A stretch of 64,000 nucleotides of DNA from Oscillospiraceae bacterium (GCA_051886995.1 JBJEYS010000173.1:1508-65507), one strand, 5' to 3'; positions 1-64,000 are shown, counted from the first letter of the stretch. Translations and numbers: made by a program. Notes: generated by a model not told the origin, from the letters alone.

Positions 1-2758
1 GCATCTGCTGGGGGGAGCGGCAGGTGGAGATGTGGCCGGCCAGATCGGGGTACCGCTTTTCGCAGAACCGGACCCAGGCCGGGCAGCAGCTGGTGAACAG
101 GGGCAGATTCTCTCCCTTGGTCACCCGCTCCAAAAACTCATTGGCCTCCTCCACAATGGTCAGGTCGGCGGAGAACGTGGTATCGTACACGGCGTCAAAC
201 CCGGCCTTGCGCAGAGCAGCCGTCAGACGGCCGATGGCGTTTGAACCCTTGGGCAGACCAAAGGCGTCGCTGACGCCAACCCGCACGGAAGGAGCGATCT
301 GGGCCACCACCATGGTGTTGGGATCATCCAGCGCCGCGCCCACCACATCCAGATTCTTTTTCAGACGGATGCCGCCAGTGGGGCATACGGTGGTACACTG
401 TCCGCAGCCCACGCAGGAGCTCTCCGCCATGGCGGCGGCGCCGCGAGGCGATACAAAGGTGGCGCCGTCACGGGTCACCATCTCGATGGCGCTGACCGTC
501 TGGACCTTCTGACACATCTCCACACAGCTGCCGCACTGGATACACTTGTTGGGGTCCAGCACAATGCAGTTGGAGCTTTCGTCCATGGGGAGCCTGCGGT
601 AGTACTTGGAGCGGTAGTAGCGCTCCTCGATCTTGCAGTCCGGGTTCGGGGAGATGCGGCAGAGCAGCGCCCGCAGCTGATAGGAGCCAAAGCACAGGTT
701 GTAGGGCCCTTCGCCCGAAGTCAGTACGTTGACGTTGGACTCCTGCCAACCGTGCTCGGGGTCCTCCGCCTCGGGATACCACCAGCCCATCTCGCAGTTG
801 ACGATGCGCGGATCCATCCCGTCCAGGAACTTGGCCTTCTGGGTGATCTTTCCCCGGGGAGTCTCGATCCACACCCAATCGCCGTCCTTGATGCCGTACT
901 TCGCACCGGTTTCGGGATTCATGGTGACATTGGGGAAGGGCGCCCGGCTGCGTAGAGAGGCGATCTGACGGTTGTTGGAGATAAAGAACTGCTGCCGGCG
1001 GCTGCCGGTCGTCAGCCCCAGCGGGTACACCTGGGCGATATCTGGACGCAGGCGGTAGCTCTCCGCAGCGTCCTCCCAGAACGGCAGCGGGTCTCCGCCC
1101 TCCTCCTCAGTCAGCTGGGAATACAGCTCGAATTTTCCGCTGGGCGTATTGAAGCCCTTTTCCTTGTAGTTGTAATAGGTGCGCTTGGGCTCCAGGTAGC
1201 CGATCTTTTTGAATTGCTCAAAGGTCATGCCGGCCAGCTCCGGGCGGCGGCGGCCCATCTCGGCCAGCTGCCCGTTGTAGATTTCCTCCAGGCTGTCCGC
1301 GCCGTAATCCAGCCCCATGCGGCGGCTGAGCTCCAGGAACACTTCTTCGTCCGACCGGCACTCCCCCACCTGCACTACCTTCTGCATACAGAGGATGGCC
1401 TGTTCGCTGAACTCCGGCATGCAGAACACCTCGTCCAGTTCGGGCCAGAAGGCGGCGGGCAGGAAAATGTCCGCCAGCTCAGCGGTGGGAGTCATGAAGA
1501 AATCCATGCAGACCATGAAGTCCAGCTTTTCCAGACTTTCACGGACGTATTTGCTCTCAGGCATGGACAGAAGCGCGTTGTTGGCGTGGAACAGGGCGGC
1601 GCGCACACGGTAGGGATAACCGTCCCGCATGGCCTGCAGGACCGCGCGGGGATGAGCCATGGTGGCCTTTGTGGTATGGGGCAGGCCCGCGCTCAGACAC
1701 TTGGCCTTCATCTCATCGCTGAGCCGGTCCAGCAGGGTATCGGCCGTGGGTGCGATCTCCAGGCTGGGCACAAAGCCGCCGGGCACATCATAGTTGCCGG
1801 TAATGCCCATCAGGATGTACAGGGCACGGCAGGTCTGCAGGGAGTTGCGGGTCTGCTCGATGGCGCAGCCCCACTCCAGGCCCAGGGGCTTGACTGTGGC
1901 GATCACACGCCCCAGCTTGACTATATCTTCCTCCGGAACCCAGGTGATCTTGGAAACGCGCTTGACGTCATACTGCGCCACGCGGGCCTTCAGTTCCTCA
2001 AAGCCGTAGCACCAGTTGGCCACAAAGTCATGATCGTACAGTTCTTCCGAGATGATCACATTCAAAACGCCCAGGGCCAGTGCGCCGTCGGTGCCGGGGC
2101 GCAGGCGCACCCACATATCGGCATAGGGCGTCAGCTCGGTGGGCTTGGGGTCAACGATGATGATGGGCGTGCCCTCCTTCACCGCGTCCTTGATGAACCA
2201 CTGCAGTTCGCCGTCGGCGCCGCTGACGGCGGGGTTGCTGCCCCAGATCAGGATGCCGCCGGGCTTCACGTCGCCGTAGTAGTCCACGCTGGAGTAGGTG
2301 CCGGAGGTCCAGCGGCCGGCATGGACGCGGGGGTCCAGGCAGATCAGCGGGCCGGAGGAGACTCCGTTGGGCGTGCCCAGCACATGGGAAAAACGCCAGA
2401 AATGCGCCATATGGTGGCGACCGGTTCCCGTAAACATGGAGATACTTTCCGGCCCGTAGGTATCCCGGATGTCGGTCAGCCGGGAGGCAACGATGCTCAG
2501 GGCCTCTTCCCAGTTAATGCGTTCCCACTGGCCGGAACCACGGGGGCCGATCCGCTTCATGGGATAGGTGATCCGGTCGGGATGGTACATCTGCTCAATG
2601 ATCGAAACGCCCTTGGCGCATGCCCGTCCCTTGTTCAGGGGGGCGTCGGGGTCGGGTTCCACCCTGACTAGCTTTCCGTCCTCCACCGTCAGGATGTGGA
2701 CGCAGCCGCCATGGCAGCCCCGGCATGCCGCTCTGAATTGGTTCGGTCTCAGTTCCAT
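1..2758 (-). CDS. Molybdopterin (bis-MGD family) oxidoreductase fused in frame to a 2x[4Fe-4S] ferredoxin and an [FeFe]-hydrogenase H-domain. Partial: the C-terminus runs off the left edge.
   Basis: Minus-strand ATG at 2756-2758, preceded by GGAGGAAGG. N-terminus MELRPNQFRAACRGCHGGCVH...NKGRACAKG is the CX2CX3C..C FeS motif of Mo/W-bisMGD enzymes. A GDWVWIETPRGKITQKAKF-type Mo-dinucleotide-binding segment lies at about 830-890. I read the frame codon by codon across 74-415 and 512-1261 and found no stop. The ORF is missing from the track only because it is open at the edge. Distal part: CIQCGSCVEMC (512-544), CVGCGQCTTVCP (380-415), APSVRVGVSDAFG, FDAVYDTTFSADLTIVEE, PLFTSCCPAWVRF (74-97, hydrogenase L1 signature). 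Confidence 0.8.
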   Translation of the reverse strand, partial: MELRPNQFRAACRGCHGGCVHILTVEDGKLVRVEPDPDAPLNKGRACAKGVSIIEQMYHPDRITYPMKRIGPRGSGQWERINWEEALSIVASRLTDIRDTYGPESISMFTGTGRHHMAHFWRFSHVLGTPNGVSSGPLICLDPRVHAGRWTSGTYSSVDYYGDVKPGGILIWGSNPAVSGADGELQWFIKDAVKEGTPIIIVDPKPTELTPYADMWVRLRPGTDGALALGVLNVIISEELYDHDFVANWCYGFEELKARVAQYDVKRVSKITWVPEEDIVKLGRVIATVKPLGLEWGCAIEQTRNSLQTCRALYILMGITGNYDVPGGFVPSLEIAPTADTLLDRLSDEMKAKCLSAGLPHTTKATMAHPRAVLQAMRDGYPYRVRAALFHANNALLSMPESKYVRESLEKLDFMVCMDFFMTPTAELADIFLPAAFWPELDEVFCMPEFSEQAILCMQKVVQVGECRSDEEVFLELSRRMGLDYGADSLEEIYNGQLAEMGRRRPELAGMTFEQFKKIGYLEPKRTYYNYKEKGFNTPSGKFELYSQLTEEEGGDPLPFWEDAAESYRLRPDIAQVYPLGLTTGSRRQQFFISNNRQIASLRSRAPFPNVTMNPETGAKYGIKDGDWVWIETPRGKITQKAKFLDGMDPRIVNCEMGWWYPEAEDPEHGWQESNVNVLTSGEGPYNLCFGSYQLRALLCRISPNPDCKIEERYYRSKYYRRLPMDESSNCIVLDPNKCIQCGSCVEMCQKVQTVSAIEMVTRDGATFVSPRGAAAMAESSCVGCGQCTTVCPTGGIRLKKNLDVVGAALDDPNTMVVAQIAPSVRVGVSDAFGLPKGSNAIGRLTAALRKAGFDAVYDTTFSADLTIVEEANEFLERVTKGENLPLFTSCCPAWVRFCEKRYPDLAGHISTCRSPQQM

Positions 2759-2790
2759 AGCTTTCCTTCCTCCGAATTGCCATTAGGGTT

Positions 2791-2824
2791 CAGGCTGCCG
2801 GAAAAAGTCTTTTCCGGCAGCCTG
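2791..2824. terminator. Perfect 15-bp stem-loop between the MFS gene and the Mo/hydrogenase gene (intra-operon hairpin)
   Basis: CAGGCTGCCGGAAAA-agtc-TTTTCCGGCAGCCTG. A T-run follows only on the plus strand, so on the coding (minus) strand it is a hairpin without a U-tract. Confidence 0.4.
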
Positions 2825-2866
2825 ATGCTTTTTAGCCTTTTGAGTTGTTCCCGTGCTCTCTGACTG

Positions 2867-4231
2867 TTATTCCTTGTAGAACGCGGTGGGCTTCTGCCCG
2901 GGTTCCTTATCGATGCGGTTGGAAGCGAAGAAGATCAGGATGGTGCCGATCAGGGAAGCCACGGCGAAGGCGGCATACGCGGCGCGGTAGCCTTCGGTCA
3001 GCTTCAGGCTGGTGGACAGGATCAGGGGGGCGGTCACTGTGAAGATCTGCATGATCACCGCGGAGCGGCCCCAGATGACGGGGTAGTCGCGGGGGCCGTA
3101 CAGGGACATGATGTGGGACATGACCATGTTGGCGTTGGAGCCGGTCATGAAGAAGAACAGGAACACAAAGATAAAGTTGGTGACGGTGTTGTAGGGCAGG
3201 AAGCCGCCGCACAGACCGGAGATGATATAGCCAATGCCCATCATCAGGCCGGCACGGCGGGTACCGATCTTCTGATCCAGCCAGCCGCCGAAGATGGAGC
3301 CGGGGACGGCGAACAGGGGCAGCAGCTTCATCCAGCGGGCGGCAGCTCCGGCCGCCATGCCTTTCGCAGCGTCAGGAGCGACGCCGCTGGCGATGAGCTC
3401 GGGCACACGCATGGACATCTGATAGGGAACCATCTGCTGCAGGAAGCCGGAGGAGACCATGAACAGAAGGCCGTAGCCAATCATAACAAGCCAGAAGTTC
3501 CGATCCTTCAGAACTTCCTTCATGGTCCACACGCGTGGGCCGCTCATGCGTGCCCGCAGGGCGGCGCGCTCCTCCTCGGTGCTGTCGCCGTTGTCGGGCT
3601 CAAAGCCGGCTTTGCGGGGATCAACAGGGAAGCAGAACCAGTTGATGATGCCCCAGACGATGGTGGCGATACCGAAGACCACCAGGGCCTTGCCGACGCC
3701 GCCCCAGGCGATCAGAGCGGTCAGGATGGACAGGGTGATCAGGTTGGCCAGGTTGTTGCCGATGGAGGCCCAGCCCAGGGCGGAACCCTTCTTGGTGGGG
3801 AACCAGTTGGTAATGATCATGGGCTCAGCGACCTGAGAGGCGTTGGCGGCCATGACGAAGACCAGGAACACCACGACGCAGTAGCCCACCGGGCTGTCCA
3901 CATAGCCGTAGAAGCAGCAGGCGATGCCGCCGACAATACAGACCAGGGTAAACATGATGCGGGTCTTGAACTTGCCGTACAGAGCGCCCAGGATAAAGCA
4001 GGGGATGATGCTGGCGTAGCCGATGTAGGAGTTCATGGCCAGGACCTGATATTTTTCCAGGCCCATCTGCGCGGCCTTAAGATCGGCCAGGGTATTCTGG
4101 GCCGTGCCATTCCACCAGCCGCCGCTGATGAACATCCAGGCGATCATCACGTAGATGATGCACCACCAGCCCTTGACGCCGTAGTTGAAGTTTGTCTTCT
4201 TGCGCAGGGTCGTAGCAGGTTGCTTTTCCAT
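2867..4231 (-). CDS. MFS transporter
   Basis: Track ORF 2867..4312. The preferred start is the internal ATG at 4231 (MEKQPATT...) behind GAAAGGAG. About 12 hydrophobic segments and a glycine-rich, MFS-like composition. Confidence 0.8.
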   Translation of the reverse strand: MEKQPATTLRKKTNFNYGVKGWWCIIYVMIAWMFISGGWWNGTAQNTLADLKAAQMGLEKYQVLAMNSYIGYASIIPCFILGALYGKFKTRIMFTLVCIVGGIACCFYGYVDSPVGYCVVVFLVFVMAANASQVAEPMIITNWFPTKKGSALGWASIGNNLANLITLSILTALIAWGGVGKALVVFGIATIVWGIINWFCFPVDPRKAGFEPDNGDSTEEERAALRARMSGPRVWTMKEVLKDRNFWLVMIGYGLLFMVSSGFLQQMVPYQMSMRVPELIASGVAPDAAKGMAAGAAARWMKLLPLFAVPGSIFGGWLDQKIGTRRAGLMMGIGYIISGLCGGFLPYNTVTNFIFVFLFFFMTGSNANMVMSHIMSLYGPRDYPVIWGRSAVIMQIFTVTAPLILSTSLKLTEGYRAAYAAFAVASLIGTILIFFASNRIDKEPGQKPTAFYKE

Positions 4232-4381
4232 ACCGAGTTCTCCTTTCAATTTCTCTTTTTCCTGAGAAACAGACGCTGTTTCCGGGCCGGACGGCCCTGG
4301 GACACGGAACAAACGCGGTGATCGGGACTCAACTCATTGAGGCAGGAATAAAAAAGCAGGTTTCCGTGCGCCCCGCCGCCC

Positions 4382-5551
4382 TTACAGGGTGTTGGGATTG
4401 ACGGGGATACCGGGACGGCCGGGATACTTGGCCTCCACGGCGCGGACCTCGGGATCGTCCAGGCAGCACAGCCAGCCCTTGTCGTAGACCTTGACGCCGC
4501 CCACGGTCAGATCGGCGTTGCGGATATCGCCGGTGATATGCGGATAGTAGTAATAGTTGGGCAGTGCGCCGGCAGAGCCAATGTGGACGTGCAGGTTGCA
4601 GGTGTGGGAGTGGTCGATAATGCGGCGGAAGCGGTCGTTGGGGCACTGGTACTTCTCCACATGGGCGTTGGGATGGCTACCGAAGTGGAAGGTATCGAAC
4701 TTGTAGATGCCGTCTCCCACCTTGCTCTCCAGATCCTTCAGCAGGCGGCGCAGCTGGCCGGCCTCATAGCCGCCCTTGATGTCCACCATGCGGGAATTCT
4801 CCACGGTAATGCTGATGGGAGTGTCCCACTCGGGCTGGATGTCCATGTAGCGGGACCACCAGGACAGCATGCAGTTGAAGTTGAACACGCCGTTGACGTC
4901 CTTGCAGTTGATGGGCGGATGGCACCAGTCGGGGAAGGGCAGGTAGTGGCTGGCCTCGTGGCGCCAGGAATTGTACGCCATGCCGGGGATGCCCTCGCGC
5001 TTGGTGGGATCCAGGGTATAGCCCTCCAGGTGGGTTCCGTTGGGATCGGTCATGACGAACTTGGGGGGCGTGTCATGGTTCATGAAGGGCTTGGAGCTGA
5101 CGTGGCGGATCATGGTGACCAGCTCATAGGGGGTCTGGGCCCACTCGGTCATCAGCAGTTCCGCAGTGCAGGGGAACATGCGCACCATCCAGGTGCCGCA
5201 CTCCTCCAGGTGGTCACGGAACTCGGACATTTCCTCGGTGACCAGATCGGCGGACAGGTTGATCATGACGTCGGCGGCAGCCACCGCGGCCTTCACCACG
5301 GGGTTGTAGCGCCACTTGTGCAGGACATGGGGCTCGTCGATCCACATGATGGTGCTGTGGGCCCCGCGGGTGGAGACCACCGTGGAGATCCAGGAGACAG
5401 CCTCCTCGTCCACCAGGTTGTCGCCGCCGTAAAGTCCGTCCTTCTGGGCAAGGATCAGGACCTCCTGGCCGGGCTTGATGCGGGCGCAGTTGTCCGCCAT
5501 GTCCATCAGGGGGATCAGTGCCGCTTCCGGGATTCCGACTTGAATAGCCAT
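4382..5551 (-). CDS. M29 aminopeptidase-like / NicX (2,5-dihydroxypyridine dioxygenase)-like family protein; function unknown
   Basis: Track ORF 4382..5581; start moved to ATG 5551 (MAIQVG...) behind GGAGGAA. The N-terminus ...CARIKPGQEVLILA... and the C-terminal block ISITVENSRMVDIKGGYEAGQLRRLL...FHFGSHPN...PHITGDIRNADLTVGGVKV parallel the NicX/AmpS layout as I recall it. Confidence 0.5.
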   Translation of the reverse strand: MAIQVGIPEAALIPLMDMADNCARIKPGQEVLILAQKDGLYGGDNLVDEEAVSWISTVVSTRGAHSTIMWIDEPHVLHKWRYNPVVKAAVAAADVMINLSADLVTEEMSEFRDHLEECGTWMVRMFPCTAELLMTEWAQTPYELVTMIRHVSSKPFMNHDTPPKFVMTDPNGTHLEGYTLDPTKREGIPGMAYNSWRHEASHYLPFPDWCHPPINCKDVNGVFNFNCMLSWWSRYMDIQPEWDTPISITVENSRMVDIKGGYEAGQLRRLLKDLESKVGDGIYKFDTFHFGSHPNAHVEKYQCPNDRFRRIIDHSHTCNLHVHIGSAGALPNYYYYPHITGDIRNADLTVGGVKVYDKGWLCCLDDPEVRAVEAKYPGRPGIPVNPNTL

Positions 5552-5646
5552 AATTGTTTCCTCCTTAAAAAATGTAAGCATATCTTGCAGGGAAAACTAC
5601 CGGGGGAACTTCAGAAATTACTTTCACGTCTTCAAATGTGGCCCCC

Positions 5647-5684
5647 GGGGAATATCACACCGCAAGCTGCTGTGTGATATTCCC
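5647..5684 (-). terminator. Stem-loop between hyuB-like and NicX-like genes (possible attenuator or processing site)
   Basis: GGGGAATATCACAC-n11-GTGTGATATTCCC inverted repeat; weak U-tract on the minus strand. Confidence 0.35.
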
Positions 5685-5730
5685 GCGGGCCAAAAGGAAG
5701 GGAAAAGGTATAATCAAAGCAAGCTGAATT

Positions 5731-7458
5731 TTAAGAGCGCCGCAGGGCCGCGGTTGCAGCCTCATCAACCTTGAGGGTGGTGGGATCGATGACGACCTTA
5801 TAGACTTCCTTGGCGAAGTCGATGGAAACCAGTTCGTTCAACACGTCGTACTCCACGGCCTTGGGGTCGCGCTTGGCGGGATCGCCCACGCCGGCGCCGC
5901 CGCCGGTGACGGAGACTTCCACATCACCCAGGTTGGTATAGAAATCCTTGGATTCAAAGGGATCGACGGTGCCGTCGGCGCGCTCGATATGGGCCACGTT
6001 CAGCGGGGCGTCCTGACCGCCCTGCAGGCCCTTGGCCTGGGTCTTGAAGCCGTCCCAGGAGCCGGTCTGGTGGAAACAGCGGCCGGCATGGTTCTCGATG
6101 GCCCAGACGATGCCGGGGGCGCCGCGCCACTGTCCGGCGCCGTGCTTGTCGGTGACGAACTCATAGGCTTTGTACTCCCAGGGGAAGCGCTGCATCTCGT
6201 CCTCCACGTTGGTCTTGCCGATGTTGCCCAAAGTGGAACCGGCGGCGCAGCTCTGGTAGCCGTCCAGACCGTAGGTGGCACCGGCGCCTGCGGAAGCACT
6301 GAAGGAGACGAACACGCCGGGTTTGCCCATGGTGATGATGTTGGACGTGACCTGACGGCTGTAGGGGGCGATGGCCTTTTCGGGCAGGACCTGGCTGAGC
6401 AGGTTCTGGATGACCTCGTTGACAAGGCCGCCGGTCAGGGCCACGCCCGCGGCGATCTTGGCGGTGCGGCTGGCATCCACCAGAGTGCCGGGCTTGGTCT
6501 TCATGTGGATGGGACGGCAGCTGCCCTCGTTGTGATACGTCAGCAGATCCCTGCCGAAGAACAGGAAGGAGTTGCAGCAGCAGTCGGAGTAGGTCATGTA
6601 GTCGTGGATGTTCAGCATACCGTCGGTCTCGGGATCGGTGTCCGAGAAGTCGAAATACAGGTCGGAGCCCTTGACGGTCAGGCTGGCGCGGACGGTGATG
6701 GGCTTGGACAGGTCCTTGCCGTCGCTGTCGGCGGAGGCCTCGGCGTACCAGGTGCCGTCGGGCCAGCTCTCGATCTGCTTGCGCACGGCGCTTTCGGCGC
6801 GGTTCATCATCTCGTGGGTGCAGGCAACGACGGTGTCGCGGCCGTACTTCTCGCACAGCTCGCCCAGACGCTTGTCGCCGATGGCCAGACTGCCGATGCA
6901 GGCGGAGCTTTCACGGCGCATCAGGTCGGGCTGGCGGTTGTTGGCCATGATCATGTCGAACACTTCATCGTTCCACATGCCGGCCTTGACGATGCGGCTC
7001 AGAGGGATGTTGAAGCCCTCGGAGATGTTGTCGAAGGACATGAAGTTGGAGCCGGGCTGCGCGCCGCCGTTGTCGGCCACGTGAACGCCCATGACCGCGA
7101 AGAAGGTCAGCTTGCCCTCACAGAAGACGGGACGGATGTACACCCAGTCGGGCAGGTGCGCGGCGCCGTCGTCGGGGGTGTTGGCCAGGAACACATCGCC
7201 GGGATGGATGTCGTCGCCGAACTTCTCCTTGATGTGCTGTACACCCAGCTTCGGGCTGAGCAGACGGTGGGGGATGCCTTCGGGAACAGCCAGGGCGTTT
7301 CCATCGGCGTCATAGATGGTGTAAGCAAGGTCGTGCAGGGTGACGATCAGAACGTTGGTGGCGGTACGCTCGACGGTCTCACGCATCTCGCGGCAGACGC
7401 GCCAGAAGTAGCTCCAGACAGTCGTGATCGTGACAGAATCCAAAGGTTTGCTGCTCAT
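5731..7458 (-). CDS. Hydantoinase B/oxoprolinase family protein (HyuB-like)
   Basis: Track ORF 5731..7473 starts at a TTG. ATG 7458 (MSSKPLDSVTITTVWSYF...) behind GGGAGGG is preferred. Length and sequence are typical of HyuB/OplaH B subunits. It begins 2 nt after the hyuA-like stop. Confidence 0.85.
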   Translation of the reverse strand: MSSKPLDSVTITTVWSYFWRVCREMRETVERTATNVLIVTLHDLAYTIYDADGNALAVPEGIPHRLLSPKLGVQHIKEKFGDDIHPGDVFLANTPDDGAAHLPDWVYIRPVFCEGKLTFFAVMGVHVADNGGAQPGSNFMSFDNISEGFNIPLSRIVKAGMWNDEVFDMIMANNRQPDLMRRESSACIGSLAIGDKRLGELCEKYGRDTVVACTHEMMNRAESAVRKQIESWPDGTWYAEASADSDGKDLSKPITVRASLTVKGSDLYFDFSDTDPETDGMLNIHDYMTYSDCCCNSFLFFGRDLLTYHNEGSCRPIHMKTKPGTLVDASRTAKIAAGVALTGGLVNEVIQNLLSQVLPEKAIAPYSRQVTSNIITMGKPGVFVSFSASAGAGATYGLDGYQSCAAGSTLGNIGKTNVEDEMQRFPWEYKAYEFVTDKHGAGQWRGAPGIVWAIENHAGRCFHQTGSWDGFKTQAKGLQGGQDAPLNVAHIERADGTVDPFESKDFYTNLGDVEVSVTGGGAGVGDPAKRDPKAVEYDVLNELVSIDFAKEVYKVVIDPTTLKVDEAATAALRRS

Positions 7459-7460
7459 GC

Positions 7461-9524
7461 TCAACCCTCCCAATAAACGATAAAGTTGCCGTACTCGTCC
7501 ACCTTCACAGTGTTGTGGGCGGGGATGACGGATGTTGCGGTCTTCTGCTCGATGACGCAGGGACCCTTGACCTCGTTGCCGGCCAAAAGCTTGTCACCGT
7601 CGTAGATGGGCAGGTCGGCGGACTTGCCGTTGACGAAGGTCTCGCGCGTGGCGATCCGGGCGGCGGAGGCGTCGGCGGTGCCCGCTTTGATCTTGTTGAC
7701 CTTGAAGGGGCTGCCGGGCATCCGGGCGGTCATCCGGATGTTGGTCAGCTGGATGGGTACCCAGGGCAGATCAAAGGTGAAGGTATCCTTGTGCAGCTGG
7801 TGGAAGCCGGCGACCATCTGATCCAGGACTTCCTGCGTGACGTCCAGACTGGAGATCTTCAGCTCCAACTCGTGGTACTGGTTGGCGTAGTGCACGTCGG
7901 CGGTCAGCTCGAAGATCAGGTCGGCCTCGGTGACGTTGAAGTACGCGAAGTCCTTCACGGCGGTGGCCTTCATATCATCGACCAGAGCGCGGATCTCCTC
8001 CGGCTTGGCCTGATCGAAGTTGCGCAGGTAGGGGCGGACATAGTCGCGGCCGATGTCCAGATAGAACATGCTCTTGGCGCAGAAGGCGGAGGCATTCTTG
8101 GGGATCACGCAGCGGGGCATGCCCAGGATGTTGGACACGGCAACGCCGCACAGGGGGCCGCCGCCGCCCACCGCCAGCAGGGAGAAGTCGCGCACGTCGT
8201 AGCCCTTGCGGGTGGAGATGACGCTGATGCCGTCGGCCATGTTGTGGTTGACGGTGGTGTAGATCATCTGCGCGGCCTCCTCGACGGTGACGCCCAGAGG
8301 ATCGGCCACCTTCTTGATGGCCTGACGGGCCAGCTCCTTGGAGAGCTTCAGCTTGCCGCCGTTGAAGTTGTCGGGGTTGATGTAGCCCAGGGTCAGGGCC
8401 GCGTCGGTCACGGTGGGCTCGGTGCCGCCGCGCTGATAGCAGGCGGGGCCGGGCTCGGAGGAGGCGGACTGGGGACCCACGGACAGCAGGCCCATGGGGT
8501 TGATCCAGGCGATGGAGCCGCCGCCGGCGCCGATGGACAGAACTTCCGCCATCTTGATGCCGCACAGATCCTCCTCCAGCCAGGTGTTGGTGGCCAGAGA
8601 GACCTCGCCGTTGGAGACCATGGAGGCGTCCCAGGTGGTGCCGCCCATGTCGCCGATCAGGAAGTTCTTCTCGTTGATCTGCTCACCCAGGCGGACCGCG
8701 CCGACGGGACCGGCGGAGGGGCCGGAGTTGTTCAGATAGACGGGCTTGTCAATGATGGCAGGGATGGACTGCAGGTACTGGTTGCACTGGACGATCAGCA
8801 GCTGGCCCTTGAACTCCAGCTTCTTCAGTTCGTTCTCCAGATCGGTCAGGTACTTCTTGACGATGGGGCCCAGGCAGGCGCTGATGACGCAGGTGGAAAA
8901 ACGCTTGTACTCGCCCATCTGGGGCAGCTCCTTGGTGGAGCTGGTCACATACAGCTCGGGGGCCTTCTGCTTGATATAGTCCACGACCTTGCATTCGTTG
9001 GCGTCGTTCAGATAGGAGTTGATGAAGCAGACGGCCACCGACTCGCAGCCCTCCGCCTTGATTTTCGCCAGAACGGCGTCCAGCTCCGCGGGATCCACTT
9101 CCACGGAAACCTCGCCGTTGGGGCGGGTGCACTCCTTCACGCCGTAGCGCAGGTAGCGGGGAATGAAGGGCTCGTAGGGCGGGATGTAGCCGTCAAAGAG
9201 GGAGTGGGTCTCGATCTTCTGGCACTGGCGCATCTCGATGATGTCACGAAAGCCCTCGGTGGTGATCATGGCGGTCTTGGCCATCTTCCGCTCGACCACG
9301 GCGTTGGTGGCCACGGTGGTGCCGTGGATGATCCAGTCGGTCTCGGCCAGGAACTCCTTCAGGCTCTTGCCGAAGTACTCCGCGCCGTAGGTGATGGCGT
9401 TCAGCACGCCCTCATGGAAACGGCCGGGGGTCGTTGGTGCCTTGAACTCGTAAACGTTGTTTTCTCCATCCTGTACCATGCAGTCGGTAAACGTACCGCC
9501 GGTATCGACACATACTTTAAACAC
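7461..9524 (-). CDS. Hydantoinase/oxoprolinase family protein (HyuA-like, ATP-binding subunit)
   Basis: 687 aa. GTG start at 9524, 6 nt after GGAGG. The N-terminus MFKVCVDTGGTFTDCMV is the canonical HyuA DxGGTFTD motif. Confidence 0.9.
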   Translation of the reverse strand: MFKVCVDTGGTFTDCMVQDGENNVYEFKAPTTPGRFHEGVLNAITYGAEYFGKSLKEFLAETDWIIHGTTVATNAVVERKMAKTAMITTEGFRDIIEMRQCQKIETHSLFDGYIPPYEPFIPRYLRYGVKECTRPNGEVSVEVDPAELDAVLAKIKAEGCESVAVCFINSYLNDANECKVVDYIKQKAPELYVTSSTKELPQMGEYKRFSTCVISACLGPIVKKYLTDLENELKKLEFKGQLLIVQCNQYLQSIPAIIDKPVYLNNSGPSAGPVGAVRLGEQINEKNFLIGDMGGTTWDASMVSNGEVSLATNTWLEEDLCGIKMAEVLSIGAGGGSIAWINPMGLLSVGPQSASSEPGPACYQRGGTEPTVTDAALTLGYINPDNFNGGKLKLSKELARQAIKKVADPLGVTVEEAAQMIYTTVNHNMADGISVISTRKGYDVRDFSLLAVGGGGPLCGVAVSNILGMPRCVIPKNASAFCAKSMFYLDIGRDYVRPYLRNFDQAKPEEIRALVDDMKATAVKDFAYFNVTEADLIFELTADVHYANQYHELELKISSLDVTQEVLDQMVAGFHQLHKDTFTFDLPWVPIQLTNIRMTARMPGSPFKVNKIKAGTADASAARIATRETFVNGKSADLPIYDGDKLLAGNEVKGPCVIEQKTATSVIPAHNTVKVDEYGNFIVYWEG

Positions 9525-9591
9525 GATGTTCCTCCTTCAAGCAGGCTTTTCTGCTGTAGATTTAACAGAATATCCGGGATGTTGTGCACCC

Positions 9592-9620
9592 AATATAGCA
9601 CATCTGACCAAAAACATTTG
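9592..9620 (-). promoter_or_regulatory. Candidate extended -10 promoter of the hyuA operon
   Basis: The minus strand reads TGCTATATT (-10 at 9592-9597 with a TG extension at 9599-9600). The -35 position (9615-9620) has no good hexamer and is overlapped by palindrome 1. Confidence 0.45.
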
Positions 9621-9636
9621 TCGCGCATACGACAAA
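9617..9636. promoter_or_regulatory. Operator-like palindrome 1: TTTGTCG-N6-CGACAAA
   Basis: Perfect 7-bp arms TTTGTCG cgcata CGACAAA, overlapping the -35 position of the predicted promoter. Confidence 0.55.
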
Positions 9637-9673
9637 TACGAACTAAAACGCTTTTTCCCTCCTTTTATTTTGA

Positions 9674-9693
9674 TTTGTCGTCCGCGCGACAAA
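9674..9693. promoter_or_regulatory. Operator-like palindrome 2: TTTGTCG-N6-CGACAAA
   Basis: Perfect 7-bp arms TTTGTCG tccgcg CGACAAA, 57 bp (centre to centre) upstream of palindrome 1. Confidence 0.55.
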
Positions 9694-9737
9694 ACAAAAT
9701 CAAGATTGCCCAAGACCTTTCATTGCGTACGAAAATA

Positions 9738-9801
9738 GTTATCCCAACTTAAATCGTCAAACAGTGTGAATAAGCAGTTCGGCGAAAAAAGTTGGGATAA
9801 C
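9738..9801. repeat. 13-bp perfect inverted repeat with a 38-nt spacer, downstream of lipoprotein gene A
   Basis: GTTATCCCAACTT (9738-9750) / AAGTTGGGATAAC (9789-9801) in an AT-rich stretch. On the minus strand a T-run follows each arm. Confidence 0.5.
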
Positions 9802-9878
9802 ATTCTTTCACTTCAATCCATAAAGACGAGCAATTAAAATGTGAAATGCAGAAAAGAATTCTGAGTTTGGACAGCAGA

Positions 9879-11135
9879 TTATCCCCGGGTGCCTTCACCC
9901 TGGGCGCCCACAAAACCAATGGGCTTCTCGCCGCCCTCGCCCAGAGCCTCGGACAGGGCGTAGATGGCCGCGTCGAACTCCTGGACCGCGGTGCTGTTCT
10001 TATTGCAGGCAGCCCTGGCCTCGGCGATGGCCGCGTCAAAGGCGTCCAGATCGGCCTGGGCGACCCACATGCTCCCCTTGGCCACGTCGGAGCCGTCCAC
10101 GCTGACGGCCACGCCGTCTTTCGCGGCTTCCGCGTGCTCAATCGCCAGAGTCAGAGCTTCCTTGGCGGCGGCCTTGTCGCCATAAGTAAAGCCGATGGGA
10201 TGGCCGGTGGGCGTGCACCAGGTCACGACGGACAGATCGGTCAGACCCAGGCGGACATAAGCGGTGTAGAACTGGGTGGGCCGGTTGCAGTTGATCAGAT
10301 TGTACCGGGACACGTTGGACTCGATGTGCACATACTCGCCGCTCTGGCCGGCGTTGATGACGAAGTTCTTATTTTCATCCTTGGTCAGAGTGCCCTCCAT
10401 GGGAACGGCCTTCTCGATGACCCAGCCCTCGGGGCCGTAGTAGTACACCGCGAAATCGCCGATCTGGATGTTCTGGTCAAACTTTGAGGAGTGGAACACG
10501 ATGTTTTCCACATCCGGCCGGACGCGGTTGGTCTCCAGCTCGAAGTTGCCGCGCTTGACGGTGGTGGACTCATTGTACACGATGATGTCCGCCACACGGA
10601 CCACGTCATAGGACTGGGAGTCGATCTTGTTCACCAGGCCGGTGGCGCTGTCGCCGTACAGGGTGGTCACATGGCCGCGCACGGTGGTGATGGTCTCATA
10701 GAAGCCCAGGCGGGCATCCTCGAAGGACAGGTTGTCGGCGCTGGTGGTCTTGTGGACGTTGAAGCCCCAGCCCGCGTCGGTCTTGTACAGGCTGGACACG
10801 CCGTTGACCTGGTAGTCCCTGGTCTCGTCCTCGGCGGCAGGCACCTTGATGCCGTTCACATAGACTTTGCCTTCGGCCAGCAGAGCCTTTACACCCTCCA
10901 GGGCGTTGCCGTCGAAGTACTCGTTGTAGGCTTCGCCGGTGATCTTGGTGGCGTCGCCGTCGTGGACGATCTCCAGCAGAACGTCCTCCGCTGCGGGATC
11001 GCCCTTGGCGGTATTGGTCCCGACGTCGGACACGGTGTCCGGAGAGGGGGCGGTCTGGCCGCTGTCCTTCTCGCCGCAGGCGGCAAGAGCGAATACCATG
11101 GTAAGCGCGAGCATGAGCGCGAGGATCTTTTTCAT
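9879..11135 (-). CDS. Secreted lipoprotein, unknown family (paralog A)
   Basis: 418 aa. Signal peptide with lipobox MKKILALMLALTMVFALAAC. Shares long identical peptide blocks with the next gene. The C-terminal helical segment is FIVAR-like (DLDAFDAAIAEARAA). Confidence 0.85.
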   Translation of the reverse strand: MKKILALMLALTMVFALAACGEKDSGQTAPSPDTVSDVGTNTAKGDPAAEDVLLEIVHDGDATKITGEAYNEYFDGNALEGVKALLAEGKVYVNGIKVPAAEDETRDYQVNGVSSLYKTDAGWGFNVHKTTSADNLSFEDARLGFYETITTVRGHVTTLYGDSATGLVNKIDSQSYDVVRVADIIVYNESTTVKRGNFELETNRVRPDVENIVFHSSKFDQNIQIGDFAVYYYGPEGWVIEKAVPMEGTLTKDENKNFVINAGQSGEYVHIESNVSRYNLINCNRPTQFYTAYVRLGLTDLSVVTWCTPTGHPIGFTYGDKAAAKEALTLAIEHAEAAKDGVAVSVDGSDVAKGSMWVAQADLDAFDAAIAEARAACNKNSTAVQEFDAAIYALSEALGEGGEKPIGFVGAQGEGTRG

Positions 11136-11163
11136 AGTGACATTCCTTTCATACTGCTCTCAG

Positions 11164-11200
11164 GAAAAGCACGGCCCGCCAGAAACGGGCCGTGCTTTTC
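11164..11200 (-). terminator. Intrinsic terminator after paralog B
   Basis: GAAAAGCACGGCCCG-n7-CGGGCCGTGCTTTTC, a 15-bp stem with a T-run after the stem on the minus strand. Confidence 0.6.
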
Positions 11201-11237
11201 CCGATTTACTTCACGTTTTTCAGATGTCCCGCGGGGA

Positions 11238-12512
11238 TCAGCCCTGGGTTCCTTCACCCTGAGCGCCGACAAAGCCGGTGGGCTTCTCGCCGCCCTCGCC
11301 CAGAGCCTGGGACAGTTTGTACATGGCCATGTCGTACTCGTACAGGGCGGTGCTGTTCTTGTTGCAGACCGCGGTCGCCTCCGCGATGGCGGCATCATAG
11401 GCGTCCATATCTTCTTGGGTGACCCACATGGTGCCCTTGGCAACGTCGGAGCCGTCCACGCTGACCGCTACACCTTCCTTGGCGGCCTCGGCGTTCTCGA
11501 TGGCCAGGCTCAGAGTGGCCTTGGACTGTTCCTTATCGCCCAGGCTGAAGCCGATGGGGTAGCCGTTGGGGGTGCACCAGGTCACGACCTCCTGCTCAGT
11601 CAGGCCCAGGCGGATATAAGCGTTGTAGAACTGGGTGGGCCGGTTGCAGTCGATCAGGTTGTAGCGGGAGACGTTGGACTCGATGTGGACGTACTCGTCG
11701 CTCTTCCCCTTGTTGACGACAAAGTTCTTGTTCTCATCCTTGTACAGGGTGCCGACCACGGGAACAGCCTTCATCATGACCCAGCCGTCGGGGCCGTAGT
11801 AGTAAACGACCACGTCGCCGATCTTGATGTCGCTATCAAAGTTCTCGGACTTCACAGCGGTGATGGTCTCCACGTCGGGGCGGACGCGGTTGGTCTCCAG
11901 CTCGAACTCGCCGCGCTCGATCTTATCGACCTGGCCGCCGTGATCCTCAAAGTAAGCGATGCGGAACACGTCGAAGGACTGGGAGTCGATCTTGTTCACC
12001 AGGCCGGTCTTGCTGTCGCCATAAAGGGTGGTCACATGGCCGCGCACGGTGGTGATGGTCTCAAAGAAGCCCAGGCGGGCTTCCTCAAAGGACAGGTTGT
12101 CGGCGCTGGTGGTCTTATGGACATTGAAGCCCCAGCCGCTGCTGGTCTTGTACAGGCTGGACACGCCGTTGACTTGGTAATCCGCGGTCTCGTCCTCGGC
12201 GGCGGGCACCTTGATGCCGTTCACGTAGACTTTTCCCTCGGCCAGCAGAGCTTTCACGCCCTCCAGGGCGTCGCCGCCGAAGTACTGGTTGTAGGCTTCA
12301 CCGGTGATCTTGGTGGCTTCGCCGTCATGTTCGATCTCCAGCAGCACATCTTCCGCCGTGGGATCTCCCTTCGCGGTGTCGGTCCCGGTATCGGTTCCGG
12401 CGTCGGACACGGTGTCCGGGGAGGGATCGACCTGGCCATTGTCTTTCTCGCCGCAGGCGACAAGAGCGAATGCCATGATCAGTGCAAGAGCGAGTGCAAG
12501 GATCTTTTTCAT
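11238..12512 (-). CDS. Secreted lipoprotein, unknown family (paralog B)
   Basis: Track ORF 11238..12629; start moved to ATG 12512 (MKKILALALALIMAFALVAC lipobox) behind GAAGGGAAG. Blocks shared with paralog A include GVKALLAEGKVYVNGIKVPAAEDET, GWGFNVHKTTSADNLSFE, TITTVRGHVTTLYGDS and EYVHIESNVSRYNLI. Confidence 0.85.
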   Translation of the reverse strand: MKKILALALALIMAFALVACGEKDNGQVDPSPDTVSDAGTDTGTDTAKGDPTAEDVLLEIEHDGEATKITGEAYNQYFGGDALEGVKALLAEGKVYVNGIKVPAAEDETADYQVNGVSSLYKTSSGWGFNVHKTTSADNLSFEEARLGFFETITTVRGHVTTLYGDSKTGLVNKIDSQSFDVFRIAYFEDHGGQVDKIERGEFELETNRVRPDVETITAVKSENFDSDIKIGDVVVYYYGPDGWVMMKAVPVVGTLYKDENKNFVVNKGKSDEYVHIESNVSRYNLIDCNRPTQFYNAYIRLGLTEQEVVTWCTPNGYPIGFSLGDKEQSKATLSLAIENAEAAKEGVAVSVDGSDVAKGTMWVTQEDMDAYDAAIAEATAVCNKNSTALYEYDMAMYKLSQALGEGGEKPTGFVGAQGEGTQG

Positions 12513-12696
12513 TGTGATCTTCCCTTCTAAAATTTCGACAGTCAGACCTTGGCAAATCGCCAAAGTCATTCTGAATGCCGTCCCGCAAAATAGATAGCCA
12601 CACAATGCCATGCCATGGAAAAGTGGCAAAGAAAAAAATCAAGCAATAAATATGGTGCTTCCTTTGGGCGGAAGGTGTACTCCAGTTTCCTTCCGG

Positions 12697-12735
12697 CAGA
12701 GGCGTGGCCCGCCTTTTGGCGGGCCACGCCTCTGC
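12697..12735. terminator. 17-bp stem-loop downstream of the LysM protein gene
   Basis: CAGAGGCGTGGCCCGCC-ttttg-GGCGGGCCACGCCTCTG; no clear U-tract on the minus strand. Confidence 0.4.
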
Positions 12736-12778
12736 TTTCACCGTTCTGTTACGGTCCACATTTCATGCAGTTTGGGAA

Positions 12779-14254
12779 TCACTTGGCAGGAATAGTCAGA
12801 ACCTGACCGATATAGATGGTGTAGGGAGCCTTGATGCCGTTGGCCTCGGCGATTCTGCCGAACTGGGTGCCGGAACCGTAGACCCGGGCCGCGATCTTCC
12901 ACAGGCAGTCACCGGCGACAACGGTGTATGTCTCAGCGGGAGCGGGTTCAGGCTCGGGCTCAGGAGCGGGCTCGGGATCGGGCTCTTTTTCCGCGAACAG
13001 GGCGTCAAAGCCGGGATAGGCGTTCATGCGCTCCCAGCCGAACTCGGCATTGGTGAAGAAGCCGGAGAACGCGGCGCCGATGTCCTTGCCGGTGCCGGCC
13101 TGGGCCAGGTACAGGTAGTAGACATAGAAGTCAAGTTCGCTGTTGTAGCTGTCCTCGTCCGCCAGAGTTTCCTCGGCCAGCTTGATGGCCTCCTCCAGGG
13201 CGGCGTAGGCGAACTTCTGCTCGGCGGTGGCCGCGTCAGTCAGGGTGACGGAAGCCAACTTGGCCTTGGACTGGGCAATGGCGTCGGCCAGGAAGACCTT
13301 GGCGTTCTCATTGGAGGTAATACCGATGGGGGACATGGAGTAGGGGTCCATCCACATGCTGACCTTGATGCCCTTTTCATTGTTCTTGAAGCCGAAGTAG
13401 GTGTGTGCGTTGGCAAACTCGCCATTGCGCTGGGCAACGATCAGGTTATCGCGGGAGTACTTCATGGTGTCGGTGTACTTGACGTCGTCGATCTGATAGA
13501 AATCATGGTCAACACCGTCCACCAGGATACCATTGGCCTCGACCGCCTTCTTCACGATCCAGCCGTCGGGAGTCAGATAGAAGACAGCGCCGTCGCCCTC
13601 TTTGAGGGAGGTATCAAAATTTTCGGGCTTGATGACCTCACCCAGAATGCCGCCGAAGTTTTCGGCGTCATACAGGCGGCCGGCGTGGGTGGGAACCCGC
13701 TCCAGATCGCCGCGGTACAGGATGTAGTTGCCATCGGCGTCCCGGGAGATGCCGTTGACGATCAGGCCCTCGGTGTACCACAGCTTGACGATGTCGGCCT
13801 TTTCGTCGCCGTTGGTGTCATACAGGTCGATGTGCAGGCCGCCGGGCAGCTCGTCATTGACCAGCGCCTTGATGGCGTCAGCGTACTCGGTGAATTCCTT
13901 CTTGCCGTCCACCAGGAACTTGCCGTCCTTGGCCGTCAAAGCGGTGGCGCCGCTGTTGACGACAAAGCCTGCCTCGCCCAGCGCCGCCAGTTCTTCGGCG
14001 TTCGCAGGGACCTGGAAATCGTTGATGTAGAAATTACCCGCCTCGACAACGCCGAACACGCCCTTCTCGTCGAAGTACTGGGGATAGTCGTAGATGCCGA
14101 CCGCGTTGCCCATGCCGCCGCCGCCCACACGCTGGGTGTCGATCTCAGCCATGGGGGCGGTATCCTCAGCCGTGGTGTCAGCTGCCACCGCAACGGGGAC
14201 TGCGGCGATCGTCAGGAGCAGTGCCAGTGTCAGGGAAAACAGTCTCTTTTTCAT
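12779..14254 (-). CDS. Secreted protein with a C-terminal LysM domain; distant paralog of the two lipoproteins
   Basis: Track ORF 12779..14317; start moved to ATG 14254 (MKKRLFSLTLALLLTIAAVPVAVA signal peptide) 9 nt after GGAG. PEPEPAPEPEPEP linker, then TYTVVAGDCLWKIAARVYG...IYIGQVLTIP, which is LysM. The core block FYLTPDGWIVKKAV resembles YYYGPEGWVIEKAV of paralog A. Confidence 0.8.
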   Translation of the reverse strand: MKKRLFSLTLALLLTIAAVPVAVAADTTAEDTAPMAEIDTQRVGGGGMGNAVGIYDYPQYFDEKGVFGVVEAGNFYINDFQVPANAEELAALGEAGFVVNSGATALTAKDGKFLVDGKKEFTEYADAIKALVNDELPGGLHIDLYDTNGDEKADIVKLWYTEGLIVNGISRDADGNYILYRGDLERVPTHAGRLYDAENFGGILGEVIKPENFDTSLKEGDGAVFYLTPDGWIVKKAVEANGILVDGVDHDFYQIDDVKYTDTMKYSRDNLIVAQRNGEFANAHTYFGFKNNEKGIKVSMWMDPYSMSPIGITSNENAKVFLADAIAQSKAKLASVTLTDAATAEQKFAYAALEEAIKLAEETLADEDSYNSELDFYVYYLYLAQAGTGKDIGAAFSGFFTNAEFGWERMNAYPGFDALFAEKEPDPEPAPEPEPEPAPAETYTVVAGDCLWKIAARVYGSGTQFGRIAEANGIKAPYTIYIGQVLTIPAK

Positions 14255-14427
14255 TTGAGCCATCTCCTTTTCGTAATATTCGTCAAAATTGCCGCATGAT
14301 TTTGCAGTCAGCAGCACGAATATGACAAGATGATGATAGCAGGATTAGAAATCCGATTAAACGCATTTCTGTGGCAAAGTTGTGTTATTTTTGTGTAAGA
14401 CTTACCAATCGTGAAAGCTCCTGTCCC

Positions 14428-14456
14428 TTGTTTTTTTACACATTTACTGATATAAT
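14428..14456 (+). promoter_or_regulatory. Candidate sigma-A promoter of the two-component operon
   Basis: TTGTTT (14428-14433), 17-nt spacer, TATAAT (14451-14456), 32 nt upstream of the response-regulator ATG. Confidence 0.5.
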
Positions 14457-14487
14457 GGCACAAAAATTATTTACAAGGAGTTTTGTT

Positions 14488-15183
14488 ATGCCGAAAGCAC
14501 GCGTCTTGATCTGCGACGACAATCCAGCGCTCCAGAAGAGCCTGTCCGGCTATTTCGAGGCGGAAAACATGGAGGTCGTCTGCGCCGGCACCGGTGAGGA
14601 GGCCCTGGAGCGTCTGCGGGAAGGCCGGATTGACCTTCTCATTCTGGACATCATGCTGCCCGGCATGAGCGGAACGGACGTCTGTCTGGAGATTCGCAAG
14701 ACCAGCCGCATCCCGATCCTGATGCTCTCCGCCAAGGGAGAGGAGATCGACCGGATCGTGGGCCTGGAAGTGGGCGCCGATGACTATGTAACCAAGCCCT
14801 TTTCCCCGCGGGAGGTAGTCATCCGCTCCCGTAAGCTTCTGAAGCGGTATGCCTCTTCCCCGGAAAGTGAGAAGAAGTACACCCTGGCGGAACTGACGGT
14901 CCTTCCGGATTCCTATGAGGTCTACATTGGAAAGCAGCGGGTCAATCTGGCGGTCAAGGAGTTCGAGGTCTTGCGCCACCTGGTCTCCCACGCGGGCAAG
15001 CCCATGACCCGGGAGTATATCATTAACGTGGTGTGGGGCTACGAATTCGTGGGCGATCCCCGGATCGTGGACAACCTGATCAAGCGCCTGCGGCACAAGC
15101 TGGCCGCCGCGACGGATGCTGAGGTTCATTTCGCCATCACGACCATTTTCGGCGTGGGTTATAAGGCAGAGGAGATCCCATGA
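14488..15183 (+). CDS. OmpR/PhoB-family response regulator
   Basis: Start at ATG 14488 behind AAGGAG (the track ORF begins at 14371). Receiver motifs ARVLICDDN...DLLILDIMLPGMSG. The C-terminal winged helix ends ...IFGVGYK. Confidence 0.9.
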   Translation: MPKARVLICDDNPALQKSLSGYFEAENMEVVCAGTGEEALERLREGRIDLLILDIMLPGMSGTDVCLEIRKTSRIPILMLSAKGEEIDRIVGLEVGADDYVTKPFSPREVVIRSRKLLKRYASSPESEKKYTLAELTVLPDSYEVYIGKQRVNLAVKEFEVLRHLVSHAGKPMTREYIINVVWGYEFVGDPRIVDNLIKRLRHKLAAATDAEVHFAITTIFGVGYKAEEIP

Positions 15184-16442
15184 GAAAAAAACCGATGAAG
15201 ACCGGTACGATCTCACTGATCCTGGCCGGCATCTACGTTCTGGGCCTGGCTTTCGGCGTCTGGCTTATCAGCTTTCTGCCCAGCACCGCGAAGCGGGTGG
15301 GGTTGGTGTATATGGTCCACGGCCTGGCGGAGCAGTACGCCGAGAGCGGGCAGATCGATGTCTCTCCCATGTCCGGCGCGGCCGCCATGGTCTACTCCGC
15401 AGACGGGCAGCTTCTGTATTCTGATCAGCACACCCACCGCATTGACCACGATTTCGCGCAGCAGGGCCGAAAGTACCTGCCCGCGATCCTGGAGGGCAAA
15501 GAGACCATCCGGCTGGTTCTGCTCGCCAAAGACAACTCCACCCTGGGGTACACATCCCTGGTGTATGTGGGCGTGCCCATCACCGCGGACGGAGCGGTCA
15601 CCGGCGCGCTGATCTGGGTCCGGGAGCTGCGGGATCTGTTGGAGAGCATTCTGGGCTATTTCTGCGCCTTTACCTTCGTGTTCGCCGTGGTCGCCGTCTT
15701 TATGCTGCTGAACCTGCGCAGGCAGCGGCAGTACGATCAGATGCGCCGCAACTACATTGACAACATTACCCACGAGCTGAAGACCCCTGTGGCCTCCATC
15801 AAGGCTCTGACGGAGGCCCTGTTCGACGGCATGGAGAAAAGCCCCGGCGACCGGAACGTGTACTACAACATGATCCTGTGTGAGGCAAACCGCCAGGAGA
15901 GGATGATCTGCGATGTGCTGGAGCTTTCCAAGCTGCAGAACTGTCATGTGGAGATCACCCGGCAGATCGTGGCCGCGTCCGAGGTCTTTGACCCGGTCTG
16001 TGAAAAGTACGCCACTCTCTGCGACCTGATAGGCGTCACCTTCACCGTGTCCGAGGAGATCAAAGCCCTGCCGGAGCTGGTCACCGACCCCCAATACCTC
16101 CAGGTGGTCCTGAACGCGCTTCTGAGCAACGCTTTGAAGTTCGTGCAGGAAGGCGGTGCCATCCGGATCACTGCCCAAGCGGGGCGCAGACGGGCCACCT
16201 TCTGCGTGGCGGACAACGGAAAGGGCATCGCCAAGGATGAGCTGCCCCATGTCTTCGAGCGCTTTTACAAGGGCAGCCGAAACGACAACGAGACCGGCAG
16301 CGGGCTTGGCCTTGCCATCGCGAAAGAGATCATGGACACCATGAAGGAAAAGCTCTGGATTCGCAGCAAGAAGGGCGTGGGCACGGCGGCTTATTTTACC
16401 GCGGCGCTGAAGCGCCCCTTCTTTCCCCCGGCGGAGCATTGA
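15180..16442 (+). CDS. Sensor histidine kinase (two TM segments, HisKA + HATPase_c)
   Basis: ATGA overlap with the response-regulator gene. H-box ITHELKTPVASI; N, G1 and G2 boxes (LLSNALKF, DNGKGI, GSGLGLAI). Confidence 0.9.
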   Translation: MRKKPMKTGTISLILAGIYVLGLAFGVWLISFLPSTAKRVGLVYMVHGLAEQYAESGQIDVSPMSGAAAMVYSADGQLLYSDQHTHRIDHDFAQQGRKYLPAILEGKETIRLVLLAKDNSTLGYTSLVYVGVPITADGAVTGALIWVRELRDLLESILGYFCAFTFVFAVVAVFMLLNLRRQRQYDQMRRNYIDNITHELKTPVASIKALTEALFDGMEKSPGDRNVYYNMILCEANRQERMICDVLELSKLQNCHVEITRQIVAASEVFDPVCEKYATLCDLIGVTFTVSEEIKALPELVTDPQYLQVVLNALLSNALKFVQEGGAIRITAQAGRRRATFCVADNGKGIAKDELPHVFERFYKGSRNDNETGSGLGLAIAKEIMDTMKEKLWIRSKKGVGTAAYFTAALKRPFFPPAEH

Positions 16443-16494
16443 GCGGTCTTTCGCATTTTTCGCCCCCGTTACTGCCCGCTTTCCCGCCAGAGGA

Positions 16495-17367
16495 TCAACG
16501 CGGCTGATGCTGCTTCCGAACGAATTCAATCAGCTTTTTCGCGCCGTCCGACAATTTGCTGTCCTTTTTCCAGTATAAGTACACCGGACAGCGGACCGGC
16601 GGATCCAAACTGATCAGGGCCAGGTTGTCAATGTGCGCGTCCTCGATCGCCCTGCGGAACAGCAGGGAGATCCCGAAGCCCTGGGCCACCATCTGCGCAG
16701 CCTGGCTTCCGTACCGCGCCTTCACCGCGGCCTTGGGCTGGAAGAAATCATAGACCCTGGCGATCCAGAAAGACGGAGTGATGAAATCGCTGACCGCGGA
16801 AAAGAGCATCACGAAATCCTCGTCACGTAGCTCGTCGAGGCGGACTGACGTCCGGCGTGCCAGACGGTGGGACGAATTTACGACCGCGACCACTTCATCC
16901 TCGCGATAGACGATGGATTCACAGGAGTCGTCGGGGGGGACCGGACTGCACAGGACAGCCAGCTCGCAGTCCTGCATATCAAAGCCCCGCTCCAGAGATT
17001 CGTTGATCACGGCCAGGATCTTATATTTGCGGTTTTCCTCAAAGAAACTGCAGGCCAGGTCGTTGATGTAGTAATTGGAAAAGACCCGCAGGGTATCGGA
17101 GCGCCCCGCCACCTCCGCCTCCAGCTTTTTGTCGTACTCGTCCGTCTCGGTCAGAATACGCCGGGCGTGCGGGATCAGCATCTCTCCGAAGCGGCTGAGC
17201 ACGATCTTCTTGCCCTTCCGCTCAAAAAGAAGAACGCCGAGCTCGGCCTCCAGGGTCTTGATGTGTCTGTAAAGGGTGGGCTGAGAAACAGATAGGGCAT
17301 TTGCCGCGGCGGTGTAATTGCAAAGCTCGCTCATGACCAGAAACTCGTTCAGATATGCCGTTTCCAT
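16495..17367 (-). CDS. LysR-family transcriptional regulator
   Basis: N-terminal helix-turn-helix NYTAAANALSVSQPTLYRHIKTLEAELGVLLFER; 290 aa. Confidence 0.9.
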   Translation of the reverse strand: METAYLNEFLVMSELCNYTAAANALSVSQPTLYRHIKTLEAELGVLLFERKGKKIVLSRFGEMLIPHARRILTETDEYDKKLEAEVAGRSDTLRVFSNYYINDLACSFFEENRKYKILAVINESLERGFDMQDCELAVLCSPVPPDDSCESIVYREDEVVAVVNSSHRLARRTSVRLDELRDEDFVMLFSAVSDFITPSFWIARVYDFFQPKAAVKARYGSQAAQMVAQGFGISLLFRRAIEDAHIDNLALISLDPPVRCPVYLYWKKDSKLSDGAKKLIEFVRKQHQPR

Positions 17368-17619
17368 GGTTTACCTCCTGGTTCATCGCCCGCCGCAGAG
17401 CGGCGGGCCCGGACTGCATTTTGCACCTATATTATACAAAATGTGAATAGCTGAATCAACCAAAAACGGTCCGAAGGGCCGATTTTGGAAAAAATTCCAT
17501 GTGGACTGGGTCATTTTTGTGCAATTTTTGAAAACCTGTTCCCTTGTGCTTCCCTTTCTTTTCCAGTATACTAATGTCTGCTGAACAGATGTCAGCCCGC
17601 ATTTGAAGGAGGGAAAGCC

Positions 17620-18996
17620 ATGGTACAGGAACCGTCAAAAACCTTCACCAATGATTTCACCACGGGGCCTGTCTTTCGGAAGCTGGTCACGTTTGCCATT
17701 CCCCTGTTTTTGTCCAACCTGCTCCAGGCAGTCTACAGCATGGTGGACATGGCCGTGGTGGGCCAGGTGGTGGGTGAGACCGGCCTGTCCGGACTGACCG
17801 TCGGCGGCGATGTGCTCTCCCTGCTGACCTTCCTGTGCCAGGGCTTTGCCGGCGCTGGCGAGATTATCATCGCCCAGTATCTCGGCGCCAGGCTGCGGGA
17901 CCGTCTCTCCCGCTTCATTGGCACCATGGTCTCTTTCATGTTCCTCTGCGCCGTCGGCGTCGGAGCGCTCTGCCTGCTTCTGCGCCGGCCGATCCTGAGC
18001 CTGATGAACACCCCTGCCGAGGCCTGGGATCAGGCCCTGTCCTACGCCACGACCTGTATGTGCGGCCTGATCTTCATTTACGGCTACAACACCGTCAGCG
18101 CTATTTTGCGCGGCATGGGCGATTCCAAGCGCCCCTTCCTGTTCATTACCGTTGCCTCTGTCATCAACCTGATTCTGGATCTGGTCTTTGTGGCCGGGTT
18201 TGGCTGGGAAGCCTTCGGCGCGGCTTTGGCTACCGTCATCGCCCAGGCGGTCAGCTTCCTGACCTCTCTGATCTATCTTTACAGAAAGCGGGAACAGTTT
18301 GGGTTTGCCCTTGCCCCCAGCCACTTCCGAATCCGCAAGGCCGAGCTTGTCCCCCTGGTGAAGCTGGGTGTGCCCATGGCCATCCGCTATGCCGCCATCC
18401 TCTTTTCCCGGATTGTCGTCAACGCCTGGATCAACGATTACGGCGTGACCGTCTCCGCCGTTTCCGGCATCGCGAGCAAGGTGGATATGGTCGGCATCAA
18501 TATGGGCCACGCCGTCGCCACGGCGAGCAGCGCCATGGTGGGGCAGAATATCGGGGCGGAAAACCACGACCGGGTCAAGCGCGTGCTGAAGTCCTCCTTC
18601 CTGCTGAACGCCATCTGCTTTTCCATAGTGATCCTTGTGATCGTCTGCTTCCCCCGGACTGTGTTCGGCATTTTTACCGGCGACCCCAACGTACTGCTGG
18701 TCTGCATGGAATACGTCCCCGTGTCGGTGACCAACCTGGTCTGCAGCGCCCTGCGCGACTCCATGAACGGCTTTGCCAGCGGCTGCGGCAATTACAAGTT
18801 CAATTTCGCCGTGGCCATCATGGACGGCGTCGTGGGCCGTATCGGTCTTTCCTTCCTGCTGGGTCTGGCTTTGGGGCTGGGCTACTTTGGCTTCTGGATG
18901 GGCAGCGCCATCGCCGGCGTGGTACCCTTTATCCTGGGTTCGATCTATTACCTGTCCGGCCGCTGGAAGAAAAAGTCCGCGCTGGTTTCAGAATAG
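17620..18996 (+). CDS. MATE family efflux transporter
   Basis: 458 aa, 12 predicted TM segments, N-terminal LVTFAIPLFLSNLLQAVYSMVDMAVVGQ motif typical of MATE/NorM. Confidence 0.85.
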   Translation: MVQEPSKTFTNDFTTGPVFRKLVTFAIPLFLSNLLQAVYSMVDMAVVGQVVGETGLSGLTVGGDVLSLLTFLCQGFAGAGEIIIAQYLGARLRDRLSRFIGTMVSFMFLCAVGVGALCLLLRRPILSLMNTPAEAWDQALSYATTCMCGLIFIYGYNTVSAILRGMGDSKRPFLFITVASVINLILDLVFVAGFGWEAFGAALATVIAQAVSFLTSLIYLYRKREQFGFALAPSHFRIRKAELVPLVKLGVPMAIRYAAILFSRIVVNAWINDYGVTVSAVSGIASKVDMVGINMGHAVATASSAMVGQNIGAENHDRVKRVLKSSFLLNAICFSIVILVIVCFPRTVFGIFTGDPNVLLVCMEYVPVSVTNLVCSALRDSMNGFASGCGNYKFNFAVAIMDGVVGRIGLSFLLGLALGLGYFGFWMGSAIAGVVPFILGSIYYLSGRWKKKSALVSE

Positions 18997-19002
18997 GGAG
19001 AT

Positions 19003-19036
19003 CCGAAAAAAATTTGGCGGGCTGTCCCCGTGGACA
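19003..19036. terminator. Bidirectional intrinsic terminator (MATE / isomerase genes converge)
   Basis: TTTGGCGGGCTGTCC-ccgt-GGACAGCCCGCCAAA. Confidence 0.65.
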
Positions 19037-19060
19037 GCCCGCCAAACGCGGTAGGATCCG

Positions 19061-19750
19061 TCAATCTCTTGCCGAAGGGTATTCGTTGCACAGCAGGCGG
19101 TAGGGCGGCTCATCCTCTTCGATGGCGGGGAACCGTCCCAAAGACTCCAGAAAACGGTTGTCCGTGTTGTCGTCGTTGCACATGGAGACCTCGCCGATCA
19201 GAGCCGGGCCTTTGCCGTTTTGGGGAACGCTGAATTCGTGATAGCAATAGGGCTCCAGAGTCAGGCTTTCTCCCGGCTTCAGGATTACCTCGCTGCCGGC
19301 GGGGACGGTGTAGCAGCAGCCGTCCCGGAAAATTTTCACGTCCGTATCGGCCAGCCCCTCCGTCTCCCGGTCGGCGTTATACAGACGGAACACAACGTCG
19401 TTTCCACCGCGGTTGATGATGTCCTCCATCTTGGTCCAGTGGAAGTGCATGGGGGAGATCTGGCCCTCATCGAGCATCATGATCTTCTCGGCATAGGTCT
19501 TGATGTACTTCGGATCCTTCACATTTCCGTTGCGCAGGGTGATCAGGGCCAGCCCCAGCGCGTCAAAATGGCCCATGCCGTAGTCGGTCACATCCCAACC
19601 CAGCATATTTTCGCGGATCTCATCGTACGCGTGGCCCTTGCTCTCCCACTCCCCGGCGGTGAAGGACAGGTAAGGGGGCAAAGCAAAGCTGTATTGTTCC
19701 AGCAGCGCTTCAAATTTTTTGATCACAGCGTTGATTTCAGAACGTTTCAC
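19061..19750 (-). CDS. D-lyxose/D-mannose-type sugar isomerase (cupin, YdaE-like)
   Basis: GTG start at 19750, 8 nt after GAGAGGAG (the track ORF extends to 19807). KRSEINAVIKKFEALL..., MHFHWTKMEDIINRGGG-like metal motif, EPYCYHEF. Confidence 0.7.
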   Translation of the reverse strand: MKRSEINAVIKKFEALLEQYSFALPPYLSFTAGEWESKGHAYDEIRENMLGWDVTDYGMGHFDALGLALITLRNGNVKDPKYIKTYAEKIMMLDEGQISPMHFHWTKMEDIINRGGNDVVFRLYNADRETEGLADTDVKIFRDGCCYTVPAGSEVILKPGESLTLEPYCYHEFSVPQNGKGPALIGEVSMCNDDNTDNRFLESLGRFPAIEEDEPPYRLLCNEYPSARD

Positions 19751-19924
19751 GGGATCGTCTCCTCTCGTTGAAGGACAAGGCAGCCCTTCATCAAAATGCG
19801 AACACAATCATAACGCGGGTGAAAGAGGATGTCAAGGCCGGGGCAAAGCGGTCCCGGATCCGCGTACTCTTACCGGTTGTTAAAACAGGAAAACCATAGG
19901 AGTTTCAGAAAGAGGGTGCAAATT

Positions 19925-20863
19925 ATGATGAATTTGGCGTGTGTCGGTGAGATGCTCATCGACTTTCTTCCCGGCACGGAAGAAGGAAGCTATATCCGCA
20001 AGGCCGGAGGTGCCCCTGCGAATGTGGCAGTCGCGGTGGCCCGCAATGGTCTGGAGGTCGGCTTCTGCGGCCGCATGGGCAACGACGATTTCGGAAAGTT
20101 CCTTGTCAGCACGCTGAAAGAAAACAAGGTAAAGGTTCTCTGCCCCGCGCTGGTGGACGAGGCTGTGACGACCATGGCGTTCGTTTTCCTGAACGCGGAA
20201 GGGGACCGGAGCTTTACCTTCGCCCGGAAACCGGGGGCCGATATGTTCCTGACCCGGGCAGATGTGGATGCCGCCAATGTGGTTCAGGCGGACATGGTAC
20301 ACGCCGGCTCCTGTTCCCTGTCCAAAGGCCCCGCGGCCGACGCCACCCGCTACGCGCTGGAGTCGGCCGCCAAGGCGGGCAAGCTGGTCAGCTTCGACGT
20401 CAACTACCGCAATCTGATGTGGGACGACGACCGGGACGCGTGCATCAGCGCGGTGAAGGAGATCCTGCCTTTTGTGGATTTTCTGAAAATATCCGAGGAA
20501 GAGGAAGACATGCTGGGGCTTCCGCCGGAGCAGGCCGTGAAAGCCTACAACATCGCCGTTCTGGTGGAGACACTGGGCAGCGAAGGCGCGCGCTGCTATT
20601 ATCAGGGCAGGATCTTTACCGTGCCCGGGCGGAAAGCAGTTTGCGTGGACGCCACCGGCGCCGGCGACGCCTTCTGGGGCGGTTTTCTATCCTGCCTGCT
20701 CCGCGGCAATGTTGCCTCCCCGGCGGATCTGACGGAAGATCTGGTGCGCCGGGCACTCCGATACGGCAACGTGGCCGGCTGGCTGTGCGTGCAGAAGAAG
20801 GGTGCGATGGAGTCGCTTCCCACCACTGCGGAGATTCAGGCGATCATGGAAACAGAAGACTGA
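19925..20863 (+). CDS. PfkB-family carbohydrate kinase (fructokinase-like)
   Basis: Start at ATG 19925 (MMNLACVGEMLIDFLP). C-terminal DATGAGDAFWGGFL PfkB signature. Confidence 0.85.
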   Translation: MMNLACVGEMLIDFLPGTEEGSYIRKAGGAPANVAVAVARNGLEVGFCGRMGNDDFGKFLVSTLKENKVKVLCPALVDEAVTTMAFVFLNAEGDRSFTFARKPGADMFLTRADVDAANVVQADMVHAGSCSLSKGPAADATRYALESAAKAGKLVSFDVNYRNLMWDDDRDACISAVKEILPFVDFLKISEEEEDMLGLPPEQAVKAYNIAVLVETLGSEGARCYYQGRIFTVPGRKAVCVDATGAGDAFWGGFLSCLLRGNVASPADLTEDLVRRALRYGNVAGWLCVQKKGAMESLPTTAEIQAIMETED

Positions 20864-20873
20864 TACACAGCGA

Positions 20874-20912
20874 AACAGACAGGCCTGTCATGTTCGGGCC
20901 TGTCTGTTTTTC
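20874..20912. terminator. Intrinsic terminator after the PfkB kinase gene
   Basis: AACAGACAGGCC-n11-GGCCTGTCTGTT followed by TTTTC. Confidence 0.7.
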
Positions 20913-20923
20913 TCTGGCGGGTT

Positions 20924-21835
20924 TTACGGCTCCCGCTGACCAAACTCTTCCTGGTATGTCCTGATAAACTTCAGCGCCCCGTCGGACAGCCGGGTATGCT
21001 TCAGATAGCAAAGGCTGATCCGTGTGCTTGTAACAGGGCGGACCTCCAGCACCTTAATGCCGGTGTGACTGGGGCGGTTTTCTTCCACATGCTTGTCCAT
21101 AAGCAGGGCTGTGCCCATGCCAAGCCTGACACAATCAATGATGTGGTCGATGTTGTGGTCTGTCAGGACCAGATTGGGTTCAAACCCCGCTTTTTCGCAG
21201 GCGGCGCAGACAATCTCACAAATGATCGTCTCGCGCGAAAGCGTGATGATATCCTGATTTATGAATTCTGACAGATGGATCGAATCATATTCGGCAAAGG
21301 GGTGGGAATCCGGAACCACGGCGATCAGATGATCGGAGGTCAGCGGAAGACTGACAATGTCGTCGCTGCCGTCGCTTTGCTCAAACTCCTGCTCCCGGGC
21401 GAAGGCTACCTCGCAGTCACGCCGCAGGAGCATATCGATCACGCTGACGTTGTAGCTCGGAATGATGTTCATTTTGATCTTCGGGTTCTTCTCCCGGAAT
21501 CGCGTTAAAACGGTCGTGATGCCGTAATAGGCCATGGCGGGAATGGTGCCGATGCGGAGGGCGGAATGCTGCTCCTGCTTTTCCGCCATCAGCTCGCTGG
21601 TAAACTGGTTGTGAAGCTCAACGATCTGCTTGGCATAGGGGAAGAGCATATTCCCGTATTTGCTGAGTTTGGAGCTGCGGGTCGTTCGCTCAAAGAGCGG
21701 GACGCCCAGCTCCGCCTCAAGATTTTTGATGTGTCTGGAAAGCGTCGGCTGAGAAATAAACAAAATATCCGCAGCGTTCAGAAAGGTTTTGGACTGCGCC
21801 AGCACTGTGAATTCCTGAAGAAGATTAATGTCCAT
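20924..21835 (-). CDS. LysR-family transcriptional regulator
   Basis: Start moved to ATG 21835 (MDINLLQEFTVLAQSKTFLNAADILFISQPTLSRHIKNLEAELGVPLFER); the track ORF runs to 22027. Divergent from the hydrolase gene at 22057. Confidence 0.85.
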   Translation of the reverse strand: MDINLLQEFTVLAQSKTFLNAADILFISQPTLSRHIKNLEAELGVPLFERTTRSSKLSKYGNMLFPYAKQIVELHNQFTSELMAEKQEQHSALRIGTIPAMAYYGITTVLTRFREKNPKIKMNIIPSYNVSVIDMLLRRDCEVAFAREQEFEQSDGSDDIVSLPLTSDHLIAVVPDSHPFAEYDSIHLSEFINQDIITLSRETIICEIVCAACEKAGFEPNLVLTDHNIDHIIDCVRLGMGTALLMDKHVEENRPSHTGIKVLEVRPVTSTRISLCYLKHTRLSDGALKFIRTYQEEFGQREP

Positions 21836-22056
21836 ATGGAAGCACCTCGTATGAACGATCGCCGATCCGGCATCGTGCAAATGTACGGAATGTACAGTTT
21901 CATCATAGCAGATTAAGCCGATGTCGTCAAAAGGTTTATACGAGTTCATTATAGCACATTGCATGGATATGAATTGATTGCCGCCTGCTCCCGTGGTAAA
22001 ATACGATAAAAATCGGATCATATGCAACGAACAGATTTGAATGGGAGGGGCTTCCT

Positions 22057-23319
22057 ATGAACCAGGAACTATACCGTGCGGCGTTTGTGCGTCCGAGTCC
22101 CCGTATGCCGGGCGTGCTCTATGAACCCGTGACCAAGGGGGACAAGAGCCATATCGGAGTCCTTGTCATGCATTCGGACAATGACTATCTGGATCAGTCC
22201 ACCGGCCCTGAGCTGGCCAAACGCGGATATACCGTCCTCTGCGCGAATCCGTCTGATGGGTCGGCGAGCCTTTCCGTGAAGGTGTGCGATGTCAAACAGT
22301 GCCTGGAGCTTCTGAAGCATCTGGATGGAATTGAAAAGATCGTCTTGATGGGGCATAGCGGCGGTGCGACCCTGATGTCAGCCTATCAGAACCTGGCCGA
22401 AAACGGCGTTAAGACCTTCCAGGGGCCTGAAAAACTGATCAAGTTTCCCGACTTTCCGGATGGGTTCCCTCCGGCTGACGGACTGATGTGCCTGGATTCC
22501 AACTGGGGCAACGGCGCCATGCGGCTGTTCGGTGTTGATCCGGCGATCGTTGAAGAGGGCAACGCGCTGGTCATCAACGAGTCCCTGAATATGTTCAATC
22601 CCGCCAATGGCTACAGCCCGGAGGGCTGCACCTACTCCGAGGAGTTCCTGAAGCGCTTTTTCAAGGCTCAGAGCGACCGGAACAATCGCCTCATTGACTA
22701 CGCCCTGGAACGACTGGCTGCGATCGAGGCCGGCAAGGGCATGTATGCTGACGACGAGCCGATGATCATTGCGGGCTCGTCCAATATCGGCCCGAACAAT
22801 AAGCTCTTCCCGCAGGATCCCCGTCTCCTGAGCCGGACCAAAGAGGCCCGCACCCTGCTCCACAAGGATGGCGTGATCACCAACGAGATAGTCCATACCG
22901 TCCGAAAGCCGAAGCACCTGCACTCCTGGACCGGGACTCTGGCCATGGGTGCCCTGAACACCACGGTCAAGAAGTTCCTGGACTATTTTGCGGTGCGTTC
23001 TCTGGACGGGTACGGCTATGACGCCTGCGAGGTCCACGGGATCGACTGGAAGTCCAGCTATAACTGCACGCCGGGCAACGTCATGGGCATTACAAGCCCC
23101 ATGCTGATCGTGGCCATGACCGCGGGCTACGAATTCTCGGCGGCCGAGACCATCTACAACAACGCCGCAAGCGCCGACAAGACCATCGCGTTTGTCGAAG
23201 GCGCGAACCATGATTTCTTCCCGGAAAAGGAATGTGAGCGGTTTGAGGGCGAGTTCGGCGACACGGTCAAGACCCTCTTTGACTATGTGGATCAGTGGCT
23301 CAGCGCAAGATTTTTATAA
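22057..23319 (+). CDS. Alpha/beta hydrolase, unknown specificity
   Basis: 420 aa. GHSGG nucleophile elbow (IVLMGHSGGATL). Confidence 0.7.
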   Translation: MNQELYRAAFVRPSPRMPGVLYEPVTKGDKSHIGVLVMHSDNDYLDQSTGPELAKRGYTVLCANPSDGSASLSVKVCDVKQCLELLKHLDGIEKIVLMGHSGGATLMSAYQNLAENGVKTFQGPEKLIKFPDFPDGFPPADGLMCLDSNWGNGAMRLFGVDPAIVEEGNALVINESLNMFNPANGYSPEGCTYSEEFLKRFFKAQSDRNNRLIDYALERLAAIEAGKGMYADDEPMIIAGSSNIGPNNKLFPQDPRLLSRTKEARTLLHKDGVITNEIVHTVRKPKHLHSWTGTLAMGALNTTVKKFLDYFAVRSLDGYGYDACEVHGIDWKSSYNCTPGNVMGITSPMLIVAMTAGYEFSAAETIYNNAASADKTIAFVEGANHDFFPEKECERFEGEFGDTVKTLFDYVDQWLSARFL

Positions 23320-23329
23320 TTTGTCAATG

Positions 23330-23366
23330 AAAAACCGGTGTGTGCCGCGGCACACACCGGTTTTTT
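23330..23366. terminator. Bidirectional intrinsic terminator
   Basis: AAAAACCGGTGTGTGCC-GC-GGCACACACCGGTTTTTT between convergent genes. Confidence 0.75.
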
Positions 23367-23373
23367 GTTTGGT

Positions 23374-25692
23374 TCAATCGCTCAACCCCAGGAGCCGGTC
23401 GTTGTTGGCGCAGCCGCAGCCCCAGACCTTGCCGTTTTCGTCCAGCATCAGGCTGTAGTTATAACCGGCCTTAATATCGACGATCTTCGGCAGCCCCGGG
23501 ATCACCTCGGGAATGCCCCGGTCCTTCATGTCGCCGTGGCCGAGGACGCCCTCTCCCATGACGTGGTTGTAGCCCCAGGACCAGACCCTGCCGTCTTTGT
23601 CCAGCGCCAGCGTATGGTTCATGCCGCAGGAGATGGACACGATGTCCTTCAGCGTTTCCACCTTGGCGGGAATGATGCGGTACACATCGTCGCCCATGCC
23701 CAGGTCGCCGTGGCGGTTCCAGCCCCAGCCGTACACCTCGCCGTCGTGGGTCAGGGCGAAGGCGAAGCAGCGGGCGATGCCCATCTGCTTGATATTTTCC
23801 AGCGGCTCGCCCTGCTCGGTCCGGATGACCAGGCTGGGCTTCTTGGGCGCCGGGCCGTGGCCTTCTCTGCCATCGCCGCGCTGGCCGTACTCGCCGTTGC
23901 CGCCGGCCCAGAAGGTGCCGTCGTCTTTCCCGACAAAGTATGTGCGCATGCCGGACTGGATGGAGACCGCTCCGGTAAATTCATGGACGCCGTCGCCGCT
24001 GAGGATGGGCTTGGCGAGGGCGGATTTCATGTAGGTGTTGTCGCACAGCTGGCCCGTGCTGTTGTCGCCGCAGGCCCACACGGTTCCGTCCGCGCGCAGG
24101 GCCAAAAGCACGTTGGTGCCCGTGGCAATGTCCACCACGTCGGTCAGCCCCTTGACCTGCTGCAGGCCGACCGCGCGGACAGTCTCGCCGATGCCCAGCT
24201 GTCCCTTGGCGTTCTCGCCGCAGGTCAGGACGGTGCCGTCCTCCAGGAGAATGGCCGAGAAGTTGTTGCCGGCGCTGACCTTTTTGACTTTGTCAGATTT
24301 CAGGACCAAAACGGGCTTCCCGCTGGTCACAAGCAGCTCTTCCTTGGAGACGCCCAGCTGACCGTTGACGTTGCTGCCCCAGCCGTACACTCCGTCGTCC
24401 GTCAGGACCAGTGTGTGGCGGTTGCCGGCGCTGATCTGCCTGCAGGCAAGGTCCACGGGAAGCATGGCAGGGGAGAGGACGTGCTTAATGTTCGTCTCCG
24501 CCTCGGAGTCGTCGTAGTTTTCATTGACGTGGCTGACCAGCCAGTCCCGAACCACCTGGTTGGGGTAAACCTGCTTCCAGCCGTAATGGGCCCACTCCTC
24601 ACCCAGGGTCCCTTCCGCAAATTGGGTGTGGCGGATGTGGGCGTCCTTTTTGAGAGATTCGGCTGCGAAGGCCTCCAGCTCTTCTTTGGGGAGGCTCCCG
24701 TCGACGAACTCGCGGACGACCTTGGCCCCTTCCAGCTCAAAGCTGTTCATGATCTCGGCGATGCCCTCGGCGGACTTGTCGTCGTTCTCCGCATTCCACG
24801 CCCAGATGGGCTTGTCCTTCAGAACGCCCACGCGCTCGTAATCGCCCTGGCCGACGGTGCACAGCATGGCCGCAAACATATGGGGATACCTGTAGTTGAT
24901 CAGCCAGCAGCACATGGCGCCCATGGACATTCCCGAGGCGTACATTCTCCGCGTGTCGATGGGGCAGGTTTCCGTGTAGGCCTTGACGAGCCTGTAGACT
25001 ACCGGCAGGAATTTGCCCGCTTCATAGGTATCGGGGTCGATCCAGTTGTGCTCCGGGAAGGGATACTGGGGCGCCAGCACGAAGCATTTGAACCGCTCCT
25101 GCTGCTGCTTTTCCGCCCACATGGGCGCGCCTTGCGTGCGCAGGATGTGCATATAGTTGTCATCGCCCATTTCGGCACCGCCGTGAAAAAACAGGATCAG
25201 GCCCGCCTGCTCGCCCTCTTTCAAGTCCGGGGCGTACATACGGTAGGGCATATCAATTCCGGTCTCCACATCATGGAACGTCAGCACTTCAAAATCATCT
25301 GCAATATCGTTGATGACCTGGGTGGAACGGATGCTTTCGCCCCATGCCGGGATGTCCGCGCCGCTGCACGTCCTGATACCGGCGATCTGCCGGACGACCA
25401 CATGTACATCGGTCAACCGGGCCCGGTTCGTCCCCGGGATCGGCTCGAGGACATCGGCCAATGCTTCGTCGGGGTCGAGCTCGATGATGACATAATTTCC
25501 GCCTCCCCGGTGCCCGCGTGCGGGTTTCAGTCCCGCATAGACGTCCGTCACGGTTCTGTTCTCGACCGCGAAGCAGTCCTTCGTCACGCTTTTCGGGTCA
25601 AGCGCCTCGGAAAAACGGACAATCGCCGCGGTACAGCGCTGCCCGTCCGGCATCACCTGTGTAAATGCAATGACTTTCTGAACAATGGCCAT
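23374..25692 (-). CDS. Fusion protein: Ig-like N-domain + alpha/beta esterase + 7-bladed RCC1-repeat beta-propeller
   Basis: 772 aa. Esterase part: HGG oxyanion motif (ILFFHGGAEMG) and GMSMG nucleophile elbow. C-terminal roughly 380 aa (about 23377-24510) carries seven RCC1-like repeats (YGWGSNVNGQLG, CGENAKGQLGIG, CGDNSTGQLC, GGNGEYGQRGDG, YGWGWNRHGDLGMG, WSWGYNHVMGEGVLGHG, WGCGCANNDRLLG). Confidence 0.8.
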   Translation of the reverse strand: MAIVQKVIAFTQVMPDGQRCTAAIVRFSEALDPKSVTKDCFAVENRTVTDVYAGLKPARGHRGGGNYVIIELDPDEALADVLEPIPGTNRARLTDVHVVVRQIAGIRTCSGADIPAWGESIRSTQVINDIADDFEVLTFHDVETGIDMPYRMYAPDLKEGEQAGLILFFHGGAEMGDDNYMHILRTQGAPMWAEKQQQERFKCFVLAPQYPFPEHNWIDPDTYEAGKFLPVVYRLVKAYTETCPIDTRRMYASGMSMGAMCCWLINYRYPHMFAAMLCTVGQGDYERVGVLKDKPIWAWNAENDDKSAEGIAEIMNSFELEGAKVVREFVDGSLPKEELEAFAAESLKKDAHIRHTQFAEGTLGEEWAHYGWKQVYPNQVVRDWLVSHVNENYDDSEAETNIKHVLSPAMLPVDLACRQISAGNRHTLVLTDDGVYGWGSNVNGQLGVSKEELLVTSGKPVLVLKSDKVKKVSAGNNFSAILLEDGTVLTCGENAKGQLGIGETVRAVGLQQVKGLTDVVDIATGTNVLLALRADGTVWACGDNSTGQLCDNTYMKSALAKPILSGDGVHEFTGAVSIQSGMRTYFVGKDDGTFWAGGNGEYGQRGDGREGHGPAPKKPSLVIRTEQGEPLENIKQMGIARCFAFALTHDGEVYGWGWNRHGDLGMGDDVYRIIPAKVETLKDIVSISCGMNHTLALDKDGRVWSWGYNHVMGEGVLGHGDMKDRGIPEVIPGLPKIVDIKAGYNYSLMLDENGKVWGCGCANNDRLLGLSD

Positions 25693-26075
25693 CTTGCCTG
25701 TATACCTCCTTTAATGAGTCGAATTTCCAGTCTGGCTCGCAACAATCAGCCGCATGGGGCGTGTGGAATTGCCGAAGAGACCGCGCTGCGCAGTCTTGTT
25801 TTGATACCTCATTATAATCATGCTGATCTTTTATAATCAATTCATTCTCTTCGATCACTTATTTGTTTTTCATATAGATGCGGAATAATGTTGCATAAAA
25901 CAAGGGCCGATTTTGCGTCCAAGTTTATTGAAAAGTGAATAAATGCAGAGTAAAATGATGTTGCGTTAGATTGAACCGTCAAGGGCGGATTCAATTTGCA
26001 TACTACGTTCGCCGTTTCGATCCAGTATGAGCGGCGCCGTATTATGAAAAATTATCAGGAAAAGGAGTAACAAAA

Positions 26076-27686
26076 ATGAAAAAGATCATCGCTCTGCTTC
26101 TGGCTCTCGTCATGATGTTCGGCCTGGTTGCCTGCAGTAATTCCACTGCTGACAACTCCAAGACCTCTGACAATGCCAACGTCTCAGACAATGCCAACAC
26201 TCCCAACACCCCTGACAACTCCGGCGCTTCCCGCGACGCGGACGGAAACGGCCGTATTGATAAGGTCTACTCCGCTCTGCCCGCAGACCCCGTGAACCTG
26301 CTGCCCTGGGACTCCAAGGGCAACCAGCGCAAAATCTTCTACGCTGCCATCTATGATACTCTGTTTGATTTTATCAACGGCGAGTACGTTCCCAATGTGG
26401 CCACCGGCTACACTGTGGTTGATGACCTGCACTGGGAAGTCAAGATCCATGACAATGTCAAGGACTGGGAGGGCAACCCCCTGAATGCCCACGACATCGT
26501 ATTCTGCTATGAAAACTATGTCAACTCCGGCTTCGCCGTGAAGTTTGACAACTTCGCCGGCGTCGAGGCGACCGATGATTACACCCTGCTGTTCACCTGG
26601 AACAAGCCCAACACCGCGGTTGCCGGCCTGGACCACGTCCTGTGCAACGTCCAGCTGTACACTGAGGCAGCCTGGGATCAGGACAAGTTCGCCACCTCTC
26701 CTGTCGCCACCGGCCCGTACAAGCTGGTCGAGTACGTCAGCGGCTCCAAGGTGGTCGTGGAAGTGAACGAGGACTATTGGAACGACAATCCCACCGAGAT
26801 GCGCCTGCAGAACGCCGACGTGATTGAGTACCCCATCATCCTTGAAGGCGCGCAGAACGTGATCAGCCTGCAGAACGGCAAGCTGGACATCAGCTCCAAT
26901 ATCCCCGCCGAGAACTTTGAGGAGTTTGCTGCTGACTCCAACTATTACACCGCTTCCGTTCCCACCAACGAGATCTATGTCATGCTGGTCAACTGTGAGA
27001 CCATCCCCGATGCCAACATGCGCAAGGCTCTGTTCTACGCCATCGACAGCGAGGCCCTGTCCACCATCATCAACGGTTCTTCTCCCACCAAGGCGTATGG
27101 CTCCCCCGCTTCCCCCGACTATGTCGATGCCTGGGAAGACATGGAGACCTATTACAACACCTATGATGTGGATAAGGCCAAGGCCCTGCTGGCAGACAGC
27201 TCCTACAGCGGCGAGACTCTGCACATGACCTGCCTGAACGAGGAAGCTTACAAGAACATGGCCACCATGGTTCAGGTTTTCTGGGAGCAGATCGGTGTCA
27301 AGTCTGAGATCGAGACCATCGACAGCGCGATCCAGAGCGCTTACAGCACCGATTCCTCCAAGTGGGACATCAACATCACCAACGCCGGCGGTTCCTTCAT
27401 CGTCAACTCCATGAACCGCTTGTACAACACCACCGACTTCGGCGGCGAGTACTCCAACGGCTTCGTGGTGGACCAGAAGCTGTGGGATCTGTTCGGCAAG
27501 GCCAACAACGCCGAGACCTGGGGCGAAGATACTCTGACCGATATGTATCAGTATATTACCGATATGGGCTATCACTACGTGCTGATGTACATGAACTCCT
27601 CCGCAGTGGCCTCCAACGCCGTGTCCGGTTTCTATTACTGGGACAGCGTCATCCTGCCGCACTGCTGCACCTATAACCTCGGCTGA
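26076..27686 (+). CDS. ABC transporter substrate-binding lipoprotein, family 5 (peptide/opine/nickel type)
   Basis: 536 aa. Lipobox MMFGLVAC, low-complexity linker, family-5 SBP length and motifs. First gene of a 5-gene ABC operon. Confidence 0.85.
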   Translation: MKKIIALLLALVMMFGLVACSNSTADNSKTSDNANVSDNANTPNTPDNSGASRDADGNGRIDKVYSALPADPVNLLPWDSKGNQRKIFYAAIYDTLFDFINGEYVPNVATGYTVVDDLHWEVKIHDNVKDWEGNPLNAHDIVFCYENYVNSGFAVKFDNFAGVEATDDYTLLFTWNKPNTAVAGLDHVLCNVQLYTEAAWDQDKFATSPVATGPYKLVEYVSGSKVVVEVNEDYWNDNPTEMRLQNADVIEYPIILEGAQNVISLQNGKLDISSNIPAENFEEFAADSNYYTASVPTNEIYVMLVNCETIPDANMRKALFYAIDSEALSTIINGSSPTKAYGSPASPDYVDAWEDMETYYNTYDVDKAKALLADSSYSGETLHMTCLNEEAYKNMATMVQVFWEQIGVKSEIETIDSAIQSAYSTDSSKWDINITNAGGSFIVNSMNRLYNTTDFGGEYSNGFVVDQKLWDLFGKANNAETWGEDTLTDMYQYITDMGYHYVLMYMNSSAVASNAVSGFYYWDSVILPHCCTYNLG

Positions 27687-27733
27687 TTTCCTGTGAAGCA
27701 ACGCATCGTCAGTATGCAGTAACATGATGACCG

Positions 27734-27765
27734 ACCCCCTCCGGCGGTACCGTCGGAGGGGGTTT
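27734..27765 (+). terminator. Stem-loop after the SBP gene (partial terminator or mRNA stabiliser)
   Basis: ACCCCCTCCGGCG-gtac-CGTCGGAGGGGGT, a 13-bp stem with a short T-run. A hairpin after the SBP gene is common in ABC importer operons. Confidence 0.4.
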
Positions 27766-27900
27766 GGCGAATATCTGTGCTGCTCCCAACACGGTGTCTG
27801 CGTTGAACGGACATTTTCCCCGCGTGTGTATGCAAAGCAGATACGTTCGGGCAAATCAAGAATCATCCACCTCAGACCATGTACGTTGAGGAGTCTCGCT

Positions 27901-28842
27901 ATGGGAAAATTTATTGTAAAACGTCTTCTGGCAACGGTCCTGATCGTGATCGTGACCGCGTTTTTGATCTTCACCGTTCTGTATTTCACGCCTGCCGACC
28001 CCACCGACGCCCTGCTGGGCGCCAATGCCACCGTGGAGGATAAGGCCGCGCTGGCAGCCAAGCTGGGGATTGACCAGCCGTACCTGGTGCAGCTGGGCAA
28101 TTTTATGTACAACACCTTTATCCGGTTTGACTTCGGAAACTCCTGGACCTATGGTACGCCTGTTTTCCAGGAGCTGGCTTCCCGGATGCCCTACACCCTG
28201 ATCATCGGCGTCGCCGCCATGATCATCAACCTGGTCATCGGCCTTGCCATGGGAATCTTCGCCGGAGTTCATGCCGGGCGCTGGCAGGACTCCGTGGTCA
28301 TGGCGATCGCCATGGTCTTCATTTCAGCGCCCAATTTCTGGGTGGCCCTGCTGATGATCATCCTCTTCTCGGCCAAGCTGCAGATTTTGCCCAATTACGG
28401 CATCGACACTTGGCAGTGCTACATCATGCCTATTATCGCCAGCGCCATCACCGGCATTGCGGTCAACGCCCGCTTCGGCCGCAACAGTATCGTGGAGGTG
28501 CTGCGTGCTGACTACATCACCACCGCCCGGGCCAAGGGCCTGAAGGAGAGCGCCGTCATCTACAAGCACATGCTCCCCAACGCCCTGATGCCTACCATTA
28601 CCAACATCGGCAGAATTCTGGCGGCTGTCATCGCCGGCTCCCCGGTCATTGAGACCATCTTCTCCATTCCGGGCGTGGGCATGTACCTGCTGACGGCCAT
28701 CAACACCCGGGATTATCCCGCCGTGCGTGCCTGCGTGCTCTTCTTCGCGGTGGTGATTTCCCTGATCATGCTCTGCGTCGACCTGGCCTACGCCGCTGTT
28801 GACCCGCGGATCAAGGCCAAGTTTGCAAGTGGAAGGAGCTGA
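27901..28842 (+). CDS. ABC transporter permease (DppB/OppB type)
   Basis: Start at ATG 27901 (MGKFIVKRLLATVLIVIV); the track ORF begins at 27724. EAA-like loop ITTARAKGLKESAVIYKHMLPNAL. Confidence 0.9.
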   Translation: MGKFIVKRLLATVLIVIVTAFLIFTVLYFTPADPTDALLGANATVEDKAALAAKLGIDQPYLVQLGNFMYNTFIRFDFGNSWTYGTPVFQELASRMPYTLIIGVAAMIINLVIGLAMGIFAGVHAGRWQDSVVMAIAMVFISAPNFWVALLMIILFSAKLQILPNYGIDTWQCYIMPIIASAITGIAVNARFGRNSIVEVLRADYITTARAKGLKESAVIYKHMLPNALMPTITNIGRILAAVIAGSPVIETIFSIPGVGMYLLTAINTRDYPAVRACVLFFAVVISLIMLCVDLAYAAVDPRIKAKFASGRS

Positions 28843-28844
28843 GA

Positions 28845-29744
28845 GTGATGACGACAAAAACGACCGCGGCTTCCGCTCCGGCGAACAGCCTCAAGACGCA
28901 CCGTTCCTCCATGCTTCTGGACATCCTGAAGGGCACGGTCCGCTCCCCTGCCGCGAAGCTGGGCGCGATCCTTCTGGTTATTATGATCCTGTCGGCTGTC
29001 CTGGCTCCCATCATTGCCCCCTACGGCCCCAACGACCTGGATCTAACCGCCATGAAGCAGGCCCCCTCCGCCGCGCACTGGATGGGCACCGACGCTATGG
29101 GCCGTGACCTGTTCTCCCGCCTGCTCTACGGCGGACGCTATTCCCTGGCGCTGGGCTTCGCTGCCTCCGTGTTCTCCACTGCGGTGGCCATCGTTCTGGG
29201 CTGCCTGGCCGGCTACTTCGGCGGCTGGATCGAGACCATTATCATGCGGGCCATGGACGTGCTTTCCGCACTGCCTTCCATCCTGTTGTGCATCATCGTG
29301 TCCGTGGCGCTGGGCGACGGCTTCTTCAACACGGTGCTGGCACTGTCCATCAGTCAGGTTCCGGCCAGTGCGCGCATGATGCGCGCCCAGATCCTGTCCG
29401 AGCGCGGCGCGGAGTATCTGGAGGCCTGCGAGACCATCAACTGCTCCAAGGCCAGCATCATGTTCAAGCATCTGCTGCCCAACACCATCTCGCCCATGAT
29501 CGTCTGCCTGACCATGGGCATCGGCGACAACATCACCATGGCCGCCTCTCTGAGCTACATCGGTCTGGGTGTACAGCCGCCCACGCCCGAGTGGGGCGCG
29601 CTGCTGTCCGACGCCCGCAACTACATGATGAGCTATCCCTACATGATCATCTTCCCGGGCATCTTCATTGCGCTGACTGTTCTGGCCGCCAACCTGGTGG
29701 GCGACGGCCTGCGGGATGCCCTCGACCCGAAGCTGAGAAAGTGA
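28845..29744 (+). CDS. ABC transporter permease (DppC/OppC type)
   Basis: 299 aa. GTG 28845 or ATG 28848 behind GGAAGGAG. HWMGTDAMGRDLFSRLLYG motif typical of OppC/DppC. Confidence 0.9.
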   Translation: MMTTKTTAASAPANSLKTHRSSMLLDILKGTVRSPAAKLGAILLVIMILSAVLAPIIAPYGPNDLDLTAMKQAPSAAHWMGTDAMGRDLFSRLLYGGRYSLALGFAASVFSTAVAIVLGCLAGYFGGWIETIIMRAMDVLSALPSILLCIIVSVALGDGFFNTVLALSISQVPASARMMRAQILSERGAEYLEACETINCSKASIMFKHLLPNTISPMIVCLTMGIGDNITMAASLSYIGLGVQPPTPEWGALLSDARNYMMSYPYMIIFPGIFIALTVLAANLVGDGLRDALDPKLRK

Positions 29745-29754
29745 GGTGTATGAG

Positions 29755-30726
29755 ATGAGTAACGAAACGTTCCTGTCCGTGAAAAATCTTACCGTGGAAT
29801 ACACCTCCGGCAAAAATGTGATTCACGCCGTCAACGACGTCTCCTTCGACATGAAGCAGGGCGAGACCCTGGCTCTGGTGGGCGAGACCGGCGCGGGCAA
29901 GACCACCATCGCCAAATCCATCCTGCGGATTCTGCCCAATCCCCCCGCCAAGATCCGCAGCGGTGAGATCTGGCTGGACGGTGAGGAGCTGCTGCAAAAG
30001 CCGGAGGCCGACATGCTTCATGTGCGCGGCAAAAAGATCGCCATGATCTTCCAGGACCCCATGACAGCTCTGAACCCGGTCATTTCCGTGGGCAAACAGG
30101 TGGAAGAGGGCCTGCTGCTCCACAATGATTATTCCGCCGAAGTCGCCAGGGAAAAGGCCCGTGAGATGTTCGACCTGGTGGGGATCTCCCACAAGCGCTA
30201 TAACGACTATCCCTTTGAGTTCTCCGGCGGAATGAAGCAGCGCGTGGTCATCGCCATGGCCCTGGCCTGCAACCCCGAGCTCCTTCTGGCGGACGAGCCC
30301 ACCACGGCGCTCGATGTGACCATTCAGGCCCAGATCCTGGAGCTGATGGCAAATCTGAAGAAGCAGTACGGCACCTCCATGATCCTGATCACCCACGACC
30401 TGGGCGTTGTTGCCCAGAACTGCGACAACGTCGCCATTGTCTACGCCGGTCAGATCATTGAATACGGCTCCAAGTACGAGATCTTTGTCAACAGGAAGCA
30501 CCCGTACACAAAGGGCCTGTTCGATTCCCTTCCCAGCATCGAAGACGATGTGGACCGGCTGAAGCCGATCAACGGCTCCATGCCCGACCCGGCAAACCTG
30601 CCCGACGGCTGCGCCTTCCATCCGCGCTGCCCGTTCGCCACGGATGAGTGCTGTCACGGCAGCATCCCCCTGACGGAACTTTCGCCCGATCACAAGTGCA
30701 GATGCTGCCGTATTGGGGAGGTGTGA
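29755..30726 (+). CDS. ABC transporter ATP-binding protein (DppD/OppD type)
   Basis: ATG 29755 is preferred over the track GTG 29746. Walker A GETGAGKT, signature FSGGMKQR, Walker B LLLADEPT. The C-terminal Cys-rich oligopeptide-type extension is present. Confidence 0.9.
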
Positions 30727-30728
30727 CC

Positions 30729-31679
30729 ATGCAGCCGTTGATTGAAGTCAAAAACCTGAAAAAATATTTTAAGACCGCCGGCGGTCATGTCCACGCCGTG
30801 GACGACGTCTCGTTTACCATCAACAAGGGTGAGACGGTCGGCGTTGTCGGCGAATCCGGCTGCGGAAAGTCCACGCTGGGCCGCACCATCATCCGCCTCC
30901 TGGAGGCGACCGACGGCCAGGTGCTGATGAACGGCAAGGATGTGACCCACGTCAAGGGCAGGGAGCTGCGCGAACTGCGTGAAAAGGTCCAGATCATTTT
31001 CCAGGACCCCTATTCCTCCCTGGATCCCCGCAAGCGCATCGACAATACGATCAAGGAGCCCCTGGCCATTTCCGGCCGTTATTCAAAAAGCGAGATCCAG
31101 GCCGAAGCGAATCGCCTGATGGAGCTGGTGGGTGTGGATGAGCGTCTGCGCATGTCGTATCCCCACGAGCTGGACGGCGGCCGCCGTCAGCGTGTCGGCA
31201 TCGCCCGTGCGCTCGCCCTGAACCCCGAGTTCATCGTCTGCGACGAGCCTGTCTCCGCCCTGGACGTCTCCATTCAGGCGCAGGTCCTGAACCTTCTCAT
31301 GGACCTGCAGGATCAGACCGGCATGTCCTACATGTTCGTGACCCACGACCTGTCCGTGGTGCGCCACATCTCCGACCACATCTGCGTCATGTATCTGGGA
31401 CAGCTGGTGGAAAAGAGCCCCTCCAAGGAGCTGTTCAAAAACCCGCTGCATCCCTATACAAAGGCCCTGTTGTCGGCGATCCCCTCGCCCGACATCTTCA
31501 AGCCTGTCCAGCGTGTTGAGCTGAAGGGCGAGATCACGACGGCCATCAATCCCAAGCCCGGCTGCCGTTTCGCCCCCCGGTGCCCGTATGCGACAGAAGC
31601 CTGTCAGCAGCCCCAGCAGCTCCAGGAGGTGGCGAAGGATCACTTCGTTGCCTGCTGCCGGCTGAAGGAGATCGGCTGA
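30729..31679 (+). CDS. ABC transporter ATP-binding protein (DppF/OppF type)
   Basis: Start at ATG 30729 (MQPLIEVKNLKKYF). Walker A GESGCGKST, signature LDGGRRQR, Walker B FIVCDEPVSALD. Confidence 0.9.
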   Translation: MQPLIEVKNLKKYFKTAGGHVHAVDDVSFTINKGETVGVVGESGCGKSTLGRTIIRLLEATDGQVLMNGKDVTHVKGRELRELREKVQIIFQDPYSSLDPRKRIDNTIKEPLAISGRYSKSEIQAEANRLMELVGVDERLRMSYPHELDGGRRQRVGIARALALNPEFIVCDEPVSALDVSIQAQVLNLLMDLQDQTGMSYMFVTHDLSVVRHISDHICVMYLGQLVEKSPSKELFKNPLHPYTKALLSAIPSPDIFKPVQRVELKGEITTAINPKPGCRFAPRCPYATEACQQPQQLQEVAKDHFVACCRLKEIG

Positions 31680-31681
31680 CC

Positions 31682-31730
31682 CCATCCATAGGAACCCAAG
31701 AGCGACACCATCCATAGGAACCCAAGAGCG
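31682..31730 (+). repeat. Two tandem 23-bp perfect direct repeats (period 26 bp) in the oppF-like / PhlG-like spacer
   Basis: CCATCCATAGGAACCCAAGAGCG at 31682-31704 and 31708-31730. A third, partial AGGAACC copy forms the RBS region of the next gene. Confidence 0.9.
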
Positions 31731-31753
31731 GCAACAGAAAGGAACCTCAAACT

Positions 31754-32629
31754 ATGATCATCGAATACAGACCTGAACTGACCCCGGAGGAGCGCGCGCT
31801 TCCTCTGAGCAAATACTATGACCTTCCCCTCAATTCCCTGGGGCCCCTTTTCCAGCAGATCATGGACAATGGCCCGCTGCGCCAGGATCAGTGCCTGGAG
31901 GCCAAAGACTGGAAGAAACATCTTCAGGTGCCCGGTCAGTATGACCGCCCTGTGTTCGGTTACCGCACCATGGATGACGGCACCGGCTATCTGGCTACCT
32001 ACAGCCTGTACACCGCGGCGACCCCCAAGATGATGCAGTGGTATTTCCGCTGGATCAACATTCCCTCCAAAAGCCAGCCCAAGGGCGTGGGCAATCTGAG
32101 ATATAAGATCTGGTGCCCCCCCTGTCACATCACCCACGGTTTCGTCAACGGCAAGGATAAGTTCGGCGGTGTGTACACTGTGGAAGCCCTGGAACTGGAT
32201 AAGGAGAAGCAGAATTTCTTCTTCACCGTCCGCACCCACGTTGACCTGCGTGAGCTTGGCCTTTCCGAAGAGGAGGAGAAGAAGCTCAATGAGGCCGGTG
32301 TGTGGATCGACCCCGCCGTCGAGAATTTCTACGAGATCAACGGCAATGACTATGAGCACCTGGGCAAGCAGCTGCCCGGCTCCCACCTCTGCCTGACCAT
32401 GTCCCGTCCCTGCCCCACCGGCGGAATGGAGAAGGTCACCCTTGAGTGGATCGGCTACGGCGTCAAGGACGGAACGATCTGGCGCGACGAGAGCACCCCC
32501 GCGTATATGTTCTCCGAGGAGTGGCTCCGCATGGCCCTGACACACACCACGACCGAGGCGCAGCAGCTTGGCAAGTTCCTTCCCGAGCTCTATGCCGAAT
32601 ATGCGGATAAACCCGACGACGCCGACTGA
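31754..32629 (+). CDS. PhlG / phloretin-hydrolase-like (DAPG-hydrolase family) protein; tentative
   Basis: 291 aa, cytoplasmic. The length and the His(125/128)...His264-x3-Glu268 arrangement resemble the Zn site (His, Glu, His-x3-Glu) I recall for PhlG. No search was done. Confidence 0.4.
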   Translation: MIIEYRPELTPEERALPLSKYYDLPLNSLGPLFQQIMDNGPLRQDQCLEAKDWKKHLQVPGQYDRPVFGYRTMDDGTGYLATYSLYTAATPKMMQWYFRWINIPSKSQPKGVGNLRYKIWCPPCHITHGFVNGKDKFGGVYTVEALELDKEKQNFFFTVRTHVDLRELGLSEEEEKKLNEAGVWIDPAVENFYEINGNDYEHLGKQLPGSHLCLTMSRPCPTGGMEKVTLEWIGYGVKDGTIWRDESTPAYMFSEEWLRMALTHTTTEAQQLGKFLPELYAEYADKPDDAD

Positions 32630-32662
32630 TCCGGGCTGACCCGCCGCTGACAGGAGGCAACC

Positions 32663-33529
32663 ATGTCCGAATTCAATATCGAACTGTATTCCGTGAAGCT
32701 TTCCGGCCCCACAAATGTGACCGTCCTGACCCCCAATGTGCCCGCCGGAACCGACCCCGGCGCGTTCTACAGCGGCGGGCAGAAGTACAAGGTGCTCTGG
32801 CTGTTCCACGGCGGCCTGAACGGCGGCCGGGACTGGATCCGCAATTCCAATATCGCCCGGTACTGCATGGAGCGCAATGTGATGGCCGTGATCCCCAACG
32901 CGCCCAATACCGACTTCACCAACCATCCGGAGTTTGCCGACGGCTATTACTTCCGCGATTTCTTCTTTGAAGAACTGATGCCCATGGTCCGGAACTGGTT
33001 CCCAGCCTCCGACCGGCCGGAGGACCATTTCCTCTCCGGCTATTCCATGGGCTGCCAGACCGTGTGGGCGTACGGCGTGCTTCACCCCGAGCTGTTCGGC
33101 GGCATCATTCCGCTGTCCAGCCCTCCGCTGGACTACAGCTACCTGGAGTCCTACCGGGATCTGGATTCGGCAGCCTTCCGCAGGATGGCCGCCGAGGACC
33201 CCGTGACCTTCCACGCCGCTTACGGCCCTCCCGCGGGGCTGCATGCCAAGGAGGTCAACCTGATCGCCAAGCATCCCACCGTCGGCGATTTTCTGGACTC
33301 GCCCGAGCACACCTGCGCCCGCTTCCTGGAAGCCGCGCAGGAAGGCCGCGTTCCCCGCGTGTACCTGCCCGGCGGAAGCGGAGACCGCGCGCTCATGGCT
33401 TTCAAAGAGTACACCGACGCGCACGGCATCGACTGCATCACCTATGACATCACAGATGCCTTTGCCCACAATTTTGATTTCTGGGACGCCGCCATCCGGC
33501 GCGGTATGGATTTCTTCGGCCTGAAATAA
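32663..33529 (+). CDS. Esterase family alpha/beta hydrolase (esterase D / tributyrin-esterase-like)
   Basis: 288 aa. LWLFHGG oxyanion motif and GYSMGC nucleophile elbow. Confidence 0.75.
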   Translation: MSEFNIELYSVKLSGPTNVTVLTPNVPAGTDPGAFYSGGQKYKVLWLFHGGLNGGRDWIRNSNIARYCMERNVMAVIPNAPNTDFTNHPEFADGYYFRDFFFEELMPMVRNWFPASDRPEDHFLSGYSMGCQTVWAYGVLHPELFGGIIPLSSPPLDYSYLESYRDLDSAAFRRMAAEDPVTFHAAYGPPAGLHAKEVNLIAKHPTVGDFLDSPEHTCARFLEAAQEGRVPRVYLPGGSGDRALMAFKEYTDAHGIDCITYDITDAFAHNFDFWDAAIRRGMDFFGLK

Positions 33530-33541
33530 GCGAGGGAACCG

Positions 33542-34186
33542 ATGAGCTTACGGGAAAACCTTTTAAAAAGCTATAAAAAAGGCGGCCTTTCCGATGGCGA
33601 AGTCCGCCCGCCCAGCCGCGCATACGAGCGGTACTTTGAGGGCTATACCGAATCGGCAGAGCCTGTCCCCGACAGAAAGCGCGCAAAAGCTGTGCGCACG
33701 TACATTGCCGATTTTTATATTCAGGAACTGCCCGAAAAGAAACGCCTTTGCTTTCGCATCTTGTTTGCGGTGCTGTACGTCCTTGCGTGGCCGCCGCTGG
33801 TCATCAGCGCGGTCCAGGATATCTCGGCAAACAAAGTCTGGTATGTGACGCTTCCGCAGGCGGCGGCGGTCTTTTCCCTTGGCTGGATGGCGGTAGGGCT
33901 GTTCCACTACTGTACTGTTCCCCGGGAGATGACGGTCCGCCAGTACAGGGAGGGCGTGACCCGGTTCCACCAGGCTCTTTACCCCTCCTTCCTCTCCCTT
34001 GCGGTCCTTTCCCTTTCGTACCTGATCCACTCCATCGCGGAGCCCGACGGCCGGGCAGGGACGCTTCTGGGAGCTTTGCTCTGCTGTATCTCATTTGCTT
34101 GCATTCTGGCGGTATTTTTTGCGGAACGCGGGGTGCGCTACACAGAGCGTGGCAACCCGCTGGCAAGAGAATCGGATGAGGCATAA
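33542..34186 (+). CDS. Hypothetical membrane protein (about 4 TM segments)
   Basis: 214 aa ORF, 13 nt after the esterase gene. Hydrophobic segments; no recognisable motif. Confidence 0.55.
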   Translation: MSLRENLLKSYKKGGLSDGEVRPPSRAYERYFEGYTESAEPVPDRKRAKAVRTYIADFYIQELPEKKRLCFRILFAVLYVLAWPPLVISAVQDISANKVWYVTLPQAAAVFSLGWMAVGLFHYCTVPREMTVRQYREGVTRFHQALYPSFLSLAVLSLSYLIHSIAEPDGRAGTLLGALLCCISFACILAVFFAERGVRYTERGNPLARESDEA

Positions 34187-34187
34187 G

Positions 34188-34241
34188 AAAAAGCTCGTAC
34201 GCGCGGGATGCGTTATGGCATCCCGCGCGTACGAGCTTTTT
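34188..34241. terminator. Bidirectional intrinsic terminator (20-bp stem)
   Basis: AGCTCGTACGCGCGGGATGC-gttatg-GCATCCCGCGCGTACGAGCT, flanked by an A-run and a T-run. Confidence 0.8.
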
Positions 34242-34297
34242 GTCTGTTGTTTCCGGGGCTTTTTTCCATCAGTTCCGCCGCGAAAGCCGTGGGCAAA

Positions 34298-34663
34298 TCA
34301 CAGCGGCAGAACCTCGATCCAGTATCCGTCCGGATCGTTGACAAAATAGACGCCCATGGAGGGATTTTCAAAGCACACCGCGCCCATCTCCTGATGCTTC
34401 TTGAACGCGTCGTCAAACGCATCCGTGCGGATGGCGAGATGATACTCCAAGTCGCCCAGATTATAGGGCTCGGTCCTGTCACGCAGCCAGGTCAGCTCCA
34501 GACGAAAACCGGTTTTTTCATCACCCAGAAAGACGATCTTAAACGAGTGATCTTCGGCCTCGATCTCCGAAAGCTTGACCAGGCCAAATGCTTCACTGTA
34601 GAAGGCAATGCTTTTTTCCAGGTCGAACACATTAAAGTTGAAATGATCAAAACGGAATTTCAT
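34298..34663 (-). CDS. VOC family protein (glyoxalase I-like)
   Basis: 121 aa. MKFRFDHFNFNVFDLEKSIAFY...GYWIEVLP is typical of lactoylglutathione lyase-like proteins. Confidence 0.8.
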   Translation of the reverse strand: MKFRFDHFNFNVFDLEKSIAFYSEAFGLVKLSEIEAEDHSFKIVFLGDEKTGFRLELTWLRDRTEPYNLGDLEYHLAIRTDAFDDAFKKHQEMGAVCFENPSMGVYFVNDPDGYWIEVLPL

Positions 34664-34693
34664 GCGGCAATTTCTCTCCTTAAGACGGTTGAT

Positions 34694-35218
34694 TTACCAC
34701 GTTTCCCTGTGGATGCAGCTCTCATCGTATGTTCCTTTGCCTGAAATATCTTCTGTTTCCCCGGAATAGCCCAGAGCAATGACCGAGTGGGGAACGACCG
34801 ACTCCGGCAGGCGGAACAGCCCGGCCAGATTTTTGACCCGATCCATCTGGGGCCAGGTCCCGAGCCAGACGGAACCGATGCCCAATGCCCGTGCGGCCAG
34901 GCAAATATTCTGCCCCGCGATGGCGCCGTCCACGACCCAATATTCCTTTGCGGGCGGGAACGCTTTATTCAGGTCGCCGCAGATCAGGATCCCCGCCGCC
35001 GCCCCGCGCAGAGGAGCGGCATAGATCCCGTTGGCGTCCGCCATTTGGTTCAGGGTCTCCTTGTTTTCCACCACGATAAACTGCCAGTCCCGGGTATCCG
35101 CGCAGCTCGGCCCGCTCATGGCGGCGGCCAGAATCGTTCGCATATCTTCTTCGGAAATGCGGCGCTCCTCGTAACTGCGGATGGATCTTCTCGTGAGAAT
35201 ATTCTGAATGCTGTCCAT
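34694..35218 (-). CDS. Nitroreductase family protein
   Basis: 174 aa. ILTRRSIRSY FMN-binding N-terminal motif. Confidence 0.85.
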   Translation of the reverse strand: MDSIQNILTRRSIRSYEERRISEEDMRTILAAAMSGPSCADTRDWQFIVVENKETLNQMADANGIYAAPLRGAAAGILICGDLNKAFPPAKEYWVVDGAIAGQNICLAARALGIGSVWLGTWPQMDRVKNLAGLFRLPESVVPHSVIALGYSGETEDISGKGTYDESCIHRETW

Positions 35219-35398
35219 AATCGCGTTTCCTTTCTGCTTCCGATTTATCCGGGGCCTTAATTACCCATATTTTACTCATTCCTTCTTTTGCTTGTCAATG
35301 CCGCGAATTGCGCACACAAAGAGCCAAACCGCGCCCGGCGGGAGAGAAGAAGGCCGTGCGCACGCTGCGGGCCAAAGCTTCAAATTCATCAAATAATT

Positions 35399-35438
35399 CA
35401 AAAAACGTTCGGGAAATCCGTGATTTCCCGAACGTTTT
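35399..35438 (-). terminator. Intrinsic terminator after the SDR gene
   Basis: AACGTTCGGGAAATC-cgt-GATTTCCCGAACGTT; the minus strand continues with TTTTTT. Confidence 0.75.
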
Positions 35439-35556
35439 CCGTGCTTTGAACTGACAGGCGAATTGCAGGATCAAGGGCAGAAAATTCCTGAGTTATTCAA
35501 AATCCAAAAGGAAAGCCCAGGATGTTGCATGAATTCCTCGTGAAGTTGCCGTAGGA

Positions 35557-36303
35557 TCAGCCGACATATACGCCGCCGGTCAGGTTAAATACCTCGCCGG
35601 TCACAAAGCCCGCCTCTTCGCAAATCAGCGTTTCCGCGGCAAACGCGATGTCCGCGCCGGTGCAGCAGCGGCCCAGAGGCACCTTCCTGCACATGGCTTC
35701 CAGTTCCTCCGGCGTGGTATCCGGCTCGGGCGTATGGCCGATGTTCAGGCAGTTCACGGTGATCCCGTATTTTGCCAGCTGGCGCGCGCATCCTTTGGCA
35801 AGCGCGACCACGCCGCCCTTGGCGGTGGAATACGGGAGGACATTTTCGTCCGGATTGAAGGCGACAGGGGCGGTTTCCAAAAGAATACGGGGAGCCTTGC
35901 TCTTCTTTAAATAGGGCATGGCACTGCGGATCAGGACATAGGAGCCGGTCACATGGCCGTTGATGTAGCCCTCCCAGAAGGAAAGCTCCATGGCCTCAAT
36001 GTCGCTCTTGTCCGGCTGGGCGTGCGCGCCGTGCATGGCCATGAGAATGTCGATCCCGCCGAACCGTTCCGCCACCTGCTTCAGGCAGGCGTCGACCGCC
36101 TGGGGATCGTTGACGTCACATTCGAAGCCGATGATGTTCTCGCTGATCTTTCTTGCCTCTTCCACGGCGGCGTTTGTGGTCTTCGCAAAGTGACCGAACA
36201 GCGCCACGTTTACGCCATCCTTTAAAAGCTGCTTGACCATTTCGAATTTGGCGCCGTTGCTGCCGCCTGAGATAACCGCGGTACGTCCCTTCACTGTCTG
36301 CAT
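35557..36303 (-). CDS. SDR family oxidoreductase
   Basis: 248 aa. Degenerate glycine-rich motif (ISGGSNGAKF) near the N-terminus, YSTAK catalytic motif, overall FabG-like sequence. Confidence 0.85.
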   Translation of the reverse strand: MQTVKGRTAVISGGSNGAKFEMVKQLLKDGVNVALFGHFAKTTNAAVEEARKISENIIGFECDVNDPQAVDACLKQVAERFGGIDILMAMHGAHAQPDKSDIEAMELSFWEGYINGHVTGSYVLIRSAMPYLKKSKAPRILLETAPVAFNPDENVLPYSTAKGGVVALAKGCARQLAKYGITVNCLNIGHTPEPDTTPEELEAMCRKVPLGRCCTGADIAFAAETLICEEAGFVTGEVFNLTGGVYVG

Positions 36304-36589
36304 GGAATTGATTTCCCCCTCAAAAAATAAAAGGAATTTTGCTTCTTTTGCCCTGAAAGCAAAGCCGGAATGTTCCAGCTAGCCGGACTTTCCGGTTCCC
36401 CAGAAGGCCGGAAAAGGGCTGAAGCAAAGGATACAAGCTATTTGAAACTATTATACCATGATTTGGTATGATACATCAAGTTAAACCAATGAAGATGAAG
36501 CGGAAAAATTGAAAGCAGTGTAAATAGTTGGTTATGTCCAGAAGGGTAAAATACCCTGTAGAAGCTTGACGTGTTCGTCCAATGTCCAT

Positions 36590-36913
36590 TTGTAACATCC
36601 CAACACTATAGACGCCGTGGTTTCTACAATCATTTTTATGCCTGTCGAAGTAAAGTAAGCATTTCTTCAATTGAGATACGCAAAGGTGATAAATCAAATT
36701 ACGGATATATGTTTGCAAAGTCAAACTAGCCTTGCAAAACGAAAATGCGGCATGGGACTGGTTGCCGCTAAGCTGCGGGAAACCGCCGCCCATGTGATTG
36801 CCATGTCGGTTTTGGTGCTGAATCTCCGTAAGATTCAGTGCGCCCTTTTGCAAATTTTAGCGGTGTTGCTGGGTGCTTGGCTGCCACAAAGAAAACTGGC
36901 ATTTGTTCAGTAG
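36590..36913 (+). pseudogene. Remnant of a DDE transposase (IS5/IS1182-like C-terminus); frameshifted and truncated
   Basis: The open part 36659-36913 reads ...SLAKRKCGMGLVAAKLRETAAHVIAMSVLVLNLRKI, matching the conserved C-terminal (F)SLAKRKYGxxxIxxKLxETxxxxIxxxxLVxNL block of this transposase type as I recall it. Upstream frames are broken by stops. The surrounding approximately 36310-36950 is visibly AT-richer than its flanks. Confidence 0.55.
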
Positions 36914-36951
36914 ACATTAGTTAGTTGCGGTTAAGGGCTTCGACGATTATG

Positions 36952-37158
36952 CTACCGCACTCTGACATCACCCCACGCCGCGTCGAAGGACAGGGACACC
37001 ACCTTCTGATCCCGCTGGACGCAGTAAATGGGCAGCTGGCGGGTGGTGGCGGCGGCCCCAATGACGGCCGGGTGGTTGACGATGTAGAACATGGCGGCGG
37101 CGCAGAGCAGACAGGCGGTCAGGGTCAGGAGCCTGCGTTTGAAAAACAGTAATTTCAT
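36952..37158 (-). pseudogene. 5' fragment of a polysaccharide deacetylase (PdaA/PdaB-like) gene, truncated at the IS scar
   Basis: The 68-aa ORF has a signal/TM segment, then LPIYCVQRDQKVVSLSFDAAWGD, the start of the NodB domain. It then diverges into VRVR-stop at about 36955-36965. Confidence 0.55.
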
Positions 37159-37308
37159 ATGGATCCTCCTATTCTGATCTGCTTTATTCTATGAGGGGGA
37201 AAGCCTGTTCAGAAGGAATGGGGTGACAAGGAGCAAAAATTGTGGTACAATATGCTGCACAAAAGGAACCCCGTACCGCCGTGCGGCGGGGATGAAGAGG
37301 ACGACGTG

Positions 37309-37755
37309 ATGGAGATCGAGCGGAAATTTACAGTCAAACAAGTGCCCGACGATTTGCCGCAGTATCCCTGCAGCAGGATCGAGCAGGCCTATCTGTGCAC
37401 CGAGCCGGTGGTGCGGGTGCGGCGTTATGGTGAGGAGTTCTGGCTGACCTGCAAGGGCGAGGGCCTGCTGTCCCGGGAGGAATACGAGCTGCCCCTGACG
37501 GAGGAGGCGTACCGCCACCTGCTGGCCAAGGCGGACGGCCTGGTGATCGTAAAGGATCGCTTTCGGATCCCCTGGGAGGGCTACACTATCGAGCTGGATG
37601 TATTTGACGCCCCGCTTGCCCCGCTGGTTCTCGCCGAGGTGGAGTTTCCCACGGAGGAGGAGGCGCTGGCCTTCTGTCCGCCGGCGTGGTTCGGCCGGGA
37701 TGTGACCTGGGACCCGGCCTACAGCAACGCCAATCTCAGCAAACGGGCGCCCTGA
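37309..37755 (+). CDS. CYTH domain protein (triphosphatase / class IV cyclase fold)
   Basis: Start at ATG 37309 (MEIERKFTVKQ, i.e. the ExExK motif); the track ORF begins at 37240. Confidence 0.8.
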   Translation: MEIERKFTVKQVPDDLPQYPCSRIEQAYLCTEPVVRVRRYGEEFWLTCKGEGLLSREEYELPLTEEAYRHLLAKADGLVIVKDRFRIPWEGYTIELDVFDAPLAPLVLAEVEFPTEEEALAFCPPAWFGRDVTWDPAYSNANLSKRAP

Positions 37756-37780
37756 CCGCACGCCCCACACCCTGTACAGC

Positions 37781-37822
37781 AGCGGCTCCGGCGGAATGAC
37801 CGCCGGGGCCGCTTTTCCTTTG
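37781..37822 (+). terminator. Intrinsic terminator after the CYTH gene
   Basis: AGCGGCTCCGGCGG-aatga-CCGCCGGGGCCGCT followed by TTTTCCTTT. Confidence 0.7.
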
Positions 37823-37888
37823 TATAAAGTGCGGTAAAACGGGAGAAAATCCCGTATCGGTTTTTTCAAAAAATATTTCGTATTTTAC

Positions 37889-37917
37889 TTGACTTTGGAG
37901 CGGTTTTTTGATACCAT
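37889..37917 (+). promoter_or_regulatory. Candidate promoter of the S10 operon
   Basis: TTGACT (37889-37894), 17-nt spacer ending in TG-n, TACCAT (37912-37917), preceded by an A/T-rich UP-like stretch. Confidence 0.5.
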
Positions 37918-38188
37918 ATCCTAGCGCCTGTCTGGGCGCAGTCTGCGATGATGCGGGAGATTGCGGCGAAAGCCGGTAACTTCCGCGGAGTATGTCCGAG
38001 CTAGAATCGGGCGGCTGAAGGTCCTGTCCACGGCGTATATCGCCGTGCATGGGCGAAACCGGCCTGCTTGTGCGCCGGTTTCTTTCATGTCAGGGAGTGA
38101 TACGCACGGAAACGTGTACAGGATTTTCACCGTACGAAGCGAGGCAGACACATCCCACCACTTCGTATGTTTAAGGAGGAACAAAACC
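37918..38188 (+). promoter_or_regulatory. About 270-nt structured 5' leader of rpsJ with a terminator-like hairpin (38055-38086); candidate attenuator
   Basis: GAAACCGGC-n10-GCCGGTTTC followed by TTTC. A second hairpin ACGAAG...CTTCGT (about 38134-38170) abuts the AAGGAGG RBS. No ORF with an RBS lies in the leader. Confidence 0.4.
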
Positions 38189-38503
38189 ATGGCAGCTCAG
38201 AAAGAAATGATCCGCATCCGCCTGAAGGCCTACGATCATCAGCTGATCGACCAGTCCGCTGAGAAGATCGTGGAGACCGCCAAGCGCACCGGCGCTTCCG
38301 TGTCCGGCCCCATCCCCCTGCCCACCAAGAAGGAAGTCGTCACCATCCTGCGCGCCGTCCATAAGTACAAGGACTCCCGCGAGCAGTTTGAGCGCCGCAC
38401 CCACAAGCGCCTGATCGACATCCTGAAGCCCTCCCCCAAGACTGTGGAGGCCCTGATGAGCCTGGAGCTTCCCGCCGGCGTCGAGATCGAGATCAAGCTG
38501 TAA
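38189..38503 (+). CDS. rpsJ: 30S ribosomal protein S10
   Basis: ATG 38189 behind [43 protein letters not shown]... Confidence 0.97.
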
Positions 38504-38680
38504 GCACGCATCTTTTTCCGCCATACCGCGTTGGTCCGCCTTGCCGTACACACGGTACTGCCTGCGGCGGCCCGCCTTGTCTGGCGAAAAAATCTGCGCA
38601 CTTACCACCAACCCCGTTAGTACCGCAGTCCATCGCGTTTTGAGATGGACGGGTCATGTTGATGGAGCCGCAGCGTTAAG

Positions 38681-38704
38681 AAAACTTGCCGGCGGCAAGT
38701 TTTT
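38681..38704 (+). terminator. Terminator-like hairpin inside the rpsJ-rplC spacer
   Basis: AAAACTTGCC-ggc-GGCAAGTTTTT (7-bp core stem plus A/T extension and T-run). Confidence 0.4.
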
Positions 38705-38794
38705 AGCGTAGGCCCGGACGGCTGTGCCGGCCGGGAGACGCTGCCGCGAGCGCAACCCCGTCAACCAATAACCTTAATTTAAGGAGGAAAACAC

Positions 38795-39526
38795 ATGGAA
38801 AAGGCCATTATCGGCAAGAAGGTCGGCATGACTCAGATCTTCGATGAAGCCGGAAAGGTCATCCCGGTCACCGTCATTGAGGCGGGCCCCTGCACCGTCG
38901 TGCAGAAGAAGACCGTGGAGAAGGACGGCTATGAGGCCGTGCAGCTGGGCTATCAGGACGTGGCCGAGCGCAAGCTCACCAAGCCTGAGGTCGGCCATCT
39001 GAAGAAGGCCGGCGAGGGTATCCTGAAGAAGGTCCTCAAGGAATTCAAACTGGCCAACGCCGCCGAGCTCAACGTGGGCGACGAGATCAAGGCCGACGTG
39101 TTCGCCGAGGGCGACCACGTGGACGTCACCGGCATCAGCAAGGGCCACGGCTACCAGGGCGTTGTCAAGCGCCACGGCGCCGCCCGCCTGAAAGAGACTC
39201 ATGGTACCGGCCCTGTTCACCGCCATGCCGGTTCTATGGGCTCCAGCACCGATCCCAGCCGCATCTTCAAGGGCAAGATCGGCGCCGGCCAGATGGGCAA
39301 CGAGCAGGTCACCGTCATGAACCTGGACGTGGTCAAGGTCGACCCCGAGCTGAACCTGATCGCTGTTCGCGGCGCGATCCCCGGCCCCAAGGGCGGCGTG
39401 GTCGTCATCCGCTCCACCGCCAAGACCATCTTCGAGGCGAAGGGCCCTGCCGCCGGTATCAGCGTCAACCCGCAGAAGGCTTCCGCCCGTGTCAACCCGC
39501 AGAAGGCTTCCGCCCGCAACAAGTAA
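38795..39526 (+). CDS. rplC: 50S ribosomal protein L3 (with C-terminal extension)
   Basis: [33 protein letters not shown]... 243 aa. The tail is [23 protein letters not shown]. Confidence 0.97.
39464..39517 (+). repeat. 27-bp tandem duplication (2 copies, 1 mismatch) inside the 3' end of rplC
   Basis: GTCAACCCGCAGAAGGCTTCCGCCCG(T/C) twice, encoding VNPQKASAR twice. Confidence 0.95.
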
Positions 39527-39545
39527 GGAAAGGAGAGTATAGATC

Positions 39546-40166
39546 ATGCCTAAAGCAAATGTGTTTAACATGGCTGGCCAGCAGGTCGGCGAGATTGAGC
39601 TCTCCGAGGCTGTGTTCGGCATCGAGCCCAACGAAGCTGTTGTCCATGCTGTTGTCAAGAATCACCTGGCCAACTGCCGTCAGGGCACCCAGAGCGCTCT
39701 GACCCGCGCCGAGGTTTCCGGCGGCGGCATCAAGCCCTGGCGTCAGAAGGGCACCGGCCGCGCCCGTCAGGGTTCCACCCGCGCTCCCCAGTGGACCCAC
39801 GGCGGTATCGTGTTCGCTCCCAAGCCCCGCGATTACAGCTACACCCTGAACAAGAAGGTCAAGCGTCTGGCTCTCAAGTCCGCTCTGTCCGCGAAGGCTG
39901 CCGAAGGCAACGTCATCGTGGTGGACGGCCTGGAGCTGCCCGAGATCAAGACCAAGACCATGAAGGGCTTCCTGACCGCCGTCGGCGCCAAGAAGACCGT
40001 CATGATCACCCCTGAGGTCAACGAGAACGTGGTCAAGTCCGCCCGCAACATTCCCGGCGTGCTGACCACCACCGCCAAGATCCTGAGCGTGTACGACATC
40101 GTCAACGCCAACCAGATCGTGGTGGACAAGGCCGCTCTGGCCATCATTGAGGAGGTGTTTGCGTAA
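39546..40166 (+). CDS. rplD: 50S ribosomal protein L4
   Basis: 206 aa. ...[33 protein letters not shown]... Confidence 0.97.
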
Positions 40167-40462
40167 TGAAGACCGCTTATGACATCATTAAGCGCCCGGT
40201 CATCACCGAGCAGTCCATGGCTCAGACCGAGATGAAGCGCTACACCTTTGAGGTCGCCAAGGACGCCAACAAGATCGAGATCGCCAAGGCGGTCGAGGAG
40301 ATCTTCGGCGTGAAGGTCGCCAAGGTCAACACCATCAACATGTACGGCAAGGAGAAGCGCATGGGCCGTTACCCCGCCGGCCGCCGCCCCGCCCGCAAGA
40401 AGGCGATGGTGACCCTGACCCCCGATTCCAAGACCATCGAGTTCTTTGAAGGCATGGTGTAA
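40166..40462 (+). CDS. rplW: 50S ribosomal protein L23
   Basis: 98 aa. Start overlaps the rplD stop (TAATG). [12 protein letters not shown]... Confidence 0.95.
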
Positions 40463-40477
40463 GGAGGAGATTGAACA

Positions 40478-41311
40478 ATGGCTATCAAGACTTATAAGCC
40501 CACAACGCCCTCCCGCCGTCACATGACCGTGAGCGCCTTCGAGGGCATCGACAAGAAGGCCAAGCCCGAGCGCAGCCTGACTGAGAATCTGCAGAAGAAC
40601 GGCGGCCGCAACAGCTATGGCCGCATCACCGTCCGCCACCGCGGCGGCGGCAACAAGCGCAAGTACCGCATCATCGACTTCAAGCGCGACAAGGAAGGCA
40701 CCGCTACTGTTATCAACCTGCAGTACGATCCCAACCGCAGCGCCAACATCGCCCTGATCCAGTACGAGGACGGCGAGAAGCGCTATATCCTGGCTCCTGT
40801 TGGCCTGAAGGCCGGCCACATCATCATGACCGGCCCCGACGCCGACATCCTGCCCGGCAACTGCCTGCCCATCGCCAAGATCCCTGTCGGTGAAATGATC
40901 CACTGCGTGGAGCTGTATCCCGGCAAGGGCGCTCAGCTGGTCCGTGCCGCCGGCACCGCCGCTCAGCTGATGGCCAAGGAGAACGGCATGGCTCAGGTCC
41001 GTCTGCCCTCCGGCGAGGTGCGCTACATCCGCGAGGACTGCAAGGCCACCATCGGCACCGTGGGCAACACTGACCACGCCAACATCCAGATCGGTAAGGC
41101 CGGCCGCAAGCGTCACATGGGCTGGCGTCCCACCGTGCGCGGCTCCGTTATGAACCCCAATGACCACCCCCACGGCGGCGGCGAGGGCAAGAGCCCTGTC
41201 GGTCGTCCCGGCCCTGTCACTCCCTGGGGCAAGCCCGCTCTGGGTTACAAGACCCGCAAGGCGAAGAACCGTACTGAGAAGTTCATCGTCAAGCATCGCA
41301 ACAGCAAGTAA
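40478..41311 (+). CDS. rplB: 50S ribosomal protein L2
   Basis: 277 aa. [17 protein letters not shown]...GGGEGKSP... Confidence 0.97.
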
Positions 41312-41325
41312 GGAGGTAGTAAAAC

Positions 41326-41598
41326 ATGTCTAGAAGCGTGAAGAAAGGCCCGTTTTGCGCCCCCGAGCTGCTGAAACGAGTCGATGAGATGAACAAGACC
41401 GGCGAGAAGAAGGTCCTGAAGACCTGGAGCCGCGCCTCCACCATCTTCCCCTCCTTCGTCGGCCACACCTTTGCCGTCCATGACGGCCGCAAGCATGTCC
41501 CCGTGTATGTCACCGAGGATATGGTCGGTCACAAGCTGGGTGAGTTCGCTCCCACCCGCACCTTCCGCGGCCACGCCGGCAGCAAGACCGGTAAGTAA
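41326..41598 (+). CDS. rpsS: 30S ribosomal protein S19
   Basis: 90 aa. [10 protein letters not shown]...[16 protein letters not shown]. Confidence 0.97.
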
Positions 41599-41613
41599 GG
41601 AGGAGAGAGAAAC

Positions 41614-41946
41614 ATGGAAGCAAGAGCTAATCTGAATCACCTGCGCATCTCTCCCCGCAAGGTCGGCGTTGTGTGCGACCTGATCCGCGGCAAGAGCGTT
41701 GCTCAGGCCACCGCCATCCTCATGAACACTCCCAAGTCCGCCAGCGAGCCCCTGCTCAAGCTCCTGAAGAGCGCGGCCGCCAACGCGGAGAACAACCACC
41801 AGATGGATCCCGAGAAGCTGTACGTCGCTGAGACCTACGCCAACGGCGGCCCCATCATCAAGCGCATCCGCCCCCGTGCGCAGGGCCGCGCTTTCCGCAT
41901 CAACAAGCGTACGTCTCACGTCACCATCGTGGTGAAAGAGCGCTAA
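41614..41946 (+). CDS. rplV: 50S ribosomal protein L22
   Basis: 110 aa. ...[20 protein letters not shown]... Confidence 0.95.
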
Positions 41947-41961
41947 GGGAGGAGGAACAAT

Positions 41962-42813
41962 ATGGGACAGAAAGTCAATCCCCACGGCCTGCGCGTGGGT
42001 GTCATCAAGGATTGGGACTCCCGCTGGTACGCCCGCGATGAGAAGGTCGGCGACCTGATCGTGGAGGACTACAATCTGCGCAAATACCTGAAGAAGAAGC
42101 TCTACGGAGCCGGTATCCCCAAGATCGAGATCGAGCGCGACAACACCAAGGTCCGCATCTATCTGCACTGCGCCCGTCCCGGCGTCGTCATCGGCAAGGG
42201 CGGCGAGGCCATCGAGGCCCTGCGCCTGGAGCTGGAGAAGAAGCTGGGCAAGAGCGTTGCTCTGAACATCGTCGAGGTCAAGAACCCCGACACCAACGCC
42301 CAGCTGGTGGCCGAGAACATCGCACAGCAGCTGGAGAAGCGCATCGCGTTCCGCCGCGCCATGAAGAACGCCATGGGCCGCGCCATGCGTATGGGCGCTC
42401 TGGGCATCAAGGTCCAGGCCTCCGGCCGTCTGAACGGCGCTGAGATCGCCCGCGTGGAGCACTACCACGACGGCACCATCCCCCTGCAGACCCTGCGCGC
42501 CGACATCGAGTACGGCTTCGCGGAGGCTGCCACCACCTACGGCCGCATCGGCATCAAGGTGTGGATCTACAAGGGCGAGGTGCTGACCCAGACCCTGCGC
42601 ACCACCCCCCGTACCCTGGATACCAAGAATTTCAAAGAGCGTGAGCAGCGTCCCCGCCGGGAGCGCCGCGATGGCGATCGTCGTCCGAACAACAGCTTTA
42701 ACCGCAACGGTCAGAGCCGTCCCCAGAACAACAATCGTCCTCAGAACGGCACCCGCCCCGCGGCCCCTCGTCCTGCCGCGCCTGCTGCTCCTAAGGAAGG
42801 AGGCGCCAACTAA
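41962..42813 (+). CDS. rpsC: 30S ribosomal protein S3 (with an R/N/P/Q-rich C-terminal tail of about 65 aa)
   Basis: [24 protein letters not shown]... 283 aa. The tail [58 protein letters not shown] spans about 42613-42810. Confidence 0.97.
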
Positions 42814-43244
42814 TGCTGCTGCCTAAGAGAGTCAAATATCGCCGCGTCCACCGCGGCCGCATGAAGGGCAAGGCCACCCGCGGCAACACCGTCACTTACG
42901 GCGAGTGGGGCCTGCAGGCTCTGGAGCCCTCCTGGATCACCTCCAATCAGATCGAGGCCGCCCGTGTCGCTATGACCCGTTACACCAAGCGCGGCGGTAA
43001 GGTCTGGATCAAGATTTTCCCCGACAAGCCCGTCACCGAGAAGCCCGCTGAGACCCGTATGGGTTCCGGTAAAGGTTCTCCCGAGTACTGGGTGGCCGTG
43101 GTCAAGCCCGGCCGTGTGATGTTCGAGATCGCCGGCGTCTCCGAGGAGACCGCCCGCGAGGCTCTGCGTCTGGCCAGCCACAAGCTGCCCATCAAGTGCA
43201 AGATCGTCAAGCGTGAAGAAGTTGTGGAGGGTGGTGAAGCGTAA
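42813..43244 (+). CDS. rplP: 50S ribosomal protein L16
   Basis: 143 aa. [21 protein letters not shown]... Confidence 0.97.
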
Positions 43245-43441
43245 TGAAGGCCAATGAAGTTCGTAAGATGTCCAGCGCCGAGCTGGAAACCAAGCTGGCG
43301 GACCTGAAGAAGGATCTGTTCAACCTGCGCCTCCAGCACGCTACCAACCAGCTGGATAACCCCATCCGCATCGCTGAGGTCAAGAAGGACATCGCCCGCG
43401 TCAAGACCATTATCCGTGAGCAGCAGCTCGCAGGCCGCTAA
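43244..43441 (+). CDS. rpmC: 50S ribosomal protein L29
   Basis: 65 aa. ...[25 protein letters not shown]... Confidence 0.95.
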
Positions 43442-43457
43442 GAAGGAGGAAATAAAA

Positions 43458-43718
43458 ATGGAAAACAGAACTTCTTCCCGTAAGACCAGAGTCGGCCTGG
43501 TGGTCTCTGACAAGATGGATAAGACCGTGGTGGTCGCCATCGCCGACCGTGTGGCCCACCCTCTGTACAAGAAGATCGTAAAAAGAACCTATAAGCTGAA
43601 GGCTCACGACGAGCTCAATGCCTGCGGCGTGGGTGACCGCGTCAAGGTCATGGAGACCCGCCCCCTGTCCAAGGACAAGCGCTGGCGCGTCGTTGAGATC
43701 CTGGAAAAGGCGAAGTAA
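43458..43718 (+). CDS. rpsQ: 30S ribosomal protein S17
   Basis: ATG 43458 behind GAAGGAGGA (the track ORF starts at 43416). ...[21 protein letters not shown]... Confidence 0.95.
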
Positions 43719-43730
43719 GGAGGTGCCGGA

Positions 43731-44099
43731 ATGATTCAGCAGGAAAGCTATCTGAAGGTCGCCGATAACACCGGCGCCAAGGAAATCAAGTGCATCCGCG
43801 TTCTGGGCGGTTCCAAGCGTAAGTTCGGCAACATCGGCGACGTGATCGTGGCCTCCGTGCGCAAGGCTCAGCCCGGCGGCACGGTGAAGAAGGGCGAGGT
43901 CGTCAAGGCCGTTATCGTCCGCACCGCCAAGGGCGTCCGCCGCGCCGACGGCAGCTATGTCCGTTTCGACGAGAACGCCGCTGTCCTGATCAAGGACGAC
44001 AAGAACCCCAGAGGAACCCGTATCTTTGGGCCGGTGGCCCGCGAGCTGCGTGACAAGGATTACATGAAGATCCTGTCCCTGGCTCCCGAAGTTCTGTAA
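43731..44099 (+). CDS. rplN: 50S ribosomal protein L14
   Basis: 122 aa. [27 protein letters not shown]... Confidence 0.97.
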
Positions 44100-44115
44100 G
44101 GGGGTAGGAGAAGAC

Positions 44116-44433
44116 ATGAACAAAATGAGCATCAAGAAGGACGACACCGTCGTGGTCCTGTCCGGCAAGGACAAGGGCAAGCAGGGCAAGGTCATCGCTG
44201 TCCTGCCCAAGGAAGGCAAAGTCGTCGTCGAGAAGATCAATATGGTCTCCCGCCACACCAAGCCCCGCAAGCAGGGCGACCAGGGCGGCATCATCCAGAA
44301 GGAAGCCCCCCTGTACGCCTGCAAGGTGCAGCGTGTGTGCCCCAAGTGCAACCAGCCGACCCGTCCCGCCCACAAGCTGCTGGCCGACGGCAAGAAGGTG
44401 CGCGTCTGCAAGAAGTGCGGCGCTGAAATCTGA
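44116..44433 (+). CDS. rplX: 50S ribosomal protein L24 (Cys4 zinc-ribbon form)
   Basis: 105 aa. KOW motif [19 protein letters not shown]-terminal CPKC-x19-CKKC (44338-44418). Confidence 0.95.
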
Positions 44434-44453
44434 GAGAGGAGGAGTGAATTACC

Positions 44454-45002
44454 ATGGCTGATATGCCCAACCTGAAGAAAAAGTACCAGGATGAAGTCGC
44501 TCCTGCTCTGATGCAGAAGTTCGGCTACAAGAGCACCATGCAGATCCCCCGCATCGAGAAGATCGTGGTCAACTGCGGCTGCGGCGAGGCCCGCGACAAC
44601 GCCAAGGTGCTGGAGGCCGTCGTGAACGACCTGGCCCAGATCACCGGCCAGAAGCCCGTCATCACCAAGGCCAAGAAGTCCGTTGCAAACTTCAAGCTGC
44701 GTGAGGGCATGCCCATCGGCGCCAAGGTCACCCTGCGTCAGGATAAGATGTGGGAGTTCCTGGACCGCCTGTTCAACGTGGCTCTGCCCCGCGTGCGTGA
44801 CTTCCGCGGTATCAACCCCAACGCCTTTGACGGCCGCGGCAACTATGCCCTGGGCATCAAGGAGCAGCTGATCTTCCCCGAGATCGAGTACGACAAGATC
44901 GACAAGATCCGCGGCATGGACGTGATCGTCTGCACCACCGCCCAGACCGATGAAGAGGCCCGTGAGCTGCTGTCCCTGATCGGCGCTCCGTTTGCCCGTT
45001 AA
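44454..45002 (+). CDS. rplE: 50S ribosomal protein L5
   Basis: 182 aa. ...[18 protein letters not shown]... Confidence 0.97.
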
Positions 45003-45016
45003 AGGAGGAGAACGAA

Positions 45017-45202
45017 ATGGCGAAGAAGTCTATGATCCTGAAGCAGCAGGCGGAGCCCAAGTTCTCCACCCGCCGCTACAACCGCTGCAAGATCTGCGGC
45101 CGTCCCCATGCCTATCTGCGCAACTACGGCATCTGCCGTATCTGCTTCCGCGAGCTGGCTTACAAGGGCCAGATCCCGGGCGTGAAGAAAGCGTCCTGGT
45201 AA
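45017..45202 (+). CDS. rpsZ: 30S ribosomal protein S14 type Z (zinc-binding, 61 aa)
   Basis: [61 protein letters not shown] (CxxC...CxxC). Confidence 0.97.
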
Positions 45203-45210
45203 GTTAAAAT

Positions 45211-45275
45211 TAGGAATGAGGAATTAGGAATTAGGAGTGTTCGGCTCCTAACTCCTAACTCCGAATTTCTATTTT
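45211..45275 (+). terminator. 18-bp hairpin built from tandem heptamers (TAGGAAT-like x4 / CTCCTAA-like x3) followed by a T-run, inside the rpsZ-rpsH spacer
   Basis: Left arm GGAATTAGGAATTAGGAG (45220-45237), loop tgttcgg, right arm CTCCTAACTCCTAACTCC (45245-45262), two A-C mismatches, then GAATTTCTATTTTT. Confidence 0.45.
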
Positions 45276-45378
45276 TAAAATCCCCCGCACGGCGGATAAC
45301 AGGTCTGAGCCCGCCTAACTCACGATACCTTTCCGCCGAAACCGGCACTGCCGGTAATCTTAATAGGAGGTAACACTC

Positions 45379-45780
45379 ATGCAGATCACCGATCCCATTG
45401 CGGATATGCTCACCCGCATCCGCAACGCGAACAATGCCAAGCATGACACCGTGGATGTCCCCGCTTCCAACATGAAGAAGTCCATCGCTCAGATCCTGCT
45501 GGATGAAGGCTATATCAAGAACTTCCAGCTGATCGACGACGGCACCCAGGGTGTCATCCGCATTTCCCTGAAGTACACCCAGCCCGGCAAGGAAAAGGTC
45601 ATTTCCGGCCTGCGCCGCGTCTCCAAGCCCGGCCTGCGCGTCTATGCCGGCGCCGACGAGCTGCCCCGCGTGCTCAAGGGTCTGGGTATCGCCATCGTGT
45701 CCACGTCCAAGGGCGTCATGACCGACAAGAAGGCCCGCGAGGCCCATGTCGGCGGCGAAGTCCTTGCGTTCGTCTGGTAA
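45379..45780 (+). CDS. rpsH: 30S ribosomal protein S8
   Basis: 133 aa. [22 protein letters not shown]... Confidence 0.97.
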
Positions 45781-45794
45781 GGAGGAGAGAGAGT

Positions 45795-46340
45795 ATGTCT
45801 AGAATCGGAAGAATGCCGATCGATCTCCCCGCCGGTGTGGACGTGAAGATCGAGGACGGCAATGTGGTCACCGTAAAGGGCCCCAAGGGCACCCTGACCC
45901 AGAAGCTGCACCCCGCTATGACCATCACCCAGGAGGGCAACGTGCTCCACGTGACCCGCCCCAACGACCTGAAGGAGAACCGTTCTCTGCACGGTCTGAC
46001 CCGCACCCTGCTGCACAACATGGTGGTGGGCGTCACCGAGGGCTATGCCAAGAACCTGGAGGTCAACGGTGTTGGTTACCGTGTGACCAAGGAAGGCAAC
46101 AAGCTGGTCATGAACCTGGGCTTTTCCCACCAGGTCATCGTGGAAGAGGAAGAGGGCATCACCATCGATGTGCCCGACGCCAACCACATCATCATCCGCG
46201 GCTGCGACAAGCAGCAGGTGGGCCAGTTTGCCGCCGAAGTAAGAGAGAAGAGACCGCCTGAGCCTTATAAGGGCAAGGGCATTAAATATGCTGACGAGGT
46301 CATCCGCCGCAAGGTCGGTAAGACCGGCGCCAAGAAATAA
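45795..46340 (+). CDS. rplF: 50S ribosomal protein L6
   Basis: 181 aa. [19 protein letters not shown]... Confidence 0.97.
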
Positions 46341-46354
46341 GGAGGTGTGCCACT

Positions 46355-46714
46355 ATGATTAACAGACCTGATACCAATGCTCAGCGCCTGAAGCGCCACA
46401 AGCGTGTCCGCAGCAAGATTTCCGGCACGCCTGAGCGTCCCCGTCTGAACGTGTTCCGCAGCGAGACCAACATCTATGCCCAGATCATCGACGATGTGGC
46501 GGGCACCACTCTGGTCTCCGCTTCCTCCCTGGAGAAGGGCTTTGAGTGCGACGGCACCAAGACCGACGCCGCCAAGAAGGTGGGTCAGATCGTGGCCGAG
46601 CGCGCGAAGGCCAAGGGGATCGACACCGTCGTGTTCGATCGCGGCGGCTATGTCTACCACGGCCGGGTCCAGGCCCTTGCCGAAGGCGCCCGTGAGGGCG
46701 GCCTGCAGTTCTAA
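46355..46714 (+). CDS. rplR: 50S ribosomal protein L18
   Basis: 119 aa. ...[26 protein letters not shown]... Confidence 0.97.
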
Positions 46715-46731
46715 GGGGAGGAGGAAAAATA

Positions 46732-47232
46732 ATGGCTAAGTTTGAAAAAGAGCAGAGCGAGTACACCGAAAAGCTGGTCGCTCTGAACCGCGTGTCCAAG
46801 ACCGTCAAGGGCGGCCGTGTGGCTAAGTTCGCGGCTCTGATGGTCGTGGGCGACGAGAAGGGCAACGTGGGCTTCGGCACCGGCAAGGCCGCTGAGGTCC
46901 CCGAGGCCATCCGCAAGGGCATCGAGGATGCCAAGAAGCACATGATCAAGGTCAACATGTCCAACACCACCATCCCCCACGAGGTGATCGGTGAGTTCGG
47001 CGCCGGCCGCGTGCTGCTGAAGCCCGCTGCTCCCGGTACCGGTATCATCGCCGGCGGCCCCGTGCGTGCCGTGATGGAGGCCGTGGGCATCAAGGACATC
47101 CGCGCCAAGTGCCTGCGCTCCAACAACCCGCAGAACGTGGTTTCCGCGACCTTCGAGGGCCTGAAGGCTCTGAAGAATCCCGAGGAAGTGGCCCGTGTGC
47201 GCGGTAAGAGCGTTGAAGAGATCTTAGGTTAA
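46732..47232 (+). CDS. rpsE: 30S ribosomal protein S5
   Basis: 166 aa. ...[27 protein letters not shown]... Confidence 0.97.
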
Positions 47233-47245
47233 GGAGGGCCCTACA

Positions 47246-47428
47246 ATGGCTAATTTGAACATCAAGCTGGTCAAGAGCCTGAACGGCCGGCTCGTCAAGC
47301 ATAAGGCGACCGCCGAGGCCCTCGGCCTGCGTAAGATCGGCGATACCACCGTGCAGCCCGACAACGAGGCCACCCGGGGCAAGATCGCCCAGATCGGTTA
47401 CCTGCTCCAGGTGACCGAGGAACAGTGA
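47246..47428 (+). CDS. rpmD: 50S ribosomal protein L30
   Basis: 60 aa. ...[27 protein letters not shown]... Confidence 0.93.
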
Positions 47429-47441
47429 GGAGGTGCACACC

Positions 47442-47882
47442 ATGAATTTGCATGAACTCTCTCCCGCCCCCGGCTCCAACAAGAAGGCCTACCGCAAGGG
47501 GCGCGGCAACGGCTCCGGCAACGGCAAGACCGCCGGCCGCGGTCAGAAGGGCCAGTGGGCCCGTTCCGGCGGCGGTGTGCGCGTGGGCTTTGAGGGCGGT
47601 CAGATGCCCCTGGCCCGCCGTCTGCCCAAGCGCGGCTTCAACAATATCTTCGCAAAGCCTCTGGAGGCGATCAACGTCGCTTCCCTGAACAAATTTGAGG
47701 ACGGCGCCACCGTCAATGTCTGCGATCTGCTGGAAAAGGGTATCATTTCCAAGTGTGAGTATGGCGTGAAGGTCCTGGGTAACGGCGAGCTGACCAAGAA
47801 ACTGACTGTCCGTGCCTCCGCTTTTTCCGCCTCCGCCAAGGAAAAGATCGAAAAGGCAGGCGGAAAGGCTGAGGTGGTCTAA
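47442..47882 (+). CDS. rplO: 50S ribosomal protein L15
   Basis: ATG 47442 ([12 protein letters not shown]), 8 nt after GAGGAGG; the track starts at GTG 47433. Confidence 0.95.
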
Positions 47883-49208
47883 GTGATACAGACCGTCCGC
47901 AACGCCTGGAAGATCCCCGAGCTCAAGCGCAAGATGCTCTTTGTCATCTTCGCCCTGCTCATCTTCCGCCTGGGCTCCGCGATCCCCGTGCCCTTCATCA
48001 ACGGCGAGATGCTGTCTTCTCAGCTGCATGCCGCTTCCGGCACGATCTTTGGCCTGATCAATGTCATGAGCGGCGACGCCTTCTCCCGGGCCACGGTGTT
48101 CGCCCTGTCCATCCAGCCCTATATCAACAGCTCGATTATTATCCAGCTGCTGACCGTGGCCATCCCCGCTCTGGAGCGGCTGGCCAAGGAGGGCGGCGAG
48201 GAAGGCCGCAAGAAGATCGCCGCCATTACCCGCTATGCGACCGTGCTCATCGCTCTGGTTCAGGCTTTCGGCTACTACACCCTGATCAAGAGCTATGGTA
48301 TGATCTCCATGCCCGAGGGATTCGGCGTGTGGGGCGCTATCGTCATCATCGCCTCCTTCACCGCCGGTTCCGCCTTCCTGATGTGGCTGGGTGAGCAGAT
48401 CACCGAGTTCGGCGTGGGCAACGGTATCTCCATCATCCTGTTCGCCGGCATCGTGTCCCGTGTGCCCTCCATGGTGCTCACTCTGTGGAACGGCGCCAAG
48501 GCGTCTCTGGGCATGAGCGTGGCTTCCTACTACTCCGCGATCCCTCTGTGGCTCATCCCCCTGCTCATCATCGGCATGCTGGCCATCGTCATGCTCATCG
48601 TCTTTGTTTCTGACGCGGAGCGCCGCATCCCCGTCCAGTACGCCAAGCGCGTGGTGGGCCGGAAGATGTACGGCGGCCAGTCCAGCCACATCCCCATGAA
48701 GGTGAATATGAGCGGCGTTATGCCCATCATCTTTGCCCAGTCCATCGCCTCCATTCCCGCCACCATCGGCATGTTTGTGCCGTCGGCGCAGACGGAGGGC
48801 AGCGGCTGGAACACCTTCCTGAAGATCTTTGACTCCAGCGGCGCGGTCTACTGCGTTGTCTACTTCCTGCTGATCCTCGGCTTCAGCTATTTCTACGCCA
48901 CCATCCAGTTCAACCCCATCGAGGTGGCCAATAACCTGAAGAAGAACGGCGGCTTCGTGCCCGGCTTCCGTCCCGGCAAGCCCACCGCCGACTTTATCAG
49001 CAAGGTTCTGAGCAAGATCACCCTGTTCGGCGCGATCTATCTGGCGGTCATCGCCATCGTGCCCATCGTCGTGACCGGCGCTATGGGTCTGTCCAACCTG
49101 TCCATCGGCGGCACCTCCGTCATCATCGTTGTCGGTGTTGCGCTGGAGACCGTCAAGCAGCTGGAAGCTCAGATGCTCATGCGCCACTACAAGGGCTTCC
49201 TTGAGTAA
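47883..49208 (+). CDS. secY: Preprotein translocase subunit SecY
   Basis: 441 aa. GTG start immediately after the rplO stop. ...[29 protein letters not shown]... Confidence 0.97.
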
Positions 49209-49222
49209 TCGAGGTGAGTGGA

Positions 49223-49855
49223 ATGAAGCTGATCCTTTTGGGCGCCCCCGGCGCCGGAAAAGGCACGCAGGCTGACATCCTCAGCCAGCGCCTGAACATC
49301 CCCACCATTTCCACCGGCAACATCCTGCGCGCCGCCGTCAAGAACGGCACTCCCGTGGGCCTGAAGGCCAAGGAGTATATGGACGCGGGCAAGCTGGTTC
49401 CCGACGAGGTCATCATCGGCATCGTGGCTGAGCGCCTGGCCGAGCGCGACTGCGCCAACGGCTACATCCTGGACGGCGTGCCCCGCACCATCGCCCAGGC
49501 TGAGGCCCTGGAAGAGAAGGGTATCACCTTTGATACCGTGCTCTCCCTGGAGATCTCCGACGAGGAGATCATCGAGCGCATGAGCGGACGGCGCGCCTGC
49601 ACTGCCTGCGGCGCCACCTATCATGTGGTGTCTGCCCCTCCCAAGACCGAAGGCAAGTGCGACAAGTGCGGCGCCGACCTGGTCCTGCGGGACGACGACA
49701 AGCCGGAGACGGTCAAGAACCGCCTGACGGTCTACCACACCGAGACCGAGCCTCTGAAGGACTTCTATGCCAAGCGGGGCAATCTGAAATCGGTGGACAA
49801 TCAGCCCACCATCGAGGCCACCACCAAGGTGGTGCTCGAAGCACTGGGGATCTGA
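49223..49855 (+). CDS. adk: Adenylate kinase (zinc-lid form)
   Basis: ATG 49223 ([16 protein letters not shown]) behind GAGGTGAG; the track starts at GTG 49214. Lid CTACGATYH...CDKCG. Confidence 0.97.
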
Positions 49856-49859
49856 TTGT

Positions 49860-50639
49860 ATGGAAATGATTTCCCTGAAATCTCCGCGGGAGATTGAACA
49901 CATGCGCCGCGCCGGGCGGATTACCGCGGCGGCCCGTGCTTTGGCGGGCAAACTGGTGAAGCCCGGCGTCACAACCCTTGAAATAGACCACGCGGTGCGC
50001 AGGTTTATCGAGGAACAGGGAGCGACGCCCTCCTTTCTGGGCTATGCGGGTTATCCCGGCTCCGCCTGTATCTCGGTGAACGACGAAGTCATCCACGGCA
50101 TTCCGGGCCACCGGAGGCTGAAAGAGGGCGACATCGTCAGCGTGGATGTGGGAGCGTTCTTTGAAGGCTTCCACGGAGACTGCGCCGCGACCTTTCCCTG
50201 CGGAGAGGTCAGTCCGGAGGCCCTGCGTTTGATTCAGGTCACCCGCCAGAGCTTCTTTGAGGGCATCCAGTTTGCCCGCGCGGGCAAACGCGTGTCCGAC
50301 ATTTCCCGTGGTGTGCAGCAGTACGCCGAGGCCAACGGCTGTTCCCTGGTGCGGGACTATGTGGGCCACGGGGTGGGGCGCAAGCTCCATGAAGCCCCCG
50401 AGGTTCCCAACTTCTGCACCGAAGGACACCGGGCGAGCCCCCGGCTCCAGCCGGGTATGACCCTGGCTGTGGAGCCCATGGTCAATCTGGGCACCTGGGA
50501 AGTGCGGGTCCTGGAGGACGGCTGGACGGTGAAAACCGCCGACGGCGCCCTGGCGGCCCACTATGAAAACACCATTCTCATCACCGACGGCGAACCGGAG
50601 ATCCTCACCGCCTGCGAGGAAGATTCCCCATGGATCTGA
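49860..50639 (+). CDS. map: Type I methionine aminopeptidase
   Basis: 259 aa. ...LKSPREIEHMRRAGRI...VGHGVGRKLHEAPEVPNF... Confidence 0.95.
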   Translation: MEMISLKSPREIEHMRRAGRITAAARALAGKLVKPGVTTLEIDHAVRRFIEEQGATPSFLGYAGYPGSACISVNDEVIHGIPGHRRLKEGDIVSVDVGAFFEGFHGDCAATFPCGEVSPEALRLIQVTRQSFFEGIQFARAGKRVSDISRGVQQYAEANGCSLVRDYVGHGVGRKLHEAPEVPNFCTEGHRASPRLQPGMTLAVEPMVNLGTWEVRVLEDGWTVKTADGALAAHYENTILITDGEPEILTACEEDSPWI

Positions 50640-50920
50640 AGCGAGGAGACGTGGTTCGTTCCCTGGCCGGGCATGACAAAGGCGCACTGTTCTGTGTCGT
50701 GGACACGGAGGGCGACTTTCTCCTGCTGGCCGACGGGAAAGAGCGCAAGCTCAATTCCCCCAAACGCAAGCGCCGCAAACACGCGCAGCGGGCGGGGTTG
50801 TCAGACCATCCGGTCCTCCTCCGCCTGCGTGCGGGGGAGCCGGTGGGCGACAGTGAAGTACGGAGGGCGCTGGCCGCTTTCCGAGACGAGCGAAATCAAC
50901 AGCAGTCAAGGAGGGAATGA
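50630..50920 (+). CDS. KOW domain-containing RNA-binding protein (conserved map-infA neighbour in clostridia)
   Basis: 96 aa. Overlaps the map stop by 10 nt. [24 protein letters not shown] is KOW-like. Confidence 0.75.
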
Positions 50921-50924
50921 CGCT

Positions 50925-51143
50925 TTGGCAAAGGACGATATGATCGAGTTGGAGGGCGTCGTAACCGAGGCCCTGCCCAACACCACGTTCCACGTGGATA
51001 TCGGCAATGGACACATTATTCTGGCCCATATCTCCGGCAAGCTGCGGATGAACTTCATCCGCATCCTGCCCGGCGACAAGGTCACCGTTCAAATGTCTCC
51101 GTACGACCTGACCCGCGGTCGGATCACCTGGAGAAGCAAGTAA
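50925..51143 (+). CDS. infA: Translation initiation factor IF-1
   Basis: TTG start at 50925, 9 nt after AAGGAGGG. (M)[71 protein letters not shown]. It lies inside the longer track ORF 50673..51143. Confidence 0.93.
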
Positions 51144-51197
51144 ATTTAAATCATCGCGCAAACGTTAGGCCCAACGGCTAACAGGAGGTATATTCAC

Positions 51198-51311
51198 ATG
51201 AAAGTCAGACCGTCTGTCAAGCCCATGTGCGAGAAGTGCAAGATCATCAAGCGCAAGGGCAAAGTTATGGTTATTTGCGAGAACCCCAAGCACAAGCAGA
51301 GACAAGGTTAA
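51198..51311 (+). CDS. rpmJ: 50S ribosomal protein L36 (zinc form)
   Basis: Not in the track (<60 aa). ATG 51198 behind [43 protein letters not shown]. Confidence 0.95.
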
Positions 51312-51329
51312 AGGAGGGGCAACGAAAGT

Positions 51330-51698
51330 ATGGCACGTATTGCCGGCATTGACCTGCCGAAGAATAAGCGGGTGGAGATCGGTCTCACCTACATCTACGG
51401 CATTGGGCGCACCAGCGCCAACAAGATCCTGGCTGAGGCCGGGATCAACCCCGACACCCGGGTCAAGGATCTCACCGAGGCTGACGAAGCCAAGCTGCGT
51501 GAGATCATCGGCCAGAGCTACACCGTGGAGGGCGACCTGCGCCGCGATGTGGCGCTGGACATTAAGCGCCTGACGGAGATCGGCTGCTACCGCGGCACCC
51601 GTCACCGCAAGAATCTGCCCGTCCGCGGACAGCGCTCCAAGACCAACGCTCGTACCCGCAAGGGTCCCAAGCGCACCGTCGCCAATAAGAAGAAGTAA
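51330..51698 (+). CDS. rpsM: 30S ribosomal protein S13
   Basis: 122 aa. [26 protein letters not shown]... Confidence 0.97.
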
Positions 51699-51712
51699 GG
51701 AGGGATATACAA

Positions 51713-52117
51713 ATGGCTACTGCTGCTAAGGGCAAGAAAGTTGTCCGCAAGCGCCGCGAGCGCAAGAACATTGAGAAGGGCCAGGTGCATATCCGCTCTT
51801 CCTTCAACAACACCATGGTCACCGTGACCGATATGGGCGGCAACGCCCTGTCCTGGGCCTCCTCCGGCGGCCTGGGCTTCCGCGGTTCCCGGAAATCCAC
51901 TCCCTTTGCCGCGCAGACCGCTGCTGAGACTGCCGCCAAGGCTGCCATGGAGCAGTGCGGTTTGAAGACCGTCGAGGTCTACGTGAAGGGCCCCGGTTCC
52001 GGTCGTGAGGCCGCCATCCGTGCGCTGCAGGCTGTCGGCCTGGAGGTCACCCTGATCAAGGACGTGACCCCCATCCCCCACAACGGCTGCCGTCCGCCCA
52101 AGCGCCGCCGCGTGTAA
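51713..52117 (+). CDS. rpsK: 30S ribosomal protein S11
   Basis: 134 aa. ...[30 protein letters not shown]... Confidence 0.97.
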
Positions 52118-52138
52118 GAGTAAGGAGGAGAAAGCATT

Positions 52139-52750
52139 ATGGCTAAGAATATGCAGCCCATCGTGAAGCGCTGCCGCGCGTTGGGAATTTCTCCCGCTGT
52201 CATGGGCTATACCGGAAGCAGCAAGAGCGAGTCCATTCGCAACCCCGGCGCTCAGCGCCGCGGCAAGAAGAGTGAGTACGCTCTGCAGCTGGCTGAGAAG
52301 CAGAAGGTCAAGTTCGTCTATGGCATTCTGGAGAAGCAGTTCCACATGTACTATGAGAAGGCCTCCCGCATGCCCGGTAAGACCGGCGAGAACCTGCTGG
52401 TCCTCGTGGAGCGCCGCATGGATAACGTGGTTTATCGTCTGGGCTTTGCCAACACCCGCCGCGAGGCCCGTCAGCTGGTCAGCCACAGCCACTTCACCGT
52501 CAACGGTAAGCGGATGAACATCCCCTCCTACCTGGTGAAGGCCGGCGATGTGATCGAGGTCAAGGAGTCCAGCCGTTCCACCACCCGCTTCAAGGCCCTG
52601 ACCGGGGAGGACGCGCCCAAGGTGCTGGTCCCCGAGTGGCTGGAGCGTGAGAAGAACGCCCTGAAGGGCACCGTGACCCGCCTGCCCGTCCGCGCGGACG
52701 TGGATGTGCCTGTCGAGGAGCACCTGATCGTCGAGCTGTACTCCAAGTAA
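52139..52750 (+). CDS. rpsD: 30S ribosomal protein S4
   Basis: 203 aa. ...EYALQLAEKQKVKFVYGILEKQF...RLDNVVYRLGFA... Confidence 0.97.
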   Translation: MAKNMQPIVKRCRALGISPAVMGYTGSSKSESIRNPGAQRRGKKSEYALQLAEKQKVKFVYGILEKQFHMYYEKASRMPGKTGENLLVLVERRMDNVVYRLGFANTRREARQLVSHSHFTVNGKRMNIPSYLVKAGDVIEVKESSRSTTRFKALTGEDAPKVLVPEWLEREKNALKGTVTRLPVRADVDVPVEEHLIVELYSK

Positions 52751-52829
52751 GACAGCAACCCTCGGTAGTTTGATTTTAATCCAAGGCGGGAGGACGCTCC
52801 CGCCGACGCAAAAAGGAGGGTAACACGAT

Positions 52830-53777
52830 ATGGTAGAAATCGAGAAACCGCGCATTGAATGCATGGAAAACCTCGGTGACGACTCCTACGGCAAGTACGT
52901 GGTCGAGCCCCTGGAGCGTGGCTACGGTACCACGCTGGGCAACGCCCTGCGCCGCATCCTGCTCTCGTCTCTGCCCGGTACCGCGGTCACGTCCATCAAG
53001 ATCGCCGGCGTTCAGCATGAGTTCTCCACCATCCCCGGGGTGAAGGAGGACGTGACGGAGATCGTCCTGAATGTGAAGGGCATCATCGCCAAGCTGCACA
53101 GCGAGGGCGTGAAGACCGTTTATATCGAGATGAACGGCGAGGGCGAGGTCACCGCCGGCGATATCAAGGCCGACGGCGAGGTCGAGGTGCTCAACCCCGA
53201 GCATCATATTGCCACGCTGGGTCCTGACGCCAGCCTGAACATGGAACTGACCCTGTCCCATGGCCGCGGCTATGTGACGGCGGACCGGAACAAGCCGGCC
53301 CAGTCCATCATCGGCGTCATCCCCGTGGATTCCATTTATACCCCGGTCAAGAAGGTCAACTATACCGTGGAGAATACCCGCGTGGGAGACCTGACTGACT
53401 ATGACCGGCTGACTCTGGAGGTGTGGACCAACGGGACCATCTCCGCGCGGGATGCGGTCAGCCTGGGCGCCCGGATCCTGGTGGATCACTTTGTCCTGTT
53501 CACCGACCTGTCCGAGACCATGGGCTCCAAGTCCACGGTGGTGGAGAAGGCCGAGACCCAGCGGGACAAGGTGCTGGAACTGACCATCGAGGAACTGGAT
53601 CTGTCCGTGCGTTCCTTCAACTGCCTCAAGCGGGCCAACATCAACACGGTGGAGGATCTGATCTCCAAGACCGAGGAGGAAATGATGAAGGTGCGCAATC
53701 TGGGCCGCAAGAGCCTGGAAGAGGTCATCAATAAGCTGGCGATGATGGGCCTGACCCTGGCCAGCGACGACAACTAA
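52830..53777 (+). CDS. rpoA: DNA-directed RNA polymerase subunit alpha
   Basis: 315 aa. ...[30 protein letters not shown]... and C-terminal domain [23 protein letters not shown]. Confidence 0.97.
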
Positions 53778-53977
53778 AAGTAGGGGAAACCCTAATTCAA
53801 TCGGATGACGGGATCTGACCGGCTAATTTTCCGTCATATGCACCCAAAATGCTCGACAATACACGAAGTATTCTCTGCGCTTTTGGGCACATTTGGCGAA
53901 AAATTTTCTCGGCCATCTCTCCGCCCTCGACCAAATCAGTGTTTCCAAGGATTCCCCTGTAAAAAGGAGTGAGTAAC

Positions 53978-54319
53978 ATGTCCGGTAATCGCAAGCTTGG
54001 CAAGCCCACTGACCAGCGTATGGCCATGATGCGCGCCATGGTGACCTATCTGCTGGAGAACGGGCAGATCAAGACCACCGTTTCCCGTGCCAAGGAAGTG
54101 GCTCCCGTGGCCGAGAAGATGATCTCCCTGGCCAAGAAGAACGACCTGGCCTCCTACCGTCAGGCCCTGGCCTTCATCACCAAGGAAGACGTGGCCAAGA
54201 AGCTCTTTGATGAGATCGGCCCCAAGTATGAGTCCCGCAACGGCGGCTACACCCGCATTGTGCGCATTGGCCCCCGCCGCGGCGACGCGGCCGAGATGGC
54301 TTTCATCGAGCTGGTGTAA
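53978..54319 (+). CDS. rplQ: 50S ribosomal protein L17
   Basis: ATG 53978 ([21 protein letters not shown]) behind AAAGGAG; the track starts at GTG 53969. Confidence 0.95.
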
Positions 54320-54329
54320 TTCAACACAA

Positions 54330-54371
54330 AAAACACTCTGTCCCGTTTGTGCGGAACAGAGTGTTTTTTTG
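54330..54371. terminator. Bidirectional intrinsic terminator (end of the alpha operon / end of the sigma-fusion gene)
   Basis: AAAAAACACTCTGT-n14-ACAGAGTGTTTTTTT. Confidence 0.8.
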
Positions 54372-54392
54372 TTTACGGGGAAGGCTCCCCGG

Positions 54393-56084
54393 TCATTTTT
54401 CGATCAGAAACAGTGTGCCGGAGTCGCTTTCCAGAACTTCGATTGCCGCCTGGGGAAAAGTCTGCCGCAGGATCGCTTCCTCCACGGGATATGTGGTCGA
54501 TTCCACGCAGATCATCAAAAAGTCCCCGCCAAAATACGGAAGATCCGAGAGGTCATACACCGGGACAGTGCCCTCGGCCTGGACGGCGTTTGATAATTGG
54601 TAGGATGTCGTCACATCCGCGGCGAGCGACGCGCTCGCGAAGAGTGTGATATCTTCCATGGAGGGAAGACACATACCGCTTCCTGTGAAGCAGACAAGAT
54701 CCACCGCGGACAGGGCGGCTGCCGGGACGGACTGTCCGACCGGAATGTTCAGCAAAATACGCATATTGGTTTCCATGCCGGCGTCGGAAAAATGTACACC
54801 TGCCGGCTCCGATTCGCCCTGCCCCGCATTGTCCGGCATTTCAAGCTTCGGATAATCCGGGAGATCGCGCCCATCGTGGTAAGTGAACCTTATGTAGGGG
54901 AATTCCTCCAGCAGAGCGGCTTCATCCACGGGATAGGTGGGATCAACAATGCTGACCAGCAGATAGGACCCGTCACCGAAGTAGCGCAGGTCGGAGAACT
55001 CATAGACAGGCGTGGTGCCGTTCACGGGAGAAATGGTCCCGTTGCCCTGCCAGGTATTCTGGTAGAAAAGATTCATGCCATCGCCGATAAACCCGACCTG
55101 ATACACGTGGGAAAGGGTCTCAACGGGGATGGGCTGGTCCTGTGGAATGTCCAGCAGGATGTGCAGGTTGCGCTCCATGTCGGCGTCCGCAAATTCCGCG
55201 TACTGCGATTGCGCTGCGGGGGGAGGGCCTTCCCGCAGACTGGTATAGACGGCGGTCCCGCCGCCGACCAGGACAGCGGCGGCTGCCACGCCTGCAACGA
55301 TCTTTGTCTTGAGGGCGACTGCAATGCCGGCCTTCGCGGCTCCGGCGGCCGAGGTGCCCGCCGCACCTGCACCGGCTGTACCCGCCCCGGCAGCGCCAGC
55401 ACCCGCGCCCGCCGCGGCCGCGGCAGCGCCGCCCAAGGCCGGGATGGTAATGCCCAGCGACAGGGCCTGAAAATCTGCCGCAAAAAGAAGACCGATGGGC
55501 AGCAGGCTGTGCAGGCGGATCCCATCGCGCTCTTCGGTGCGCAGGATGCCCTCCCTGAGCTTCTGCCGCGCATAGTTCAGACGGCTTTTCACCGTGCCCT
55601 CGGAGCAGTTCAGGGTTTTGGCAATCTGCGGGACGCTCATCTGGGAGTAGTAGAACAGATAGACACACTCCCGCTGAGCCTCGGGCAGGGCGTCGATCAT
55701 CGCCAGGAGCATGCGGCGCTGCTCGGCGTTTTCCAGGGCCGCTTCGGGAAGAAACGCCTCGTCGGGGTCGGCCATATCGTCCAAGAGTGTGTTTCCATCC
55801 TCGTCCTCAGGCAGGTCGGCAAAGCGGGATCCTTTGCGCAGAATGTTCCGGCATTTGTTGGCGGTGATCTGAAACAGCCAGCCTTCAAACGCGTTTGGAT
55901 TCTCCAGCCCGGCCAGAGCGCCGAAAGCGGAAAGAAAGGTCTCCTGGGCCGCGTCTTCAGCGTCCTCCGGATTTTTGGTCAGCCGCAGGGCCAGATAATA
56001 GACCCGCTTATACATTTTTTCATAGAGCTGGGCCAGCGCGTCGCTGTCGCCGGCCTGCGCTTTGCAGATCAGTTCAGGATCCAT
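54393..56084 (-). CDS. ECF-type sigma-70 factor fused to a low-complexity/TM segment and a duplicated extracytoplasmic domain
   Basis: 563 aa. Region 2 (LYEKMYKRVYYLALRLT...AEDAAQETFLSAF) and region 4 (QRECVYLFYYSQMSVPQIAKTLNCSEGTVKSRLNYARQKL) lie in aa 1-190. An A/G-rich tract and a TM helix (IVAGVAAAAVLVGGGTAVY) follow. Then come two homologous units of about 120 aa (FADADMERNLHILLDIPQDQPIP... / FSDAGMETNMRILLNIPVGQSVP...). Confidence 0.8.
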   Translation of the reverse strand: MDPELICKAQAGDSDALAQLYEKMYKRVYYLALRLTKNPEDAEDAAQETFLSAFGALAGLENPNAFEGWLFQITANKCRNILRKGSRFADLPEDEDGNTLLDDMADPDEAFLPEAALENAEQRRMLLAMIDALPEAQRECVYLFYYSQMSVPQIAKTLNCSEGTVKSRLNYARQKLREGILRTEERDGIRLHSLLPIGLLFAADFQALSLGITIPALGGAAAAAAGAGAGAAGAGTAGAGAAGTSAAGAAKAGIAVALKTKIVAGVAAAAVLVGGGTAVYTSLREGPPPAAQSQYAEFADADMERNLHILLDIPQDQPIPVETLSHVYQVGFIGDGMNLFYQNTWQGNGTISPVNGTTPVYEFSDLRYFGDGSYLLVSIVDPTYPVDEAALLEEFPYIRFTYHDGRDLPDYPKLEMPDNAGQGESEPAGVHFSDAGMETNMRILLNIPVGQSVPAAALSAVDLVCFTGSGMCLPSMEDITLFASASLAADVTTSYQLSNAVQAEGTVPVYDLSDLPYFGGDFLMICVESTTYPVEEAILRQTFPQAAIEVLESDSGTLFLIEK

Positions 56085-56155
56085 GTCATCACTCTTTTGG
56101 CGTTTTCAGTTTCTTTTCATCATCTTAACAAAAAACATAGGATTCTACAAGAAAA

Positions 56156-56175
56156 AAACTTTTTTGAAAAAGTTT
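56156..56175. promoter_or_regulatory. AT-rich perfect palindrome AAACTTTTT-tg-AAAAAGTTT in the divergent sigma / membrane-protein intergenic region
   Basis: 9-bp arms, 2-nt spacer, about 70 bp upstream of the sigma-fusion start. Confidence 0.35.
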
Positions 56176-56433
56176 CAAAAAAATAAAACCAAAGGAGGTG
56201 CTGGTGAGTCTTACTGGACGTGAACGGAAGAGTTCACCCGCCGGGAACGCGGAGAGGACGGGGCGCAAGCAAGCCTGGGCCCATCTGCCCGCGGCAGAGG
56301 GTCAACCATCGATCATGCTTCTGCACTCCGCGTTTTCGGGCGGAACATATGCGGGAAAGCATTCTGTTTGAACCAATGGAAAAACAGTGCAATTACCCCA
56401 AAAGAAAAAGTAAAGAAAAGAGAGGGAACGAAC

Positions 56434-57171
56434 ATGAACGGAATGGTCGAAATGTTTACACAGGCAAATGGGGCGTTCAACGCAACGGCAAACGGTATTT
56501 TTGCAGTGATCTCCCTGGTCATCGCTGTGGTAGGGCTGCTGCAGTGCTTCTTTGGCTACAAGCTGATGCGGATTTACTTCGCGATTTGCGGTTTCATCCT
56601 GGGCTTTTTTGCCGCCGGCTGTATCAGTGCCGCCGCTTTGAAATCGGTAGGTGCCAGCATTTTCTTTGCGGTGATCGGCGGTGTGTTGGGAGCTCTGCTG
56701 CTGTTTAAGGTCTATCAGATCGGCGTATTCATCCTGAACGGAACGCTGGCCTTTGCGCTGGTCGTCCTGCTTCTGGGCCTGGACAGCAATGTATCCCTTG
56801 TGATCGGCGGTGTGTGCGCGGTGATCGTGGGCATTGTGTCCGTCATCATGGTCCGCGTCTGGACCATCCTGTCCACCGGCGCCACCGGCGGAATTCTGGC
56901 AGGATTTGCCGTGTCGGGGCTGTTGGGTCAGGGCAGGATCGTGGGGATCCTGATCGGCCTGGTCCTGGCAGTCCTGGGCATCCTGTTTCAGTTCAAGTCC
57001 ACGAAGAAGGCCGCCCCTGCCGCTTCTGTGACTCCTGCTGCTCCTGTAGCCCCCGCGGCTCCTGTGGCCCCCGCAGCCCCCGCGGCTGAACCCGTCAAGG
57101 CGGAAGAACCCATTTGCGCAGCGGAAGAAGCCCCTGCCGCCCCGGCTGCCGGGTCTGACAAGGCGGAGTGA
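56434..57171 (+). CDS. Multi-pass membrane protein (DUF4203-like) with a Pro/Ala-rich C-terminal tail
   Basis: Start at ATG 56434 (MNGMVEMF) behind GAGAGGGA; the track ORF begins at 56368. About 7 TM segments. Tail PAAPVAPAAPVAPAAPAAEP. Confidence 0.65.
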   Translation: MNGMVEMFTQANGAFNATANGIFAVISLVIAVVGLLQCFFGYKLMRIYFAICGFILGFFAAGCISAAALKSVGASIFFAVIGGVLGALLLFKVYQIGVFILNGTLAFALVVLLLGLDSNVSLVIGGVCAVIVGIVSVIMVRVWTILSTGATGGILAGFAVSGLLGQGRIVGILIGLVLAVLGILFQFKSTKKAAPAASVTPAAPVAPAAPVAPAAPAAEPVKAEEPICAAEEAPAAPAAGSDKAE

Positions 57172-57285
57172 CCCGCCCTGGAACCTGTGGCTGCTGAGAC
57201 GAAACAGGCTCCACCCAAAGCGGATGTCCTGATAGAAAAGACAGGCAGGGCAGACCCTGCGCAAAAGAAAACACATGGATTCACG

Positions 57286-57328
57286 GGGAAGGAGAATCGG
57301 CTCGATTCTCCTTCCCTGAAATGTTTTT
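57286..57328 (+). terminator. Intrinsic terminator downstream of the membrane protein gene
   Basis: GGGAAGGAGAATCG-gct-CGATTCTCCTTCCC, then TGAAATGTTTTT. Confidence 0.6.
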
Positions 57329-57347
57329 CGGTTCTTTGTGCGTTTAA

Positions 57348-58955
<1,608 letters not shown>

Positions 58956-59014
58956 AAAATCAATGAGACAGAATATAATTTGCGCCGCATATGGCGGCGG
59001 AACGGAGGATCGCA

Positions 59015-60412
59015 ATGTCCCAAACATATGACGTGATCATCATCGGCGCGGGGGAGGCCGGCGTCTTTGCCGGCTACGAGCTGGCCCGGCTGCGTCCGGA
59101 ACTGAAGGTGCTTATCCTGGAGCAGGGTGCCGATATCTTTACCCGCACCTGCCCCATCGTGGCGGGCAAGGTGGCCGAGTGTATCCAGTGCGCGGTGTGC
59201 GGAACCATGTGCGGCTTCGGCGGCGCCGGCGCGTTTTCCGACGGCAAGTTTAACTTTACCACCGCCTTCGGCGGCTGGCTGACCGATTTCATGGGCCCCA
59301 GGGAGGTCATGGAGCTGATCGAGTATGTGGACTCCATCAACGTGGCCAACGGAGCCACGGAGAAGGTCTACTCCACCGACTCCCCGGCGGCCCGGGAGCT
59401 GGAAAAGCGCGCCCTGGAGCACGACCTGCACCTGCTGCAGGCCCGCTGCAAGCATCTGGGCACCGAGAACAACCTGCGCATCCTCCAGAATATCTATACG
59501 GATATGAAGGACCAGGTGGAATTCCGCTTCCACGCCGCCGTGGAGGACATCGCCGTGGAGGCCGACCACACCTACCGGGTGGTCACGAAGAAGGGGGAGG
59601 AGTTCACCGCCCCCTGGCTGATCGCCGCCCCCGGCCGCTCCGGCGCGGAGTGGTTCTCCGAGCGGTGCAAGGCCCTGGGCCTGAAGCTCATCAACAACCA
59701 GGTGGACATCGGTGTGCGGGTGGAGCTGCCCGCCGTGGTCTTCGAGCACATCACCGACGTGGTGTACGAGTCCAAGCTGGTCTACCGCACCAAGCAGTAC
59801 GGCGACCAGGTGCGCACCTTCTGCATGAACCCCTACGGCCATGTGGTGGCGGAGAACGTGGAGGGTATCAACACCGTCAACGGCCACTCCTACGCCGACC
59901 CCGCCCTCCAGAGTGAGAACACCAACTTCGCCCTGCTGGTGTCCAATCGCTTTACCCAGCCCTTTGACCAGCCCTACCGCTACGGCAAGCACATCGCCTC
60001 CCTGTCCAATATGCTGGCGGGCGGCGTGCTGGTGCAGCGCTTCGGCGACCTGGTCAAGGGCGTGCGCACCAACGAGCACCGGATGAGCAAGTCCTTCACC
60101 CGGCCCACCCTGACTGCCGCCGTTCCCGGCGACCTGTCCCTGGCCCTGCCCAAGCGGCAGCTGGACGACATCATCGAGATGATCTACGCCCTGGACAAGA
60201 TCGCCCCCGGCACCGCCAACTATGACACCCTGCTCTACGGCGCGGAGGTCAAGTTCTACTCCTCCCGGCTGGATCTGTCCGGCGAGCTGGAGACCGCCCT
60301 GCCCGGCTTCTTTGCCATCGGCGACGGCGCGGGCATCACCCGCGGCTTAGCCCAGGCAGGTGCGTCGGGTATCAAGGTCGCACGGGTGATTGCGGGCCGA
60401 CTGGACGGCTGA
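59015..60412 (+). CDS. FAD-dependent protein (COG2509-like uncharacterised dehydrogenase)
   Basis: ATG 59015 (MSQTYDVIIIGAGEAGVFAG dinucleotide-binding motif). Cys cluster CPIVAGKVAECIQCAVCGTMCGFGGAG. Confidence 0.7.
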   Translation: MSQTYDVIIIGAGEAGVFAGYELARLRPELKVLILEQGADIFTRTCPIVAGKVAECIQCAVCGTMCGFGGAGAFSDGKFNFTTAFGGWLTDFMGPREVMELIEYVDSINVANGATEKVYSTDSPAARELEKRALEHDLHLLQARCKHLGTENNLRILQNIYTDMKDQVEFRFHAAVEDIAVEADHTYRVVTKKGEEFTAPWLIAAPGRSGAEWFSERCKALGLKLINNQVDIGVRVELPAVVFEHITDVVYESKLVYRTKQYGDQVRTFCMNPYGHVVAENVEGINTVNGHSYADPALQSENTNFALLVSNRFTQPFDQPYRYGKHIASLSNMLAGGVLVQRFGDLVKGVRTNEHRMSKSFTRPTLTAAVPGDLSLALPKRQLDDIIEMIYALDKIAPGTANYDTLLYGAEVKFYSSRLDLSGELETALPGFFAIGDGAGITRGLAQAGASGIKVARVIAGRLDG

Positions 60413-60507
60413 GCGCACCGCATAATTTTTTTTGACATCCGATATGCATGGATGCAAGGATTATTTTCAAGACAGGAAATATTTGGTAAAACACCATTTA
60501 CCAAGGC

Positions 60508-60563
60508 TTTTCCACATTGTCCACAGGGTTTTCCACACGAGGATTTCCCCCGCGGTGGAAAAA
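60508..60563. promoter_or_regulatory. Cluster of four DnaA-box-like 9-mers upstream of mnmE
   Basis: TTTTCCACA (60508-60516), TTGTCCACA (60517-60525), TTTTCCACA (60529-60537) on the plus strand; TTTTCCACC (60555-60563) on the minus strand. Consensus is TT(A/T)TCCACA. Confidence 0.55.
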
Positions 60564-60643
60564 GATATTCACAATAAGTTGACATAAAACCTTGTCAAGC
60601 ATCTTTTTTTCGACGATTTTTACAAACTTTACGAGGTGAACCC

Positions 60644-62011
60644 ATGACGGACACCATTGCGGCGGCGGCCACGCCGCCTGTCCCCAGCGCCATTGGAATT
60701 CTGCGGCTTTCCGGCCCCCGCTCCCGGGAGATCGCCGCCGCCGTTTTTCAACCGGCGGCGGGGGGAACCCTTGCCGACCAGCCGGCCCGCCGGCTGGTGT
60801 ACGGCACGCTGCTGGACAAAAACGGGGCCCCCATCGACCAGGTGCTGGCCACCTGGTCGCCGGGGCCCCACAGCTATACCGGGGAGGACACCGCCGAGCT
60901 GCAGTGCCACGGCTCGCCCGCTGTGCTGGCCCTGGGGCTGGAGGCCCTGTTCGCCCACGGGGCCCGGCAGGCGCTGCCCGGGGAGTTCACCCGCCGGGCC
61001 TTTCTCAACGGCAGGATGGACCTGGCCCAGGCGGAGGCGGTCATCGACCTGATCGACGCCGAGAGCGCCGAGGGGGCCCGCAACGCCTACGGGCAGCTGA
61101 CCGGGGCCCTGTCCCGCCGGGTGGACGCCATTTACGACGGCCTGACCGATGTGCTGGCCCACTTCCACGCGGTTCTGGACTATCCGGATGAGGATATCGA
61201 CCCCTTCACCGCGGACACCATCCGCGCCGCCCTGACCGAGGCTCTTTCCCGGCTGGACGCCCTGCTGGCCACCTACGACCGGGGCAGCCTGCTCGCCGAG
61301 GGGGTGCCCTGTGCCATCGTGGGGCGGCCCAACGTGGGAAAGTCTTCTCTGCTGAATGCCCTGCTGGGCTACGACCGGGCCATTGTGACCAGTATTCCCG
61401 GCACCACCCGGGACACCCTGGAGGAGCGCCTGCGCCTGGGGGGCGTACTGCTGCGCCTGGTGGACACCGCCGGCCTGCGGCGCTCCGACGATCCGGTGGA
61501 GCGCCTGGGGGTGGACCGCAGCCGCTCCGCTCTGGAGCGTGCCCGCCTGGCCCTGCTGGTGCTGGACGGCGGACAGCCCCTGACGGCGGAGGACGAGGAG
61601 GCCATCGCCGCCGCTCAGGCCGCCCCCAACCTGATCTGCGTGGTCAACAAGTCCGACCTGGCCCCCGCCCTGGATGCGGAGGCCCTGCGTGAGCGGTTTC
61701 CCAAGCTCTGCGTGGTGTCCGCCGCCACCGGGGACGGCCTGGAGGAACTGGAACAGACCATCTCCGCCTGCTTTCCCGCCGGGACGGACGAGGCGGGCAG
61801 CCTGCTGACCAACGCACGGCAGGCCGAGGCCGCGTCCCGGGCCCGGGCAGGCGTCCTTTCCGCCCTGGAGGGACTGAACAGCGGCGTGACCCCCGACGCC
61901 CTGCTGACCGACGCGGAGGAGGCCATGGCCGCCCTGGGCGAGCTGACCGGCCGCAGCGTGCGGGAGGACATCACCGACCGCATTTTCTCCCGCTTCTGCG
62001 TGGGGAAATAA
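60644..62011 (+). CDS. mnmE: tRNA modification GTPase MnmE
   Basis: 455 aa. MTDTIAAAATPPVPSAIGILRLSG..., G1 GRPNVGKSSLLN, C-terminal FCVGK. Confidence 0.95.
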   Translation: MTDTIAAAATPPVPSAIGILRLSGPRSREIAAAVFQPAAGGTLADQPARRLVYGTLLDKNGAPIDQVLATWSPGPHSYTGEDTAELQCHGSPAVLALGLEALFAHGARQALPGEFTRRAFLNGRMDLAQAEAVIDLIDAESAEGARNAYGQLTGALSRRVDAIYDGLTDVLAHFHAVLDYPDEDIDPFTADTIRAALTEALSRLDALLATYDRGSLLAEGVPCAIVGRPNVGKSSLLNALLGYDRAIVTSIPGTTRDTLEERLRLGGVLLRLVDTAGLRRSDDPVERLGVDRSRSALERARLALLVLDGGQPLTAEDEEAIAAAQAAPNLICVVNKSDLAPALDAEALRERFPKLCVVSAATGDGLEELEQTISACFPAGTDEAGSLLTNARQAEAASRARAGVLSALEGLNSGVTPDALLTDAEEAMAALGELTGRSVREDITDRIFSRFCVGK

Positions 62012-62028
62012 ACCTGAAAAAGTTTTTG

Positions 62029-62058
62029 ACCGTCCCCTTGACAAGGGGACGGTTTTGT
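62029..62058 (+). terminator. Intrinsic terminator after mnmE
   Basis: ACCGTCCCCTT-gac-AAGGGGACGGT followed by TTTGTG. Confidence 0.7.
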
Positions 62059-62063
62059 GTTAA

Positions 62064-62090
62064 TACTGTATATGCTGAATATATACAGTA
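62064..62090. promoter_or_regulatory. 10-bp perfect inverted repeat; candidate operator of the GntR(YtrA) regulator
   Basis: TACTGTATAT-gctgaat-ATATACAGTA, 16 nt upstream of the GntR ATG. Confidence 0.55.
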
Positions 62091-62105
62091 AAACAGAGGT
62101 GCACC

Positions 62106-62480
62106 ATGGAACTCATCATTCGAAACGCGGGAGATGTGCCCATTTACGAGCAGATCACCCGCCAGATCAAAGCGCACATTCTCCAGGGGGAGCTGAAGGA
62201 AGGGGACGCCCTGCCTTCCATGCGCCTGCTGGCCAAGGACCTGCGCATTTCCGTCATCACCACCAAGCGGGCCTATGAGGAACTGGAGCGGGACGGCTTT
62301 ATCACCACCGTGCCCGGCAAGGGCTGCTTTGTGGCCCCGCAGGATCCCGGTCTGGCCCGGGAGGACGCCATGCGCCGCATGGAGGAAAAGCTCTCCGAGG
62401 CCGTGACCATCGGCAAGGTGGCCGGCCTGACCCTGGCGGAGATGGCGGAAGCGTTGGAGATTCTATACAATGGGGAGTAA
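62106..62480 (+). CDS. GntR-family transcriptional regulator, YtrA subfamily
   Basis: 124 aa. PIYEQITRQIKAHILQGELKEGDALPSMRLLAKDLRISVITTKRAYEELERDGF. Confidence 0.9.
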   Translation: MELIIRNAGDVPIYEQITRQIKAHILQGELKEGDALPSMRLLAKDLRISVITTKRAYEELERDGFITTVPGKGCFVAPQDPGLAREDAMRRMEEKLSEAVTIGKVAGLTLAEMAEALEILYNGE

Positions 62481-62487
62481 GTAAGAA

Positions 62488-63342
62488 ATGAATTACGCCA
62501 TTGAAATCAAAAATCTGACCAAACGGTTTACCGGGTTTACCCTGGAGGACGTCAGTCTGACCGTCCCCGGAGGCTCCATCATGGGCCTGATCGGGGAAAA
62601 CGGCGCGGGTAAGTCCACCACCATTAAATGTCTGCTGGGCCTGCTGCGGCCGGATTCCGGCTCTATTTCCGTGCTGGGCGGAAGCCCGTCTGACCCGGCG
62701 GTGCGGGAGTGGATCGGCGTGGTGCTGGACGAGTGCCCCTTCCACGGCGGCCTGACGGCGCAGCAGGTGGGGAAGATCATGGCCCGGGAATATAAGGCCT
62801 GGCATCCGGAGCTGTACGAGGACTACCTGAAAAAATTTGATCTGCCCCGAAACCTCTTTATTAAGGAATTTTCCAAGGGTATGAAGATGAAGCTGTCCAT
62901 CGCGGCGGCGCTGGCCCACCACCCCAGGCTGCTGATCCTGGACGAGCCGACCAGCGGGCTGGATCCCGTGGTGCGCAGCGAGCTTCTGGACGAGTTTCTG
63001 GCGTTCATCAAGGACGAGGAGCATTCCATCCTCCTGTCCAGCCACATCACCAGTGACCTGGAGCACGCAGCCGACTACATCACCTACCTCCACAAGGGAA
63101 AAGTGACCCTGGCGGGGGAGAAGGACGCGCTCCTGGAGGAGCACGGCCGGTTGGTATGCACTTCGGCGGAGCTGGAGCGGGTGGACAAAGCCTGTCTGGT
63201 GGGCGTGCGGGAGGGCCACTTCGGCTGCGAGGCGCTGATCCGGAACAAAGCGGATTTCCAGCGCCGTTACCCGGATCTGGCCGTGGACCCGGTCACGCTG
63301 GAGGAGATCATGGTCTTTTCCGTCAGGGGGGATGAACAATGA
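62488..63342 (+). CDS. ABC transporter ATP-binding protein (ABC-2 type)
   Basis: 284 aa. Walker A GENGAGKST, signature FSKGMKMK, Walker B LLILDEPTSGLD. Confidence 0.9.
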   Translation: MNYAIEIKNLTKRFTGFTLEDVSLTVPGGSIMGLIGENGAGKSTTIKCLLGLLRPDSGSISVLGGSPSDPAVREWIGVVLDECPFHGGLTAQQVGKIMAREYKAWHPELYEDYLKKFDLPRNLFIKEFSKGMKMKLSIAAALAHHPRLLILDEPTSGLDPVVRSELLDEFLAFIKDEEHSILLSSHITSDLEHAADYITYLHKGKVTLAGEKDALLEEHGRLVCTSAELERVDKACLVGVREGHFGCEALIRNKADFQRRYPDLAVDPVTLEEIMVFSVRGDEQ

Positions 63343-63986
63343 ACGGACTGCTTTTAAAAGAACTGCTGATCCTCAAAAGAGGATGGAAGCCCTATGCTTT
63401 TCTGATCGCCTTTTACACCGTTTTTTCCTTCATGGACGATCCCACGTTCTTTTCCGGCATGATGGCTCTCATTCTGCTGATGCTCCCCATGTCTTCCTTC
63501 TCCGCCGACGAGCTGGCCCGGTGGGATGGGTTTGCCGCTGCTCTGCCGGGAGGGAGAAGGGCGGTGGTCAGGGCAAAGTATCAGTTTCTGTTCCTCGCGT
63601 TCGGAGGGGCTTTTGTGCTCTCCTGTCTGATCAATCTGGTCATCTCCTTTGCCGTGCGGGAGGAAAACGGGACTTTTCCGGAGCTGGTGGTTGCCGCCCT
63701 GGCCTGTACGGCGGTGTGTCTGCTGATCGACTGTATCTTCTACCCGCTTTTATTCCGGTATGGCTCCCAGAAAAGCAGGATCCTGCTGGCTGTTGTGTTT
63801 GCGGCCGTTTTTGCCGTATTTGGAATGGGTGCGGTGATCTTCTCCTTCAACGGCGGCTCGCCCCTGGATCTGCTGACCGGAGTTTCTCCGTTCGCGGCGG
63901 CGGCAGGGGCCGTGGTTCTGATCGCTGCCGCGGTCGTGATTTCCTACCGCGTCTCCTGCCGGATCTATGAGAAAAAAGAATTTTGA
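63339..63986 (+). CDS. ABC-2 family transporter permease
   Basis: 215 aa. ATGA overlap with the ATPase gene; 6 hydrophobic segments. A further ORF appears to start at ATG 63989 (MKKP...) and is cut by the window edge. Confidence 0.75.
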   Translation: MNGLLLKELLILKRGWKPYAFLIAFYTVFSFMDDPTFFSGMMALILLMLPMSSFSADELARWDGFAAALPGGRRAVVRAKYQFLFLAFGGAFVLSCLINLVISFAVREENGTFPELVVAALACTAVCLLIDCIFYPLLFRYGSQKSRILLAVVFAAVFAVFGMGAVIFSFNGGSPLDLLTGVSPFAAAAGAVVLIAAAVVISYRVSCRIYEKKEF

Positions 63987-64000
63987 GGATGAAAAAACCG

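Follow-up and report, generated by a model that had tools for sequence, protein, structure and literature searches.

A molybdenum/tungsten enzyme of the acetylene-hydratase / catechol-dehydroxylase clade joined in frame to a complete-looking [FeFe]-hydrogenase in an Oscillospiraceae bacterium

The wiring of a hydrogenase to a molybdenum or tungsten enzyme of the MopB type is known from hydrogen-dependent CO2 reductase (HDCR) and from formate hydrogenlyase. In HDCR of Acetobacterium woodii / Thermoanaerobacter kivui (FdhF-HycB3-HycB4-HydA2, PDB 7qv7), a soluble cytoplasmic system, the H-cluster of an [FeFe]-hydrogenase is connected through [4Fe-4S] clusters to a MopB Mo/W centre, so that H2 directly reduces the MopB substrate without an external carrier. 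Soluble catechol dehydroxylases of Gordonibacter (Dodh, Cldh and related enzymes; PMC7028382, PMC11887054) are Tat-less MopB catalytic subunits related to acetylene hydratase, which pair with a small 4Fe-4S protein and are encoded beside MFS transporters (PMC7028382). Acetylene hydratase of Pelobacter acetylenicus (PDB 2e7z) is cytoplasmic and features an FS0 cluster and a cysteine as metal ligand. In group-A [FeFe]-hydrogenases of the CpI type (M3) and the bifurcating HydA1 type (PDB 1feh/4xdc, 8a6t), a two-cluster ferredoxin domain (FS4A/FS4B), the H-domain and a small-subunit-like tail are collinear. Here, we describe a gene in which both halves are joined in a single reading frame, an architecture for which our literature searches found no characterised enzyme.

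The gene is located at the left edge of the analysed window, a stretch of 64,000 nucleotides from Oscillospiraceae bacterium (GCA_051886995.1 JBJEYS010000173.1:1508-65507). Translation of positions 1-2758 on the minus strand yielded 919 codons without a stop, starting from ATG 2758 and running off the window edge. The start codon is preceded by a GGAGGA Shine-Dalgarno sequence at 2768-2773 (minus strand), 9 nt upstream. The window covers residues 1-919 of about 1,160, while the C-terminal ~243 aa (L2, L3 and the small-subunit-like tail) lie beyond the left edge. The initial annotation had claimed a fusion of a molybdopterin oxidoreductase with an [FeFe]-hydrogenase catalytic domain, and this was confirmed, since profile searches recovered both a MopB enzyme and an [FeFe]-hydrogenase domain in one frame, with neither a stop nor a frameshift.

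The N-terminal [4Fe-4S] (FS0) domain of the MopB module (2582-2734, minus strand; Pfam PF04879 Molybdop_Fe4S4, residues 9-59) features the motif CRGCHGGC...C47, which starts at residue 12 and is not preceded by a Tat signal or RR leader. It is followed by the Molybdopterin (bis-PGD binding) catalytic domains (1322-2575, minus strand; PF00384, residues 62-479, E 5e-36), including the conserved TGRH motif at residues 112-115, and by the dinucleotide-binding domain IV (716-1015, minus strand; PF01568 Molydop_binding, residues 582-681), which includes the segment at 830-890 pointed out in the initial annotation. A conserved linker (566-715, minus strand; ...LCRI...CKIEERYY...) joins MopB to the two-[4Fe-4S] ferredoxin domain (368-565, minus strand; Pfam Fer4/Fer4_7, residues 732-797), which is equivalent to FS4A/FS4B of CpI. 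Cys700, Ile710 and Glu711 of the linker are invariant across 66 fusions, and all eight cysteines of the ferredoxin domain are invariant. The two CX2CX2CX3C motifs at residues 739-749 and 782-792 correspond to nt 512-544 and 383-415, essentially where the initial annotation had also placed them. The N-terminal part of the H-domain (2-313, minus strand; PF02906 Fe_hyd_lg_C, residues 816-919, E 2e-39) matches profile positions 2-104 of 245 and is cut by the window edge. The strings GPLICLDPRVHAG, APSVRVGVSDAFG, PLFTSCCPAWV and SPQQM, from which the initial annotation had recognised the start of the H-domain, are all present.

Comparison with other assemblies indicates that the fusion is a conserved design. 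In total, 68 independent full-length relatives of about 1,145-1,173 aa (50-94% identical) from NCBI, ENA, JGI and Logan have the same order of domains, and an exhaustive profile search of 1.84 billion cluster representatives found the fusion as one coherent family, represented by the protein P0049. The closest full-length orthologue, P0001, is 94% identical and 1162 aa in length. Its AF2 model has a pLDDT of 90.6 and a pTM of 0.88 over 1,162 residues, with mean block pLDDT values of 80-94 for the linker, in line with a single folded unit. In this model, the MopB half matches acetylene hydratase (TMt 0.85) and the H half matches HydA1/CpI (TMt 0.71).

The hydrogenase half appears to be catalytically complete. 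Motif L1, TSCCPAW, is located at residues 889-895 (nt 74-94) of the window ORF, and L1 is present in 68 of 68 homologues. L2 and L3 lie outside the window and were observed in the orthologues only, with MPCTAKKDE and EVMACPGGCIMGGGQP in P0001. L2 is present in 68 of 68 homologues and strict L3 in 65 of 68, while the other three differ only by a Q-to-E change after GGG and keep the cysteines. Of the proton-relay residues, which correspond to E279, E282, R286, C299 and S319 of CpI and all lie within the window, E871, E874, C891 and S911 are invariant in 66 of 66 sequences and R878 is conserved in at least 90%. P0001 scored 440.4 bits against the NCBIfam group-A [FeFe]-hydrogenase model TIGR02512, which is above the cutoff of 405.95, whereas the truncated window copy scored 244 bits.

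The initial annotation had found no (U/C)-H dipeptide in the segment aligned to the metal ligand and had concluded that the protein does not look like a formate dehydrogenase and that its substrate is unassigned. This was correct, but the segment does contain a cysteine that had not been identified as the ligand. Cys140 (codon 2339-2341, minus strand), within the motif C-L-x-P-R, aligns with the tungsten ligand Cys141 of acetylene hydratase and with the ligand cysteine of HDCR FdhF. It is invariant in 120 of 120 relatives examined and is followed by Leu141 in 119 of 120, instead of the Sec/Cys-His dipeptide of formate dehydrogenases. In line with this, the score against the Fdh-alpha model TIGR01591 was 314 bits, well below the cutoff of 666. 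Cys12, Cys15, Cys19, Cys47, His16, Lys49, TGRH and Pro143-Arg144 are invariant as well. His16 occupies the position of the catalytic Asp13 of acetylene hydratase, adjacent to the second FS0 cysteine, indicating that the protein is not a true acetylene hydratase either.

The N-terminal 345 aa scored 229-240 bits against Gordonibacter Dodh/Cldh-type dehydroxylases (sequences from the supplement of PMC11887054), 192 bits against acetylene hydratase and 145 bits against a Dadh-type enzyme. The motifs C-H-x-G-C, GTGR, C-x-x-P-R and GNxDxPGG are shared with the Gordonibacter enzymes and are lacking in acetylene hydratase. However, the identity to characterised dehydroxylases is only about 38% (37-38.5% over about 330 aa), was obtained only for the N-terminal ~345 residues because the published sequences are truncated in the supplement, and the Gordonibacter enzymes lack the first FS0 cysteine, whereas this family keeps all four (PMC11574389). 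Related MopBs (36-37% identical) carry an N-terminal GltD-like NAD(P)H module instead, and close relatives carry only the ferredoxin domain or nothing, which suggests a modular electron input.

Immediately upstream of the fusion, on the same strand, an MFS transporter is encoded (2867-4231, minus strand; Pfam MFS_1; 454 aa from the Met that matches orthologues), with 454-aa orthologues in the homologous loci L001 and L003 and a 462-aa one in L002. A perfect 16-bp hairpin (2790-2825) lies between the MFS stop codon and the fusion start. On the minus strand it has no T-run, so it may be a processing, attenuation or stability element. Further genes on the minus strand encode a conserved 389-aa protein (4382-5551), a hydantoinase B / caprolactamase-beta-like subunit (5731-7473; PF02538, E 7e-111; NCBIfam CapB 230 bits, below cutoff; PDB 6yra_B) and a hydantoinase A / caprolactamase-alpha-like, ATP-dependent subunit (7461-9524; Pfam Hydant_A_N, Hydantoinase_A and Hydant_A_C; NCBIfam CapA 545 bits, below cutoff). 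The 389-aa protein gave no Pfam, NCBIfam or PDB sequence hit and has many invariant His residues. Its AF2 model (pLDDT 93, pTM 0.91) has a predicted NicX / M29-aminopeptidase fold, with a Foldseek match to 2,5-dihydroxypyridine dioxygenase (7cn3, E 7e-18, TMt 0.70). A sigma-70-like promoter match upstream of hyuA (9732-9760, minus strand; 9 of 12 consensus positions) is weak evidence for a possible start of a hyuA-hyuB-389aa-MFS-(hairpin)-fusion transcript.

Neighbouring genes repeatedly point to the catabolism of hydroxylated aromatic compounds. The MFS, hydantoinase A/B and NicX-fold cassette is found in the window and in L001-L003, and L002 features AthL/AthS-like pyrogallol-transhydroxylase genes directly upstream as well as Amidohydro_2 and MarR genes elsewhere in the locus. 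The NicX-fold family recurs with AthL-like, Amidohydro_2, MarR and TRAP genes in an unrelated genome (L094). Locus L090 has two OYE/enoate-reductase genes plus an MFS (an MFS gene was noted for L090/91), while L093 has TRAP, cyclase, W-AOR and XDH-family genes. The window itself contains a PhlG/phloretin-hydrolase-like ORF at 31754-32629. However, the hydantoinase cassette is limited to the subclade that is at least ~68% identical. More distant members are monocistronic with only a LysR, MerR or AraC regulator nearby, so context says little about the family as a whole. No hydE/F/G or Moco-biosynthesis genes were seen among the window ORFs scanned, which did not include every ORF, and no HydE/HydF/HydG maturases were found in the flanks of homologues, in the absence of a whole genome.

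Taken together, based on the architecture, the conservation of every cofactor-binding residue, the clade assignment and the gene neighbourhoods, we consider it somewhat more likely than not that the gene encodes a cytoplasmic single-polypeptide H2:substrate oxidoreductase of about 1,160 aa. In the proposed mechanism, H2 is split at the H-cluster and the protons leave by the E871/E874/R878/C891/S911 relay. The two electrons are inferred to hop through FS4A, FS4B and FS0 to the Cys140-ligated centre, whose metal, Mo or W, is itself inferred, and this centre would perform a two-electron reduction of an imported organic substrate. The most likely reaction is the reductive removal of a hydroxyl or oxo group from a hydroxylated aromatic or N-heteroaromatic compound (R-OH + H2 -> R-H + H2O), which would make the compound accessible to the neighbouring catabolic genes. 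The substrate class and the direction of flow (H2 uptake) are likewise inferred. There are no biochemical data for any member, [FeFe]-hydrogenases are bidirectional, so that sequence cannot fix the direction, and a soluble H2:substrate reductase conserves no energy by itself. Physiologically, such a route is plausible, since H2 stimulates Mo-dependent dehydroxylation in gut Actinobacteria by an unresolved route (bioRxiv 10.64898/2026.04.18.719167).

More tentatively, the family would be the first known enzyme class in which a single polypeptide uses H2 directly, through its own H-cluster, to drive a Mo/W-dependent reductive dehydroxylation or deoxygenation of hydroxylated aromatic compounds, with pyrogallol, gallate-derived trihydroxybenzenes, catechols and hydroxypyridines among the candidate substrates. 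Such an enzyme would give Oscillospiraceae of gut, rumen and termite ecosystems a carrier-free link between the H2 pool and polyphenol turnover. If the mechanism holds, it would answer the question how H2 feeds Mo-dependent dehydroxylases, extend that chemistry from Actinomycetota to abundant Clostridia and offer a compact, self-sufficient scaffold for H2-driven biocatalysis.

An unlikely but surviving alternative is the same wiring with the opposite direction, in which the Mo/W site oxidises or hydroxylates a low-potential substrate and the electrons are released as H2. This would be a one-protein analogue of formate hydrogenlyase, suited to fermenters that lack a respiratory chain. The H-domain is of the prototypical bidirectional group-A type, closest to H2-evolving or bifurcating HydA1 and CpI, the hosts are fermentative Clostridia according to their Oscillospiraceae names, and MopB relatives such as AthL-type and resorcinol hydroxylases act on aromatic rings without being reductases, with AthL-like genes as neighbours in L002. 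However, probably few Mo-hydroxylase couples are negative enough to reduce protons at gut H2 pressures, the formate dehydrogenase signature is absent and the nearest characterised relatives by motif are reductases.

Two further readings are less likely still and about equally so. In the first, the Mo/W module catalyses a redox-neutral reaction, such as hydration or transhydroxylation, and the fused hydrogenase only keeps the metal centre in its active reduced state as a built-in H2-driven reductive activator. Acetylene hydratase is the best solved-structure match by both sequence and fold and appears to need a strong reductant although its reaction is not a redox reaction, and pyrogallol transhydroxylase-like genes are adjacent in L002. 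On the other hand, the catalytic Asp13 is replaced, a full catalytic H-domain with an intact proton relay and a two-cluster wire is costly for occasional activation, and the relatives fused to GltD-like modules suggest stoichiometric electron flow. In the second, which is not exclusive of the main explanation, the protein is an electron hub whose surface-exposed ferredoxin domain exchanges electrons with soluble ferredoxin, so that reduced ferredoxin from fermentation is discharged either as H2 or onto the organic acceptor, with the H-cluster and the Mo/W site as alternative sinks. Close relatives consisting of MopB plus ferredoxin domain without a hydrogenase (proteins P0014, P0015, P0074 and P0087) and bare MopBs interleaved with fusions in the MopB tree imply that the MopB can be served by external donors. 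However, no ferredoxin gene is conserved next to the fusion, and the N-terminal FS2 and FS4C modules, probably the contact for external ferredoxin in CpI-type enzymes, are exactly the ones that were replaced. An artefact of assembly, a missed stop codon or frameshift, or a chimeric contig is refuted for practical purposes, although the window shows only one copy cut by its edge, by the shared junction in 68 full-length proteins, the conserved linker residues, the uniform lengths and the confident single-chain model.

Compared to HDCR, whose FdhF is the second-best PDB sequence match to the MopB half (E 3e-61), the protein is one polypeptide instead of four separate subunits that form filaments, its H-domain is closer to HydA1/CpI than to HydA2, no HycB genes are adjacent and the substrate is not CO2/formate. 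The Gordonibacter-type dehydroxylases share with it the Tat-less MopB, the Fe-S partner and the adjacent MFS transporter, but their Fe-S partner is a separate protein, no hydrogenase is attached and they occur in Actinomycetota, whereas this family occurs mainly in Oscillospiraceae. Acetylene hydratase is of the same size as the MopB half and its best solved-structure match by sequence (E 1.4e-99, about 37% identity), but has the ligand motif C-I-G-N instead of C-L-x-P-R and is not fused to a ferredoxin domain and a hydrogenase. With respect to CpI-type and HydA1 hydrogenases, the initial annotation had claimed that the usual N-terminal FeS modules are replaced by the Mo-enzyme. As its own motif list implied, only the [2Fe-2S] and His-ligated [4Fe-4S] modules are replaced, by a ~730-aa MopB enzyme, while the two-cluster ferredoxin domain is kept, and no HydB/HydC (NuoF/NuoE-like) genes are adjacent. 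NuoG / FdsA-type proteins, with HydA-like N-terminal Fe-S domains fused to a MopB fold, appear to show that hydrogenase-type Fe-S modules and MopB domains have been combined in one chain before. Those proteins carry the Fe-S modules of the hydrogenase but not its H-domain, whereas here the arrangement is the converse, with the H-domain kept and the MopB at the N-terminus. Both halves are well known, but a covalent fusion of a complete H-domain to a non-formate-dehydrogenase MopB of the dehydroxylase / acetylene-hydratase clade has, as far as we could find, not been described or studied.

Translation of positions 1-2758 on the minus strand from the ATG at 2758 yielded 919 codons without a stop, and the frame leaves the window at its left edge. 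The start codon is preceded by GGAGGA at 2768-2773. Pfam domains in this frame are Molybdop_Fe4S4 (residues 9-59), Molybdopterin (residues 62-479), Molydop_binding (residues 582-681), two Fer4 motifs (residues 732-797) and Fe_hyd_lg_C (residues 816-919). The last of these matches profile positions 2-104 of 245 and is thus cut by the window edge. The initial annotation had described an in-frame fusion of a molybdopterin oxidoreductase with an [FeFe]-hydrogenase catalytic domain. Its positions for the ferredoxin motifs and the dinucleotide-binding segment, as well as the peptide strings it reported, are all correct, and the observation is confirmed.

A search of 5.8 billion proteins returned 68 full-length proteins of 1,112-1,173 aa with the same domain order, originating from NCBI, ENA, JGI and Logan assemblies. 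Their identity to the window protein ranges from 94% (protein P0001) down to about 50% (protein P0101). Each of them features L1 TSCCP[AG]W and L2 MPCxxKKxE, while a strict L3 is present in 65 and the other three differ only by Q to E after GGG. The proton-relay residues equivalent to CpI E279, E282, C299 and S319 are invariant and the R286 equivalent is at least 90% conserved; all of these relay residues lie inside the window. Full-length P0001 passes the NCBIfam model for group-A [FeFe]-hydrogenases with 440.4 bits, compared to a cutoff of 405.95. No HydEFG or Moco genes were found among the window ORFs tested. An AlphaFold2 model of P0001 built on 66 family sequences is confident as one unit (pLDDT 90.6, pTM 0.88). 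Foldseek matched its N-terminal half to acetylene hydratase (TMt 0.85) and its C-terminal half to HydA1/CpI (TMt 0.71), whereas no PDB chain covers both halves. Mis-assembly or a hidden frameshift is therefore excluded for practical purposes.

An exhaustive HMMER search of 1.84 billion 50%-identity cluster representatives with the full-length profile found only one representative covering the whole profile (P0049), indicating that the fusion is a single, fairly tight family. In the same search, the giant predicted protein P0173 (4122 aa) scored like a fusion, but it has seven Fe_hyd_lg_C + Fe_hyd_SSU repeats, three flavodoxin domains and an FAD-binding domain and no MopB. It could be a eukaryote-like poly-hydrogenase or a gene-calling concatenation. 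Source names of the fusion proteins, where given, say Oscillospiraceae. GTDB representatives with the full junction include genomes binned as a Synergistaceae MAG (locus L010) and a Lachnospiraceae MAG (locus L011), although this is no measure of the true taxonomic spread.

The Mo/W module lacks a Tat leader, since the FS0 motif starts at residue 12. The four FS0 cysteines, Lys49, a TGRH motif, Cys140 and Pro143-Arg144 are invariant in the fusions and in their non-fused relatives. Cys140 aligns with the tungsten ligand Cys141 of acetylene hydratase and with the ligand Cys of HDCR FdhF. The segment that the initial annotation had aligned to the Mo ligand, and in which it had noted the absence of a (U/C)-H dipeptide, therefore does contain the ligand. 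Membership in the formate dehydrogenases or HDCR was rejected, as the ligand is Cys-Leu, not Sec/Cys-His, and the Fdh-alpha score of 314 bits falls below the cutoff of 666 bits. Acetylene hydratase is the best solved relative (E 1.4e-99, about 37% identity); however, its catalytic Asp13 is an invariant His in this family, so that a true acetylene hydratase was rejected as well. No other NCBIfam MopB equivalog (PhsA, DmsA, NasC, TorA, ArrA, TtrA, EbdA) reaches its cutoff, and a survey of motifs in distant MopB representatives was uninformative.

N-terminal sequences of Gordonibacter dehydroxylases (PMC11887054) were compared with the first 345 residues of the window protein. Gordonibacter Dodh and two Cldh-type paralogues yielded 229-240 bits and 37-38.5% identity, compared to 192 bits and 36.9% for acetylene hydratase and 145 bits and 38.3% (over 248 aa) for a Dadh-type enzyme. 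The window protein shares the motifs C-H-x-G-C, GTGR, C-x-x-P-R at the ligand and GNxDxPGG with the Gordonibacter enzymes, but not with acetylene hydratase. The Gordonibacter type was described as Tat-less, paired with a small 4Fe-4S protein and encoded next to MFS transporters (Maini Rekdal et al., PMC7028382). The same parts list is found here, with the Fe-S protein fused. One difference is that the Gordonibacter proteins lack the first FS0 cysteine (PMC11574389).

In a neighbour-joining tree of the MopB modules, fusions are interleaved with two other forms. One is a bare protein of ~720 aa, which is up to 72% identical to the MopB of the window, and the other is a MopB of ~800 aa with the ferredoxin domain but no hydrogenase. 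Protein P0015 is a genuine gene of the second kind, with no hydrogenase gene next to it. In more distant relatives of the same MopB superclade (36-37% identical; P0236 with 1216 aa and P0247 with 1179 aa), the N-terminal FS0 domain is replaced by a GltD-like Fer4_20 + Pyr_redox_2 NAD(P)H module, which is another uncharacterised fused electron-input design. This MopB clade therefore repeatedly acquires different electron-input modules, which fits a stoichiometric redox role.

In the window, the fusion gene is the last of a same-strand run that comprises hydantoinase A (7461-9524), hydantoinase B (5731-7473), a 389-aa unknown protein (4382-5551, minus strand), an MFS transporter (2867-4231), a 16-bp hairpin (2790-2825) and the fusion gene itself. 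The hairpin is a perfect inverted repeat (TCAGGCTGCCGGAAAA…TTTTCCGGCAGCCTGA) located between the MFS stop codon and the fusion start. Its T-run is on the plus strand only, although both flanking genes are on the minus strand, and it may be an attenuator or an mRNA-stability element. The same cassette accompanies the gene in three other loci (L001, L002 and L003), but in different orders and orientations, which argues for functional linkage; a Crp/Fnr-type regulator is also present. The hydantoinase pair is closest to caprolactamase/hydantoinase enzymes, but scores below their cutoffs.

The 389-aa protein belongs to a widespread 'hypothetical' family of about 385 aa (family alignment A3) with many invariant His residues and without a Pfam, NCBIfam or PDB sequence hit. 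It models confidently (pLDDT 93) with the fold of 2,5-dihydroxypyridine dioxygenase NicX and M29 aminopeptidases (E 7e-18). Its family recurs in an unrelated genome (locus L094, 8001-9155) beside TRAP transporter, Amidohydro_2, MarR, lactonase, IclR and AthL-like MopB genes. Found in anaerobes next to hydantoinase-like or AthL-like, Amidohydro_2 and TRAP genes, it may be an oxygen-independent ring-opening or hydrolytic metalloenzyme.

Other loci add further hints. In L002, a pyrogallol-transhydroxylase-type pair (6319-9894), consisting of an AthL-like (917 aa) and an AthS-like (Fer4_11 + CarboxypepD_reg) gene, lies directly upstream of, and on the same strand as, the 91%-identical fusion gene, while Amidohydro_2 and MarR genes lie beyond the hydantoinase cassette in the same locus. 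The window has no equivalent of this pair within its bounds, which do not extend downstream of the fusion gene. Loci L090/91 feature a divergent MFS gene and two OYE/enoate-reductase genes. The most divergent fusion (P0101) sits in locus L093 (396-17482) in a cluster with a TRAP transporter, a cyclase (PF04199), a tungsten aldehyde:ferredoxin oxidoreductase with its radical-SAM partner and a three-subunit xanthine-dehydrogenase-family Mo enzyme plus XdhC, which places three different Mo/W enzymes in one locus. L003 and a further locus, L005, share MerR, 3HCDH and CitMHS genes, and L005 also has a cyclase gene. More distant members are monocistronic, with a LysR, MerR or AraC regulator nearby or only housekeeping genes. 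The window also holds an ORF with a DAPG-hydrolase (PhlG) domain, the family that includes phloretin hydrolase (31754-32629, plus strand). It is followed by an esterase-like ORF (32663-33529) and preceded by an Opp-type ABC transporter (26076-31679), suggesting that the organism processes phloroglucinol-type polyphenols. Taken together, these neighbourhoods point to the catabolism of hydroxylated aromatic or N-heteroaromatic compounds, although this evidence is circumstantial. Elsewhere in the window, two tandem paralogous lipoprotein-like genes of unknown function (9879-11135 and 11238-12629, both minus strand) have near-identical N-termini (MKKILAL…ACGEKD) and no Pfam hit, and are followed by a related secreted protein ending in a LysM domain (12779-14317, minus strand). 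An mnmE (trmE) homologue, which in many bacteria lies close to the replication origin, is located near the right end (60644-62011, plus strand).

The best-supported reading is a cytoplasmic H2:substrate oxidoreductase in one chain. In this inferred scheme, H2 is oxidised at the H-cluster and electrons pass through FS4A, FS4B and FS0 to the Cys140-ligated centre, presumably Mo or W, which carries out a two-electron reduction of an imported organic compound. Given the clade, the most likely reaction is a reductive dehydroxylation; the substrate and the direction of electron flow are likewise inferred. Three alternatives are regarded as less likely, namely the reverse direction, with substrate oxidation and H2 release as in formate hydrogenlyase, a redox-neutral Mo/W reaction in which the hydrogenase acts as a reductive activator, and a ferredoxin-linked hub with two alternative sinks. 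A recent preprint shows that H2 stimulates Mo-dependent dehydroxylation in Gordonibacter and states that the route of electron delivery is unknown (bioRxiv 10.64898/2026.04.18.719167). A covalent fusion would be the simplest possible route.

Databases name these proteins automatically as '[FeFe] hydrogenase, group A' or 'molybdopterin-dependent oxidoreductase'. Full-text literature searches and papers on dehydroxylases and gut hydrogenases yielded no description of the fusion, but since most subscription journals were not covered, a prior description cannot be excluded. The family is of interest because it is conserved, can be tested with one gene and bears on H2 and polyphenol metabolism in gut ecosystems. 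By descent, its halves belong to known groups, the group-A [FeFe]-hydrogenases and the acetylene-hydratase/catechol-dehydroxylase clade of MopB. Functionally, the closest system is HDCR, in which an H-cluster is wired by [4Fe-4S] clusters to a MopB; HDCR, however, has four subunits and a formate dehydrogenase active site.

Follow-up and report, generated by a model that had tools for sequence, protein, structure and literature searches.

What ring-type compound do the genes at the beginning of this stretch of DNA degrade, and which of them act on it together? The window, that is, the whole stretch analysed, comprises 64,000 nt of Oscillospiraceae bacterium (GCA_051886995.1 JBJEYS010000173.1:1508-65507), with coordinates counted from its first letter. 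The original prediction placed five co-directional genes behind one promoter, and the gene set, its minus-strand orientation and the single predicted promoter were all recovered. With three start codons revised from the first listing, the operon and its intergenic hairpins read as follows.

7461-9524, minus strand: hyuA, GTG start with GAAGGAGG upstream, 687 aa, ATP-binding subunit of the hydantoinase/oxoprolinase family
5731-7458, minus strand: hyuB, Hydantoinase_B subunit, 575 aa, translationally coupled to hyuA
5640-5690 (approximate), minus strand: hairpin between hyuB and the NicX-like gene, stem of about 24 bp, region z = -5.1
4382-5551, minus strand: NicX-fold metalloenzyme gene, 389 aa, starting at Met11 of the listed ORF, behind AAGGAGG
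2867-4231, minus strand: predicted MFS importer gene, 454 aa, ATG behind AAAGGAG
2790-2825, minus strand: hairpin between the MFS gene and the fusion, 16-bp perfect stem, region z = -4.4
1-2758 in the window, minus strand: Mo::hydrogenase fusion, start at 2758, running past the window edge (full gene L001:779-4258, minus strand)

The start of hyuB is ATG 7458 and not the TTG at 7473; the TGA stop of hyuA lies at 7461-7463, so that the gap between the coupled genes is exactly the 2 nt first proposed, and no further ORF lies between or beside them in the operon. Homologue comparison places the start of NicX-like proteins at the same Met as the revised 389-aa start. The spacer between hyuB and the NicX-like gene measures 179 nt, and the arms of its hairpin contain TCACA/TGTGA. 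Both intergenic stems are strong and neither is followed by a sense-strand U-tract, in agreement with the earlier description of the junctions. Only 31 nt separate the 2790-2825 hairpin from the fusion ATG, which leaves no space there for a promoter of its own. We infer that all five genes are co-transcribed as one operon.

Three elements were recognised at the predicted promoter.

9592-9600, minus strand: extended -10 element TGCTATATT, predicted transcription start near 9585, leader of 61 nt
9618-9635, minus strand: proximal operator palindrome, TTGTCG-N6-CGACAA, centred at -41.5 if TATATT is the -10
9675-9692, minus strand: distal operator palindrome, perfect TTGTCG-N6-CGACAA, centred at about -98.5 from the predicted start

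Two perfect copies of this palindrome in 64 kb compare with 0.09 expected, and two or more were found in none of 100 shuffles. Its recurrence elsewhere was likewise obtained directly. In the orthologous L008 promoter, where TGCTATAAT is the counterpart of TGCTATATT, a half-site CGACAAA lies at equal distance from that element. At L127, a Mo gene is preceded by an extended -10, and 21 nt before that element, at the spacing seen in the window, comes the palindrome with a single mismatch; chance alone would give about four such palindromes in the 1.87 Mb covered by the scan, and the match draws its weight from position alone. The proximal palindrome, at -41.5 of the predicted start, fits the position of a class II Crp/Fnr-type site, where it would replace a -35 element. 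Outside the window, a Crp/Fnr-family gene converges with the fusion gene, 16 nt from the fusion stop; its product lacks the FNR cysteine motif, which makes ligand sensing probable. This regulator would bind the twin sites and activate the extended -10 promoter from -41.5.

The fusion protein comprises 1159 aa on the contig, the first 919 of which lie inside the window, and joins an acetylene-hydratase-like Mo/W-bisPGD domain to two [4Fe-4S] clusters and an [FeFe]-hydrogenase H-domain. Molybdop_Fe4S4, Molybdopterin and Molydop_binding domains, two ferredoxin-type CxxCxxC motifs and Fe_hyd_lg_C (E = 2e-39) were found, together with the H-cluster motifs TSCCP, MPCxxKxxE and MACPGGCxxGGGQP at residues 889, 946 and 1089 of 1159. 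Judged by these L1, L2 and L3 signatures (the L3 pattern being ExMxCxxGCxxGGGQP), the C-terminal part is a group A [FeFe]-hydrogenase catalytic domain. The best solved match of the Mo/W domain, whose N-terminal [4Fe-4S] motif is preserved, is acetylene hydratase (339 bits; PDB 2e7z), an enzyme with a Cys ligand to W and a catalytic Asp13 adjoining the second cluster cysteine. Although the Cys ligand is kept (Cys140), Asp13 aligns with His16, and a true acetylene hydratase was rejected. The formate dehydrogenase alpha subunit (FdhF/HDCR type) was rejected as well, since TIGR01591 gave 314 bits against a cut-off of 666 for the window part of the fusion, which contains the entire Mo domain. The hydrogen-dependent CO2 reductase HDCR (PDB 7qv7) similarly combines a bisPGD enzyme with an [FeFe] hydrogenase, but as a multi-subunit filament, whereas here a single polypeptide carries the Mo domain N-terminal to the H-domain.

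Whether the Mo gene belongs with the others is less simple. The real unit could comprise four genes, hyuA-hyuB-nicX-like-MFS, with its end at the 16-bp hairpin, a strong structure that could terminate transcription; an unrelated Mo::hydrogenase gene with its own substrate would then have come to lie between these genes and the one for their regulator. In genus g47, the closest orthologous operon (86-91% identity) is organised as hyuA-hyuB-nicX-like-MFS-crp without the fusion, its MFS gene being followed by a hairpin and then directly by crp, and the fused form was found nowhere in the genomes that carry it. Moreover, at 20 family loci with Mo or Mo::Hyd orthologues, neither hyuAB nor NicX-like genes were found nearby, and conserved neighbours and the operator were absent too. 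Genome-level co-occurrence is weak: the 200 genomes in which NicX-like genes were sought comprise six with the fusion, and one of these six has such a gene. However, the MFS-fusion junction is spanned by a contig of about 90% identity that comes from a different study, and the adjacency is preserved again at L127 (HyuA 70% identical). The order there is hyuA-hyuB-MFS-terminator-Mo gene, the Mo protein is 72% identical to the window Mo domain, and the gene carries the operon's operator motif. At L072, a 42%-identical acetylene-hydratase-like Mo enzyme and its FeS partner converge on a NicX-like gene, and NicX-like genes adjoin bisPGD enzymes in 33/76 loci. Considering also that a separate promoter has no room in the window, we regard a four-gene unit as unlikely, though worth keeping in mind. 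Neighbourhood conservation thus ties the Mo gene to the cluster in two lineages but does not extend to the five genes as a set. In the best explanation, the Mo gene belongs to this regulon in a lineage-specific manner, and the fusion in the window genome would probably be expressed by read-through past the 2790-2825 hairpin.

The HyuAB pair falls within the hydantoinase/oxoprolinase family, with Hydant_A_N, Hydantoinase_A and Hydant_A_C in one subunit (E = 1e-43, 2e-74 and 1e-15) and a full Hydantoinase_B in the other (E = 7e-111, profile positions 1-519 of 519). Among curated models, HyuA scored highest against NCBIfam caprolactamase alpha (545 bits, cut-off 1000), and its best PDB matches were 6yra (370 bits), a caprolactamase-type enzyme, and N-methylhydantoinase (366 bits). 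Caprolactamase CapAB, N-methylhydantoinase HyuAB and 5-oxoprolinase are ATP-dependent lactam hydrolases. The window pair shares with them the translationally coupled two-subunit A/B architecture, all three HyuA domains and a full-length HyuB domain, and its best curated and solved matches are found among them. Unlike these enzymes, the window pair scores about half the equivalog cut-offs, belongs to a separate NicX-linked clade and is patchy in distribution, and its related loci are surrounded by polyphenol-type genes. Assignment to the CapAB equivalogs (NF050156 and NF050157, cut-offs 1000 bits) was rejected at 545 and 230 bits. Acetone and acetophenone carboxylases belong to the same superfamily and perform ATP-dependent enol activation of ketones in anaerobes. 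Their A and B subunits are homologous to the window pair, the anaerobic catabolic setting is held in common, and a keto/enol substrate would match polyphenol keto-tautomers. However, the window operon has no gamma or other extra subunit, and scores to these carboxylases are below those to the lactamases; this assignment was also rejected (ApcC 320 and ApcD 134 bits against a cut-off of 1500).

A housekeeping 5-oxoprolinase was likewise rejected, as a sample of 200 other genomes from the family yielded close orthologues (86%) in two, the other HyuA matches being paralogues at 33-37%. In the tree, a clade with 100/100 support, to which the window HyuA belongs, unites seven HyuA proteins linked to NicX-like genes, drawn from Bacillota, Actinomycetota and Thermodesulfobacteriota, and a branch of 0.93 splits it from eight paralogous HyuA proteins found within the same bacterial family; no NicX-like gene was found in the eight genomes bearing these paralogues. 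HyuAB is thus distinct from housekeeping 5-oxoprolinases and belongs to a clade defined by its NicX-like linkage.

The product of the third gene had been called NicX/M29-like, a call which its predicted fold bears out. With an AF2 model (pLDDT 88), the top Foldseek match was NicX 7cn3 (E = 3e-18, TM 0.62/0.70), NicX chains filled ranks 1-3 (E = 3e-18 to 8e-16), and M29 aminopeptidases, which include PepS, AmpS and AmpT, followed at E = 1e-11 to 1e-9. PDB 7cn3 and 7cup are NicX, the 2,5-dihydroxypyridine 5,6-dioxygenase of Pseudomonas putida. A profile search against Pfam models other than PF26233 (NicX Pfam family) gave no match for the protein; some of its homologues carry precomputed PF26233 matches, and the Atlas clusters nearest to it are labelled NicX (score 0.96). 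By homology, it is a member of a large uncharacterised family of at least 847 homologue clusters, every one annotated "hypothetical". The mononuclear Fe(II) site of NicX consists of His265/Ser302/His318/Asp320. The family profile aligns the invariant His299 with the first of these ligands, and Ser336, His348 and Asp352 could match the others by spacing alone. Unlike NicX, with which it shares about 14% identity, the window protein belongs to a family with six additional invariant histidines, whose partners are HyuAB or a lactonase; in the nicotinate pathway, the partners of NicX are NicD/NicF-type enzymes. The family is spread over the strict anaerobes Dehalococcoidia, Desulfobacterales, Syntrophorhabdaceae and Clostridia, which argues against O2-dependent cleavage of 2,5-dihydroxypyridine.

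The linkage of these proteins was obtained directly. Across 76 NicX-like loci, no more than 10 kb separate hyuAB from the NicX-like gene in eight (nine counting a cut hyuB in L059), a beta-propeller lactonase is as close in 30, and the two never occur together (0/76); because related loci are evolutionarily non-independent, such counts overstate significance. The window NicX-like protein is nested within the lactonase-linked clade of the tree, indicating that partners have been swapped. HyuAB and the NicX-fold enzyme thus constitute a conserved module, in which the lactonase stands in for HyuAB in other lineages.

What surrounds the NicX-fold family is usually an anaerobic trihydroxybenzene/phloroglucinol-type setting without nitrogen-handling genes. 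AthL/BthL is the pyrogallol-phloroglucinol transhydroxylase from Pelobacter acidigallici, and AthL-like Mo enzymes occur in 33/76 NicX-like loci with BthL-like FeS subunits beside them. Other recurrent neighbours are Amidohydro_2, MarR, TRAP, BKACE, SDR, thiolase, HMGCS/DUF35, ECH, 3HCDH, CoA-transferase, GalB/GalC-like PIG-L and RraA proteins and phenolic-acid-type decarboxylases. After the orthologous operon at L008 come LysR, AthL-like, BthL-like, UbiA and one more AthL-like gene. Among HyuA-centred metagenome loci, the orders AthL-BthL-3HCDH-SDR-BKACE-CoA ligase-MarR-HyuA (L131), DctM-Amidohydro_2-MarR-HyuA (L129) and ECH-BKACE-x-HyuA (L128) were found. The window also encodes a protein with a PhlG/DAPG-hydrolase domain. 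The anaerobic phloroglucinol pathway of Clostridium scatologenes consists of PGR-DPGC-TfD-TAL, and its dihydrophloroglucinol ring opener DPGC belongs to the cyclase (PF04199) family (PMC10470551). In the manner of these systems, the related loci unite AthL/BthL-like, SDR, 3HCDH, BKACE (TAL-like), thiolase and CoA-transferase genes, which stand there beside NicX-fold and HyuAB genes. They differ in that the cyclase family is near-absent (1/93 related loci, against BKACE in 15/93), and the window operon has no PGR, TfD or TAL. The NicX-like protein, with its NicX fold and no Pfam match, was rejected as a cyclase-family DPGC and is at most a functional analogue. Elsewhere in the window's own genome there are four cyclase-family and three BKACE genes, and the module is therefore not needed for a missing step there.

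The original prediction of an N-heterocycle or cyclic-amide pathway found no support in this setting. In such a pathway, for a lactam, hydantoin or pyridone, HyuAB would open a lactam with ATP, the NicX/M29-fold enzyme would hydrolyse an amide or cleave a pyridine-type ring, and the Mo::hydrogenase would hydroxylate or reduce the heterocycle with H2 as redox partner. The curated-model scores of HyuA (545 bits for caprolactamase alpha vs 320 for acetophenone carboxylase gamma), its best solved relatives, the missing third, carboxylase-type subunit gene and the pyridine-cleaving enzyme at the top of the fold search all agree with this, as do the peptide/opine-type or Liv-type ABC importers of some related loci. 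However, the NCBIfam scores are far under the equivalog cut-offs, and no deaminase, carbamoylase, amidase, urease-like or xanthine-oxidase-family gene is found among the annotated recurrent neighbours in the 93 related loci, which are instead polyphenol or beta-oxidation-type enzymes. In addition, N-heterocycle hydroxylases known so far belong to the xanthine-oxidase family, whereas bisPGD enzymes of the acetylene-hydratase/transhydroxylase kind are known for phenol chemistry. We therefore consider an N-heterocycle or cyclic-amide pathway improbable. That the NicX-fold protein cleaves rings as a genuine O2-dependent dioxygenase, active under micro-oxic gut conditions and completed in other genomes by GalB/GalC-like partners to a gallate-type meta-cleavage route, would suit the ligand alignment and spacing as well as the Lachnospiraceae loci with two NicX-like, PIG-L (GalB-like) and RraA-like (GalC-like) genes, but is very improbable for a family of strict anaerobes whose genes adjoin O2-sensitive [FeFe] hydrogenase, AthL-like enzymes and aldehyde:ferredoxin oxidoreductase.

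The most likely substrate would thus be a carboxylated polyphenol-derived ring (pyrogallol, phloroglucinol or resorcinol type) or the cyclic diketone formed by its reduction, an N-heterocycle being less likely. As a counterweight, the characterised enzymes closest to HyuAB are lactamases, and NicX acts on pyridine. Degradation of a polyphenol-type ring could proceed in a few steps. First, the MFS protein (Pfam MFS_1, with weak NCBIfam matches to bile-salt, L-lactate and oxalate/formate transporters), a predicted importer of oxalate/formate-antiporter and monocarboxylate-transporter type, would take up the substrate. Second, HyuAB would activate a ring carbonyl or enol with ATP and open or carboxylate the ring, and the NicX-fold enzyme, as a His-rich mononuclear metal enzyme, could cleave the same ring system in a step independent of O2. 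The Mo/W enzyme::[FeFe] hydrogenase would probably couple H2 directly to redox tailoring of the phenolic ring, with reductive dehydroxylation or ring reduction as candidate steps.

In summary, the cluster appears to be a jointly regulated catabolic regulon of a strict gut anaerobe (Clostridia; related proteins are labelled Oscillospiraceae). A literature search found no paper describing this gene combination, as anticipated when it was first noted. Newly recognised here are the HyuAB/NicX-fold module, its alternative lactonase partner, the polyphenol-type setting, the Crp/Fnr regulator and the lineage-specific Mo gene. With a probability of about 0.5, the regulon is substrate-inducible and degrades a polyphenol-type ring via HyuAB and the NicX-fold enzyme, with the Mo gene as a lineage-specific member.

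The genes discussed here lie in a metagenome-assembled genome of 1.46 Mb in 319 contigs, 55% complete, and are arranged as follows:

7461-9524, minus strand: hyuA
5731-7458, minus strand: hyuB, starting at the ATG 2 nt past the hyuA stop
4382-5551, minus strand: NicX-like gene (389 aa), starting at Met11 of the listed ORF, behind AAGGAGG
2867-4231, minus strand: MFS importer gene, starting at ATG 4231 behind AAAGGAG
from 2758 and continuing outside the window, minus strand: Mo::hydrogenase fusion gene (1159 aa on the contig)

Three of these start codons (hyuB, NicX-like and MFS) differ from the mechanical ORF list. The Met11 start of the NicX-like protein matches the starts of its homologues and the Atlas record, and the MFS start is consistent with the orthologue alignments, which begin at residue 35. 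The position of the hyuB ATG bears out the proposed coupling of hyuA and hyuB across a 2-nt gap. In two human-gut metagenome contigs (L124 and L126, 98.9% alike), a deletion of about 3 kb relative to the orthologous locus L008 takes the 3' part of hyuB, all of the NicX-like gene and the greater part of the MFS gene and leaves a hyuB-MFS remnant before crp, so that some strains carry a decayed operon.

Within the 354 nt upstream of hyuA are two perfect TTGTCG-N6-CGACAA palindromes; there are no others in the window (0.09 expected), and no further perfect copy was found in the 1.46-Mb, 55%-complete genome. Relative to the start predicted from an extended -10 element (TGCTATATT), the proximal palindrome is centred at -41.5, where a -35 element would be. 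Crp/Fnr activators of class II promoters classically occupy this position. In L008, the orthologous promoter retains both TGCTATAAT and a CGACAAA half-site at equal distance. A Crp/Fnr-family gene is located outside the window, convergent with the fusion gene and 16 nt past its stop, and its product lacks an FNR-type cysteine motif at the N-terminus. The arrangement is that of a putative Crp/Fnr-type regulon. The fusion and crp-like stops have no terminator in the 16 nt between them (L001:762-779, on contig C173 beyond the window). The only other match to the palindrome in the genome, with one mismatch on contig C206, was dismissed as chance, because a reversed control pattern matches more often. 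A second, weaker sigma-70-like match (TTGACG-17-TATTTT, 9732-9760, minus strand) lies upstream of both palindromes; if this promoter is used, transcription would start ahead of the palindromes, and these could serve as repressor sites.

The fusion protein begins with a [4Fe-4S] motif (Cys12, Cys15, Cys19 and Cys47), followed by a Mo/W-bisPGD catalytic domain, two ferredoxin-type CxxCxxC motifs and a complete [FeFe]-hydrogenase H-domain with three of three H-cluster motifs. The best solved relative of its Mo domain is acetylene hydratase (339 bits) and the second is the formate dehydrogenase subunit of HDCR (212 bits). The Cys ligand of acetylene hydratase is retained (Cys140), whereas its catalytic Asp13 is His16 here; since the domain also scores far under the cut-off of formate dehydrogenase models, it is neither acetylene hydratase nor formate dehydrogenase. 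The same scores, and a best solved match to acetylene hydratase, led us to set aside a compact formate-hydrogen lyase. Fusion to an H-domain that is catalytically complete, as judged from its motifs, implies H2-coupled redox chemistry. About 75 full-length clusters of this fusion family are present in the databases, with generic annotations only. Elsewhere in the genome, fragments at the ends of contigs C156, C161 and C199 (L002-L004) resemble the fusion at 59% (residues 54-702), 55% (690-1157) and 75% (1-71) identity, respectively, and look like a second, paralogous fusion split over contigs.

The original prediction had taken all five genes as one operon, and conservation of the neighborhood supports this in part: the pairing of hyuAB with the NicX-like gene recurs in four phyla, but the closest orthologous operon (L008 in genome G163, also in G047) reads hyuA-hyuB-nicX-like-MFS-hairpin-crp, and the fused Mo::hydrogenase form is absent from both genomes. 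Beyond that operon, L008:13576-21170 carries a divergent LysR gene and genes for a 926-aa protein like AthL and an FeS subunit like BthL (the pyrogallol-phloroglucinol transhydroxylase subunits), a UbiA-family membrane protein and a second AthL-like protein, a separate cluster predicted to be LysR-controlled. Full-length fusions occur in nine of 400 genomes of the family (48-61% identity) and stand-alone Mo proteins in about 35 (mostly 56-65% identical); the fusion orthologues P0123-P0126 are 88-92% identical. Neither hyuAB, a NicX-like gene nor any other conserved neighbor was found at 20 loci of Mo or Mo::hydrogenase orthologues. Such a distribution would be expected if the operon comprised four genes and the Mo gene next to it were unrelated, a reading that we regard as possible but unlikely given the junction itself and a second lineage.

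At the junction, a goat-gut contig of about 90% identity bridges the MFS and fusion genes. Very stable hairpins occupy two spacers, hyuB/NicX-like (z = -5.1) and MFS/fusion (z = -4.4), and both lack a sense-strand U-tract, as had been noted from the sequence. Because an equally strong hairpin stands between conserved partner genes, hairpins alone do not mark the ends of transcription units, and the 31 nt between the second hairpin and the fusion ATG leave no space for a separate promoter. Transcription of the fusion gene probably occurs by read-through from the promoter of the operon. In the second lineage (L127, HyuA 70% identical), hyuA-hyuB-MFS is followed by a canonical terminator, about 370 nt and then a Mo gene, whose product is 72% identical to the window's Mo domain. 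Within this spacer, TTGTCG-N6-CGACAt precedes an extended -10 element (TGATAGAGT) by 21 nt, the same architecture as in the hyuA promoter of the window; it is the sole such match in 1.87 Mb of fetched loci outside the window's genome, and the chance expectation for this spacer is about 1e-3. An H2-linked Mo/W enzyme thus stands under the same putative operator site in two lineages, and we favor placing the Mo gene in this regulon as a lineage-specific member. In a Chloroflexota locus (L072), a 42%-identical acetylene-hydratase-like Mo enzyme and a ferredoxin-like partner converge on a NicX-like gene.

The NicX-like protein has no match in Pfam (hmmscan up to E = 10, model set without PF26233) or in NCBIfam. 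Its homologues form at least 847 clusters, none of them named, that share 50-96% identity with the query, and identity exceeds 50% across at least five phyla, with histidines 88, 221, 299, 303, 324, 331, 333 and 348 invariant. The structural matches of an AlphaFold model (20 homologues, pLDDT 88) are headed by NicX (E = 3e-18, TM 0.62/0.70), followed by M29 aminopeptidases and then by CgnB and CgnE, so that the fold confirms the earlier "NicX/M29-like" call. In the family profile, an FHFG motif aligns with the NicX segment carrying the Fe ligand His265; by spacing, Ser336, His348 and Asp352 would correspond to the remaining NicX ligands.

Prokaryote genomes, one for each species, were scanned and yielded 76 NicX-like loci from Lachnospiraceae, Oscillospiraceae, Erysipelotrichaceae, Actinomycetota, Thermoleophilia, Chloroflexota, Acidobacteriota and Desulfobacterota; their neighboring ORFs were called and clustered and the cluster representatives annotated. 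In eight loci from four phyla (nine with the cut hyuB in L059), the NicX-like gene adjoins hyuAB, whose products are 50-61% identical to those of the window; in 30, it is followed by a gene for a seven-bladed beta-propeller lactonase; none of the 76 has both. HyuAB and the NicX-fold protein form a conserved module, and lactonase and HyuAB are interchangeable partners of the NicX-fold gene. The window's genome carries both module types, the second on contig C15 (L123:4322-11952), where a sugar-type ABC importer (Peripla_BP_4 binding protein, permeases and ATPase) is followed by a 440-aa NicX-like paralogue with an insertion of about 30 aa and a beta-propeller lactonase. A FastTree phylogeny of the NicX-like family has two major clades and places the window's protein within the lactonase-linked clade, whereas the other HyuAB-linked members fall in the opposite one; partners have therefore been exchanged.

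AthL-like Mo enzymes are encoded in 33 of the 76 loci, with BthL-like FeS subunits bearing a CarboxypepD_reg tail. Other recurrent neighbors are TRAP, Liv-type or Opp-type importers, MarR or LysR regulators, Amidohydro_2, BKACE (a TAL-like lyase family), SDR, 3HCDH, ECH, thiolase with an HMGCS/DUF35 fusion, CoA-transferases, ADP-forming CoA ligase, RraA-like and PIG-L proteins, and aldehyde:ferredoxin oxidoreductase. The module is embedded in trihydroxybenzene/phloroglucinol-type clusters. The sequence alone had suggested a pathway for an N-heterocycle or lactam, in keeping with the fold of NicX; no nitrogen-handling enzyme recurs near the NicX-like genes of the 76 loci, and with polyphenol-type neighbors in its place such a substrate is now doubtful, more so than an unrelated Mo gene. 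A cyclic dipeptide, opened by HyuAB and cleaved by an M29-like peptidase, was set aside because the fold and the aligned ligand are nearer to NicX than to peptidases and the neighbors are not peptide-related. In six Lachnospiraceae loci (L013, L014, L025, L027, L029 and L078), an Opp-type importer is bracketed by two NicX-like paralogues, alongside LysR, DUF6282, PIG-L (GalB-like), up to three RraA-like (GalC-like) genes and a TPP/ferredoxin oxidoreductase-like gene, a layout reminiscent, in these strict anaerobes, of a lower gallate pathway.

HyuAB is a dedicated partner of the NicX-fold protein and not a housekeeping enzyme such as 5-oxoprolinase. Close HyuA orthologues (86%) are patchy, occurring in two of 200 other sampled genomes of the family, both of one genus; paralogues at 33-37% are present in eight further genomes, none of which has a NicX-like gene. 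In a maximum-likelihood tree, seven NicX-linked HyuA proteins from three phyla form a 100/100 clade on a long branch away from the unlinked paralogues. A HyuA scan of metagenome contigs gave 17 loci, including DctM-Amidohydro_2-MarR-HyuA (L129), AthL-like-BthL-like-3HCDH-SDR-BKACE-CoA ligase-MarR-HyuA (L131), ECH-BKACE-x-HyuA (L128) and NicX-like-HyuA-HyuB (L125), from which it follows that the HyuAB clade shares polyphenol-type clusters with the NicX-like family.

In the anaerobic pathway published for phloroglucinol (PMC10470551), the enzymes are an SDR reductase, a cyclase-family ring hydrolase (dihydrophloroglucinol cyclohydrolase, DPGC), a dehydrogenase and a BKACE lyase. BKACE was found in 15 of 93 loci and a cyclase-family gene in one (tblastn, with only four cyclase queries), a missing-step pattern in which the NicX-fold enzyme and its partner could fill the step. 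The NicX-like protein is not itself the known DPGC, which belongs to the cyclase family. Elsewhere, the window's genome has three BKACE genes (C242, C296 and C254) and four cyclase-family genes in two tandem pairs (C232 and C32), candidates for the conventional pathway, and the organism looks like a polyphenol degrader. As it may already have DPGC, the HyuAB/NicX-fold module probably acts on a related, not identical, ring. A DAPG_hydrolase (PhlG) domain protein (291 aa, 58 bits; 31754-32629, plus strand), followed by an esterase, is encoded 22 kb from the operon and suggests acyl-phloroglucinol or phloretin-type C-C hydrolysis.

We infer the following order of steps. First, a phenolic compound with a carboxyl group, or the cyclic diketone formed on its reduction, would be imported by the MFS protein. 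Second, the Mo/W::hydrogenase could adjust the hydroxylation or reduction state of the ring with H2, if H2 is used in the direction that we assume. Third, HyuAB may activate a ring carbonyl or enol at the cost of ATP, as its relatives do for lactams and ketones. Finally, the NicX-fold enzyme would carry out a metal-dependent, O2-free cleavage or hydrolysis. More broadly, we give roughly one chance in four to the possibility that the NicX-fold family comprises widespread, unrecognised O2-independent ring-cleaving or ring-processing metalloenzymes of anaerobic polyphenol degradation, partnered by a lactonase or ATP-driven HyuAB and replacing the cyclase-type dihydrophloroglucinol hydrolase in many Actinomycetota, Chloroflexota, Desulfobacterota and Clostridia, and that in this gut lineage the pathway is wired directly to H2 via a single-polypeptide Mo/W enzyme-[FeFe] hydrogenase.

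All parts of the operon come from known superfamilies. In the searched literature we found no description of the HyuAB and NicX-fold module, in line with the original impression that the gene combination is not a described pathway, nor of the fusion of an acetylene hydratase-like enzyme to a hydrogenase; the module, the role of the NicX-fold family in anaerobes and the link to an H2-coupled bisPGD enzyme are undescribed there. The present analysis adds the HyuAB clade, the mutual exclusivity of the lactonase and HyuAB, the regulator and the shared operator.

Anaerobic breakdown of tannin- and flavonoid-derived rings influences carbon turnover in peat and soil and the fate of dietary polyphenols in guts, and to our knowledge the cyclase-type DPGC is the sole known ring opener for this chemistry. 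A NicX-fold family in such clusters, with a lactonase or HyuAB, likely represents a missing enzymatic step and offers clear candidates for expression and assay. Rumen polyphenol degraders such as Eubacterium oxidoreducens have long been observed to need H2 or formate, and the proposed scheme, if true, would give this need a molecular basis. The Mo/W::[FeFe]-hydrogenase, with its predicted co-regulation, suggests a direct route from H2 to substrate without a soluble carrier, which would be relevant to the gut H2 economy and to biocatalysis.
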